Assembly: GCF_963921235.1 (NCBI RefSeq)
Contig: NC_086097.1
Location: 31,684,001 to 31,748,000, forward strand
Direction of reading: 5' to 3'
Origin: Mobula hypostoma
Taxonomy: Eukaryota
Length of the DNA: 64,000 nucleotides
Shown here: one piece after another, positions 1-64,000 of the stretch
Numbering within the stretch: position 1 is the stretch's first letter
Layout: the number at the start of each line of letters is the position of its first letter
The notes under the pieces: model-generated
Told to the model about the DNA's origin: nothing
Databases searched by the model: none
What the model saw: the letters and a program-made list of their open reading frames with translations, nothing else
Position numbers and translations under genes: made by a program

Positions 1-721
1 TTTATAGATGATTCGTGATTTTTATAAATGACCTGGATGAGGAAGTGGAGGGATGGGTTAGTAAGTATGCTGATGACACAATGGTTGGGGGTGTTGTGGA
101 TAGTGTGGAGGGCTGTCAGAGGAATTGAATTTAGGAGCTGAGAGGTAATGTTGCAGCTATATAGGACCCTGGTCAGACCCCACTTGGAGTACTGTTCTCA
201 TTTCTGGTCACCTCACTACAGGAAGGATGTGGAATCCATAGAAAGGGTGCAGAGGAGATTTACAAGGATGTTGCCTGGATTGGGGAGCATGCCTTATGAG
301 AATAGGTTGAATGAACTCGGCCTTTTCTCCTTGGCGTGACGGAAGATGAGAGGTGACCTGATAGAGGTGCATAAGATGATGAGAGGCATTGATCGTGTGC
401 ATAGTCAGAGGCTTTTTCCCAAGGCTGAAGTGGTTGCCACAAGAGGGCACAGTTTTAGGGTGCTGGGGAGTAGGTACAGAGGAGATATCAGGGGTAAGTT
501 TTTTTTTACGTAGAGAGTGGTGAGTGCGTGGAATGGGCTGCTGGCAACGGTGGTGGAGGCGGATACGATAGGGTCTTTTAAGAGACCTTTAGATAGGTAC
601 ATGGAGCTTAGTAAAATAGAGGGCTATAGGTAAGCATAGTCATTTCTAAGGTAGGGACATGTTCGGCACGACTCTGTGGGCGGAAGGGCCTGTATTGTGC
701 TGTAGGTTTTCTAGGTTTCTA
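1..721 (+). mobile_element. CR1 LINE 3' fragment (RT C-terminus and 3' UTR), internally deleted
   Basis: ORF 148-339 MLQLYRTLVRPHLEYCSHFWSPHYRKD... is a CR1 ORF2 C-terminal signature; YADDT-like codons near 66-80; ends in TTCTAGGTTTCTA tail. Confidence 0.9.
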
Positions 722-729
722 ATAATGAA

Positions 730-1250
730 TCAATTCCAATTCCAATTCCAGAGGATGGGAGGTGAGAGGTGGAGACAACAGAGGGCTACAGATGGTGAAA
801 CAAGGGAGGTGGGGAGGGCAGATGGAAACAGTGGGGGTGGGGACTCAGTGGGAGGAGGGTGTGGGTGATGGGCAGATGGAGTGGATGGAGGGAGGAAGAG
901 AAATGGTAATGGGGGAAGGAGGGTGGTGGTGTGAATATAGGAGGAACTGGGTAGATCGAAAGGACAAAGAAAAGAGACAGGTGGGGAGCAGGCTACGTGA
1001 AATTAGAGAATTCGAATGCTCATGCCATCGGGTTGTTAACTAGCTAGCAGGGGTATGAAGTGCTGTTCCATTACTTTGTGCTAGGTCTCCCCCAGCATTG
1101 AAGGAGACTCCCCTACCCTGGAAAACAACAGTGACCGTTGAACTTATCTCAGCCTGTCACACACAAAACACTGCAGGAACTCAGCTGGTAGCAGCATCTA
1201 TGGATAGTAATGAAGAGTCCACATTTCGGGCCGAGACCCTTCAGGGTGTT
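730..1250 (-). mobile_element. Penelope-like element remnants (GIY-YIG C-terminus, pyrimidine-rich tail, terminal segment)
   Basis: Reverse complement of ~1000-1075 resembles the EQH-F--L-S-QPDGM-I-FSNF motif seen better preserved at 4399-4510 and 62013-62258. Confidence 0.65.
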
Positions 1251-1409
1251 GTTTACTCCCCCCCATGGATACTTCATGAGTTCCTGCAGTGTTCCTGCAG
1301 AAAATGCAAGAAAATACAAAGGCAAAAAATCCCATGTACAAAAATCATTAATGACACTTTTTATGAGGTAAATTGTGGAATACTATCACTGCAAACAGTG
1401 AACAGGTGA

Positions 1410-2142
1410 GCGGAGGTGAAGCTGACTCGAGGGATGAGCCGTGCTGGTGCGTTGCAAAGTCAGGGTGCAATGTGTTCGTGGCTGTTTTGGAGACAGAGAT
1501 GGAGTTGGAGCGAGTGATTCAGGGAGGAGCCAAGGTGGAGAAGTTTAGGTGCCCGTCCACCTAAACTGGGTGTGAGGTTGGATTGCTCAAAGCGCTGAGC
1601 CGATTTGGAGAGGTCGAGACTGAGCGGCAAAGTCTAGGCCCTGCGCCAGGGCTCTGTGGGACACGACCCAGTGTTTGGACGATTTAAACACTGGTCCAGA
1701 CAGACACGAAACTCAGGGCGCTGGGACCGAGGCGAGGGTCGGGCCGATTTTGCTCAGTCTCTCGCGATGTTCACTCCTCTCTCCGTGGCGCCGAGGCTGT
1801 GAGTTTGCTCCGGCAGCTGCATGCTTTGTGTCTGCGAGTTTCACGGCAGCCAGCCCCACTATATGATGAACTTGAGACCAAGGCTTTGGCCGTACAGTGG
1901 CTCCTCCGAGGGTTTGGGTCTGTGGATTCAATCTGATTCGAAATGCTGTTGCTTGCTTCTATTGTTTGCATGATTTGTGATATTTTTCTCTTTCTCTGCA
2001 CATTGAGTGTTGGTCTTCTCTTCTCTTAAAATTGGGTTCTTTTGGGGTTCTTGCTTCCTGGCTGCCTGTAAGCAGACAAATCTCAAGGTTGTATAATTTA
2101 TATATACTTTGACAATAAATGAATAAATGTAGTTTGAATCTT
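1410..2142 (+). mobile_element. Non-autonomous LINE-derived repeat
   Basis: 3' part (GGCTGCCTGTAAGCAGACAAATCTCAAGGTTGTATA...ACTTTGA) matches the inverted copy at ~35865-35940; no intact ORF; 5' boundary approximate. Confidence 0.5.
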
Positions 2143-2414
2143 TAAAGATTACCAGCATCTGCAGATTACTTTTGCAAATGGCACAGACGTGACTGGCCAA
2201 ATGGTATTCTGTAAATCTGTTTGAATGTCTTCAGCAGGGGAGGGGTTTGTCAAACAAGGGGAAGGATTGGGGTGTCCCGTGGATGGTTTGAGGTTGGGAG
2301 CAGGGCATTCCAGGCACTCTATAAGTGACTCTGTTCTTCTCACGTGAACAGGCCCTCAGGTCCTTAACTCAATGACAAGAAAACAGAATGCACTAAGGGG
2401 AGAAATGAAAGTGT

Positions 2415-3770
2415 AGAACATAGAACATTATAGCACAGTACATTTCTTTCATCCCTAGAATGTTGTGCCGACCTTTTAACAGACTCTAGGATCAATCTAA
2501 CCCTCCCGTCCACAGGATCAATCTAACCCTCCCCTCCACAGGATCAATCTAACCCTCCCCTCTACAGGATCAATCTAACCCTCCCCTCCACAGGATCAAT
2601 CTAACCCTCCCCTCCACAGGATCAATCTAACCCTCCATTCTACAGGATCAATCTAACCCTCCCCTCCACAGGATCAATCTAACCCTCCCCTCTACAGGAT
2701 CAATCTAACCCTCCTCTCCACAGGATCAATCTAACCCTCCCCTCCACACGGCCATCCATTTTCCTTTCATCCATGTGCCTATCTAAAAAGTCTCTTAAAT
2801 GTTTCTAATGTATCTGCCTCTACCACCACCCCTTGCAGTACGTTCCATGCATCCACCGCTCTTTGTGTAAAAAAAAACAACTACCTTTGACATCCTCCCT
2901 ATTCTTTCCTCCAAGCACCTGAAATTTATGCCCTCTTGTATTTGCCATTTCTGCCCTAGGAAAAAGTCTCTGAGTGTGCACTCTATCCATGCCTCTTATA
3001 CATCTCTAACAAGTCCACTCTCATCCTCCTTCACTCTGAAGAGAAAAACCCTAGTTCGCTCAACTTATTCTCATAAGCCACGCTCTCCAATCCTGGCAGC
3101 ATCCTGGTAAATCTCCTCTGCATCCTCTCCAAAGGATCCACATCCTTCCTATAATGAGGCAACCAGAACTGAACGCAATACTCCAATTCATAAAAACAAG
3201 AGAATCTGCCTTTGCTGAAAATCCAGAGCAATACACCCACCAAATGTTGGAGGAACTCAGCTGGTCAGGCAGCATCTGTGGAAATAAATAAAGAATTGAT
3301 CTTTCAGGCCAGGACATTTCATCAGGGCTGGACTGAGATCAATGCTCTGCACATGTGGTCTAGCCAGGGTTTTATAGAGCTGCAACGTTACCTTGTGGCT
3401 CTTGAACTAATGAAAACCCTAACACACAATACACCTTTTAACCACAACTTGCACAGCAACTTTGTGGATCTCTCTGTTCCTCCTCACTGCTAAGGATCCT
3501 GTCATTAACCCTGTATTCTGCCCTCAAGTTCGATCTTCTGGAGTGAATCACTTTGCACTTTTCTGGATTGAACTCCATCTGCCACTTCTCAGCCTAGCTC
3601 TACATCCTGTCAATGTCCTGTTGTATTCTAGGATAACCTTCCACACTATCAACAAGTCCACCAACCTTTGCGTCATCTGCAAACTTACTAAATCACCTTA
3701 TCCAGGTCATTCTACTTGCTTATCCAAGTCATTTATAAAAAATCACAACAAGCAGGGGTCTCTGTGGAAC
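2415..3770 (-). mobile_element. Fragmented CR1 LINE 3' region, interrupted by a Penelope-derived short element (~3195-3335)
   Basis: ORF 3031-3243 contains LEYCVQFWLPHYRKDVDPLERMQRRFTRMLPGL; (AGAACAT) tail at 2415-2428. Confidence 0.85.
2488..2747. repeat. 26-bp minisatellite, 10 copies (AGGATCAATCTAACCCTCCCCTCCAC)
   Basis: Units start at 2488, 2514, 2540 ... 2722 with 0-3 substitutions each. Confidence 0.97.
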
Positions 3771-4419
3771 ACATGATACAGAAGAAGGAGTAAAGAAAGC
3801 ATCACGTCCTGGCAAAATACAGCAGAGGTGGACCAGATGTTGGGAAAGTGCTCAGCAGGATGGGAACCTGGAAATCTGCCCCCAAAAATGACTTCTCCAG
3901 CTAATGGTCAAAGTCCTGCGATTGGTGGGTTTTGGGGTGGATACCCAGAGGTCAGCAGTACAGAGATTGAAGTCCAGGAATTGGCATATCTGGAGGTCAA
4001 AGCCTGAAATTCGAAGACTGAAGTCAACAAGTCCAGAGGTCAAGGCCTGAAGGTTGAAGCCCCTAGCTCAGCACGTCCAGAGGTTGAAGGCCTGATACTT
4101 GTGAGTCCTGGTCAGTGACTGGAGGTTGAAAGCTTAATGTATGAGAGGCTGGAGGCCTGGAGGTGTCCTGTCCGGTGGTTGGAGACCTGTCTGTGAGTAC
4201 GGGTGAGTGAGAGGGTGGGAAAGGGGCTTGCTGCCTGACCTTCTGAGTTCTTCCAGCTTTCTGTGTGTGTTGCTCTGGATTTCCGGTACTTGCAGAATCT
4301 TGTGTTTTTTTTTTGCTGCTGTTGTTTTGTTTTGTTGTGTTGTTATTGCTGCGTTGTTCTGCCAAGCATTGTGGGCATGCTAGGCTGGAGTCAGATGTGT
4401 GATGACATTTACGGGCTGC

Positions 4420-4880
4420 TCCACACTCATGATGGAGGAGCAAAACCTTATATTCCATCTGGGTAGCCTCCAACCTAATGGCATGAACATCAATTTCTCC
4501 TTCGGCAATTTTTTTCCTCTCCCCTTGTCTTTTTCTATTCCCCACTCTGGCATCTTACCTCTTCTCACCCACCTACTATCCCCCTCCCCCCCACATGGGT
4601 CCCCTCCTCCTTTCCTTTCTCCAGTCCTCTCTCCTCTCTTAGCAGTTTCCTTCCTCTCCAGCCCTTTTACCTTTCCTAACCACCTGGTTTCACCTTTTAA
4701 CTTTTAGCTATTCCCCTTCCCCTCTCCCCATTTTTTTTTTATCCTGGCATCTTCCCCCTTCCTTGCCAGTCCTGAAGATGGGCCATTTATTCACTTCCAT
4801 AGATGCTACCTGACCTGCTGAGTTCCTTCAACATTTTGTGTGGCTTTGGATTTCCAGCATCTGCAGAATTTTTTGTGTTT
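4420..4880 (+). mobile_element. Penelope-like element 3' remnant
   Basis: ORF 4399 encodes EEQNLIFHLGSLQPNGMNINFS (GIY-YIG C-terminus), followed by a pyrimidine-rich tract and the recurrent GATGCT-CCTGACCTGCTGAGTTCC segment. Confidence 0.8.
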
Positions 4881-4932
4881 ACGATTAGGTTGTGTTGGTT
4901 GTTGCATTTCAGTGTACGTTTTACAATGCAGT

Positions 4933-5218
4933 TGTGGCGACCCACTTTCTGGCACCCACGAACCGGCTCACAACAGCGCGCGCAGGCAGAGGGCCGGCCC
5001 CAAAAAGGACGCCAGGCCATCTTCACCAGCAGGGGTAAAATCCCGCGTGCGGAAAGGGTCTGGGAATATGCATTCCCCACAGCAGTCCCGCCCCAGGGAG
5101 GGCGGGAACGGGAAGGCTTTAAAGCTGGCCACGAAGTCTGAATAAATCTTTTTCATCGCAACTCTAACTCACCGACTCCGTGTGGTTATTCTAGCGCTGT
5201 GTGTAGCACACCGCTACA
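4933..5218 (+). repeat. 5' LTR (286 bp)
   Basis: TGTGGCGA...GCTACA; TTTAAA 5118-5123; AATAAA 5141-5146; about 8 substitutions and 2 indels versus the 3' LTR. Confidence 0.97.
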
Positions 5219-5220
5219 AT

Positions 5221-5232
5221 TGGTGACCCCGA
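5221..5232 (+). promoter_or_regulatory. Primer-binding site complementary to tRNA-Trp 3' end
   Basis: TGGTGACCCCGA, 2 nt after the 5' LTR, equals the first 12 nt of the tRNA-Trp PBS of avian sarcoma/leukosis viruses (TGGTGACCCCGACGTGAT). Confidence 0.9.
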
Positions 5233-5258
5233 TGGCCCAAACGATATTTGGACCAGAG

Positions 5259-5960
5259 ATGACCGACGCTGCATCTGTTCACGCAGTTTCGTTAAAACTG
5301 CCAAGCTTCTGGACGCTGCGACTCCAATTATGGTTCGAACAAGCAGAAGCACAATTTCACATTCGGCAGATAACCTCGGAGTCCACTCGCTACTACTACG
5401 TGCTGAGCTCCCTCGACCAGGAGACAGCTGCACAAGTTGAGTTTATACAGTCGCCCCCGGAGAACGACAAATACACAGCATTCAAAGCCCTGCTCATAAG
5501 GACTTTCGGACTCTCACGGCGCGAACGAGCACGCTGCTTAATGCACCTGGATGGTTTGGGAGACAGGCTGCCGTCAGCATTAATGAACGAGATGCTGGCC
5601 CTGGCTGAAGGACACAAATCCTGCCTCATGTTTGAGCAGGCGTTCCTAGAGCAACTGCCCGAGGACATATGCCTGCTGCTGTCCGACGCAGATTTCAGCA
5701 ACCCCCGGGAGGTAGCGGCCCGAGCAGATGTGCTGTGGAATGCTAGGAAAGAGAGAGGGGCATCCGTCGCACAGATCACCAAGCCGCGTGCCCAACGACA
5801 GACCAGACCAGGCCCGGCAGTAGAGCCTACAAAACCCAGTGACGGGAGTGAGGAGCCCAACGAACAATGGTGTTTCTACCACCAGCGGTGGGGCACAGAG
5901 GCCCGCCGCTGCAGACCACCCTGCAAATTCCCGGGAAACGCCAGGGCCAGCCGCCGCTGA
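5259..5960 (+). CDS. gag: Gypsy Gag (233 aa, open), with C-x2-H-x9-C-x3-C knuckle
   Basis: MTDAASVHAVSLKLPSFW...WFEQAEAQF...CFYHQRWGTEARRCRPPC; ATG at 5259 just after the PBS. Confidence 0.9.
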   Translation: MTDAASVHAVSLKLPSFWTLRLQLWFEQAEAQFHIRQITSESTRYYYVLSSLDQETAAQVEFIQSPPENDKYTAFKALLIRTFGLSRRERARCLMHLDGLGDRLPSALMNEMLALAEGHKSCLMFEQAFLEQLPEDICLLLSDADFSNPREVAARADVLWNARKERGASVAQITKPRAQRQTRPGPAVEPTKPSDGSEEPNEQWCFYHQRWGTEARRCRPPCKFPGNARASRR

Positions 5961-5984
5961 TGGCTACGGTGGCTGGCCATCTGG
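5933..5984 (+). promoter_or_regulatory. -1 ribosomal frameshift signal (G GGA AAC plus hairpin)
   Basis: Heptamer 5933-5939 in the gag frame; stem GGCCAGCCGCCG (5945-5956)/CGGTGGCTGGCC (5967-5978); the -1 frame leads to the protease LVDTGA. Confidence 0.85.
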
Positions 5985-8900
5985 ACAGCCTCCTGTAGGT
6001 CTGGGACAAGCAGTCGGGACGCTGCTTTTTGGTCGACACCGGAGCGGAGATCAGCGTCTTACCTCCAACGAGTTACGATACCCGCAACAGAGAACCGGGA
6101 CCCACCCTGAGGGCCGCTAATGGCAGCACAATACAAACCTACGGCACCCGCATGGTGCGGCTACAGTTCAGCTCCAGCCGGTTCATGTGGGACTTCACAC
6201 TGGCCGCCGTGGCCCAACCACTCCTGGGGGCGGATTTTCTGCGAGCCCACAGCCTGCTGGTCAACCTGCATGGGAAGCAATTAGTCCACGCCAAGACTTT
6301 TCAAACGTTCTCCCTGGGTGAAGCACAGTTGCCAGCCCCACACCTGGACTCCATCATGCTGTCCGACGACGAATTCACCAGGGTCCTGGCGGATTTCCCA
6401 TCAGTACTGACACCGCAGTTCACGGCAGCCATGCCCAGACACGGAGTACAGCACCACATCCCGACCCAGGGACCACCCCTCCACGCCCGTGCTTGAAGGC
6501 TTCCCCCGGACAAGCTCCGACTGGTGAAGGAGGAGTTCAAGAAGATGGAGGAATTGGGGATCATACGACGGTCCGACAGCCCATGGGCCTCCCCCCTTCA
6601 CATGGTGCCCAAAGCAACGGGGGCTGGAGACCATGCGGTGACTACCACAGACTGAACGAGGCTACAACGCCAGACCGCTACCCTGTGCCGCACATTCAAG
6701 ACTTCGCAGCAAATCTACACGACGCAAGGATCTTTTCCAAGGTAGACCTCATCGGGGGATACCATCAAATCCCTGTACATCCGGACGACATCCCCAAAAC
6801 TGCACTTATCACCCCGTTCGGACTTTTCGAATTCCTCCGAATGCCGTTTGGTCTAAAGAATGCCGCACAGACTTTCCAGCGGCTAATGGACACGGTGGGA
6901 CGTGACCTGGACTTTGCATTCATCTATTTGGACGACATCCTCATAGCCAGCAGTAGTCGGCAGGAGCACCTGTCCCACCTCCGCCAGCTCTACTCCCGCC
7001 TGAGCGAATTCGGCCTTACAATCAACCCAGCCAAATGCCAGTTCGGACTCGACACCATCGACTTCCTGGGCCACAGGATTACTAAAGACGGGGCAACCCC
7101 GCTGCCTGCCAAGGTAGACGCAGTCCGCAACTTGCCCCGACCCAACACAATCAAAGGCCTGCAGGAATTCGTGGGTATGGTGAATTTCTACCACCGTTTC
7201 CTCCCCTCAGCAGCCCGAACTATGTGACCCCTGTTCACTCTAACGTCGGGTAAGGGCAAGGACATTACCTGGGACGAAGAGGCCGCAACCGCTTTCGTTA
7301 AAACCAAAGAGGCCTTGGCAAACGCCGCGATGCTAGTGCACCCAAGAACGGACGTTCCTACTGCCCTCACGGTGGACGCATCCAACACAGCGGTCAGTGG
7401 AGTGCTGGAACAACTCATCGAGGGCCGCTGGCAACCCCTGGCGTTCTTCAGCAAACACCTACGACCACCTGAACTCAAATACAGTGCTTTCGACCGGGAG
7501 CTATTGGCACTATACCTGGCAATATGGCATTTCAGGTACTTCTTAGAAGGTAGGCCCTTCACTGCATTCACAGACCACAAACTGCTTACCTTTGCGTTCA
7601 TGAAGGTATCCGACCCCTGGTCGTCCCGCCAGCAGCGACATCTGTCCTACATCTCCGAGTACACGACGGACATCCGGCATGTCTCTGGAAAGGACAACGT
7701 CGTGGCGGACGCACTTTCCAGACCTACCATACAGGCCCTGTCCCAGGGGGTGGACTATGCAGCGCTGGCAGAGGCACAGCAGGCAGACGCTGAGATCCCC
7801 AGTTACAGGACTGCAGTCTCCGGTTTGCAGCTCCAAGACCTCCCCGTAGGCCCAGGTGAGAGGACCCTACTATGTGACGTAGCTACCGGCCAACCCCGCC
7901 CCGTCGTCCCAGCAGCCTGGCGCCGGTGGGTTTTCGAGTCCATTCACAACTTAGCGCACCCCTCCATCAGGACAACCATCCGGCTGGTCGCCAACAGGTT
8001 CGTGTGGCATGGACTGCGTAAACAGGTCAGTGAATGGGCCAAAACGTGCATGCAGTGCCAAACGGCCAAGGTGCAGCGGCACACCAAGGCTCCGCCGCAG
8101 CGGTTCGAACCCACCCGCCGGAGGTTCGACCACATCCATGTGGATATCATGGGGCCCCTGCCAGTGTCACGAGGAGCGCGGTACCTCCTAACTATGATAG
8201 ACTGGTTCACCAGATGGCCAGAGGCAGTCCCGCTCACCGACACCACCTCCGAATCCTGCGCCCGAGCACTGATCGCAACCTGGGTAGTCTGCTTCGGGGT
8301 ACCGGCCCACATTACCTCCGACAGGGGCGCCCAGTTCACCTCCAGTCTGTGGTCAGGTATGGCCAACCTTTTAGGATCTCAGCTACACCACACAACTGCC
8401 TACCACCCACAGTCGAACGGACTACTAGAGCGCTTCCACCGTCACCTGAAATCGGCTCTCTTGGCCCGCCTGGAGGGGTCTAACTGGGTGGACGAGCTTC
8501 CCTGGGTCCTCCTCGGAATCCGCACGGCACCCAAAGAGGATCTGCACACCTCGTCGGCTGAGTTGGTGTACGGCGTACCCCTGGTAGTCCCAGAAGAGTT
8601 CATACCAGCCCCAAGGGGGCAAGAGGAAGAACCCACAGCAGTCCTGGACAGACTACGGGAGAGGCTCGGTAACCTGGCCCCCATACCCACTTCACAGCAC
8701 GGACAGAGCCCGACCTGCGTACCCAAAGACCTGCAGAACTGTAAGTTTCCTTTTGTACGACGGGGCGGACACCGGGCACCGCTACAGCGGCCCTGCGAGG
8801 GGCTGTTCAAGGTGATCAGTAACAACGGGTCCACGTTCGTGCTGGACACTGGGAGGAGAGAGGAGGTTTTCACAGTGGACCGACTCAAACCGGCCCATGT

Positions 8901-9228
8901 GGACTTGGCGCAGCAGGTCCGGGCTCAGGCACCGCGGCGCAGGGGCAGACCTCCCAAACAGAGGCCGATCCAGACTGTGGACATTGGGGGAGGTATCGCC
9001 GGTTCTGGGGGGGGCGGTTATGTGGCGACCCACTTTCTGGCACCCACGAACCGGCTCACAACAGCGCGCGCAGGCAGAGGGCCGGCCCCAAAAAGGGCGC
9101 CAGGCCATCTTCACCAGCAGGGGGAAAATCCCGCGTGCGGAAAGGGTCTGGGAATATGCATTCCCCACAGCAGTCCCGCACAGGGAGGGCAGGAACGGGA
9201 AGGCTTTAAAGCAGGCCGCGAAGTCTGA
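5960..9228 (+). pseudogene. pol: Gypsy pol (protease, RT, RNase H, integrase), disrupted
   Basis: LVDTGA; YLDD; VDAS/DRELL/TDHK/ADALSR; IHNLAH...CMQC, HIHVD, ITSDRG, GLLERF. Lesions: TAG 5996-5998, TGA 6494-6496, frameshift ~6615, TGA 7225-7227. Confidence 0.95.
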
Positions 9229-9303
9229 ATAAATCTTTTTCATCGCAACTCTAACTCACCGACTCTGTGTGGTTATTCTAGCGCTGTGTAGCACACTGCT
9301 ACA
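9021..9303 (+). repeat. 3' LTR (283 bp), preceded by G-rich polypurine tract (~9007-9018)
   Basis: Near-identical to 4933-5218; AATAAA 9228-9233. Confidence 0.97.
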
Positions 9304-9871
9304 CGGTAATAAATGAATCTGAACCTGAAAGAAGCCTCTATTTTAAACTCAATAAAGCTGTATTCTCCAACTTAATGACTTTAAAATAGAGGCTGAGTCA
9401 CATTTGCAGAACAGATTACAATTGTTCTCCGCTTCTGCGATTAAGTGTCTCCCAGTGCAACACAACGTACTGGTAATTGCACATCAACGGCATGTAATTA
9501 ACAGCTGGAATTTCAGGTGAGGAATGAGCCAGGAGGAAGTGAGCATTGTCTTGGTAAAATGGCCATTTCTCTGGTAACAGGTGCTTAGTGCAGTTTCTGT
9601 AGAGATGGTGACAACACACAAATAATCACTGCAACACCTTCAACCAACCTCTGACTGGCATCTTGCACAGCCAGTGGGGCGCAGGCTTTCCCCAGTCAAG
9701 AGGTGGCTGCACCTATGGGTGATCTTGGGTGTGGGCTGGGCAGGACAATGTGCTTGGGATGGTAGTATGTTGTTTTGTGATATTGGAGCCCAGTTACCAA
9801 GGTGTGAGGGAGCAGATGGAGAAAGGCGCCTCATAAAGTTGTACTTTGATCTCTGCTTCCAACTTCATTAG

Positions 9872-9939
9872 GGCAAATTCTCAAGATGTTTCACACCTAC
9901 AAGACAACCAACCACCTGGAGAATACAAAGCAAGTAGAT
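9872..9939 (+). CDS. Candidate first coding exon of the CCDC170-like gene (possible ATG at 9886: MFHTYKTTNHLENTKQVD)
   Basis: Pyrimidine-rich acceptor ...CTTCATTAG, donor GTAAGT, non-repetitive context; ends phase 0, compatible with exon 16338; no homology support. Confidence 0.4.
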
Positions 9940-10129
9940 GTAAGTGTTGGCTGTAAATTTGTCACACAAGCAACATTTTGTCTCTTCTCTAGTCCTTCTT
10001 TCCATCTATACCTTCAGTCGGATTTGGATCTGTCTATGTAATCGCTTGCGGATTTGGGTTTGGATTCAGATTCAGTCTCCTATGGACCCAGAGCAAAGGA
10101 ATTAGGCAGTTGTGTGGAGGGATTGAGGG

Positions 10130-11030
10130 AAATGTTTACAGAAAGTGGTGTATACAGCCAGGTCCATCACAGGCAAAATCCTCCACATCAATGAGCACAT
10201 TTACAAGGAGCGCTACCACAAGAAAGCAGCATCCATCATCAAAGTCTATCCTCTCTTCTGGCTGCTGCAGTCTGGCATGGAGGTATGGGAGCCTAAAGTC
10301 CCATCCACTAGATTCAGGAAGTGTTCTTACCCTACAACCATCAGGCTCCTAAACTGGCGTCGATAACTTTACTCACCTCAACACTGAACTGATTCAATGA
10401 TCTAAAGACTCACTTCCAAGGACTCTGCAACTTGTGTTCTTAGTCTTATTATTATTGTTATGTTTTTAATTGGTTGTTTAGTCAGTCTTTATGTTTAGGT
10501 TTTCATTAATTCTATTGCATTTCTTTATTTTCCTGTAAATGTCTGCAAGAAATGAATCTCAAGGTAACCAATTCATGCATAATAAATTTACTTGGACTTT
10601 GGTTGAGTAAGTGGGGCAGTAGGTAAGAATGGTTTAATGAATCAATGCAGTGAAAATCTTCAGAATCGGAATCAGATTTAATATCACCGGCAAATGTTGT
10701 GAAATTTGTTGTTATGTGGCAGCAGTACTTTGCAATACAAAATAATAAAAACTGTGAAAATAAATTTAATTAATTAAGTGGTGCAAAAAGAGAGGGGCGT
10801 GTTAATGGGTTCATTGTCCATTCAGAAATCAGATGGTAGAGGGGAAGAAGCTGTACCTGAGTTACTGAGTGTGTGCCTTCAGGCTCCTTTACCTCCTTCC
10901 TGATGGTATCAATAAGAAGAGGGCATGTCTCGGGTGATGGGGGTCCTTAATGATGGATGCCACCTTTCTGAGGCATCGCTCCTTGAAGATGGCCTGGGTG
11001 CTGGGGAGGCTAGTGCCCATTGCAGGCATG
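10130..11030. mobile_element. Two Rex1/Babar-type LINE 3' fragments (plus ~10130-10600, minus ~10660-11030)
   Basis: KKAASIIK...TRFRKCSYPTTIRLLN on the plus strand; the same C-terminal motif on the minus strand with an (AATCAG) tail. Confidence 0.7.
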
Positions 11031-11272
11031 CTGTGTTAGTGCTGGAAGCACGGCAACACTTGCGGGCCCCCAGCACAAACTCGGACTGTGTTGGTTGTTG
11101 ACACAAATAATGCATTTCACTGTAAGTTTTGATATACATGTGATATTTAAGTATATTCCCTCTTGAGGTATTACAAGGTAAAACATTAACAGAATTCAGA
11201 ATAAACTGTTGCAGTTACAGAGAAAGTGCAGACAATAAGGGTCAAGGTCTTCATAAGAGGTCAAGGGTCCAT

Positions 11273-14200
11273 ATTAGATTAGATTAGATTAGATTAGATT
11301 AGATTCAATTTTACTGTCATTGTGCAGAGTACAGATACAAAGCCAATGAAATGCAGTTAGCATCTGACTAGAAATGCAAAGAATAGTGTTATTTACGAAA
11401 TAACTGTGAATAAGAAGTAAGTGCTACAGCACACAAATATAAAAGTACTGAGACAGTACAATATGGATGCAATACTGCTTAGCTCTGTGATGAGAGGTTC
11501 AGCAGGGTCACAGCCTCGGGGAAGAAGCTCTTCTTGTGCCTGCTGGTGTGGGAGTGGAGGCTCCTGTAACGCCTACCGGATGGGAGGAGAGTAAAGAGTC
11601 CATGGTTAGGGTGAGATGCATCTTTGATAATGCTTTTCGCCCTGCCCAGGCAGCGTTTATAGTAGATATTCTCAATGGCGGGCAATTGGGTGCTGATAAT
11701 CCGCTGGACAGTTTTCACCACACGCTGGAGTGCTTTGCGGTCTGATACGGGATAATTGCCATACCACACTGAGAGCTTGGATACATACATGGAATTATGA
11801 TGTAGTGGCCATTACAGAGACTTGGCTGGCACCAGGGCAGGAATGGATTCTCAATATTCCTGGATTTCAGTGCTTTAAAAGGGATAGAGAGGGCGGAAAA
11901 AGGGGAGGAGGGGTGGCATTACTGGGCAGGGATACTATTACAGCTACAGAAAGGGTGGGTAATGTAGCAGGATCCTCTTTTGAGTCAATATGGGTGGAAG
12001 TCAGGAACAGGAAGGGAGCAGTTACTCTTCTGGGGGTATTCTATAGGCCCCCTGGTAGCAGCCGAGATACAGAGGAGCAGATTGGGAGGCAGATTTTGGA
12101 AAGGTGCAAAAATAACAGGGTTGTTATTATGGGTGACTTTAACTTCCCTAATATTGATTGGCACCTGAATAGTTCCAAGGGTTTAGATGGGGCAGAATTT
12201 GTTAAGTGTGTCCAGGATGGATTCCTGTCACAGTATGTGGACAGGCCGACCAGGGGTAATGCCATACTAGATCTAGTACTAGGTAATGAACCGGGTCAGG
12301 TCACAGATCTCTCAGTGGGTGAGCATCTGGGGGACAGTGACCACCGCTCCCTGGCCTTTAGCATTATCATGGAAAAGGATAGAATCAGAGGACAGGAAAA
12401 TTTTTAATTGGGGAAAGGCAGATTATGAGGCTATAAGGCTAGAACTTGCGGGTGTGAATTGGGATGATGTTTTTGCAGGGAAATGTACTATGGACATGTG
12501 GTCGATGTTTAGAGATCTCTTGCGGGATGTAAGGGATAAATTTGTCCCGGTGAGGAAGATAAAGAATGGTAGGGTGAAGGAACCATGGGTGACAAGTGAG
12601 GTGGAAAATCTAGTCAGGTGGAAGAAGGCAGCATACATGAGGTTTAGGAAGCAAGGATCAGATGGTCTATTGAGGAATATAGGGAAGCAAGAAAGGAACT
12701 TAAGAAGGGGCTGAGAAGAGCAAGAAGGGGGCATGAGAAGGCCTTGGTGAGTAGGGTAAAGGAAAACCCCAAGGCATTCTTCAATTATGTGAAGAAAAAA
12801 AAGATGACAGGAGTGAAGGTAGGACCGATTAGAGATAAAGGTAGGAAGATGTGCCTGGAGGCTGTGGAAGTGAGCGAGGTCCTCAACGAATACTTCTCTT
12901 TGATATTCACTAATGAGAGGGAACTTGATGATGGTGAGGACAATATGAGTGAGGTTGATGTTCTGGAGCATGTTGATATTAAGGGAGAGGAGGTGTTGGA
13001 GTTGTTAAAATACATTAGGACAGATAAGTCCCCGGGTCCTGACGGAATATTCCCCAGGCTGCTCCACGAGGCGAGAGAAGAGATTGCTGAGCCTCTGGTT
13101 AGGATCTTTATGTCCTCGTTGTCCGCGGGAATGGTACTGGAGGATTGGAGGGAGGCGAATGTTGTTCCCTTGTTCAAAAAAGGTAGTAGGGATAGTCCGG
13201 GTAATTATAGACCAGTGAACCTTACGTCTGTGGTGGGAAAGCTGTTGGAAAAAATTCTTAGAGATAGGGTATATAGGCATTTAGAGAATCATGGTCTGAT
13301 CAGGGACTGTCAGCATGGCTTTGTGAAGGGCAGATCGTGTCTAACAAGCCTGATAGAGTTCTTTGAGGAGGTGACCAGGCATATAGATGAGGGTAGTGCA
13401 GTGGATGTGATCTATGTGGATTTTAGTAAGGCATTTGACAAAGTTCCACACGGTAGGCTTGTTCAGAAAGTTAGAAGGCATGGGATCCAGGGAAGTTTGG
13501 CCAGGTGGATTCAGAATTGGCTTGCCTGCAGATGGCAGAGGTTGGTTGTGGAGGGAGTACATTCAGATTGGAGGATTGTGACTAGTGGTGTCCCACAAGG
13601 ATCTGTTCTGGGACCTCTACTTTTCGTGATTTTTATTAACAACCTGGATGCGGGGGTAGAAGGGTGGGTTGGCAAGTTTGCAGACGACACAAAGGTTGGT
13701 GGTGTTGTAGATAGTGTAGAGGATTGTCGAAGATTGCAGAGAGACATTGATAGGATGCAGAAGTGGGCTGAGAAGTGGCAGATGGAGTTCAACCCGGAGA
13801 AGTGTGAGGTGGTACACTTTGGAAGGACAAACTCCAAGGCAGAGTACAAAGTAAATGGCAGGATACTTGGTAGTGTGGAGGAGCAGAGGGATCTCGGGGT
13901 ACATGTCCACAGATCCCTGAAAGTTGCCTCACAGGTGGATAGGGTAGTTAAGAAAGCTTATGGGGTGTTAGCTTTCATAAGTCGAGGGATAGAGTTTAAG
14001 AGTGGCGATGTAATGATGCAGCTCTATAAAACTCTGGTTAGGCCACACTTGGAGTACTGTGTCCAGTTCTGGTCACCTCACTATAGGATGGATGTGGAAG
14101 CATTGGAAAGGGTACAGAGGAGATTTACCAGGATGCTGCCTGGTTTGGAAAGTATGCATTATGATCAGAGATTAAGGGAGCTAGGGCTTTACTCTTTGGA

Positions 14201-15000
14201 GAGAAGGAGGATGAGAGGAGACATGGTAGAGGTGTACGAGATAATAAGAGGAATAGATAGAGTGGATAGCCAGCGCCTCTTCCCCAGGGCACCACTGCTC
14301 AATACAAGAGGACATGGCTTTAAGATAAGGGGTGGGAAGTTCAAGGGGGATATTAGAGGAAGTTTTTTTACTCAGAGAGTGGTTGGTGCGTGGAATGCAC
14401 TGCCTGAGTCAGTGGTAGAGGGAGATACACTAGTGAAGTTTAAGAGACTACTAGACAGGTATATGGAGGAATCTAAGGTGGGGGCTTATATGGGAGGCAG
14501 GGTTTGAGGGTTGGCACAACATTGTGGGCTGAAGGGCCTGTACTGTGCTGTACTATTCTACGATGTAGTTTGGTGAGTATGCTCTCGATGGTACAGCGGT
14601 AAAAGTCCGTCAGTATCCTGGGACAGAGGTGAGCCTTCAGGAAATGAAGGACACAATTGCGCCTTTTTGATCAGGATGGAGGAGCTCAGGGACCGGGTGA
14701 GATCCTTGGAAATGTGGATACCAAGGAATTTGAAGCTTGATGCACGCTCCACTACAGGTCCGTTGATGTAGGTGGGGATGTGAGTGTGGCTCCTAGCATG
14801 CCTGAAGTCCACAATGATCTCCTTGGTCTTCTGGGTGTTAAGGGCCAGGTTGTTGTCAGCTCACCACATGCCAGGTGCTGGACCTCGTCCTTGTAGGCCG
14901 TCGCGTCATCCCCTCTGATCAGGCCAGTCACCGTGGTGTCATCTGCGAACTTGATTATGGAGCTAGAACCATGTACAGGAATGCAGTCATCGGTGAAAAG
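11273..15000 (-). mobile_element. Rex1/Babar-type LINE, split by a CR1 insertion; (TTAGA)n tail at 11273-11304
   Basis: 14563-15000 encodes KFADD...MDFR...FKFLGIHIS...FYRCTIESILT; 11479-11773 continues SVWYGN...LLPSGRRYRS...SFFPEAVTLLN. Confidence 0.85.
11771..14560 (+). mobile_element. CR1 LINE ORF2 (AP endonuclease and RT), 5'-truncated, two frameshifts (~12390, ~12670)
   Basis: AITETW, MGDFN, SDH endonuclease motifs; DFSKAFD, PQGSVLGP, FADD; 587-aa open stretch 12744-14507; CR1 3' UTR. Confidence 0.95.
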
Positions 15001-15435
15001 GGAACCGTACTCTGGGACCGTTCTCTAATCTTATAACAGTGGGGTAGAATCTGTCCTTGAACCTAATGGTATGTACTTCAGATATTTGTATCTTCTGCCT
15101 GATGGAAGGAGGGAGAAGAGAGAGAGAATGTCTGGATTGGGTGGGACTTTGATTATGCTGGCTGCTTTATCAAGGCAGCACAAACTGTAGACGGAGTCCG
15201 TGGAGGGAAGGCTGGTTTCTGCGATGAGCTGTATAACAGACACAGCACATGAGGTGAGGCACGTTAGGTTCCAACATGCAGCGTAAGACATGGTGCGGTG
15301 CTTGGGGGTTCCACCAAGCAGTGTAATGCAGGGGGATAGCGGTAGTGTGGTGTGATGCAGTCTGGCATGCAGCGTTATGCACAGCGTTATGTGGATCCTT
15401 CATTGTAATGAAGCTGCAATGTAATCAGCATCTAG

Positions 15436-15517
15436 CAGAGGACTCCCCAACCTTTTTCATGCCATGAACCAATACCATTAAGCAAGCGGTCCATGGACCA
15501 CAGTTTGGGAACTGCTG
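15436..15517. mobile_element. ~80-bp hAT-like MITE (second copy at 51823-51930)
   Basis: CAG-GG--TCCCCAACC...TTGGGAAC--CTG terminal inverted repeats; internal sequence shared with the 51823 copy. Confidence 0.6.
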
Positions 15518-16337
15518 GTCTAACTCCAGTGTAAAGAGTTAGAGTTAGACAGCACAGAAACAGGCCTTTTGGCCCGACTCATTCTTGCTGACCAAGTTGC
15601 CTAGTTAAGTCAGTCCCATTTTTCTACATTTGGCCTATTTTTAAACTTTTCTTTATCATATTAAACCTGTGCCCACTAGTTTTAGACTGCCCTACACTGG
15701 GGAAAAGACTGATCATTCGTCTTATCTATGTCCTTCATGATTTTGTAATGCATGCTCTGCTACCTGCAGTGTCAAACACACACAGTCTGATGAACAGAAG
15801 ACTCCAGCATGCAGTGTGATGCTTGTGTGTAAGCATTGGAAAGCTTACCTTGTATACTGTTCATGCAGATCAAATCATTACACAGTGCGTGAAGGTAGAA
15901 TAAGGTAAAACAATAAGTGTAAAGAACAAAGTGTAAAAGCTACTGGAAAAAGTGCAGAGAAGGTAAATGATAAAGTGCAAGATCATTACGAGTTTGATTA
16001 TATGAGTATAATGGGTGGTGTGGTGCATGCTAGGGATGTGGATCAGTGCATTTTGGGAAGTCAAACCAATGGAGGATGTATACTATGAATGGTAGGGTAC
16101 TAGAGAGTGTAATAGAACAGATGTGCTTAAGTGTACAAGTGAATAGTTCATTAGAAGTGGTGTAACAGGTAGACAGGGTGGTGAAAGGGGCATTTAGCAT
16201 GATAAGCTTCAGCAGTCAAACAATGAGTACAGGAGAATGGGACATTATTTTTCAGTTGTATGTCAATGGTGTATCGTTGGGATCCTGGGATTAGTTGACT
16301 AGTGTTACTGACTGTTTACTGTCTCTTCTGTTGTCAG

Positions 16338-16414
16338 TTGGAGGACCAGCTGAGGGAGCACCGGAGGGAGCTGGAGAATAAGGATGAGGTTATCAGAATC
16401 CTGACACGACTGAG
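16338..16414 (+). CDS. Exon of CCDC170-like gene (LEDQLREHRRELENKDEVIRILTRL-R)
   Basis: Acceptor TCTCTTCTGTTGTCAG, donor GTGAGG; 77 nt, phase 0 to 2; coiled-coil-like peptide. Confidence 0.75.
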
Positions 16415-17215
16415 GTGAGGCCATCGGTCCAAATATGTACCCCAGCGAATTTTCCTTCCCACTAGCCTCCCTCTGCTCGAAGCCATACCACGCAAAGTCC
16501 TGGGCCTATGGTTTAACTCTAAACTGATTCCACAATCTACAGACTCTCTTTCAGGATTCTACAACTCATGTTCTCAGTGCTATTATTTTCACAATTTGTC
16601 TTCTTTTGCAGCTTGGTTGTGTGTCAGTCTTTGTTTATGTGTAGCTTTTCATAAGTTCGATTATATTTCTTTATTTTTCCTGCAAATGCCTACAAGACAA
16701 TGCATCTCAGGGTTGTATGTGGTGACATATACATACTTTGATAATAAATGTACTTTGACTTTTATCAACTAGATTGGTGCCCCTCGCTTTCTGTGTAGTC
16801 TGATAATGGTTTTGGTAACTTTGCTCCTGACTTCTTGGCTGTCATGTAAAGGCACCTCCCTTATCCAAATGTCCTCACGTTCTTAGTATTACTTTTATCA
16901 TTTGCACGGTTTGTTTTCTTTTGAACATTGGTTGTTTGTCAGTTATTGTCTGTTTCTGTATAGTTTTTCGAAGTTCTATTGCCTTTCTTTATTTTCCTGT
17001 AAATACCTGCCAGAAAATGAACTTCAGAGTAGTAAATGATGACAGATATGACTCCTGACACTGAACTTAAAGGGTTTGCATTTCTACAGCAACCTTCGTG
17101 ACCCCAGGACATCCTGAAGATGAAGGAGATAACCCATGATTTTGCCCCAAAACACAGATGTGTCAAAATCCAGAGGCCATAGGTTTATGCTAAATGGGAA
17201 GAAATTTAGAGATAA

Positions 17216-17835
17216 GCGGGAGGAGAAGATGGCGGCGCGCCTGCGTGTGTGCAGCCCTCCAGTGAAAAGTGATATCGTATCTGTTAAATAGGGGCCGTGG
17301 ACAATTCTGATTTGATGGAGAAAGGACGTAAAAGCACAGAGGAACATCTGGAGAAATTCCTGAAACGCCTGTTCGCTTCTGTCGTTACTGTGTGGTTGGG
17401 AATCTTTCGGAGGGTAGGCCTCAAAATCCCTGGCCTTGCCTGCTTTTGGCGACCGAGAAGGAGGTAGAATCGTTCGGATAGAGATGGCGCTCAGTACTCG
17501 GTGTCGGAGAGCTAATCAGAGCTCGAAGTTTTCAGATGACTCAGAGTCGGATTGTGGTCGGCATGGCAGGGAGAGTTTTCTTCCTTCTCCCGTCTGCGTG
17601 AGATGTGGGACATTTGAGAAACTTTGAACTTCACTGTGCTCATGGACTTTTTCATCAAGTTATGGTATTGTGCACTGTTGTAACTATATGTTATAATTAT
17701 GTGGTTTTGTCGGTTTTTTCAATCTTGGTCTGCCCTGTGTTTTGTGATATCACACTGGAGGAAATATTGTCACATTTCTTAATGCATACATTACTAAATG
17801 ACAATAAAAGAGGACTACGTGTCTTCATAATCATC
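17216..17835 (+). mobile_element. ~620-bp non-coding retroelement inserted in a CR1 fragment
   Basis: Starts near GAAGATGGCGGCG (LINE 5'-UTR-like) and ends in a CATAAT-type tail; the CR1 sequence AAATTTAGAGATAAG...TTCTGAGGAAGAACTGTTTCACACAG resumes after it. Confidence 0.6.
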
Positions 17836-17929
17836 ATAAGTTCTGAGGAAGAACTGTTTCACACAGGAGGTTTGCGATCTAGAACAGACTGCAGATGGAG
17901 CCAGGTGGAGACAGTGACTCTCACAGCAA

Positions 17930-19050
17930 TACAGATCCATAATTCCTTGAAAGTGCCATCACAGGTAGATAGGGTTGTAAAAAGAGCTTTTGGCATACTT
18001 TTTTCAAAAATTAGAGTATTTGATAGAGGATGTTATGTTGAATTTATATAAGATGTTGCTGAGGCCAAATTTGGAGTATTGAGTGCAGCTCTGGTCACCT
18101 ACCTGCAGGAAAGATATCAATAAGATTGAAAGGGTGTAAAGAAAATTTAAAAGAATGTTGCCAGGACTTGAGGATCTGAGTTACAGGAAAAGATTGAATA
18201 GGTTAGGACTTCAATCCCAGGATCGTAGGAGAATGAGGGGAGATTTTTTTAGAGATACACAAAATTGTGAGGAGTAAATGTATGTAGACTTTTTCCCTGA
18301 GGTTGAGTGTGACTACAACTAGGGGTCATTGATTAAGGGTGAAAGGTTAAATACTTAAGGGAACTTGAGGGGGAATTTCTACACTCAAAGGTTGGTGTGA
18401 GTGTGAAATGAGCTGCTAGCAGAAATGATGGATGTGGGTTTGATTACAAAATTTAACAGAAGTTTGGAAAAGTACATTGATGGGAGGGCTATGGTCCAGA
18501 TGTAGGTGGATGGGACTAGGCTGAGTAACAGTTTGGCATGGACTAGATGGGCTGAAGGGCCTGTTTCTGTGTTGTGGTGCTCAATAACTCTATGGCACTA
18601 TATATTTGGCTGAGTCCTTGAATCTCCAAGACAGAGAAGGGTGTGGACCAAGAGCTGGGAAATGGGGTTAGTGTAGTGAAATGGGAAACTTGACCATCAG
18701 TATGACCTGTGGGTTGAAGGTCCTGTTTCTGTAATCTCTCACTCTATTAAGGAAATAGTTTGTTGTCACTGATGAATTGTTGGTAATGCAGCAAACAATT
18801 AGTGTACAATTCTTCAGCCAGAGGGCGGCGGTGAAACTGTGGAATTCACTGCCATTGACGGCTGTGGAGGTGAAGCCATTGGCTATATTTAAAGCAGAGG
18901 TTGATAGGTTCCTGATTCGTAAGGCTGTCAAAGGTTATGTGGGAAGGCAAGAGAAGAGGGTTGAGAGGGATAATAAATCAGCCATGATGGAATGGTGGAG
19001 CAGACTCGATGGACTGAATGGCCTAATTCTGCTCCTATGTTTTATGGTCA
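17930..19050 (+). mobile_element. Degraded CR1 LINE 3' fragments
   Basis: IHNSLKVPSQVDRVVKRAFG; FFSQRAAVKLWNSLP...IFKAEVDRFL; CR1 3' UTRs. Confidence 0.85.
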
Positions 19051-19887
19051 CAGCAAGCTCCAATAAACTCTGCAATGGAATAATCAGTTTTAGTGGTGTT
19101 GATGGAGGAGTAATTGAAACACTGGTGCCAGCTACCCTGTGATGGCCAGAGGGAACACTTGCCCGAGGTACTCGATGTACGCTCATCTTAATGCCTCCCC
19201 AGGACAATGGCCTTTGACCACGGAGCACTCCGTCAGTGCTATACTGTTATTCCAGCCTGTTTAAATATTTAAAGATTAGTATTATTTGTCACATGTACTT
19301 CAAAATATCGAAACATACAGGAAATGCGCCGTTTGCGTCAACGACCAGCACTGTCTGAGGATTGAGCTGGACGGAGGCCGCAAGTGTTGCCATTCTGCCG
19401 GCACCAGTATAGCAAGCCCACAATTCACTAATCCTAACCCATACATCTTTGGAATGTGGGAGGAAACCAGAGCACCTGGAGGAAACCAATGTGGTCATGG
19501 TGAGAACATACAAAGTCCTTACAGACAGCAGCAGGAATTGAACCCTGATCTTAAAGCTGGTGTTGTAAAGCATTACTTGAAATGCTACGCCACCATGCTG
19601 CCCTGTATCCTGTGGCCAGGTCACTGCATTTGATTGAATAGCCTTCTGGCCTCGGTTTCAGGCTTCTAGCCATTGCCTGGAGATGGCCTGGAAGTCTGTG
19701 CTTGGGGCAAGATCCCAGTGGCCATTCTGTGTGTGCGTGGACTCTTAATCCCCAGCAAAGCAGCAGCATGGGAGAAGGTTGTGAAATGTTTCAGCCGAGT
19801 GATAAACCCACCTCCCTGAGGTTCAGTCTGTGGGTCTGAATGCCCTTCAGTGTCCCCCATTAATGGCTTGTATGTTTCTTTCCGCAG

Positions 19888-19939
19888 AGGAGCCGACGAT
19901 TCACCAGTAGGCGTCACTAGCAACCTGCGCCTGCCAGAG
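19888..19939 (+). CDS. Exon of CCDC170-like gene (GADDSPVGVTSNLRLPE)
   Basis: Acceptor TTTCTTTCCGCAG, donor GTGGGT; 52 nt, phase 2 to 0, bridging exons 16338 and 27141 exactly. Confidence 0.65.
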
Positions 19940-22469
19940 GTGGGTATTCCACAGCCATGTCGATGCAGTGTGGCAGGAACAGAAGTAAACATTTCCTGTA
20001 TCTGGCAGCGCCAACATTTATTGCCCATCCCTTGCTGTCCATTCAGGAGGCGTGGGAGATCTACCTCATAGAACATGCAATAGTGCCACACAGTACTGGC
20101 CCCGTGGCCCACCATGTTGTGTTGACCTAACACTCCCCTCCCACATAGCCCTCTACTTTTCTATCATCCATATGCCTATCTCAGAGTGTCTTAAATGTCC
20201 CCAGTGTTTCTGCCTCTATTGCCATCTCTGGCAGCACATTCCACACACCCACCACCCTCTGTGTAAAAAAAACCAACCTCTGACATCCTGTCCCATACTT
20301 TCTTCCAATCACCTCAAAATTATGCCCCCTCATGTTAGCCATTTTTGCCCTAGAAAAATGTCTCCGGCTGTTCATTCTATCTATGCCTGTTATCATATCA
20401 CCTCTCATCCTCCTTCACTCCAAAGAGAAAAGCCCTAGCTCACTCAACCTATCCTCATAAGACATGCTCTCTAATCCAGGCAGCATCCTGGTAAATCTCT
20501 GCACCCTCAAACTTCCACATCCTTCCTATAATGAGGTGACCATTGATTACAGTTTTACCAGGGTGTTTTATACCATATGAAAGTGACAACACAGATTCAC
20601 AGGGTGGTGAAGAAGACGTCTGGCATGCTTGCCTTTATCGGTCAAGAGATGAAAATCCATATTACAAATGCGCAGGACATTGGTGAGACCACATTTGGAG
20701 CACTGTGTTCAGTTCTGGTCACCCAACTATAGGAACCAAGTTGTTAAACTGGAGAGTGTGCAGAAAACGTGTTGCAGGGTCTGGAGGGCTTAGGTGATAA
20801 GGTGATATAGGATAGGCTGAGCCTAAAATTAGGGGTGAAAAGAGACTTTGAGTGTAGAACGAGCTGCCAGCGGAAGCGGTGGATGCAGGTTTGATTGCAA
20901 CATTTAAGGGAAGTTTGGATAAGAGGGGAATGGAGCTCTATAGTCCAGGATCAGGTCAATAAGGCTAGGCTCAATAACAGTTTGCATGGGACTACATGGG
21001 ACAAAAAGTCTTTCCGTGTTGTAGTAGTCTATGAATCGAGGTTGGGAATGATTTCTCTGAAGCGAAGGAGACTGACGGGTGACCTTACGGAGATTTATAA
21101 AATTATGAGGGGCATAGATAACTTGGATGGTCACAGTCTTTTCTCAAAGGTAGGGAAACAGAATTGGACCATTTGGAATAGAGATGTTTCCATGTTACTT
21201 TACAGTTTCACCACCAGGAGTCAGTGTTTCACTGTATACAGCCAGCGAGCTTGCTAACGCTAGGTGTAATCGTGTTATCATACAAAACAGAGGAACAGAA
21301 TTAGGCCATTTGGTCCATCTGCTCTGCTGTTCCTTCACAGTGACTTATCACCCCTCCCAACACCATTCTCCTGCCTTCTCCCCATTTCCTTTGATGCACA
21401 AGCTAATCAAGAACCTGCACTTTAAATATACCCAAGCAACGAGCAATGCGCACAAGATGCTGGAGGAACTCAACAGGCAGGGCCGAAATATCAACTGTAC
21501 CTTTTTTCCATAGTTCCTGCTGAGTTCCTCCAGCATTTTGTGTCTGTTGCTTGGATTTCCAGCATCTGCAGATTCTCTCTTGATTGTGCTTTAATGACTT
21601 GGCCTCCACAGCTGTCTGTGGCAATGAATTCCACAGATTCACCACCCTCTGGTGGAAGACATTTACTCTCATCTCTGATCTAAATGGAAATCCTTGTATT
21701 TTGAGGCTGTGCCTTCTGGTCCTAGACTCTTCCACTATTAGAAATATCATCTCCATGTTCACTCTGTCTAGGACTTTCAATATTTAGCAAGGTTCATTAA
21801 GCAGCTTCCATCATCAAGGACCCCCACAACCACCCAGGCCACACTCTCTTCTCACTACTGCCATCAGGAAGGTGGTACAGGAGCCTCAGCTCCAACACCA
21901 CCAGATTCACCTCAACCATCGGGCTCTTGAACCAAATGGATAACCACTCAACTTCACTTGCCCCATTATTGAAATGTTCCCACAACCTACGGACTCACTT
22001 TCAAAGACTCTTCATCTCATGTTCTTGATATTTATTTATTATTATTTCTTTTATTTTGTATTTGCATAGCTTGATGTCTTTTGCACACTGGTGAATGCCC
22101 AGTTGGTGCGGTCTCTCTTTGATTCTACTATGATTATTATTCTAGTTTGGATTTATTGAGTATGCCCACTGGAAAATGAATCTCAGGGTTGTATATGGTG
22201 ACATTTATGTACTTTGATAGTAAATTTACTTTGAACATTGAACTTTGAGATCCCCTCTCATTTTTCGAATATCCAGCAAGGACAGGCCCAGAGCCATTCA
22301 TTCCTGGGATTATTCTTTGGACCCTCTCCAATGCCACATTCCACAACACCACTTGTCCATTCCAATTTAACTCAAAGATGTTTGAGATGATGTATCTGGG
22401 GAGCTGGGGCAGAGCAAAGGAATGTACAATAAATGGGAGGATACTGTGAGGGGGGCTGGACAGGGCACC

Positions 22470-22790
22470 AGGGCAGGGCAGTGGCAATAGCATAACACTA
22501 TTACAGTGCCAGCTATAGGATCAGGGTGCAGTTCCCACTGCTGCCTGTAAGAAGTTTGTATGTTCTCCCCATGACCACATGGGTTTCCTCCAGGTACCCC
22601 AGTTTCCTCCCACATTCCAAAGATGTACGATTTAAGGTTAATGAGTTGTGGACATGCTATGTTGGTGCTGGAGCACGGCGACATTTGTGGGCTACCCCCA
22701 GCACATCCTCGGACTGTGTTGGTCATTGACGCAAACGACACATTTCACAGTATGTTTCGATGTCCATTAGACGAATAGGGCTAATCTTTG
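22470..22790 (+). mobile_element. tRNA-derived V-domain SINE (HE1-like); other copies at ~19410-19600(-), 29080-29300(+), 35370-35530(-), 36860-37100(-), 53790-53900(-), 60680-60935(+)
   Basis: Degenerate tRNA-like head followed by GGGTTTCCTCCAGGT-C-CC-GTTTCCTCCCACATTCCAAAGA, the V-SINE core. Confidence 0.75.
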
Positions 22791-24581
22791 GAGTATGTGT
22801 CCATAGATTGTAAAAGGCATTCAGGAATAAGACCCATCCATCTTCCCGCTGATCTTCCATTTTTCAACTGTCTGTCATCCCTGCTTTAAATGAGTTTATT
22901 AGCTGAGCCCCCATAGCCCCTGGGGCAGTTGACTCCAAAGATACATCAGTCTCGTGGGACGTAGAACAGTACAGCACAGCACAAAACAGGAACAGGCTCC
23001 TCAGCACACCATGTCCGTGCCAAAAATTATGCCAAGTTAAACTAATTCTTTTCTGCCTGCACATGATCAATCTCCCTCCATTCTCTGCATATCCAGGTGC
23101 TTAAAAACCCCTCGGCCACCAATTATTGTGTCTGCCTCCTCTACTCAACTTGGCAGTTTGGTCCAGGCACCCACCACTCTGTGCATCGACAAAAACCTGC
23201 CCTGCACTTCTCCTTTGAACTTACCCCTCTTGCCTCAAGTTCGTGACCTCTAGTACTTGACATTTTTACCTTACCATTGAGCTCTAAGATTATTGTGTAC
23301 TGTATTACATAGAACATAGAAATCTACAACACATTACAGGCCCTTCAGCCCACAATGTTGTGCTGACCATGAAACCCACTCTAGAAACTGCCTCGTTTTC
23401 CAATGCTGTCACTTCTCATTCAGAATCAGAATCAAAATTATTATCACTGACATGAAATTTGTTGCTTTGCAACAGTGCTAACATATAAAATTACTATAAA
23501 TCACAACAAATAAATAGTACAAATAAAAATGAATAAAAAGGTATTGTTCGTGGGTTCATGCAACATTCAGACAACAAGACATAGGAGCAGAATTAGGCAA
23601 TTCAGTCCATTGAGTCTGCTCCACTATTCAATTATGGCTGATCTATTTCCCCTCACACTCTGATGGTGGAGGGGCAGAAGCTGTTCCTGAATCACTGAGT
23701 GTGGTTCTTCAAGCTTCTGTGCCTCCTCTCAATGGTAGTAACAAGAAGAGGGCTTGTTCCAGATGCTGAGGGTCATAGTGATGGATGCTGCCTTCACCAG
23801 GCACCGCCTTTTGACAGGGACATCGAAGGTGGGGAGGGTTGTGTCCGTGATGGAGCTGGCTGAGTTTACAACCCTCTGCAGCTTTTTCTAATTGAAACAT
23901 AGTCTGTTCTAGTGATCAAAGTGGTCTGGTCATGGTGTTGCTAAACTGTACTGATTAGGGTTGTGCAGGTTGGTACAAGAACCAATTGGTTAAAGGGAAG
24001 CTTCTGTTACAGAACCTGATGGTGTGGGACTTTAGGCTTCTATACCTTCTGCCTGAAGATGGCATGTCCTGGTTTGTGGGGATCTTAGATGGTGGATGTT
24101 GCCTTCTTGGGGCAGTGCCCCCTGCAGAAACTGCCATTGGTGGGGAAGAATGTACTTGTTATGTAGCACATTGCTGCACGTTTGAATTGTCGTACCAGAC
24201 TATGATGTGGTCAGTACTTCTGCAGAGGTTTGTTTGGATGCTTGGTGATGAGCTGAATCTCCCTAACCTTTTCAGAAAGTAAAGCCGCTGTCGTGCTTTC
24301 CCTTTGTGTACTGGGCCCAGGACAGGTCATCTGTTATCGCCCAAGACCTTAAAGCTGCTGTTTCTTTCCAGTACCAACCCCCCGCCCCCCACCAATGTAG
24401 AGACTGGTACACGTTCATCCTCCTTTCCCTTCCTAAGTCAGCAATCAGATCTTTAGTTTAATTGATGTTGAGTGAAAGGTTGTGAGCTGCTTTTAGCACA
24501 ACCTGAGGTGCGCTGGCTGTTAAATCAAACGACACAACTCCAACCTGATGGCATGAATATCGATTTCTCCCTCCAGTAATA

Positions 24582-26640
24582 ACCCGGTAGTGCACCCGTG
24601 GCTGACAAGAGAAATTAGGGATAGTATCAATTCCAAAGAAGAAGCATACAAATTAGCCAGAGAAAGTGGCTCACCTGAGGACTGGGAGAAATTCAGAGTT
24701 CAGCAGAGGAGGACAAAGGGCTTAATTAGGAAGGGGAAAAAAGATTATGAGAGAAAACTGGCAGGGAACATAAAAACGGACTGTAAAAGCTTTCATAGAT
24801 ATGTAAAAAGGAAAAGACTGGTAAAGACAAATGTAGGTCCCCTACAGACAGAAACAGATGAATTGATTATGGGGAGCAAGGACATGGCAGACCAATTGAA
24901 TAATTACTTTGGTTCTGTCTTCACTAAGGAGGACATAAATAATCTTCCAGAAATAGTAGGGGACAGAGGGTCCAGTGAGATGGAGGAACTGAGCGAAATA
25001 CATGTTAGTAGGGAAGTGGTGTTAGGTAAATTGAAGGGATTGAAGGCAGATAAATCCCCAGGGCCAGATGGTCTGCATCCTAGAGTGCTTAAGGAAGTAG
25101 CCCAAGAAATAGTGGATGCATTAGTGATAATTTTTCAAAACTCGTTAGATTCTGGACTAGTTCCTGAGGATTGGAGGGTGGCTAATGTAACTCCACTTTT
25201 TAAAAAAGGAGGGAGAGAGAAACCGGGGAATTATAGACCGGTTAGCCTAATGGCGGTGGTGGGGAAACTGCTGGAGTCAGTTATCAAGGATGTGATAACA
25301 GCACATTTGGAAAGCCGTGAAATGATCGGACAAAGTCAGCATGGATTTGTGAAAGGAAAATCATGTCTGACGAATCTCATAAATTTTTTGAGGATGTAAC
25401 TAGTAGAGTGGATAGGGGAGAACCAGTGGATGTGGTATATTTGGATTTTCAAAAGGCTTTTGACAAGGTCCCACACAGGAGATTAGTGTGCAAACTTAAA
25501 GCACACGGTATTGGGGGTAAGGTATTGGTGTGGGTGGAGAATTGGTTAGCAGACAGGAAGCAAAGAGTGGGAATAAACGGGACCTTTTCAGAATGGCAGG
25601 CGGTGACTAGTGGGATACCGCAAGGCTCAGTGCTGGGACCCCAGTTGTTTACAATATATATTAATGACTTGGATGAGGGAATTAAATGCAGCATCTCCAA
25701 GTTTGCGGATGACACGAAGCTGGGTGGCAGTGTTAGCTGTGAGGAGGATGCTAAGAGGATGCAGGGTGACTTGGATAGGTTGGGTGAGTGGGCAAATTCA
25801 TGGCAGATGCAATTTAATGTGGATAAATGTGAAGTTATCCACTTTGGTGGCAAAAATAGGAAAACAGATTATTATCTGAATGGTGGCCGATTAGGAAAAG
25901 GGGAGGTGCAACGAGACCTGGGTGTCATTATACACCAGTCATTGAAAGTGAGCATGCAGGGACAGCAGGCGGTGAAAAAGGCGAATGGTATGCTGGCATT
26001 TATAGCGAGAGGATTCGAGTACAGGAGCAGGGAGGTACTACTGCAGTTGTACAAGGCCTTGGTGAGACCACACCTGGAGTATTGTGTGCAGTTTTGGTCC
26101 CCTAATCTGAGGAAAGACATCCTTGCCATAGAGGGAGTACAAAGAAGGTTCACCAGATTGATTCCTGGGATGGCAGGACTTTCATATGAAGAAAGACTGG
26201 ATGAACTGGGCTTGTACTCGTTGGAATTTAGAAGATTGAGGGGGGATCTGATTGAAACGTATAAGATCCTAAAGGGATTGGACAGGCTAGATGCAGGAAG
26301 ATTGTTCCTGATGTTGGGGAAGTCCAGAACGAGGGGCCACAGCTTGAGGATAGAGGGGAAGCCTTTTAGGACCGAGATTAGGAAAAACTTCTTCACACAG
26401 AGAGTGGTGAATCTGTGGAATTCTCTGCCACAGGCAACAGTTGAGGCCAGTTCATTGGCTATATTTAAGAGGGAGTTAGATATGGCCCTTGTGGCTACGG
26501 GGATCAGGGGGTATGGAGGGAAGGCTGGGGCGGGGTTCTGAGTTGGAGGATCAGCCATGATCATAATAAATGGCGGTACAGGCTCGAAGGGCCGAATGGC
26601 CTACTCCTGCACCTATTTTCTATGTTTCTATGTTTCTATA
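24582..26640 (+). mobile_element. CR1 LINE ORF2 (RT), 5'-truncated, one frameshift (~25385), intact 3' end
   Basis: ORFs 24590-25399 and 25363-26541 with DFQKAFD, PQGSVLGP, FADD; terminal (TTCTATGT) repeats 26618-26639. Confidence 0.95.
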
Positions 26641-26990
26641 TCTTCTTCCTCCTCCTCCCCTCTTCTATTCCCCACTCTGGCCTTTTGCCTCCTCTCATCT
26701 GTGTATCACTTCCCCTGGCTCCCCTCCTCCTTCCCTCTCTCCTATGGATCACTTCCCTCTCCTATCATATTCCTTCTTCTCCAGCCCTTTACTTTTCTCC
26801 CCACTCACCTGTCATCTTCTAGCTATCCTTCTTCCTCCAAACCCCGCTATTCCCCATCTTCTTTGTTCTGGTATCTTCCCCTTTCCTTTTCAGTCCTGAA
26901 GAAGAGTCTCAGCCGGAAACATTAACTCTTTACCCATTTCCATGGACGCTGCCTGACCTGCTGAGTTCCTCCAGCATTTTGTGTGTGTTG
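26641..26990 (+). mobile_element. Penelope-like 3' remnant, continuing from ~24535-24580 across the CR1 insertion
   Basis: 24538-24575 encodes LQPDGMNIDFS; the pyrimidine tract and terminal segment after the CR1 match the 4510-4880 copy. Confidence 0.75.
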
Positions 26991-27140
26991 TGATGCATTT
27001 CATTGTCTGCTTGCATGTAAATGTGATAAATAAACCTGAGGTGTCGCGTCACCACTCAACCAGGTGTTGTATCTCGCTCCAGTAATCAGGGATGTCATTA
27101 CCTCCTGAACAGCTACTGACTGCAGCTCCATCCTCTCCAG

Positions 27141-27257
27141 GTCACCTTGGATTCTCCACTGAAGGGTGCTCCTTTCTCCCAGGACCTGCTGCGCTCGAAA
27201 CCAGCGGATACAACACACTTGGATTACATGCGCCAGAATGAAGGTTCGGAGGCTGAG
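27141..27257 (+). CDS. Exon of CCDC170-like gene (VTLDSPLKGAPFSQDLLRSKPADTTHLDYMRQNEGSEAE)
   Basis: Acceptor CTCCATCCTCTCCAG, donor GTAACA; 117 nt, phase 0 to 0, open. Confidence 0.65.
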
Positions 27258-27650
27258 GTAACACTCACTTACGTTTGAGATGAACCTGATTTAATTTGGA
27301 ATGAGTTGGTAATTTTCCATGAGATTGAAAATCATTAATGTTGGGAACTGAACCTCGTTCAGTACTCCTGCTCCACCATCACCCTCCTCACTCCATTACC
27401 TTGCAATCCTGCACTGGCCATTAAGGCTTAGGAGGCCATTCTTTCCATCACATCAATGCTGTTCCACAAATAGATTAATTAACGTTAGAGTATAAGGAGG
27501 AGGCCACTCTGTCCGTTTACTGTCCACTATTCTATAAGATCATGGTTCATCCCATCTTGGCCTCAATACAGCACAGTCGAGTAGTGGTTAGCCCAGTGCT
27601 TTACAACACCAGCTCCATAGATACTTAGATAGTATCTATGGAGCTGGTGT

Positions 27651-29040
27651 AGATAGATACTTTATTGATCTCAAAGGAAATTACATTATCACAGTAGCGT
27701 TACAAGTGCACAGATATAGATATTAGAAGAGTAGTAGAAAGAATCAAAAATAAGTTACCACGAACAGCCTAACAGGAGGGGGTCATCACTTCCCCAGCTA
27801 TAGGCTGATTCATTATAGAGCCTAATGACTGACGGTAAGAATAACTTCATTTAAGTGCTCTTTGGAGCAGTGCAGTTGTCTTTGTCTATTACTAAAAGTG
27901 CTCCTCTGTTCTGCCAAGGTGGCATGCAGAGGGTAAGAAATATTATCCAGAATTGCTAGGATTTTCCATTGGGTCTTTTGTTCTACTAGAGCCCCCAGTG
28001 TGTCCAGTTTGACTCCTATAACAGAGCCAGCCTTTCTAATCAGTTTATTGAGCCTGTTGGCATCACCCGTGTTGATGCCATTGCCCCAGCATACCCCCAC
28101 ATAGAAGACTGTGCTGGCGACAATAGACTGGTAGAACATGTGAAGGAGAGGTCTGCATTCTCCAAAGGAGCTCAGTCTCCTCAGGAAGTAGAGGCGACTC
28201 TGGCCCTTCTTGTACACAGCCTCTGTGTTGGTGCTCCACTCAAGTCTGTCACCCAGGTGCACCCCCAGGTACTTGTAGGTCCTCACCACATCCACGTCCT
28301 CACCATTAATAGTACCAGAGAGCAGTGCAGGTTTAGTCTTCCTAAAGTCCATCACCATCTCCTTTGTCTGACTGATGTTGAGTTGCCAATGAGTCAGTTT
28401 GCACCATTTGACAAAGTCCTCCACCAGGGCCCTGTATTCATCTTCCCGTTCTCCCTTTATACACCAAACTATTGCTGAGTTATCAGAGTATTTCTGCAGG
28501 TGACATGACTCAGTGTTGTATCTGAAGTCTGAGGTATACAGGGTAAACAGTAAAGGAGCTAATACAGTCCCTGTGGGGCCCCAGTGCTGCTGATAGCCAT
28601 GTCTGACACACAGCTCTGAAGCCGCACAAACTGTGGTCTGCCAGTCAGGTAGTCCATTATCCAGGATACAATGGCCGTGCCAATCTGCATTGAATGGAGT
28701 TTCTCCCCCAGTAATGATGACTGTATGGTATTGAAGGCACTTGAGAAATCCATAAACATGATCCTCACAGTGCTGCCCTGCTTATCCAAATGGGAGTAAT
28801 TCAGCAGGTTGATGACAGCATCATCGACTCCAATGTGCTCCTGGTAGGCAAACTGCAGGGGATCGAAGGCTGATCTGACCACGGGATGGAAGCGAGCCAG
28901 GACCAGCCTGTCTGGGGTCTTCATGATGTATGAGGTTGGGGCCACTGGATAGTAGTCATTCAAGACTTTTAGTCTGCCCTTCTTGGGTCCTGGGACCACA
29001 CGTAATGTCTCCACACAACTGGGACTCTTTCCAGGCTGAG
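27651..29040 (-). mobile_element. Rex1/Babar-type LINE RT fragment
   Basis: ORFs 28559-29086 (DPLQFAY, MFMDFSSAFNTI, GAPQG) and 27822-28424 (YKYLGVHL, RLYFLRRL); LQKYSDNSAI between them; a related plus-strand piece lies at ~43730-44365. Confidence 0.9.
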
Positions 29041-30444
29041 ACCCAGATTGAAAGTGTGCTGGAGAGCTCCACACAGTGCTCAGCACACTCCTTCAGGACC
29101 TCAATCCTTCTGGGGTTCCATTCCTGACACTCCATGTAAGGAGCTTGTACGTGCTCCTAGTGACCACGTGGGTTTCCTCCAAGTATTCTGGTTTCCTCTC
29201 ACATTCCAAAGACACATGGATGGTCACATGGACATCATTGTGTGGCAGGGGCTCACCGGTCTGGGGTGTCCTGTTACTGTGCTGTATCTCTAAAAATAAA
29301 TAGGTAAAAACAACAAGGATAAAAATGTGGATGGGTGTAGAGAGTAAGTTTACAGTCATTATAGATATTAAGTGTTCATGGGTTCATGACATCTGATGGT
29401 GGAGGGGAAGAAACTGTTTTTGATTTGTTACATGTGGGTATTTGGTCTCCTGTACCTCCTCCCTGATGGTAGCAATGAGAAAAGGACATGCCCTGAGTGG
29501 TGAGGGTCCTTAATGATGGGTACCACCTTCTCGCAGCATTGCCTTTTACAGATGTCCTTGGTGGTGGGGAGGCAAGGGCCCATGATGGAGCTGGCTGATT
29601 GGCTGATGGAGCCGGCTGATTAGCTGATGGAGCTGGCTGATTAGCTGATGGAGCTTGTTGTTTTGTACTGAAGGGTTGATAGTATTGAACACTGAGCTAT
29701 TATCAATAAATAGTAGCCTGATGTGGGTGTCGCTGTTGTCTGGGTGGTCCAAGGCCAAGTGGAAAGCCAGTGAGATTACACCTGCACCAGACCTACTGTG
29801 GCAATAGGCAAATCGTAGCAGGTCCTGGTCCTTGCTCAGGCAGGAGTTAGCCATGGTGCATGTTGCTTGGCAAGTTAGTGAGTTGTCAGTGGGTTTCAGA
29901 GTTGGAATTCTGTGTGGGCGGGAGGAACAAGTTCAGCATGAGCTCCTGGGTTCACAGATTGGTGGGTCTGGTGATGGAGGCCTCGAGTTCAGTGATTGGT
30001 GTGTCCTGGGATCCACGGCAGGGACTAAGGCCCAAGGATGAACTAGACGTCCAGCAATTGAGGCCCGTTTCCCGAAGCTGCGTCTGCAAATCTCTGTGAG
30101 TCCGCTGGGGAGGTTAAAGCCTGGTGCCCGCAGGCTCTGAGTCCAAGTTCAAGTCTGCTGGAGGCTCGGGGCCTGTCCTGGGGTTAAAGAATTGGCAATG
30201 GCCTGGGTGGGAGGGAGGAACCCAGCTCATTTTATTTTTGTTGCTTGTTGTGTCCTGTACAGTTCTTCTGAGCCAGAATGTGTGGTGACAGTTGTGGGTT
30301 GCTCCCAGTACATCCTTGGGTGTGGTTATTGTGGACACTAATGCTTTTCACTGTATGTTTTGATGTGCACGTGACAAATAAACTTGAGTTTTGAATCTTG
30401 AATCTTGCCTGCTGAGGGGTGACTTCAGTTTGCTGCTGTTCCAG

Positions 30445-30701
30445 GTCAGGAAACTCCGGGATCGGCTGAAAGCCAACGCGGCTGCGATGTGGAAGCTCCA
30501 AGGTGAACTGGAGAGGTACAAGGAGAATGACGCCCAGCAGACTGCACTCCTGCAGTCTCTCAGGGATCGTGTGAGGCAGACGCAGGGATCCTCGGAATCA
30601 GTGGTCAGCACCAAAACCCAAGTCAACTCCAGCATCCGGAGTCTGCAGGGGGAGAACCAGGAGCTGAGGGACAGGGTGTCAGAGCTTGAGGAGCGACTCA
30701 G
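30445..30701 (+). CDS. CCDC170: CCDC170-like coiled-coil protein, exon (257 nt)
   Basis: VRKLRDRL...ELERYKENDAQQTALLQSLRDRV...ENQELRDRVSELEERL resembles human CCDC170 LQDLRSKM...EMESYKENNARKSSLLTSLRDRV...ENQELKKKVVELNEKL (recalled from memory); CAG/GTAGGC; phase 0 to 2; orthology versus paralogy unresolved. Confidence 0.9.
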
Positions 30702-30739
30702 GTAGGCCTCGCTCATGACTCCATATCTTGCTCCAGTTA

Positions 30740-31415
30740 CTGACACACACTGGGGGTGCCCTGTTCTCCACCCTGGGGTGCTGACCCTCAGGTCCCACCC
30801 ACACTGGAGTGCTAATTCTCATAGGGAGATGCCCCTGCCATCCAGTGCCTCACTTATTGATGTCCCTCCCCACCCCTCCGAGGGATGGGCCCTACCTCTC
30901 CCCTCACTGAGGGATGTCTCCTCCCACACCCACTCTGGGTGCTGACCCTCACTGAAAAACAGGTTCCTCCCCTCCCTCACTGAGAGATGGGTCCCCTCCC
31001 TACTCTAGGGCATTGATCCACTCTGGCCGAATAGGTTCATCCCGACCCAAAGGTGCTGACCCTCTCTGGGGGACAGCAACCTCCCCACCCAGGGGTGCTA
31101 TCCTCTAGTGCCTCACTGAGGGATGAGGCCCTCCTCACCCTTCCGTCACTGGGAGACGGCTCCTGCTCACACCTGGAAACTGACTCGCTCTGGGGAATGG
31201 GTTATTCCCCACCCTAGGGTGCTGACCCTCGCTTGGGTATGGCTCCCTCCCCTCTCAAGGGTACTGACTCTCGGTGGGGGGGGGGAGGTGGTGGTGAGGT
31301 GTGGGAACAATTCAGGTGCCCACATAGGGATGGGTCTCTCCCCACCCCAGGGTGCTGATTCATATTGGGACAGGTGCCTCCCCAGCACAGGGTGTGCTGA
31401 CTCTCTCTGGGATGT
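30740..31415. repeat. Degenerate GC-rich tandem array filling a short intron
   Basis: About 10 variants of GGGTGCTGACCCTC(ACTGGG), e.g. near 30776, 30937, 31052, 31217, 31259, 31350. Confidence 0.7.
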
Positions 31416-31579
31416 GAAAGTGATGATGGGAAAGACTGGACACTGGGGAACGGGGAATGAAGGCAAAGGAGGGGGTGGATGGGGCAGGGCTCGGTGAGGA
31501 GGAAGATTTGGAGAAGTTGGGTCGGTCTGGGATCAGGTCTGGATGTCTCCCTGATCCAATCACCGACTCCTCTGGGCAG

Positions 31580-31724
31580 GCTGCACCTTCGGGAGAGGGA
31601 GCAGAGTGAGCAGAGGGCAGTCAGTGCAGAGAGGAGACTCGCTGGCTACACTGAGAAGCTCGCCCGGGGGCTGAACGAGGATACCGATGGGCAACGCGAC
31701 CCACTTGACTACCTGACCAACAGG
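31580..31724 (+). CDS. CCDC170: CCDC170-like exon (145 nt)
   Basis: LHLREREQSEQRAVSAERRLAGYTEKLARGLNEDTDGQRDPLDYLTNR; CAG/GTGAGT; phase 2 to 0 matches both neighbours. Confidence 0.85.
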
Positions 31725-31876
31725 GTGAGTATGGAGACAGCCTCAGATGGGAGGCAGGGGACACCATTTAATCCTCTAGCCTGTTACCGGGGTCCAGAGG
31801 AAAGATGGACCTCACCCTGGACTGTGTGGGCCAAATGAACATTGCTTATACAGGCAACGTGGAGCATCAGGACATA

Positions 31877-32684
31877 CAGCGGATTCCGGTTAATTGAGCC
31901 ATTGGTTAATTGTGGAAGCCTCTTATTAGGGACAACTCTTAAAGAACAAGAATTCATTGAGAAAATGGCCAGTATTCCCTTTGTTATTTACGACTCTCCG
32001 CTGCTTAATTGGGGACTGTTGCTGAACAGTTTCTAACTAGCGACAGTTACGTGCATTTCTGTGGCTCTTAGATGCTACACCGTACTTAGAGTGAACAGGT
32101 TTTAAATAGAGTCAGTTGCGTGCCTTTGTGTACAAAAAGCAGTGATTTTTGCCGCTGATATTTGGTGAAAAATAAACAGTAAGACAGTTCAGAACTGTTT
32201 TGCTCACTGCGTTTTCAAGCACTTAGGCTTGGAGATGCTCAAAATGAAATGAATTCACTACTTCAACAAGTTAGGAACTACGAAGAATTTGAAGGTATCG
32301 ACAATCATCCTGAATGTTACAATGAAAATAAAGATTTGTAGGATGCATTCGTCAGTAGCATCGTATGAAGGCAGTCCATTATCTGCACTGGGTGTCTGAG
32401 CTGATTTTGTTAATTTACAGTCGATCAACAGAACATGACAGTGTACGCTGGAGGAATTCCTCTGTGGATAACTATGAGGAAATAATACACAATTTTGTAG
32501 TATTGGTAGTGTTCCAATTTGCTCTGTATTTTATTTAAATACATAATTTGGCACAGTTAAGTGGTAGTTTGTCTTTTTTAATATTTTTGAACTACTTCCA
32601 TGAAAATACAGCTAATTGTGGCAGCCGTTTAATTAGGCCAAAATGTACTGTTCCTGATGTGTCCCAATTAAGTGGAATCCACTG
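31877..32684. mobile_element. pogo/Tigger-like non-autonomous DNA transposon (808 bp)
   Basis: TIRs CAGCGGATTCCGGTTAATTG / CAATTAAGTGGAATCCACTG; TA on the left flank; internal acidic remnant EEFEGIDNHPECYNENKDL. Confidence 0.75.
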
Positions 32685-35600
32685 GATTAGAAACAGGAGC
32701 CCTCCATGGAGCCTTTCAGATCCATTCAATCATTCACATTTATGTATTTATTTATCCACATGTACATTGAAGCATCCAGTGAAATGTCGTTTGTGTTAAC
32801 AACCGACACAACCTAAGGGTGTGCCGAGGTTAGTCCGCATGGGTCGCCGCACATTCTGGAGCTAACAAAGCATACCCACGATGTTCAGAACAACACAGGC
32901 AGCGAGAGCACCAGCAACAGTAAAACAAGCCCCCTTTCCCACCCCTCCCACCCACCCACAAACACGGTTTTATCAGAATCAGGATCAGAGGTCTATTATC
33001 ACTGACATGTGTTGTGAACTTTGTTTTGTGGCCATAGTAACAGTCCAATATGTTATGAGTATTACAAGTTACAATAAGAAATAAACAAGTAGTGCAATGA
33101 GAGAGCAGAATAGTGAGGCAGTGTTCATGGACCATGCAGACATCTGATGGCAGACGGGAAGAAGCTGTTCCTAAAACATTGAGTGTTGACCTTCAGGCTC
33201 CTGGACATCCTCCCTGATGGTAGTAATGAGAAGAGGTGATTCAGGAACAACTTCTTCTTCTCTGCCATTTGATTCCTAAATGGATATTGAACCCATGAAC
33301 ACTACCTCACTTTTTAAAATATATACTATTTCTGTTTTTTGCATGATTTTTAATCTATTCAATTTATGTATACTGTAATTAATTTATTAATTTATTATTA
33401 TTATTATTTTTCCTATATTATGTATTGCTTTGAACTGCTGCTGCTAGGTTAACAAATTTCAGGACACGTGCTGGTGATAATAAACCTGATTCTGATTCTG
33501 ATCCTGTCCTGGATGAGGGTGTTCATGCTGGATGCCACCTTCTTGCGGAAACAGCCTCCCATCAGCTCCCACCAATCCCTCTAAGAGACCTTTGTATTTC
33601 AGGAAGCTCGTCTCATAGTTCTCTAACCTGCAGTGAGTATGGGCACCTCCTCAATTTCTCCTGATAGGATGGGTCAGGAATTAGTGTCACAAATCCACAC
33701 AGTACTGACTCCAAGTTTATTATATCCTTCTCCTGGGAGACGGACCAAAACTTCATTTATTAGTCCAGCTAGGATCTTGTTGGATGCCGTAGCAATTTTT
33801 CTTTGCTCGGTACATATTTCTCAGCAATAAAGACCAACAAATTTTACTTTTTAAATAGCTGTTTAGTTTCTATGTCTTCTGAACCAGCACTCCCAGATTC
33901 CTCTGATCAACTACAGTCATCAATTCCTCATTGTTAATGTCATTCGTGTTCCTGTCAGATATGTTTTATTTACAGAGAGCAGTGGGAGTGCAGCACATTC
34001 TGCCCAGGGTGGTGGTAGAGGCAGATACATTAGGGACAAGTAAGAGACTCTTAGGCACATGAATGATAGCGAAATGGAAGGATCCGTGGGAGGAAAGCGT
34101 TAGACTGAGAGTAGGTTAAAAGGCCAGCACAATATTGTGGGCCAAAGGAGCTGTACTATGCTGTAATGTTTTATGTTCTATGTTCTATTTTCCCTCTGGC
34201 ACTTCATCATAGACACAGAGCTACAGGCCCTTCAGCCCCACTCATCAATGCTGACCAAGTTACCTGTGTGAGCTAGTCCCATTTGCCTGCATTTGGCCCA
34301 TATTCCCCTAAACCTTTCCTATCTGTGTAGCTGTCTAAATGCCCTTTCAATGTCATACTGCCCTTCACAGCTACTTCTGGCATTTCAGTCCATCTGTGTG
34401 AAATAGTTGCCCCTCAGTTCCCCTTGAAATCTGACCCCTCTCACTTCAATCCTTAAGGTTTGGACTCCTCATGCTGGGGAAAAGACTGTGGCTATTCACC
34501 TTATTTATGCCCCTCATGATTTTACATACCGCGAGAAGGCCAGCTCAGCCTCTTTCACTCCAGAGAAAACCATGATCACAGCCATGATCACAGTGAATGG
34601 CGGTGCTGGCTTGAAGGGCCCAATGGCCTACTCCTGCACCTATTGTCTGTTGTCTAAAACTGTCCCAGCTTATCAGCCTCCCCTCATAAACAAGCCCTCC
34701 AGCCTCAGTAACATCCTCATAAATCTTTGTTTTTCACTCTTTCCGGTTTAATGTCATTCTTCCTATAGCCGGGTGAGCAGAACTGCACACTGCACTCCAG
34801 GTGTGACCTTAGACATCTTGTACAACTGTAACGTGACATTCTATCTTCCTGTATGTACACCGCTCACTCTCCTGCCACCTCCAACTCCCCCAGCAAGCCT
34901 GGTGACAGTAACGCAGATCTTTCGTCCAGATCATTAACATAAATTGTTAACAGCTGAGAACTCTGTATCGATCCCTGCGACAACCCATTTGTGACAGTCT
35001 GCCAGTCTGAAAATAACCCGATTAACTTGCAAAGGTTGATTGGTGGAGGCTGTTTGCAAGTAAAGGGATGTCTGGCAAGTGGGAAGCTTTTCAAAAGGGA
35101 GATAAGAAGAGTTCAGGGCCAGCGTGTTCCTGTCAGAGTGAAGAGCAAGGCCGACAGGATTAGGGACTCTTGGGTGACAAGGGATATTTCGGCTCTGGTT
35201 AGGAAAAATAATAGATTAAAAATTAGCTTTATTTGTTACATGTACCTTGAAAGGTACAGTGAAATGCGTCGTTTGCATCAATGCTCAGCACGGTACAAGG
35301 ATGCGCAGGGGCAGCCTGAACGTTTCACTGCAGTTCAAACACCACATAGCATGCCCACAACTCAGTAACCCAGAGATCTTGGAAAGATGAGAGGAAGCCA
35401 GATCTCCAAGCGGATACTCGCAAGGTCACGGGGAAAATGTGCAGATTCCTTATAGACAGCGGCAGGAACTGAGTTGCATTATCAGGTCACCAGTGCTGTA
35501 ATAGCGTTATGCTAACCGCTACACTACCACCCCGTCCTCATTACTTGGGACATTTTGATGCTCCAAGATGCTTGATCTCACACATGTCTGTATTTAGTTC

Positions 35601-35864
35601 CATCTTCACCCATTTTCCCAGCTGATCCATGCCCTGCAGCATCTTGAGACAACTTTCTTTGCTATCTGCTACTCCACTAGCAAATTTACTAATCTTGCCG
35701 CATACATTCATAGAAAATAGAATGCAATTCATTTATATATCTGACAATCCCCATGGTATGCCACTTAATTCTGACTTCCAGTCAGAACATTACTTTTGAC
35801 CAATATTTTCTGCCTCCTATCACCAAGTCGTGAATGCATTTAGAACTCTGAAGCCGATTTTCAA

Positions 35865-36710
35865 AGTTCAGAGATCAAAGTATGTACACTATATACAACC
35901 TTGAGATTCGTCTCCTTATAGGCAGCCACAACACCAAGAACCCCAATAGAACCTATTAAAGAGAAGTCTATCAAACACTCAATGTGCAAAAGTAAAAGCA
36001 AATTGTACAAACAATAAAAGTAAGCAAATAACATTCAGATCTGAAGTTGACGAAAGTGAGTCCACTGCCAAGAAGCCAGTCACAGCCGATCCGTTAGTTA
36101 CAGGCCACAGCCTCAGTTTGGGGTAGAGATGAGTGAGGCCTGCAGAGCAGAGAGCCAAACATCAGCCTCTGGCCCCGACACCCTGACCTTTTCAATTTGG
36201 CCCGGTGCTTAAATTGACCAAACAGCATGTCGTCCCTTTGCTCTCTGACCCGGGCCCTGCTGCTTCGATGTGCTCTTGGGCTCTGGACCCCTCACCTCAA
36301 CTCAGACCGTACCCGACCTTTCAAACATGGCCCGGAGCTTAAATCGGTCAGACATTGCCTTGTTCCTTGCTCTCAAGCCCAGGCCCCACCGCCTCAGCTC
36401 CATCTCGCCTCGGTTTTGCCGCTTCAAGTGCATTCCAGCAACGGCTATACGTTGGTCTCCTTCTCCACTCTTTGTCCCGGGCCACGCCATCTCAATTCGG
36501 CCTGTACATGCCACGCCGCGACCGTCCTGCACTTTTGGGACTTCAGTTCCCACCACAAAAATGCTAGGTCACCCAGATGGTTCCAAAGCTCAACTCCGAA
36601 AGGGAAGTACTAGGCTGTTGATTGCAGTGGTCTTCTTCCAGAAAAAAGGTGTGATCAATAAAGTAGTTGGTAGCTTTGTCATCGCTGTACTTTGCCAGTG
36701 CCGTCCTAAA
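35865..36710 (-). mobile_element. Non-autonomous LINE-derived repeat (same 3' end as 1410-2142)
   Basis: Shared 3' terminal sequence; CpG-rich 5' half; no credible ORF. Confidence 0.5.
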
Positions 36711-37655
36711 CCTTCCTGTGCTTTAATCAATCCTTTATCCCCTGTGAGAGCTTGTACTATGCAACAGCCTGTAATCTACAAGAGTCACATTCATTAGTTA
36801 CACCTAATCTTCTCTGCTCATCGCATCCTCAGGAAACTGCTTGTTTTTAAAAATAAGTTTATTTAGAGATACAGCACAGTAACAGGATCTTCCAGCCCAA
36901 AGAGCCCTCACCACTCAGCCTCACCCATGTGACCAATTAACCTACTAACCCTGATGTCTTTGGAATGTGGGAGGAAACCAGAGCACAGGGAAGAGACCCA
37001 AACAGTCACCGGAAGAACGTATGCAGTCAGCGGTGGGAATCGAACCCCAGTCACTGGCACTGTAACACCAGTGCACTAACTGGTACACTACTGTGCTTCC
37101 CTGCCCCCCCCCCGCCACCAACACTTTTATCAATCTCAAACCTCCCTTCGTAAAATATGTTGACGTTGCATAATCCTGTTACCACATCCTCAATAATGGA
37201 TTCCAGCTTTTGGCCAAAAACAGATGTCTGGATAACTGCTCTATAGCATTTCTTCTCTCCCTTTCTAGATCACAGTTTTTAATTTACTACTTTCAAACCT
37301 ATAGGGACCCTTCCAGATCTAGGAAATAAAGACAGGCATTTTCTCAGCAGCCACCCCTTCTAGAAAGTGCAGGCTGCAAATCCATAACAGAGGTAAGTAG
37401 GAATTTTTTTTTAGCCAGAGAGTAGTATATCTGTGGAAGGCTCTGCCACAGTCTGAGGTGGAGGCTAAGTCTGTGGGTAGACTGTATTTAAAGTGGAAGA
37501 TGATAGTTTCCTGATCAGTCAGGGCATCAAAGGATATGGTGAGAAGGCAGGTGTATGGGGTTTAGTGGGATGCAGGATCAGCCATGATGGAATAGTGCAG
37601 CAGGCCTGATGGGCTGAATGGCCTAATTCTGCTCATATGCCTTATGGTCTTATGG

Positions 37656-38180
37656 TTAAAGATTCGACAAGTTCCAAGTACCCTACCACCCTCAGAGTTC
37701 AGGAATGGTAGAAAGGGTGAACCGAGCAATCAAGAAGGCCTTATGCAAAACTATAACTTGTGTATTACCAGGAATCCTGATGAGATTACGAGCAACCCCA
37801 AACCACAGGCTGGGTCTCAACCTGTACAAATTATTGATGGGGCAAACAATGCGACTCCCTTATGGGGAAATTACGGGTTGTGGTGATCCTGGGGCTTATG
37901 GGGATAGAATGAAGGACCTTTGTAACCAACTGAAAGTGCTGGAGGACCAAGCACAACATCAGCAGCACATTGCTGATCAGAGAGAGGCTGAGAGAAAGGG
38001 GATAGTCCTCTCACAGCCCGGTGACCAAGTCATGGTGAGGGTGCTGCCTGAAAGGGCAGGGTTTGCTCCCAGATAGATAGGAGCACAGATGGTACTTTTA
38101 ACTAGTGACACTGTGTCTGTCTGTGTGCAGACTCGGTGAGGCAGCCAGTGGAAACACTGGACTCAGGTGAAACTGTACGA
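37656..38180 (+). pseudogene. pol: Endogenous retrovirus integrase remnant (end of core and C-terminal domain)
   Basis: PYHPQSSGMVERVNRAIKKALCK...LMRLRATP...PGDQVMVRVL...FAPR*IGAQMVLLTSDT...WKHWTQVK. Confidence 0.85.
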
Positions 38181-38831
38181 CTCACCACCTTGTTGCTCCC
38201 CCAGACAGAGCGGGGGATCAAGTGTACCCAGTAACCGGGTAATTACAGAGAACCTAAGAGATGAACACCAGCTGGCCACATCAGACCTGAACACTGTATA
38301 TGGAAACACTCCCACAGCAAACACAAAGGCAGTCACCCCCAGCGTGAATGGGGAGTGATACAAGTGAGCTAGCTCCTTTCAGTGGCTGGGGCCAGTGATT
38401 GACTGGACAGTTTGGTTGGGGTGCCACCGAGGAGAGGTCCTTGCAGTCATTCAAATGGGGAGCACCCCAACCCCTTCCTGTACATCGATGAGAGGGCCTG
38501 TGAGCTTGATGCACTTACCTTGCTGGTGCCCCTGGGAAGAAAGAGTTTTAGCACCAGAGAATGAAGGTGTGGAGACAAGGTATGTGATTAAGCTACGATC
38601 GGCCTACAGAGGAAGAGCCAACAGGCATACAAATGAAGCTGCATTTCTAAAGGTTGTTGTTCAAATTTCTGGAACAATCTCTCTGCTTAGCATTTTGTAG
38701 GTAGCTATGAGGAATGATAGGATAGATGTACATAGAGTAATTGGGGGGGGGGAATTCTGCTGGCCTGTTTGAGTAGATCCTCCCTAAGCTTGGCTTTTCC
38801 TGTTACAAATTTATTTTTGTCCAAGAGGGCC

Positions 38832-39240
38832 AAGAGGAGGGACTGTCAGAGCGATTTTGGGTTCAGCCATCAAACTCAAATCTGAATATACATTGTAGAT
38901 TTAATTTAAAATGCAGCTCTGAACAATAGGTTCCTAAAAGCCTTGAATCACAGACCAGATAATGCTGATTAAAATTAATTTAGATGTCTGTGGTGTGGGT
39001 ATGAATTGGAAGGTATGAAGTTTGTGTACAGTACCAAAGAAAGAATTGTGGATGCATTGTAAATATGGAATTGTCATTTGATGTTTAACACATAAAATAT
39101 CAGGTAGCACGGGGCCAGCCAGAACTCTTCCCTTTCCCCAAAGGGACTCCATATGATGCCTGCTGTATCTTGTTTTGATGAGTAAAGAGGCTGTTTTTTT
39201 TATCAACTGGTACTTTCCTACAGAGACTTCATTCACACAA
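38832..39240 (+). mobile_element. Putative ERV polypurine tract and 3' LTR
   Basis: AAGAGGAGGGA (38832-38842), then TGTCAGA at 38844; AGTAAA 39181-39186; ends ...TTCACACA where CR1 sequence begins; no partner LTR in the window. Confidence 0.55.
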
Positions 39241-39244
39241 CAAG

Positions 39245-40520
39245 ACCCTATGTTATTGAGAGAGACAAGAGAAGAGATTGCTCGGGCCTTGACCAATACC
39301 TTGGTGTCCTCTCCAACCACAGGCAGGATCTCAGATGACTGGCAAATAGCTAATGTTCCATTATTCAAGAAGTGAACCAGGGATAATCCTGGAAACCTTG
39401 GACAGGTGAGTCTCACATCAGTGGTAAGGAAGTTACTAGAGAGAATTCTCAGAGATAGGATTTATGAGCATTTGGAAAACCATGGGTCATTAGGGAGAAC
39501 CAGCATGTATTTGTATGGGGCAAGTTGTGTCTTACTGACTTGACTGCTTTTTGACTAGGTGATGAGAGTGATTGACGAAGGCAGAGCTATGAGAGTGACT
39601 GATGAAGATAGAGTGGTGCATGGATTTTCGTAAGGTGTTTGACCCTTGTGAGGCTCATCCAGAAGATTAAGATGTATGGGATCCATGGTGAATTGGCAGT
39701 TTATATTCAGAACTGGTCTGCTCATTGAAAACAGAGGGCTGTGGTTGAAAGGATTTATTCTAGCTGGAGGTCTTTGATTAGTGGTGTCCTGCGGGCAACT
39801 GTACTTGGACCTCTGCTGTTTTTGATAAACTGTAGCTAAATTACCCTGATGAAAGTGTAGATGAGTGGGTTAGTAAGTTTCCAGATGATACGAAGATTGA
39901 TGAAGTTGTGGATAGCATAGGTGACTGATAGAGAATACAGCGGGATATACATTATTTGCAGGTATGGGCAGAGAAATGACAGTTGGAGTTTAACATGGCT
40001 AAATGTAAAGTGTAGGAAAAATGCAAAGATCCATAGCAGTGATCTATATCTCTATATCTCAAATAGCAGAGGTCCCAATATGGATCCCTGCAGAACACCC
40101 CAAGGCACATCCATCCATCTGGGATGTCCCATTGATCACTACCCTCTGACTTCTGTGGACATGCCAATTCTGAATCCAATTAAACAACTCATCATAGGTC
40201 CCACACATCTTAACCTTCTGGGTGAGCCTCCTATGAAGGGCCTCATCAAATGCCTTTCTAAAATCCACATAAACAACATATACATCTCTACCATCTTCAC
40301 TCTCTACCTTTATCACCTCCTCAAAAAAATCAATCCAAAGTTAGTAAGGTACAACTTGCCCCACACAAAGCCATGCTGACTGTCCCTAATTAGGCCATAG
40401 TTTTCCAAATATTTGTCAATCCTATCTCTAAGAATGCTTTCCAGCAACCTGCCTACCACTGATGTGAGACTCAATGATGTATGGTTTCCAGGGTTATCCC
40501 TATCCCCAGACTTGAACAAT
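39245..40520. mobile_element. Two degraded CR1 RT fragments in opposite orientation (plus ~39245-40015, minus ~40050-40520)
   Basis: LLRETREEIARAL...DWQIANVPLFKK on plus; SLTSVVGRLLESILRDRI...QHGFV and YVDFRKAFD on minus. Confidence 0.85.
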
Positions 40521-40857
40521 GAAAAAACTTTCTTGTGGCTAGAAGAAGTTTTAAAATAAAGTTGGACAAGTACGTGGATTGGAAAGATTTACAAGGTTAT
40601 GGGTCAAATGCTGGTAAAAGGGACTATCATGGATGGGGCATCTTGGTCTGCATGGACCAGTTGGGCTGAATGGCTTGTTTCCCTGTTGAAAGATTCTAGG
40701 ACTCTACGAAGAAGGAAGGGACTGAAAGAAAATGAACACAATGAAGCAAAAACAAACTGACGACAAAAAACATAGTTTCAATATTGTTAATGTCATTTCC
40801 CATTCACAAGTGTAAAGGGGAATGAAACAATTATTATTTTGGATCCATTGCAGTGCA

Positions 40858-40859
<2 letters not shown>

Positions 40860-40903
<44 letters not shown>
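40860..40903. repeat. (CA)n microsatellite
   Basis: Direct reading. Confidence 0.98.
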
Positions 40904-40905
<2 letters not shown>

Positions 40906-43900
40906 AAGATAAAGAACACAATAATAAACAAACAGAAAATAACTATAAATACACAAGATAGAATATATATGTAAATTGATTGTATGCCCATTAAGTGATG
41001 CTAGCACAGGAGTGTCTGTATATAAGATTATTCTGACAGTAAATGATAAAGGAGTAGGGGTGTGGTGGGATGGGTTAGTAGGTGGAGGTATTGATCAGCC
41101 TTACTGCTTGGGGAAAGTCACTACTTTGAGTCTGGTGGTCCTGGTGTGGATGCTTTGCAGCCCCCTCCCTGATGGGAGTGGAACAAACAGTCCACGAGCG
41201 GAGCAACACACACAAAATGCAGGAGGAACTCAGCAGGCCAGGCAGCATCTATGGAGAAGAGTGAAGAGTTGACGTTTTGAGCTGAGACCATCAGGACTGG
41301 AGGGAAAAAGATGAGGAGTCAGAGTAAGAAGGTGGGATCATTCATGATGATGTTGGTCTTCATCTGGCACCTTTCTGTGTGCATGTCCTTGATGGTGGGT
41401 AGGCTGGTGCCAGTGATGCGTTGGGCAGTTTTGAGCACCCGCTGTAGAGCCTTCCTGTTCGCTGCAGTGCAGTTTCTGTGCCATGCATCGCTGCAGCATG
41501 TTGGGATGCTCACTACTGCACGACTGTGAGTATGAATGTACATAGTCCAGCTCTCTTCAGCCTCCTCAGAAAGTAGAGGCATTGGGGAGCTTTCTCGATT
41601 GTTCAGAACGCTTTGTTGTGTGAGATGTAAGGCAACTTGAAGAGAGAATGGATAAACTAATGAGGACCGTTGAAGTCATCACAACAAATTTTCACAATTT
41701 TAAGGGATGCTAAGAAGCTAAATGGAAACACAAGAGACTGTAGGCACCGAGTCCAAATGAAAGGTCTAGACCCGAAACATTGACAAACTATTTCTCTCCA
41801 TAGGTACTGCCTGACCTGCTGAGTTCCTCCAGCTTTTTGATTGCTGCTGAGAGGTGATCGGCTGCTTGTTTGCTGTCTCATTTGCAGGGTGTGGATAGAT
41901 TTGTAGAGCACCACAGCACAGAAACAGGCCCTTCTGTCCATCTAGTCCATGCCAACCTGTTATTCTGCCAGTCCCATTGCCCACACCTGGATGACAGCCC
42001 TCCGTCCCCCTCCTATTCATGTACAGTACTTATCCAAACTTCTCTTAAATATTGCAATCGAACCCACATCCACCTCTTACTCTGGCAGGGCACTCTCACT
42101 ATCCTCTGAGTGAAGAAGTTCCTCCTCAGGTTCCCCTTAAGTATTTCACCTTTCACCTTCAACCTATGACCTCAAGTTGTAGTCTCACCCAACCCTGAAA
42201 ACGCCTGCTTGCATTTACCCTGTGCCTACCCCTCATAATCACTAGGATGTTGCTAGTAATGCCAACAAGTATTGTCCATCAATACTGAAGTACAGAAGTG
42301 CTTGGTGGGTTGAAAGTGACGTATACTGTGTGTAGGTCAAACAGGGTAATGAAAAAAGACTTCTTTCCCTGAAGAATCAGAGAAACAGATGTATTTTTAT
42401 GATTATGTGGACATTTCATGGCTACTGAGACAAATTTAAATTCCAGATTTATTTAATTATTTAAATTTAAATTTCCCAGCTGTTTTGGTGGGATTTGAAC
42501 TTGTTTCAGGTTCATTGGTCCACAACTCCAACTGTTGGTGAAAAATACTACTGTATATCATCTACCATATCACCCTGCGGAGATGTAAGTGGAAATAAGG
42601 CAATAACAGTCATATGGAACAATGACTCTGTGTCAGTAGTTCCATTGATTCATAGATAATCAGACAAACTATCTAGGCAGAACATACTATTTCGTGGAGA
42701 GAGGGACTTTCTCTCTGTGTTTGATTTGAGCCTTGAGTTTGGGGTCAATATCCAGGGATGGTTGTTGAAGCCTGATGGTGGAGCCTGGAGGATGGAGGCC
42801 CAGAAGCCTGTGCTGGAGTTGGAGGGCAATCTGTGCGAGTGAGGGGGTTGGTGGGAGGGAGGAAAGGGACTTGTTCTGCTGTTGTTGTTGCTTGTTGTGT
42901 TCTGTGTTCTGCTGAGTATTGTGGCCATGTTAAGTTGGTACCAGAATGTGTGGTGATACCTGCAGGCTGTCCCCAGCACACCCTTGGGCTCGGGTGCGTT
43001 GGTTGTCTAGACCCAAACAATGCATTTCACTGTATGTTTCAATGTACACATGACAAATAAACTTGGATCTTGATAACCGGTGGGCTGCCCCCAGCACATC
43101 CCTCGGTACTTTGATTGCTAGCACAAACAGCACACACAGAAATCAGCTTCAGTGGGCAGGAGTAAAGAGCCCATGTTTTGGGCTGAAACCCCTCAGGACT
43201 GGAAAGGATGGGGAAAGAAGCCAGGTGAGGGAGCATGTTTCGATGTACATGTGATAAATAAATCTGAATCGGATGGTACCCGTCTGTTCCAGGGCCATAC
43301 ATTCCCATTGAACTGTATCCCATTAGTATTGCACTCAGTTCACTTACTTTGACAGTGGTGAAATTGCTAGCCTTGTTCACAAGGCACTGGGTTTCACAGG
43401 ATGTGATTCTGTTCGGGAATCCTAGCATCGAGGTCAGGAATTGTGATTTCCATCCAACCCTCTTGGCAGATGTGGAGTGTCAACTTCATGCCTGAAGTGT
43501 TAGTGCATGTTTATTTACTGCTAAGTAGAATGAGATGCTGAGGCAATGCTGGAACAACTGTCTTGCCAAGTCAAGAGTGTGATAGAATGCTCTCCGTACT
43601 CGAGTGCAGTGCCAACTCTCAAGAAGTTTGATGATATCCAGAGCAGAGCAGCCAGTTTGACTGACAGCACGGAAGCTGGCACTTCAGTACATCTCATCCA
43701 TGCCAACCGAGCCATCTACCAGAGCTAGTCCAATAAGCTGATTAGAAAGGCTGGCTCTGTTATCGGAGTCAAACTGGATACACTGGAGGCTGAGGTGGAA
43801 CAGAGAGCCCTCTGGAAAATCCTGGCAATTCTGGACAATGTTTCTCACCCTCTGTATGCCACTTGGGCTAAACTGAGGAGCATTTTCAGTAATAGACTAC

Positions 43901-45029
43901 GGCAACTGTGCTGCTCTGAAGAGTGCGATATGGGGTTGTTTTTACCCTCGGCCATTAGGCTCTACAATGAGCCAACCTGTAGCCGGGGAAGTGATGACCT
44001 CCTCCTGTTAGACTGTTATTAAGCTCTGTTTAAGCACTGTTTAGCTCTGTTTACCACACCCTGTTATCGAGGACACCCTGTGCAATACTGTGCAGTAATA
44101 CCATCACTTACCATCCGGATGGTGTGAATGTGTACCCATTACCGTATAATTACTGTACATTAATTCTTGCACTACCGTCTTATCAGTGTGAACTTGTAAA
44201 CCTTGTAAATCTTTAAATTGTAAACCATGTACATCTTATTTTTAAGGTAACTTACTTTTTTATTCTTTCTTACTTCTCTTCTAATATTTGTATATCTGTG
44301 CACTTGCAGTGCTACTGTGACACTGTAATTTCCTTTGGGATCAATAAAGTATCTTTCAATCTATCTATCGAGTCCCATTTTCCTGCCTTTTTCTTGTATC
44401 TCTTTTAAAATTTTCCAGCCATTTACCTGTCCAAATGTCTTTTGAATGTTGTAATTGTACCCACCTCTACCAATTTGTCTGGCATCTCATATCCATATAT
44501 TGTACACATCAACCTCTATGTAGGAAAAAGTTGCCCCCTCAGGTCCATTTTATATCTTTCCCACTCACCTTAAACCTATCCTCCCTTGTTTTGGACTCCC
44601 CTCCCTTGTGACCATCCACTTTATCAATGCCTCTCATAATTTTATAAAGACCTATAAGGTCACCCCTCAGCTCTACCCATCAAAAAGTCTCAGCCTATCC
44701 AACCTCAGTAAGATCATAAAACTGTAAGACATTTTTTGTTGCATGTTGTGACAACACAACACAACAAATTCCTAATACACGTAAATGTTAATGGTGAATT
44801 AAGTTGATCCCAGATCCTTATTCTTCATTCTGTTATTAATTTTCCTTGTACTAGCACAATGACTGATGTGATGAAGTGATCTGTATAGGTGGCATGTTAA
44901 ACATGTTTTTCACTGTACCTTGGTATATGTGACAATAATAAACTAATTTACCAATAGTCAACCCAGCAACAATCCCTTGGGAACAGGAATCATCGCAGGC
45001 CTCCACTACCACCCTTCATGTTATGTTGA

Positions 45030-47440
45030 TTTGTACAAGACTACAGTGAGTCTACAGTTGGAGTATTGTGTTCAGTTTTGGTTACTCTGCTAGAGGAAAG
45101 ATACCATGAAGCTGGAAAGAGAGAACATAATTTTAATTATTGGAGGAATGTAGGGGGACGTCAGAGGTAGGTTTTTTTTCCACAAAGAGGGTGGTAGGTG
45201 TGTAGAACACACTATAAGGTGTGGTGGTAGTGTTAGATACATGAGAGTAAATAAGACCAGCACTTGGATGAAAGTAAAATGGAGGGCTATGTAGAAGGGA
45301 AGGGTAGATTGATCTTAGAGTAGGTTAAAGGACAGAAGCAACATTGTGGGACGAACGGCCTGTACTGTGCTGCACTCTTCAATGTTCTATTTCTAAGATA
45401 GCGTACAAAGATGTTGCTGGGACTCTAGTGACTGAATTTGCAGAGAGTCTGAGGAGGTTAGTACTTTACTTTCTGAAGCAGAGGAGACCGAGGAGTGATT
45501 TCATGAAGGTGTATAAAATCATAAGGGCCACTGATAGGGTGAGTGTGTTCTGTCCCAGAGAATGGGAATCCACAGCTAGAGGGCATGGGTCATAGAGAAG
45601 TACAGCACAGGAACAAGCCCTTCGGCCCAACTAGTCCATGCTGAAAACCATTTAAGCTGCCTACTGCCATTGGCCTGAACTGGGACCATAGCCTTCCAAA
45701 CCCCTACCATCCATGTAACTATCCAAACTTCTCTTAAATGTTGAAATAGAGTTTGAACGTACCACTTGTGCTGGCAGCTCATTGCACACACAGGGGAAAG
45801 ATTTAATAGGAACCTGAGGAACAACATTTTCAAATAGACTCAGTACATAGAGTGAGCCAGAGGAAGTGGTTGAGGCAGGTGCAATAACAACATTTCAAAG
45901 GCACTTGGACGTTAATACAGATAGGAAAGGTGTAGGGGAATATGGGCCAAACACAGGTAAATGCGACTACCTCAGACAGGCACCATGCTCGGCATAAACC
46001 ATTTGAGCAGAAGACCAGTTTCCATTGACTTGCAATGATGAGAAGTGATCTGGTAGGGGTGTACAAGATGAGAAGAGGCATAGATAGAGTGGACAGACAG
46101 AGATTATTTCCCAGAGCGTAAATGGCTAAGATGAGGGGGTGTAAAATTTTAAGGTGATTGGAGGAAAGTATAGGTAGGTCTTTTTAACACAGAGAGTGGT
46201 GGTGCATGGAATGCTCTGCCAGAGGTGGTGGGACAGGCAGATACATTGGGCACACTTAAGAAATTCTTCGATAGCCAAATAGGGTATTGGAAAATAGTGG
46301 GCTGTGTGGGAGGGAAAGGTTAGATTGATCTTAGAGTAGGTTAAAGTCTTGGCACAACATTAATTAGTTTCTGAGGTTACAAAACCTCCCAGACCCACCA
46401 TATCTTCAAGGACAAAAGGCACATGGGATCATCATCAGCTGAAGATTGCTCTCCAAGTCACACACACCCTGAATCCTATATGTCCAATCCTTCTTTGTCT
46501 GAACCTTGGTACCTTTTTTCCAACTGCACTTTATCTAGAAGGATGACAGTGGTTCGAGAATATGACTCACCCTCATCTTCTATGAACTGAACCCCTATAT
46601 TCGGTTCTGGTCACCCACAATGTTGTGCTGACCCTTTAACCTACTCTGAGATCAATGTAATCCTTCCCTTCTACATAGCCTCCATTTTCTTATCATCCAT
46701 GTGCCTACCTAAGAATTTCTTAAATGCCACTGATGTATCTGCCTCTACTACCATACCAGGCAACTTGTTTTACATTCCCACCACACTCTGTGTAAAAAAA
46801 AAATTACCTCTGACAACTCCCCCCATGCTTTCCTCTAATCACCTTAAAATTATCACCTTCATATCCTATGAACTGTCTATTCTATCTTCTATGAACCAAA
46901 CTTCTTTCAGTTCTGATTGCCACATTATAGGAAGGATGTGGAAGCTATAGAAAGGGTGCAGAGGAGATCTACCAGGATACTACTTGGATTAGAGGGCATG
47001 TCTTATGAGGAAAGTTTGACTGAGTAACTGCTTTTCTGTTTGGAGTGAAGGAGAATGGGAAGTGACCCGATAGAGGTGTACAAGATGATAGGAGGCACAG
47101 ACTGAGTGGATAGCCAGAGACTTTTTCCCAGGGTGGAAATGGCTAAGAGAAGAGGGCATAATTTTAAGGTGATTGTAGGAAAGAATAGGGGGATGTCAGA
47201 GGTAAGTTTTTTTTTACACAGAGAGTGGTGAATGTGTGGAACGTATTGCTAAGAATGATGGTAGAGGCAGCTACGTTAAGGACACTTAAAAGACTCGTAG
47301 ATTGGCACATAGATGATAGAATTATGTGGGAGAGAAGCGTTAGGTTGGTCTGAGAGTAGATTAGAGTGTTGGCACACTGTGTGTCGGAGGGCTGGTACTG
47401 AGCTGTACTGTTTTATATTCTATATTCCATGTTCTATGTC
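45030..47440. mobile_element. Cluster of degraded CR1 3' fragments, mostly plus strand
   Basis: Repeated CR1 C-terminal and 3'-UTR motifs, e.g. GGAGTATTGTGTTCAGTT, TTTTTACACAGAGAGTGGTG, TTCTATGT tails. Confidence 0.8.
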
Positions 47441-48280
47441 CCCCCAGATTGTAGCAATTCTCTAACACACTGAGGGCAATTTACAGCAACCAATTAATGA
47501 CCAACCTGCGCTGTGCTGTTCAGTGTTTCATGTTCTCAGGGACAATTAGGGATGGACCATAAATGCTGGGCTCTCTTCTCCAGTGATCCCAACATCCGGA
47601 CAACAATTGTATTAACCGCTTTCCCAGACTTCCTACCATGGCAGTGTCATGGAGTAAACACCCAATGCACTCCACCATAAGCAGAGGATTTCACTTCCCT
47701 GAGTGGAAACTGATCATAATCCTCGGCCAGAAGGTGTCTTTTAGTGGAGGGAACTTAACGGTTGGAGGAATATCTGAGTAAACAGCTGTATCCATTGGAG
47801 CTGCTATGCCTGCCAGCATCCAGCTGGGTTGTGGGTCATAAAATTAAACGTTTTAAGTGATTCAGTGATGATTTCAGTAAGTGTGGAGTAAATGAAGAGC
47901 CTATATCGAATGTGTTGTCATTTGATACTCCATGTTCTGGCTCAGCTGAAATGGAATAACAGCGAGTATTAATTTTTCAGAGTGCTCCTACTGATAATCC
48001 AACTTAAATAGTTTTCTTTATCTCTCAGCAACCCGGACTCGGAGGTCAGAGCTTCGCGTTCAGATTCAGATTGATGTATCATTGAAACATACAGTGAACT
48101 GCGTCGTCTAACTACCAACACAACCTAGCGATGTGCTGGGGGCAGCCCTTGAGTGTCGCCACACATACTGGTGCCAACATAGCGTGCCCACCGTGCTCGG
48201 CGGAACAACATCCTACACAACGAAACAGAACACAACAAGTAACAAAACAGCCACAGCAAAACAAGCCCCTTTCCTCCCTC

Positions 48281-48567
<287 letters not shown>

Positions 48568-49141
48568 CCTCCAATCCCAAGACAGGCTGTCTTTAGCCTC
48601 CAGAGGACTCACGGATTTGCAGACTTTGGCCTTGACTTTCCCAGCAGACTCAGAGATCTCAGTAGCATTCTGTTGTTCTCCACCGCTCTACGGGGTCTAA
48701 TCATGTACTTACCCTGAACTGCCAGGGTGGTGGTAGAGGCTGATGCAATCTGTTCATACTAAATTATATTTCTAACCCATTCTAACCCATAAAGGTCTTG
48801 TTAACTGTTGGTACGTTGCTAACTGCCCTGGAATCTGAGTATTTGATGGCTCTGGGCTTGTACTCACTGGCGTTTAGAAGAATGGTGGTGGGGGGGGGTT
48901 CTGCACTGAAACCTACCGAACATTGAACGGCCCAGAAAGAGTGGACATGGAGAGGATGTTTCCAATAGTGGGAGAGTCTAGCACCAGAGGGCACAGCCTC
49001 AGAATACAAGGACATCCCTTTACAACAGAGATAGAAACACAGAAAGCCTACAGCACAATACAGGCCCTTCGGCCCACAGAGTTGTGCTGAACATGTCCCT
49101 ACCTTAGAAATTACTAGGCTTACCTATAGCTCTCTATTTTA

Positions 49142-49413
49142 AGCACAAAATAATCTGCGGATGCTGTAAAAGATCAAAGCAACACTTTCAGTACGCTGGA
49201 TGAACTCAGCAGGTCGGGTAGCATCAGTCAGAAACGATGAGTCGACGTTTCGGGCCGGAACCCTTCGTCAGGACTGAAGAATGAAATCAAATTCAAATCC
49301 TTCCCTATCTTTCATTCTTCAGTCCTGACGCAGGGTTCCGGCCCGAAACGTCAACTCATTGTTTCTGACTGATGCTGCCCGACCTGCTGAGTTCATCCAG
49401 CGTACTGAAAGTG
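49142..49413. mobile_element. Palindromic Penelope-derived insertion with 15-bp TSD
   Basis: 105-bp inverted arms 49182-49286 and 49310-49414; TSD TAGCTCTCTATTTTA (49127-49141)/TAGCTTTCTATTTTA (49414-49428) inside a CR1 3' UTR. Confidence 0.85.
49240..49275 (-). ncRNA. Minimal type I hammerhead ribozyme motif
   Basis: Minus strand reads AGTC-CTGACGA-A-GGG TTCCGG CCC-GAAA-CGTC-GACT: stem I AGTC/GACT, core CUGANGA and GAAA, GUC site, helix III reduced to palindromic ACGT. Confidence 0.75.
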
Positions 49414-49762
49414 TAGCTTTCTATTTTACCAAGCTCCATGTACCTATCTAAAAGTCTCTTAAAAGACCCTGTCGTATCCGCCTCCACCACCGTTGCTGGC
49501 AGCCCATGATCTGAGGCTGAGGAGGGATTTCCTTATCCAGAGGGTGATGAATCTGTGGAATTGATTGCCACAGATGGCTTTGGAGGCTGAATCATTGGGT
49601 CTATTCATAAAGTGGAGGTGGAATAGGTTCTTGATTAGTAAGGGCGTCAAAGGTCACAGGGAGAAGGCAGGAGAATGGGATTGAGAGGGATAATAAATCG
49701 GTCATGGAGAACACTCAGGGTCTGCTCCATTCGACATGGTCTTATGGAGTGTTATGTAATGT

Positions 49763-49993
49763 ATCCTCACACAAACAAGCTACCCCAGGAATTAATCAAA
49801 TGCCCCTTTGCAAATATATCCACCCTTAGGTAGGTGACCAATCCTCACACAAACAAGCTACCCCAGGAATTAATCAAATGCCCCTTTGCAAATATATCCA
49901 CCCTTAGGTAGGTGACCAATCCTCACACAAACAAGCTACCCCAGGAATTAATCAAATGCCCCTTTGCAAATATATCCACCCTTAGGTAGGTGA
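49763..49993. repeat. 78-bp tandem repeat, about 3 identical copies
   Basis: ATCCTCACACAAACAAGC...GGTAGGTGACCA starts at 49763, 49841 and 49919. Confidence 0.97.
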
Positions 49994-52009
49994 TCTCCAG
50001 AGTTCCAAATAAATACTCTTCTGCTGCCCTCCTCCTCACACAGTTATCTAGCACAGAAACAGTTGTTACAACCCAGCTCATCCTTGCCAGCCAAGGGGTC
50101 TTGCATTAAAAACAAATCTATCATTTGCCTTCCTGATGCTTGTACATCCAAACAATCAGGGACTCCTTTACAAAACCTCATGTAATTTTCAAGCGTACTC
50201 ATTCATTTTAGTTATAGGGAAATGTTAAATAGGTTAGGATTTTATTCCCTGGAGCATAGGAGAATGAGGAGATATTTGATAGAGGTATACAAATTTATGA
50301 GAGGTTTAGATAGGCTATGATTTAGGTCGATGGAACCAGGCCGAATGATAGTTTAGCCCAGACTAGAAGGGCCAAATGGCCTTTTTTGTGCTGTAATGCT
50401 CTACGACTCTTCAGATTTTAAAGTTTCTTTGCTGGAGAATGAGGAAGAACTTCAACTGCTCTGGGATATAATACCTGAGAGGGTTGTGCAATTGTGTACA
50501 GCTCTGGTTGCCTCATTACAGAAAGGACCTGGAGGGTTTGGTTTATCAGGATGCTGCCTGGATTAGAGAGCATTAACTATAAGTAGAGGCTGGATAAAAT
50601 TGCATTGTTTTCTCTGGAGTGTCAGGGGGATCACCTGATAGAAGTTTAGAAAATTATGAGAGGCATGGGTAGAATCTCTTTCCTAGAGTAGAAATGTCAA
50701 ATACTTGAGGGCATGCATTTAAGATAAGAGGGGGAAAAGTTTAAAGGAGATGTGTGGAGCAAGTATTTTGCACAGAGTTGTGGGTGCCAGGACTGTGCTG
50801 CCAGGGGTGGAGGTAGAGGCAGATACAGTAGAGGCATTTAGGAGGCTGTTAGACACATGGTAGAACATAGATCAGTACAGTACAGACCCTTCAACCCATG
50901 ATGTTGTGCCAACCCTTTAACCTGTTCCAAGATCAATGAGGGACTATGGATCATGTATTTAGTTTATTTCAGCAGGGTGTCTGGCTCAGGAATCAGATTC
51001 TGATTGATCATGAACCGAAGGGCCTGATCCAAGTGTAGTACTGTCCTACATTCTGATCTCTGTAAGCAGATCCTAACAGAACTTGTAGTGGGAAATGGGA
51101 TAATTTGTTGAGCAGTGGTAATTTACAATGAAGCAGGAGAAACGTGCTCGTAGTTGGAGAACTCTTTCAATAAGACAGCACGGAAACACGGGGCCAAGTG
51201 GCATCTGTCCACACTGTGAGATTGCACAACTTTATTTCCAATTTAATTCAAGATTCTGTGCCAAACCATCCAAGGAATTGTGTGTATTCCCTGTGGATGC
51301 ACACCGGATCTCTGTACTTGAAGCAGATAGAACATAGGTCAGTACAGTACAGTACGTGCCAACCCCTTAACCTATTCCAAGATCAATCTAACCCTCCATT
51401 TTTCTTTCATCCACATGCCTGTCTAAGAGTCTCTTAAACATTATATCTGCCTCTACCACCTCTTCCTGGCACCACACTCCATACACCCAACTATCTCTGA
51501 GTACAAAACTTCATTCTGACATCCCCCCTATACTTTCCTCCAATCCCCTTAAAATTATGCCCCCTTGTATTAGCCATTTCCACCCTGGGGAGAAATCTAT
51601 GCTTTTTCTGGTCTTACATATTTCTATCACGTCCCTTTTATCCTCCTTCTCTCCAAGGAAAAGCCCTAGCTCACTCAATCATCTCACAAGTATGCCTTCT
51701 AATCCAGGCCGCATACTGGAAAATCTCCTCTGCACCTTCTCCAAAGCTGTCACACCCTTAATGGAATAGTTGATGGGAATGTGGAGAAATTAAAATCTGA
51801 GTAATGCAGAACTCGTGTAATTCAGGGGTTTCCCAATCTTTTTTCATGCCATGAACCAATGCCATAAAGCAAGGGGTGTGTGGACTCCAGAGTGGGAACC
51901 CCTGTTGTAACTCCAGAGTGGGAACCCCTGTTGTAAATGAATGTTAGATTCAGATTCAGATGTATTTATTTATCTATCACCTGTGCATCAAAAACATACA
52001 GTGAAATGT

Positions 52010-52432
52010 GTTTCTCCCCCCCTTCACCTTTCCCCATCCCTTTTTCCCTCTCCCACTAATCTCCTTGCCTGCCCATTGCCTCCCTCTGGTGCTCCTTCCC
52101 CATCTCCCCCCGCCTTTCCTTCTTCCATGGCCTTTTGTCCTCTCCTATTAGATTCTCTCTTCTCCAGCCCTGTATCTCTTTCACCAATAAACTTCCCAGC
52201 TCTTTACTTCATCCCTCCTCCTTCAGGTTTCACCCATCAGCTCGTGTTTCTCTCTCTCCTCCCTCCGTCTTTTAAACCTGCTCCTCGTCTTTTTTATCTC
52301 CAGTCCTGCTGAAGGGTCTCGGTCCGAAACGTCGACTGTACTTTTTTCCATAGATGCTGCCTGGTTCTGCTGAGTTCCTCCAGCATTTTGTGTGTGTTGC
52401 TTGGGTTTCCGCCATCTGCAGATTTTCTCTTG
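52010..52432 (+). mobile_element. Penelope-derived element with hammerhead-like motif at 52302-52337
   Basis: Pyrimidine tract, then AGTC-CTGCTGA-AGGGTCTCGGTCC-GAAA-CGTC-GACT and the shared terminal segment; a similar copy lies at ~53935-54310. Confidence 0.75.
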
Positions 52433-54381
52433 TTAGTGAAACATGTTTGCTTCAACAGCCAACACACCCAAGGATGTGCTGGAGGTAGTCCACAAGTGTC
52501 ACCACACATTCCAGCGCCAACATAGCACGCCCACAATGTTCAGCAGCAACAACTACAACAGCAGCAAAACAAGACCCTTTCTCTCCCTACCACTCATTAC
52601 CCACATCCACAACACACAGGCAGGCCTCCAACACCAGGACAGGCCACCTCCAGGCCTTTTTTTCATTAAATGCAATCGTGAACAATAGCCAGATCAGAAA
52701 TGCTGATCAAATCAACTAGTTCCCAAAGAGAACTCTGATAGGCCAATCAGATGGTTCACTGCTACTCAGCAACAGAACACAAAAAAATCATATGTACAAT
52801 TAAGAAACATTAAAAAATAGTAGAAATACTGGAGTCATGCTCTTTGTCCTGGACTCTCTGACTTGCAGACATTGGGCCTCTAACCTCCAAGCTCCTGTTT
52901 CCATGCTGTATCACTCTCTATAGAGTTTTAGAGTCACAGTGCACTACAGCACAGAAACAGGCTCTCCAACCCATCTAGTCTACTAAACTGTTAGTCTGCC
53001 CAGTCCCATCGACCCACGCCTGACCGTATCCCTCATGTCCACGTACCTATCCAAACTTGCCTTAACTGTTACAATCGAACCTGCACCCACCACTTCTGCT
53101 GGCAGCTTGTTCCACAATCACACCTCCTGAGTGAAGAGGTCCCCCTTAGATATTTCACCTTTTACCCTAAACCCATGGCCTCCAGTTCTAGTCTCACCCA
53201 ACCTCCATGGAAAAAGCCTCCTAGGTCTCAATAATTATTTCATTTCAACTTCAACACAGCTTGCGAACTGCATCTCTGCCTAGAAGTGTTGGAATGGTTA
53301 CAGCTGCTCATTTGCTGGCTAGCTTAGGTTCTAATAAATCGGGCACAGTTAAGTTGACTGGTTGTGTATAGGCACTGTGCATGATTGTAGGTGTCCACTG
53401 TAGCCGAGCCATGGAATGAGCTGTGTTTTTTTTAAATTATTTGTTACACGTGCTAAGGGATATTTGGGCTCTGGCTAGGAAAAAAGAATTTACAGATTAG
53501 CTTTATTTGACGCTCATGCATTGAAACATCAAGGCATGCGGTGAGATGCATCATTTGCGACAGTGACCAGCACAGTCTGAGGATGTGCCAAGGGCAGCCC
53601 ACAAGTGTCGCCAACATAACATGCCCGCAGCTTACTAACCCTAACTCCAGGTTAGCTTTATTTGTCGCATGTCTATCAAACAAACTGTGAAAGGTGTCAT
53701 TCGCATCAAATCAATCTGCAAGGATTGTGCTGGAGGCAGCCCACAAGTATAACCATGCTTCCAGCGCCACCTTAGCATGCTCTTAAATTACTAACCCTGA
53801 ATGTACGTCCTGGCAATGTGGGAGGAAACTGAAGCACCTGGAGGGAACTCACGTGGTCATGGAGCGAATGTACGAACTCCTTACAGACCAATGGCATTCA
53901 GTGATTGAAGGAGCTGTAAGACGATTGCACTAATTGCTCCTCCACCCAACCTACCTCCTTGCCTTTACTCCTGGTCCAATGTCCTCTCCTATTAGGTTCC
54001 TTCTGAAACCCTCTGCTTCTTCCACCTATCCTCTCCAGTTTCTTACATCTTTCACTTCCGTCCTTCCTCTCCTGACCCACGCACCTTCTCCCTCACCTGG
54101 TCTCACCTATCACCTGCCAGCTTGTACTCCTTCCTTTTCCCCCACCTTCTTATTCTGACTTCTGCCCCCTTTCTTTCCAATCCTGATGAAGGGTCTCAGC
54201 CTGAATCGTTGACCATTCATCCCCTCTGTAGATGTTGCCTGATCTGCTGAGTTCCTCCAGTGTTTTGTGTGTGTTGCTCCGGATTTCCTGCATCTGTAGA
54301 ATCTTTGATGTCCCCCCCCCCCCCCCGCATTCTGAGTTCTTCTCCCCCGCTGAGTCGCTATCTGATATGCTTTGGGCCCAG

Positions 54382-54567
54382 GCCTGCGAGATGTTCCAGG
54401 AACGCCTCCTGTGGGAAACGAAGATCGCGACGCTGGAAGAAGCTTTGGCCACTCGGGAAATGGAGTTCAAGGCAAGCCAGCAGACCCTGATGAAGCTGGC
54501 CTCTGAGGCGGGGAAAGCCCAGGATGTGGCAGCATCCTTCAACCAGGACATGAAGGTTGTCAGGAAG
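54382..54567 (+). CDS. CCDC170: CCDC170-like exon (186 nt)
   Basis: KIATLEEALATREMEFKASQQTLMKLASE resembles CCDC170 QIVILEETINVHEMEAKASRETIMRLASE (recalled); CAG/GTAAGA; phase 0 to 0. Confidence 0.9.
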
Positions 54568-56114
54568 GTAAGAGAACAGGGCTTTTGGGAAATCCTACCT
54601 AGGAATACGGGCCATTACAGGTTTGTGCTGGTTGATTCTCCACATAAGCCCTTCATCGCACTGTCTCTTTCTCTGTGTTTGCCATCTCCCACACCATTTC
54701 ATCCAGCTGCTCCCAAGCAGAGTTACTGTTGTCAGAGGCATACATGTCCAGGGTATAAATGCCATGAAAATTAAATTGCTAAATTGGTTTATTATTATCA
54801 GCAATGTATCAAGGTACAGTGAAAAACTGGTCTGCACACCATTCATACAGATCAGTTCATTACCACTGTGCATTGATGTAGCACAAGGGAAAACAATAAC
54901 AAAGTGCGGAGTAAAATGTTGCAGTCACACAGAAAGTGCAACGCAGGCAGAAAATAAGTTGCAAGGTCATAACAAGGTAGATTATGGGATCAAGGGTCCA
55001 TTTTATCATTCCAGGGAGCTGTTCAAATCTTAAAACAGCAGGGTAGAGACTCCTTAAGCCTGATGATGCACGCTTTCAGGCTTTTGTATCTTCTGCCCGA
55101 TGGCAAGGGAGAGAAGAGAGAGTGTCTTCTGGGGTGGGTGGGGTCTTTGATTACGCTGGCTGCTTTACTGAGGCAGTGAGAAGTATAGGTGTAGACCATG
55201 GAGAGGAGGTTGGTTTCCGTGATGTGCTGAGCTTTATCTACAACTCTCCGTAGTTTCTTCAAGTCACAGGAGCAATTGCCGATCAGGAGCGTGATGTATC
55301 TGGATAAGGTGCTTTCTATGGTGCATCAATAAAAATCGGTGCGGGTCAAAGGGTGCATGAAAAATTTCTTTAGCTTCCAGAGGAAGTAGAGATGTTGGTC
55401 AGTTTTGGTCGTGGCAACCAGATGGTTGGACTAGGACAGATAGTTGGAGATGTTCACTCCCAGAAACTTGAAACTCTCAAATGCAGCAGCAAGATACATT
55501 GCAGGACAAGGGCAAACATAGATTATCATAAACTTCCATGTGCACAAAACAAACTGTGACAAAATCACTACTGTAAGGTGGGGAGGAGGGAAGAGAGAAA
55601 AGAGATGGGGAGAGAGAGAGGGAGAGGGAAAGAGAGATAGAGAGGGAGAGTGGGAGGGAGAAAAAAGAAAGTCCAAGGCAGTGTGAGGTATTTTCAGATG
55701 GGTTCAAGGACCTGATGGCAGTGGGGAAGAAGCTGTTGTTGAACATTAAGGTGCAGCTCTTCAGGTTTCTGTAATTCCTACTTGATGGCAGTAACGAGAA
55801 GAGGGCATAGCCTGGATGATGGGGTCCCTGATGATGGATGGATGGATGTTGCTTCTTGTAGGTGTTCTGCAATGGTGGGGAGAGCTGTACCTGTGATGGA
55901 ACTGGTTGAGTCCCACACTCTCTGTAGCATCCTGCGTTCCTGCACATGGGAGTTTCTATTCCTATGGGATTGAGTTCTCTGGGGAGGAGAGTTTCTCCTC
56001 AATCGCCAGTTGGACTTTCTAGTGACTGCCTGATGTCAGTAGCTTCCAGCTCTCTAGACATGGAAATTTCTCAGCAACCAAGGATCCGACCCAATTTTGT
56101 GTTATTACACCATA

Positions 56115-57110
56115 AGGTCATAAGACATAAGAGCGTAAATAGGCCATTCATCTCATCCAATCTTCTCCACCATTCGGTCATGGCTGATTTATTTTCCCTC
56201 TAAACCATAACCTTTGATGCTCTTACTAATCAAGAACCTATCAACCTCTGCTTTAAATATACTCAATGACTTGGCCTCCATAGCTGCCTGTAGCAATGAA
56301 TTCCATAAATTAACCACTCTCTGATTAAGGAAATTCCTCCTCATCTCTGTTCTAAAGGGATCCTTCTATTCTGAGACTCCCAGTCTTAGACTCTCCCACT
56401 ATAGAAAATATCATCTCCAAGTCCACTCTATCTACATAGGCCTTTCAATATTCAATAGGTTTCAATGAGATACCCCCATAATTTTCTGAACTCCAGTGAG
56501 TACAGGCCCAGGGCCATCAATTGCTCTTCATACATTAACCCTTTCATTTCCAGGATTATTCTCGTGAACCATCTTGGACCCTCTGTTCTTGCCTCAACTA
56601 CTTTCTCTGGCAGTTGATTCCATATAGATACCAACCTCTGTGTGAAAAGGTTGCCCCTTAAGTTCCTTTTAAAAATTTCCCCAGTCACCTTAAACCTCTA
56701 CCCTCTAGTTTTTGATTCCTTAACCTTGTGAAAAAGACTGAGTGCATTCACCCTATCTATGCCCCTTGTGATTTTATATGTCTCTATAAGTCACGGCCCA
56801 GTCTCCTACGCTCTAAGAAATAAAGTCCAAACTTGTCCTACCTCGCCCGATAACTCAGTCACTTAGGTCCTAGCAAAGTACTTTTAAGTCATTTCCAGTT
56901 AATAACATCTTTCCTATAGCAAGGTGACCAAAACTGAACGCAATACTCCGTTCAGCCTTATCACTGGCTTATACAACCACTCTATGTCCTCTCAACTTGT
57001 AGACTCAGTGCCCTGACTGACTAAGACCAGTTTGCCAAAAGCCTTCTTCACCACCTTGTCTACTTGTGACCCTACTTTAAGTGAATCTTGCACTTATAGT
57101 TCCAGGTCCC
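56115..57110 (-). mobile_element. Degraded CR1 3' fragments
   Basis: FKRNLRGNLFTQRLVSIWNQLPE; GLYSLEFRKL-G-LIETY. Confidence 0.8.
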
Positions 57111-57419
57111 TGCAATTTCAAACTTCTGCCTCCTCTTGTCCTCAATGGTACTGGGAGAGTTGCCCCAGTTTCTCAAGTCTCCTCTCAACCCCTTCACTCC
57201 TGGTCTTATTTTGGTGACCTTTCCTCCTTGACTTTTACCAGGCTTCCATAATGTGGTGCAGTGCGACACAGGGGAACCAGAGAGAGAGTCAACTAAAGTT
57301 TATTGTCATGTGCAAAAGTCCATGCAATGATAAACTTACTTGCAGCAGCATCACAGACACAAAGCATCAGATAAGCAGAATTCAAGAAATAAACATAAAT
57401 TAAGTGCTATTCTTACAAG

Positions 57420-58560
57420 TAAGACATTTGATAAGGTTCCCCATGCAAGGCTTATTCAGAAAGTAAGGAGGCGTGGGATCCAAGGAGACATTGCTTTGTG
57501 GATCCAGAACTGACTTGCCCACGGAAGGTGGTTGGAAATGATTCATATTCTGCATGGAGGACAGTGACCAGTGGTGTTCCACAGGGATCTGTTCTGGGAC
57601 TCCTCCTCTTTGTGATTTTTATAAGTGACCTGGATGAGGAAGTAGAAGAGTAAGTTTGCTGATGATACAAAAGTTGAGGGTGTTGTGGATAGTCTGGAGG
57701 GTTGTCAGAGGTTACAGCACAACATCGATAGGATGTAGAACTGGGCTGAGATCTGGCAGATGGAGTTCAACTCAGGTAAGTGGGAAGTGGTTCATTTTAG
57801 TGGTCAAATTTGAAGACAGAATATAATATTAATGGTAAAACTCTTGGCAGTGTGGAGGATCAGTAAGATCTTGGGCTCCGTGCCCATAGGACACTCAAAG
57901 CTGCTGCGCAGGTTGACAGTGTTGTTAAGAAAATGTATTGTGTGTTGGCCTTAATCAACCGTGGGATTGAGTTCAAGAACCGTGAGGTAATGTTACAGCT
58001 ATATAAGACCTTAGTTAGACCCCACTTGGAGTACTGTGTTCAGTTCTGGTCACTTCGTTACAGGAAGGATATGGATACTACAGAGAGAGTGCAGAGGAGA
58101 TTTACAAGGATGTTGCCTGGATTGGAGGGCATGCCTTATGAGAATGGGTTGAGTGAACTTGGCCTTTCTCCATGGAGCAACAGAGGATGAGAGATGGCCT
58201 GATAGAGGTGTACAAGATAATGAGAGCCATTGATTTTGTGGATAGCAGAGGCTTTTTCCCAGAGCTCAAATGGCTAACACGAGGGGGCATAGCTTTAAGG
58301 CGCTTGGAAGTAGGCACAAGGGGGATGTCAGAGGTAAGTTTTTCACACAGAGAGTGGTGGGTGCTTAGAATGCACTGCTAGTGAGAGGCAGATACAATAG
58401 GGTCTTTTAAGAGACTCTTAGATAGGTACATGGAGCTTAGAAAAATCGAGGGCTATGCGGTAGGGAAATTCTAGGCAGTTTCTAGAGTAGGTTACATGGT
58501 CGGCACAATATTGTGGGCTGAAGGGCCTGTAATGTGCTGTAGATTTTTATATTTCTATGG
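57420..58560 (+). mobile_element. CR1 LINE RT and 3' fragment
   Basis: FDKVPH, PQGSVLG, FADD codons; ORF 57933 GIEFKNREVMLQLYKTLVRPHLEYCVQFWS. Confidence 0.9.
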
Positions 58561-59004
58561 AAGAAAGGACATAATTAGAACTAAAAATAAAGCCCATTTA
58601 GAATGAGGTGATCTAAGTAGTCATGGTGTTGGTAAACTCTGGTGATTAGGATTGTGAACAGCGCTATTATTGTTGGACAAATCGCAGGTGATGATGAGCC
58701 ATTGTACAGGTGTGAGGTAGGATACAACTGCTTGAGTGGTGCTGCAGCAATTTCTCACTCAGTGTCAGTAAATCTAAAGATCTGTTTGTTGACTTCAGGA
58801 GGGGGAAGGATGCGCCACTCCACATTGGTGGATCAATGGGATTGGTGGTGGAGAGAGTCAGATTACATGAGCTTTATTTGTCACATGTACATCGAGAAAT
58901 ACACAAATATGCAGTGAGATGTGTGGACATCAATAACCAACACGGTCTGAGGGTTGTGCTTGGGGCAGCCCACCAGTGTCACCGTGCTTGCCCACAACTT
59001 ATAC

Positions 59005-60650
59005 AGGTTTTCGAGGAAATTACAAGGAAAGTTGATGAAGACGCGGCAGTGGATTTTGTCTACGTGGACTTTAGAAAGGTCCTGCATGGGATGTTGGTCG
59101 AGAAGGTTCAGTGGCTTGGCATTGAGGATGAGGCTGTAAATTGGGTTAGACATTGGCTTTACGGGAGAAGCCAGAGAGTGGTGGTAGGTGGTTGCCTCTC
59201 CGACTGGAGGTCTGTGACTAGTGGTGCGTCACAGGGTTCGGTGCTCGGTCTTTTGTTCTTTGTCATCTATATCAATGATCTGGATGATAACGTGGTAAAT
59301 TGGATCAGCAAATTTGCAGATGATACTAGGACAGGAGGTGTAGTGGACAGCGAGGAAGACTATCGAAGCTTGCAGCAGGATCTGGACTAGCTGGAAAAAT
59401 GGGCTGAAAATGACAGATGAAATTGCAGACAAGTGTGAGGTGTTGCACTTTGGGAGGACCAACCAGGGTAGGACTTACGTGGAGAGCTGTAGGGTACTAA
59501 GGACTGAGGTAGACAGATGGATCTGGGAATACAGATCCATAATTCCTTGAAAGTTGTATCATAGGTGGATAGGGTCATAAAGAGAGCTTTTGGCCTTCAT
59601 AAATTAAAGTATTGTGTGTGTTGCTATTGAGTACAGGAGTTGGAATGCTATGTTGAAGTCATATAAGATGGTGGTGAGGCCTAATTTGGAGTTTTGTTTA
59701 CAATTCTGGTCACCTACCTACAGGAAAGATATCAATAAGATTGAAAGAGTGCAGAGAAAAGCTACAAGGATGTTGCTGGGACTTGAGGACCTGAGTTATA
59801 GGAAAAGGTTGAATAGGTTGAGACTTTATTCTCTGGAGCGTAGGAGAAAGAGGGGAGATTTGACAAAATGTACATCAGGTAAATTCAAGCAAACTTTGTC
59901 ACTGAGGATGGGTGAGACTAAAACTAGAGGTCATAGGTTAAGAGTGAAAGGTGAAATGTTTAAGAGAAACAAGAAGGGGAACTTCTTCACTCAGGGGGTG
60001 GTGTGAGTGTGAAATGAGCTGCCAGAGGAAGTAGTGGATGCAGGTTTGATTTCAATATTTAAGAGAGATTTTGATAAGTATATGGATAGGAGGCGTATGG
60101 AATGCTATGGTCTTTGTGCAACTCAATGGGACTAGGCAGAATAACTGTTCAGCACAGATTAGATGGGCCAAAGGGCCCCTTTCTGTGCTATAGTGCTCCA
60201 TAATTCTATGTACCAAGGTACAGTGAAAGGATTTATTGCAAGGTTGAGTGAGCGAGGGCTTTTTCCTTCAAAGGAAAGGAGGGTGAGAGGTGGCTTGATA
60301 GAGGTGTACAAGATGATAAGAGGCGTGGATAGGGTGGCCAGCCGGAGACTTTCTTCCAGGGCAGAAATAGCTAATATGAGGAGACATAATTTTAAGATGA
60401 TTCGAGGAAAGTATAGGCAGGGTGCCAGTGGTAGGTTTTTTGACACAGAGAGTGGTGGGTATGTGGAACACACTGCTAGGAGTGGTGGCTGAGGCAGATA
60501 TATTACCAAGGTTTAAGAGACTCTTGGAGAGGCACATAGGTGATGGAAAATGGAGTGCAATGTGGAAGGGAAGTGTTAGATTGATCTTGGAGTAGGTTAA
60601 AAGGTAAGCACGACATTGAGGGCCCAGGGACCTGTACTGTGCTATATTCT
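59005..60650 (+). mobile_element. CR1 LINE RT and 3' fragments
   Basis: [19 protein letters not shown]...KFADD; VRPNLEFCLQFWSPTYRKD; second 3' fragment at 60235-60650. Confidence 0.9.
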
Positions 60651-61096
60651 AAATTGCACTCTGATCTGACAGATCAGCTGTGGGCAACATAGTAGCATAG
60701 AAGTTACTCAAAGGCATTACATCGGCATTGACTCGGGTTCAATTCCCACCGCCGTAGGCAAGGAGATTTGCAATCTCCCTGTGACCGCATGTGTTTCCCC
60801 CAGGTGCTCCGGTTTCCTCCCACATCCAATGATGTACAGGGTTAGCAGGTTAATGGTGGCACAGGTGTGATTTTGTAGCAAGGGCACTTTGAGCTAGAAG
60901 GGCCTGTTACCATGCTGAATCTCTAAATAAATAAACAATTAGACACGACCTGAGGTAGTAAAAGCTAAAACAGTAACGTAATGAAGGATAAGGTGTAACA
61001 GCTACAGAGGAAGTGTAGTACAGGTGGGTTGGGCTGAAGGTCCGGTCCTGTTTGTGTGCTGTCCTCTCACACGTGTCTGCTGCCCTTTCCCCGCAG

Positions 61097-61414
61097 GAGA
61101 GAGACGAAGCCCTGCTTCTGAAGGCCGCAGCCGAGCGGGAGAGTGAGCTGCTGCGCGAAAGGCTGGCGGACAGCCAGTTCGCCCTGGGCACCGCTTGCCA
61201 GGCCCAAGTGCGCCAGGAGAGGCGGGCGACTGACCTGGGCGAGGAGCTGCGTGCCAGCACCCAACAGAGTAAAGCTACCCGAGCCCTGCACCAGGGACTC
61301 CTCGAGCAGCTGGCAGCCCTGCTCAGCAACGGCCTGGGCACCGCCCCTGCTACTGAGGAGGCCGTCAAAGGCAAAGTGAGGGAGCTGAGTGGGAGAGACC
61401 GCACTTGGACAGCG
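61097..61414 (+). CDS. CCDC170: CCDC170-like exon (318 nt); gene continues beyond the window
   Basis: KAAAERESELLRERL...LEQLAALLSNG...ATEEAVKGKVREL resembles CCDC170 KEALEREVKIFQERL...REKIAALLRG...STEDTILEKIREM (recalled); CCCTTTCCCCGCAG/GTGAGT; phase 0 to 0. Confidence 0.9.
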
Positions 61415-61569
61415 GTGAGTATCCGGGGCAGTGAACCCCCCCCCCGCCAAGTATCAGAAGTTTTAGAGGGAAAACAGGAGGGCAAAAAGAGGGGATGGGA
61501 TAGATTGGGCAGGCAGGTTAAAAGTTCATCCAAAGAGGTTCTTCAGTTATGTTATCAACACAAGAGCCC

Positions 61570-62480
61570 CTGCAGATGCTGAAAGTCCAAAGCAAAACAC
61601 ACAAAATGCTGGAGGCACTCAGCAGATCAGACAACATCTATGGAGGGGAATAAAGAGTTTTTTGGGCCATGACCCTTCATCAGGACCGGAAGGAAGGGGT
61701 CAGAATCCAGAATAAGAAGATGGGGGGAGAGAAGGAGAACAAGCTGGCAGATGATACCTGAGACCAGGTGAATGGAAAGGTGAGTGGGTGGGGGAAGGGG
61801 GATGAACTGAGAAGCTGGGAAGAGATGGGTGGTAGAGATAAGGGGCTGAAGAAGAAGGGATCTGATAAGAGAGGAGAGTAGGCATGGGAGAAAAAGAAGG
61901 AAGAGGAGGACTGGCGGGGGGAAGGGGTGATGTGAAATTGAGGAGAAGAAAAGGGGTAAGAGGAGAGCCAGGAAGGGGAATGGAAAAAGGGAGAAGGGAA
62001 AGGGGAAAGAAATTACTGGAAGTTGGAGAAATCGATGTTCATGCCATCAGGTTGGAGGCTACGCAGGAGAAACATGAGGTGTTGCTGCTCCAACCTGATA
62101 GTGGCGTCGTTGTGGCAGTAGAGAAAGCCAGGCAGAGAGAAAGCCAGGCACAGACATGTCAGAATAAGATGGGAAGTCAAATTGTAATGGGCAGTGGCTA
62201 CTGGGAAATCCTGTCTGTTGCAGAAGGAGTGAAAGTGCTTGACAAAGCGGTCCCCCAATCTATGTCAGGTCTCACTGGTGTAGAGGAGGTTGCACCAGTA
62301 GCACTGATACAGTAGGCATCCCTGACAGACCCACTGATGAAGTGTTGCCTCACTTGGAAGAACTGTTCTGGGCCCTGAATGTTCGTAAGAGAGGAGGTGA
62401 AGGGGCAGGTGTAGCACTTCTGCCTCTTGCAGGGATAAGTGCCAGGAAGGTGATCAGTGGGGAGGGATGCATGGACAAGA
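61570..62480 (-). mobile_element. Penelope-like element with degraded GIY-YIG endonuclease
   Basis: PGTYPCKRQKCYTCPF...QVRQHF...YCI...CNLLYTSET*HRLGDRF...LEQQHLMFLLRSLQPDGMNIDFSNF, then pyrimidine tail and hammerhead-like remnant (~61655-61687). Confidence 0.88.
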
Positions 62481-62787
62481 ATTTCAGGATAAATTCCTCT
62501 GATATTAAATGGAACTATTGAATTATTGAACAAGGGATTCACAGGGATACTAACAACACAAGGATGACTAGAGAGGGACTAGATCCTCTCAAGGACCATC
62601 AGGGCTGCTTACGTTTAGAACTGCAGGACATGGCCAAAGACAAATATAATGTTAACATGCATTTCAAGGGGACTAGAATATAAAGGTAAGCATATAATGC
62701 TGAAACTTAATAAGACATTGTTTAGACTGCATTTAGTACATTGGAAGCAGTTTTGGGTCACTTATCTATGAAAGGATGTGCTGGTAT

Positions 62788-64000
62788 TAGAATCAGAATC
62801 AGAATCAGGTTTATTATCACTGGCATGTGACATGAAATTTGTTAACTTAGCAGCAGCAGTTCAATGCAATACATAATCTAGCAGGGAGAGAAAAAATAAA
62901 CAAGTAAATCAATTACATATATTGAATAGATTTAAAAAAGTACAAAAACAGAAATACTGTATATTTTAAAAAAGTGAGGTAGTGTCCAAAGATTCAATGT
63001 CCATTTAGGAATCGGATGGCAGAGGGGAAGAAGCTGTTCCTGAATCGCTGAGTGTGTGCCTTCAGGCTTCTGTACCTCTTACCTGATGGTAACAGTGAGA
63101 AAAGGGCATGCCCTGGGTGCTGGAGGTCCTTAATAATGGATGCTGCCTTTCTGGGACACTGCTCCCTGAAGATGTCCTGAGTACTTTGTAGGCTAGTGCC
63201 CAAGATGGAGCTGACTAGATTTACAACCTTCTGCAGCTTCTTTCGGTCCTGTGCAGTAGCCCCTCCATACCAGACGGTGATGCTGCGTATTTGGAGCTTC
63301 TGATTCTTATACTGTTCCTCATCAATTGAACTGTTGGATCTCCATCCCATTGGCTCAGGTCACCTGACCTAGCTGGGTCACCTTCATACTGGTCATTGTA
63401 TAGGGCTACAACCAACATTGTTTCATGGTTCTGCCCACCCCGGTCTTGTATATTTGTGCCTTTACACTCTGACTGGTCCAAACCAGTTAAATGAGGCAAC
63501 CCAGACAGAGTCTAATGAGATTACAGATAGCTTCTTTGGTAGGTCTGGCATTTTACGTCACAAGTAGCTACTCCTCCGAAAACGGTCTCCGAGAATTGCT
63601 CTGATTAGATGGTCCCCGAGTCCATGCCCTTTACATAACAAATGGCTACTTGTTTGATAATCGTCTCAGGTTTAGCAGGTTATTACCTGAAGCTTCCTGT
63701 GTCCACATTCAGTTGCTGATTAGATTATCCAAGAGCAAGAATCAGTTTAGAGTCCACAAAAAGGGAGAACAAAACCAACTGGCTTGTCTGGGGTGCTTCC
63801 CCTGTCCTTGATTAGTCTGTAGTTTCTTCTGGCCAACAGCTGACTTGCTAAATCTCTTCAAACTCCTAATAAAGTAGAGCTGCTGTCTTGCCCTCTTTAT
63901 AACTGCATCAATATGTTGGAACCAGGTTAGATCCACAGAGATATTGACACTCTAGAACTTGAGGCTGCTCACTCTCTGCGCTTCTGATCCCTCTATGAGG
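62788..64000 (-). mobile_element. Rex1/Babar-type LINE 3' portion, interrupted at ~63287-63838
   Basis: DLTWFQHIDAVIKRARQQLYFIRSLKRF, then ITVWYGG...LLPSGKRYRSLKAHTQRFRNSFFPSAIRFLN; (AGAATC)n tail. Confidence 0.85.

What the first reader, a model, noticed from the sequence alone, without database searches (positions are those of the whole stretch)
49127..49428. 272-bp fold-back insertion carrying two head-to-head hammerhead ribozyme motifs
Seen: two 105-bp inverted arms (4 mismatches, 23-nt spacer) flanked by a 15-bp TSD with 1 mismatch, so this entered a CR1 3' UTR as one event. Each arm holds a minimal hammerhead pointing outward. The minus copy (49240-49275) has an intact core; the plus copy (49321-49356) has CUGACGA changed to CUGACGC. 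Known: Penelope-like elements carry minimal hammerheads in their pseudo-LTRs and often leave inverted terminal segments. Inference: this is either a one-off template-switch product or a tiny non-autonomous ribozyme-bearing mobile unit. As part of the host pre-mRNA it would form a ~105-bp dsRNA, a potential ADAR or Dicer substrate.
Basis: partly seen in the sequence, partly recalled or inferred. Interest (0 to 1): 0.7.

Follow-up and report, generated by a model that had tools for sequence, protein, structure and literature searches.

The report
Penelope retroelement fold-back stub in ray
This hairpin-shaped 272-base insert in a ray intron is real but ordinary: it is two cut-short, back-to-back ends of what is most likely a Penelope-like jumping gene, likely built in a single insertion, and its two small ribozyme motifs are predicted to be masked by the hairpin.

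Summary
In detail: 105-bp arms with 4 mismatches, 23-nt spacer, 15-bp duplication; an empty paralogue in the window holds the 15-mer once. The unit is the described insertion product of endonuclease-bearing Penelope-like elements (PLEs): a 5'-truncated terminal repeat with a 40-nt one-sided tail plus an inverted truncated copy. Twelve related copies lie in the window; one runs upstream into a Neptune/Nematis-type GIY-YIG ORF end; two others also fold back, at different points. Each arm holds sequence the other lacks, so both were likely copied from RNA, one from each nicked strand. The minus hammerhead is intact (1 descriptor hit; 0 in 200 shuffles). The plus copy, the one in the host CCDC170-like pre-mRNA, has two lesions, not one. 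The hairpin outweighs the ribozyme fold by about 62 kcal/mol. The target is the end of CR1 ORF2, not its 3' UTR. A mobile palindromic family is unlikely, but no genome was held to test it. The scan reported this pattern before, in this genome and in at least 13 genomes.

The parts
49127..49141 (+). Left copy of the 15-bp target-site duplication
   Evidence: present once in the paralogue at 612-626
49142..49181 (-). 40-nt one-sided PLE tail (3' extension), on the long arm only
   Evidence: unpaired; homologous to the 3' ends of window paralogues; matches the 30-40 bp tail described in PMC8557442
49182..49286 (-). Long arm, paired part: 5'-truncated PLE terminal repeat
49240..49275 (-). Intact minimal type I hammerhead motif, predicted cut 49244|49243, uncut in the DNA
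   Evidence: descriptor hit, 0 in 200 shuffles; 33 of 36 bases equal to the majority of 10 paralogues, differences only at N7 and loop II
49287..49297 (.). Head-to-head junction: 11 nt with a 6-mer tandem, filler or further upstream element sequence (unresolved)
   Evidence: depth near single copy at 49287-49291 in run X1; arm-plus-junction 16-mer found once in the window
49298..49309 (+). 12 nt of likely element sequence present only in the short arm
   Evidence: one contig of another locus aligns 49298-49414 with 9 differences (table 8, record 15)
49310..49413 (+). Short arm: inverted 5'-truncated copy without tail; its end matches the target at 4 of the last 5 bases
49321..49356 (+). Damaged hammerhead copy: A9 to C (49331) and G1.1 to A (49353)
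   Evidence: both changes are rejection criteria in PMC3088659
49414..49428 (+). Right copy of the target-site duplication (one C to T change)
49031..49507 (-). Host CR1-type LINE 3' piece (ORF2 end and 3' UTR), split by the unit
   Evidence: 101/110 and 87/94 identical to the uninterrupted paralogue 533-721; tblastn to CR1 ORF2 end
48837..49706 (+). Outer, older CR1-type piece interrupted by the host CR1 piece
   Evidence: 48837-49032 and 49518-49654 are contiguous in the paralogue 56526-56210; joints
533..721 (+). Empty paralogous CR1 site (control)
61557..62482 (-). Related PLE copy with the broken C-terminal endonuclease ORF (C-X4-C-X2-C linker, GIY-YIG-like end), pyrimidine-rich 3' UTR, decayed hammerhead and tail
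21436..21590 (.). Second fold-back stub (tail on one arm, turn inside the hammerhead), also in a CR1 ORF2 end
1137..1293 (.). Third, decayed fold-back stub (17-bp perfect inverted match)
31725..54363 (+). Intron of a CCDC170-like gene that holds the unit
   Evidence: exons mapped by tblastn of P0001 and P0002, all on the plus strand

Best explanation
The unit is a target-duplication-flanked pair of truncated, head-to-head ends of what is most likely a Penelope-like retrotransposon, likely made in one insertion when the element's enzyme nicked both DNA strands 15 bases apart and copied a short stretch of its RNA from each nick. Shown: the duplication, the two arms, the one-sided 40-nt tail, kinship (66-75% identity) to a PLE terminal repeat in the window, one intact and one damaged hammerhead motif. 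Inferred: the top-strand nick after 49141 primed a 145-nt cDNA from the outer RNA start site (tail included); the bottom-strand nick at 49414 primed a cDNA of at least 116 nt from the inner start site, helped by a short primer-template match; both stopped 15 and at least 27 nt upstream of hammerhead C3 and were joined by repair. The templates were uncut RNA. The copy is dead on arrival: no ORF, and the ribozyme is predicted to be locked in a 105-bp helix in either direction of transcription. It has since decayed neutrally.
For: Duplication proven at family level: paralogue 533-721 holds the 15-mer once and contigs that skip 287 bases occur in 4 of 4 runs. 12 related loci in 64 kb; one continues into an ORF end whose third-best relative (P0010, 58% over all 83 aa) shows the linker zinc finger and IYC..C..C..YIG motif; 4 of 18 relatives scanned have a GIY-YIG Pfam match, all below the cut-off. 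2 of those 12 loci also fold back, at other points. Each arm has sequence that the other lacks (tail; 49298-49309). A contig of another locus in run X5 also starts its arm at 49181 without a tail (table 8, record 24). Junction depth in X1 about 10 against 11.7 for the unique flank, while the tail region has 56,035. Literature: inverted pLTR, one-sided 31-bp tail, 8-10-bp duplications, head-to-head layout (PMC3846280); 30-40-bp tail at one end (PMC8557442); paired min-HHRs on opposite strands 100-700 bp apart (PMC4209133); both strands cut and extended, two RT start sites bounding the tail, uncut RNA as main substrate (PMC11167929). Hairpin against ribozyme fold: 62.6 (plus) and 61.9 (minus) kcal/mol. 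Arm differences: 2 CpG transitions, 1 other transition, 1 transversion.
Against: The ORF of this subfamily itself was not seen; PLE identity passes through a paralogue only 66% identical in the arm. Direct scans of that ORF piece were blank in Pfam, gave one irrelevant weak NCBIfam hit, nothing related in the Atlas and nothing in the word-index search. Rfam has no hammerhead hit. No covariation above shuffles in 12 copies. The 12-nt short-arm extension rests on one contig. Summed contig depth is no copy number by the tool's own warning, and many joints were not counted. The 15-bp duplication is longer than the 8-10 bp in the PMC3846280 passages. PMC11167929 reports initiation at a site not homologous to the cut DNA, whereas a 4-of-5 match is seen here (short, may be chance). 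No duplication of 11 bp or more was found at the other 12 loci with my rough end points.
Confidence: 0.82

Rival explanations
1. Same PLE origin and one event, but made by one cDNA folding back on itself or by self-priming on an antisense template (the model in PMC3846280), not by priming from both nicks.
For: PMC3846280 explains head-to-head junctions by self-priming (passages). The junction has a short tandem 6-mer that could be slippage.
Against: Neither arm can be a plain copy of the other: the long arm has the tail, the short arm has 49298-49309. There is no palindrome at the junction. Would need a later deletion.
Confidence: 0.1
2. The 272-bp hairpin is a member of a small non-autonomous family that moves as a whole through a fold-back RNA, mobilised by PLE proteins.
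For: Clean duplication around the whole unit. Related sequence is very abundant in two organisms. pLTR sequences suffice for mobilisation in trans (PMC3846280). No whole genome was held to count junctions.
Against: Junction depth near single copy in X1; junction found once in the window; the other two fold-backs turn elsewhere; no A-to-G scars (0 of 4); ribozymes predicted masked; not tandem as non-LTR retrozymes are defined (10.64898/2026.07.22.740005).
Confidence: 0.06
3. Assembly artefact (fold-back chimera).
For: PLE inverted structures trouble assemblies (PMC8557442). No contig spans the whole unit in 4 runs.
Against: The arms differ at 4 sites and in length; the duplication fits an empty paralogue; X1 has about single-copy depth across 49287-49291 (X1 may be the source sample).
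Confidence: 0.02

Closest known systems
Complex insertions of EN+ Penelope-like elements: inverted pLTR, one-sided tail, TSD (PMC3846280; PMC8557442; passages read)
   Same: Head-to-head truncated terminal repeats, 40-nt tail on one arm, one duplication around the whole.
   Different: No ORF between the repeats; 15-bp duplication against 8-10 bp in the passages read; no palindrome at the junction.
[quoted passage not shown]
   Same: Short helix I, extra base between 9 and 10.1, G10.1-C11.1 pair, palindromic 15.2-16.2, no helix III; pairs on opposite strands 100-700 bp apart are reported there.
   Different: Helix II is only 3 bp (7-8 bp in the Schistosoma families). Sharks and rays are not named in the parts read; supplements not seen.
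Poseidon element of Anolis, PAc (PMC11167929; parts 1-2 of 4 read)
   Same: Both strands cut and extended, two RT start sites bounding the tail, AT-rich target, uncut template: this predicts the anatomy seen.
   Different: The kin of this unit has the CX2-5CxxC linker of Neptune/Nematis, absent in Penelope/Poseidon; that paper reports no primer-template homology.
Non-LTR retrozymes (10.64898/2026.07.22.740005; part 1 of 5 and passages)
   Same: Short, non-coding, PLE-derived, type I hammerhead; reported in one chondrichthyan.
   Different: Retrozymes are head-to-tail tandems with two motifs on one strand; this unit is head-to-head.

Membership tests
EN+ Penelope-like element insertion | Terminal repeat carrying a minimal type I hammerhead | tested here: met
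EN+ Penelope-like element insertion | Adjacent inverted 5'-truncated copy, head to head | tested here: met
EN+ Penelope-like element insertion | 30-40-bp tail on one end only | tested here: met
   49142-49181
EN+ Penelope-like element insertion | Target-site duplication (variable) | tested here: met
EN+ Penelope-like element insertion | Linked to an ORF with C-terminal GIY-YIG/CCHH endonuclease | tested here: inconclusive
   Met for a paralogue 66% identical in the arm (Pfam matches of relatives below cut-off; direct scans blank). Not seen for this subfamily.
EN+ Penelope-like element insertion | Telomerase-like RT, clade placement by RT tree | not testable with these tools
   No PLE RT among the window's ORFs of 150 aa or more; no genome held
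Neptune/Nematis clades | CX2-5CxxC linker before GIY-YIG | tested here: inconclusive
   Seen by eye in the 61-62 kb paralogue and in P0010; does not separate the two clades and is not from this subfamily
Active minimal hammerhead | Intact core and N1.1-N2.1 pair | tested here: met
   Minus copy only; the plus copy fails both
Active minimal hammerhead | Able to fold, as a same-strand dimer | tested here: not met
   One motif per strand; masked by about 62 kcal/mol; even the isolated dimer target (-13.1) is above the predicted minimum (-30.1) (secondary-structure model only)
Active minimal hammerhead | Self-cleavage | not testable with these tools
   needs an assay
Non-LTR retrozyme | Head-to-tail tandem units, each with a hammerhead | tested here: not met
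   definition
Non-autonomous palindromic mobile family | Same junction at several loci | tested here: inconclusive
   Once in the window, near single-copy depth in X1; no genome-wide count

The most novel reading that the evidence does not exclude
The 272-bp hairpin is one copy of a low-copy, non-coding PLE derivative that is transcribed and retrotransposed whole as a fold-back RNA, with its hammerheads switched off by their own antisense arms: a head-to-head counterpart of retrozymes.
Probability: 0.06. Interest if true: 0.55.

Novelty: new member of a known kind. Interest (0 to 1): 0.14.

Why it matters
Little on its own: it is one more PLE stub among 13 related loci in 64 kb. It is a tidy example, because duplication, tail, both cDNA ends and a short primer match can all be read, and these fit in vivo the two-strand, two-start-site activity shown in vitro for PAc. 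A genome-wide set of such stubs could test how PLEs make inverted ends, which is still open; one locus cannot. The predicted 105-bp intronic dsRNA is a possible editing substrate, as any inverted repeat in an intron is, with no sign here of selection or use.

Tried and rejected
No whole genome is held, so no genome-wide junction count and no orthologous empty site. A closer read-level look at the three junctions was not obtained, so presence of the insert in organisms B and C stays open; their depths at 49287-49292 are patchy and I draw nothing from them. No RNA holder listed; the one guessed-RNA run laid (X15) gave only pieces with 9 or more differences over the unit, so no locus-specific expression evidence. 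Rfam: no hammerhead. Covariation in 12 rows (10 of the 12 paralogues plus both arms): not above shuffles. Isolated motifs fold no better than shuffles (z -0.4 to -0.9). Direct domain scans of the paralogue's ORF end: blank or irrelevant. Duplication search at the other 12 loci: none of 11 bp or more, end points rough. ADAR scars: 0 of 4. Selection against sense-strand hammerheads in the host gene: rejected, 5 of 8 paralogues inside the gene span are sense and none passes the descriptor. miRNA reading of the Rfam hits: rejected, all below cut-offs. Searches for a paper on this family in sharks or rays (Penelope+hammerhead+shark; Penelope+elasmobranch+repeat; listings only) showed none; Repbase and Dfam could not be searched, so it may be catalogued there. 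No paper on the A9C change was found. Lunse et al. (PMC5785218) is not held; known only through PMC6765202 passages. Look-up of earlier findings by sequence was empty.

Full report
Observation. The arms 49182-49286 and 49310-49414 pair with four mismatches, the spacer is 23 nt, the flanking 15-mers differ at one base and the insert is 272 nt. The fold is far beyond chance (-207.8 kcal/mol, z -26.9, 0 of 200 shuffles). A descriptor for a minimal type I hammerhead, written by me after the features in PMC4209133, hit once in the window, the minus copy at 49275-49240, and never in 200 dinucleotide shuffles. Rfam gave no hammerhead hit. The plus copy has A9 to C, as reported, and also G1.1 to A at 49353, which breaks the pair beside the cut site; either change is a rejection criterion in PMC3088659 (passages).

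Target. The window holds its own control: 533-721 is an uninterrupted CR1-type copy, 101/110 and 87/94 identical to the two flanks, with the 15-mer once at 612-626. Contigs that skip exactly 287 bases occur in 4 of 4 runs laid; these are other copies of the CR1 family, not the orthologous site. The duplicated bases encode the last codons of ORF2, with the stop at 49120-49122, so the target is not the 3' UTR. This CR1 piece sits inside an older CR1 piece of the other orientation. All of it lies in a 22.6-kb intron of a plus-strand CCDC170-like gene; the best named proteins are from Mobula birostris (91% over one exon) and Hemitrygon akajei (88%), so the animal is a ray.

Family. nhmmer with one arm found 12 other loci in 64 kb; the three compared pairwise are 66-75% identical. 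Against the column majority of 10 of them, the hammerhead region agrees at 35 of 40 positions and the rest of the arm at 68 of 105 (Fisher p 0.007); within the 36-nt motif the three differences fall at N7 and loop II. This suggests the motif was kept by selection in the active parents. None of the 12 passes the descriptor and there is no covariation above shuffles, as expected of decayed copies. The copy at 61557-62482 continues upstream through a pyrimidine-rich stretch into a frameshifted ORF end with C-X4-C-X2-C and a GIY-YIG-like motif. Direct scans of this piece were blank or irrelevant. A full phmmer search gave 51 relatives; of 18 scanned, 4 have a GIY-YIG Pfam match below the cut-off, and P0010 shows the linker and the two cysteines inside GIY-YIG that PMC8557442 gives for Neptune and Nematis PLEs (passages). 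The unit's own subfamily ORF was not seen. In one search the tail region has summed depth 56,035 against 11.7 for the unique flank in X1, 192,707 against 39 in X5, and 265 against about 6.5 in X9; the tool warns that this is no copy number, so I take it only as: very abundant in organisms A and B, much less in C.

Anatomy and mechanism. The left arm has 40 more element bases (49142-49181), the one-sided tail of PLEs (PMC8557442; PMC3846280). One contig from another locus aligns to 49298-49414 and ends at 49298 (table 8, record 15), so the right arm likely has at least 12 upstream element bases that the left lacks; 49287-49297 is filler or more of the same. Each arm then holds sequence absent from the other, and neither can be a simple copy of the other. 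PMC11167929 (parts 1-2 of 4) shows in vitro that a PLE protein cuts and extends both strands, starts at two RNA sites that bound the tail, prefers AT-rich DNA and uses uncut RNA. I infer two nicks 15 bases apart, one cDNA from each, and a repair join. The primer end for the short arm matches the element at 4 of its last 5 bases (5 of 7 by the left duplication, 6 of 7 by the right), which is short and could be chance; that paper reports no such homology. Both arms run past the predicted cut site, so the templates were uncut. Self-priming, proposed in PMC3846280, is the rival.

One-off or family. The junction occurs once in the window. In X1 the depth at 49287-49291 is 38.2, of which 28.1 is one contig with other letters, leaving about 10, close to the unique flank; X1 may be the source sample, contigs drop rare variants, and many joints were not counted. 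Two of the 12 other loci fold back too, at other points. Paired min-HHRs on opposite strands 100-700 bp apart, tied to truncated PLEs, are already in PMC4209133 (parts 1-2 of 4). A genome-wide count was not possible.

Ribozyme and dsRNA. Such motifs are thought to need a same-strand partner and cleave weakly (PMC4209133; PMC6765202 passages). Here each strand has one motif, always in the second arm, behind its antisense. Forcing the hammerhead fold costs 62.6 (plus) and 61.9 (minus) kcal/mol; even alone it costs 4.3 in the intact copy (no tertiary energy modelled). The host pre-mRNA carries the damaged copy, but 5 of 8 paralogues in the gene span are also sense, so I see no purging. The pre-mRNA could form the 105-bp helix. 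There is no expression or editing evidence, and the four arm differences are two CpG transitions, one other transition and one transversion, none A-to-G. Arms 3.8% apart mean the insertion is not recent; no rate was measured.

Known and new. It works like, and on four of six tested or considered features is, an EN+ PLE insertion; the endonuclease link is indirect and the RT untested. It is not a retrozyme by the tandem definition. Two searches showed no paper on this family in sharks or rays (listings only); repeat databases and supplements were not seen. Earlier notes of this scan report the same pattern: 16 findings in at least 13 genomes by words and several in this genome. I had reached the PLE-stub reading before reading them; they are unchecked and are not counted as support. 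Verdict: real, ordinary, new member of a known kind; interest 0.14.

Noticed in passing
window 21436-21590: Second PLE fold-back stub, tail on one arm, turn inside the hammerhead, also inserted near a CR1 ORF2 end; no duplication of 11 bp or more found.
   Followed up: partly
window 1137-1293: Third, decayed fold-back stub with a 17-bp perfect inverted match.
   Followed up: partly
window 61557-62482: Longest PLE copy: broken Neptune/Nematis-type endonuclease end, 3' UTR, decayed hammerhead, tail; it abuts an exon of the CCDC170-like gene, and the P0001 model aligns into it. The copy at 4500-4879 keeps the last ORF codons too.
   Followed up: partly
window 49146-49184 in runs X1, X5, X9: The unit's subfamily is abundant in organisms A and B and scarce in C by summed contig depth, a hint of a lineage-specific burst.
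   Followed up: no
window 49419: The single difference between the two duplications makes the right copy agree with the element's own next bases; the paralogue and left copy have the other base. One case; chance not excluded.
   Followed up: partly
window 49287-49291 in run X1: One contig (depth 28) leaves the long arm with other letters near the same point, possibly another fold-back with a different junction; contig not seen.
   Followed up: no
window 54150-54340: A PLE stub ends a few tens of bases before the CCDC170-like exon near 54364-54568; its tail lies close to the splice acceptor.
   Followed up: no
window 5142-9228: Gypsy-type LTR retrotransposon with gag-, RT-, RNase H- and integrase-like frames, interrupted by stops and frameshifts.
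   Followed up: no
window 12648-14507 and 24557-26541: Long CR1-type ORF2 pieces; the first is open for 619 aa with an RT match.
   Followed up: partly
window 49763-49996: Three tandem copies of a 78-nt unit, 97-100% identical.
   Followed up: no
window 48285-48565: Long CT/CA microsatellite with repeated interruptions.
   Followed up: no
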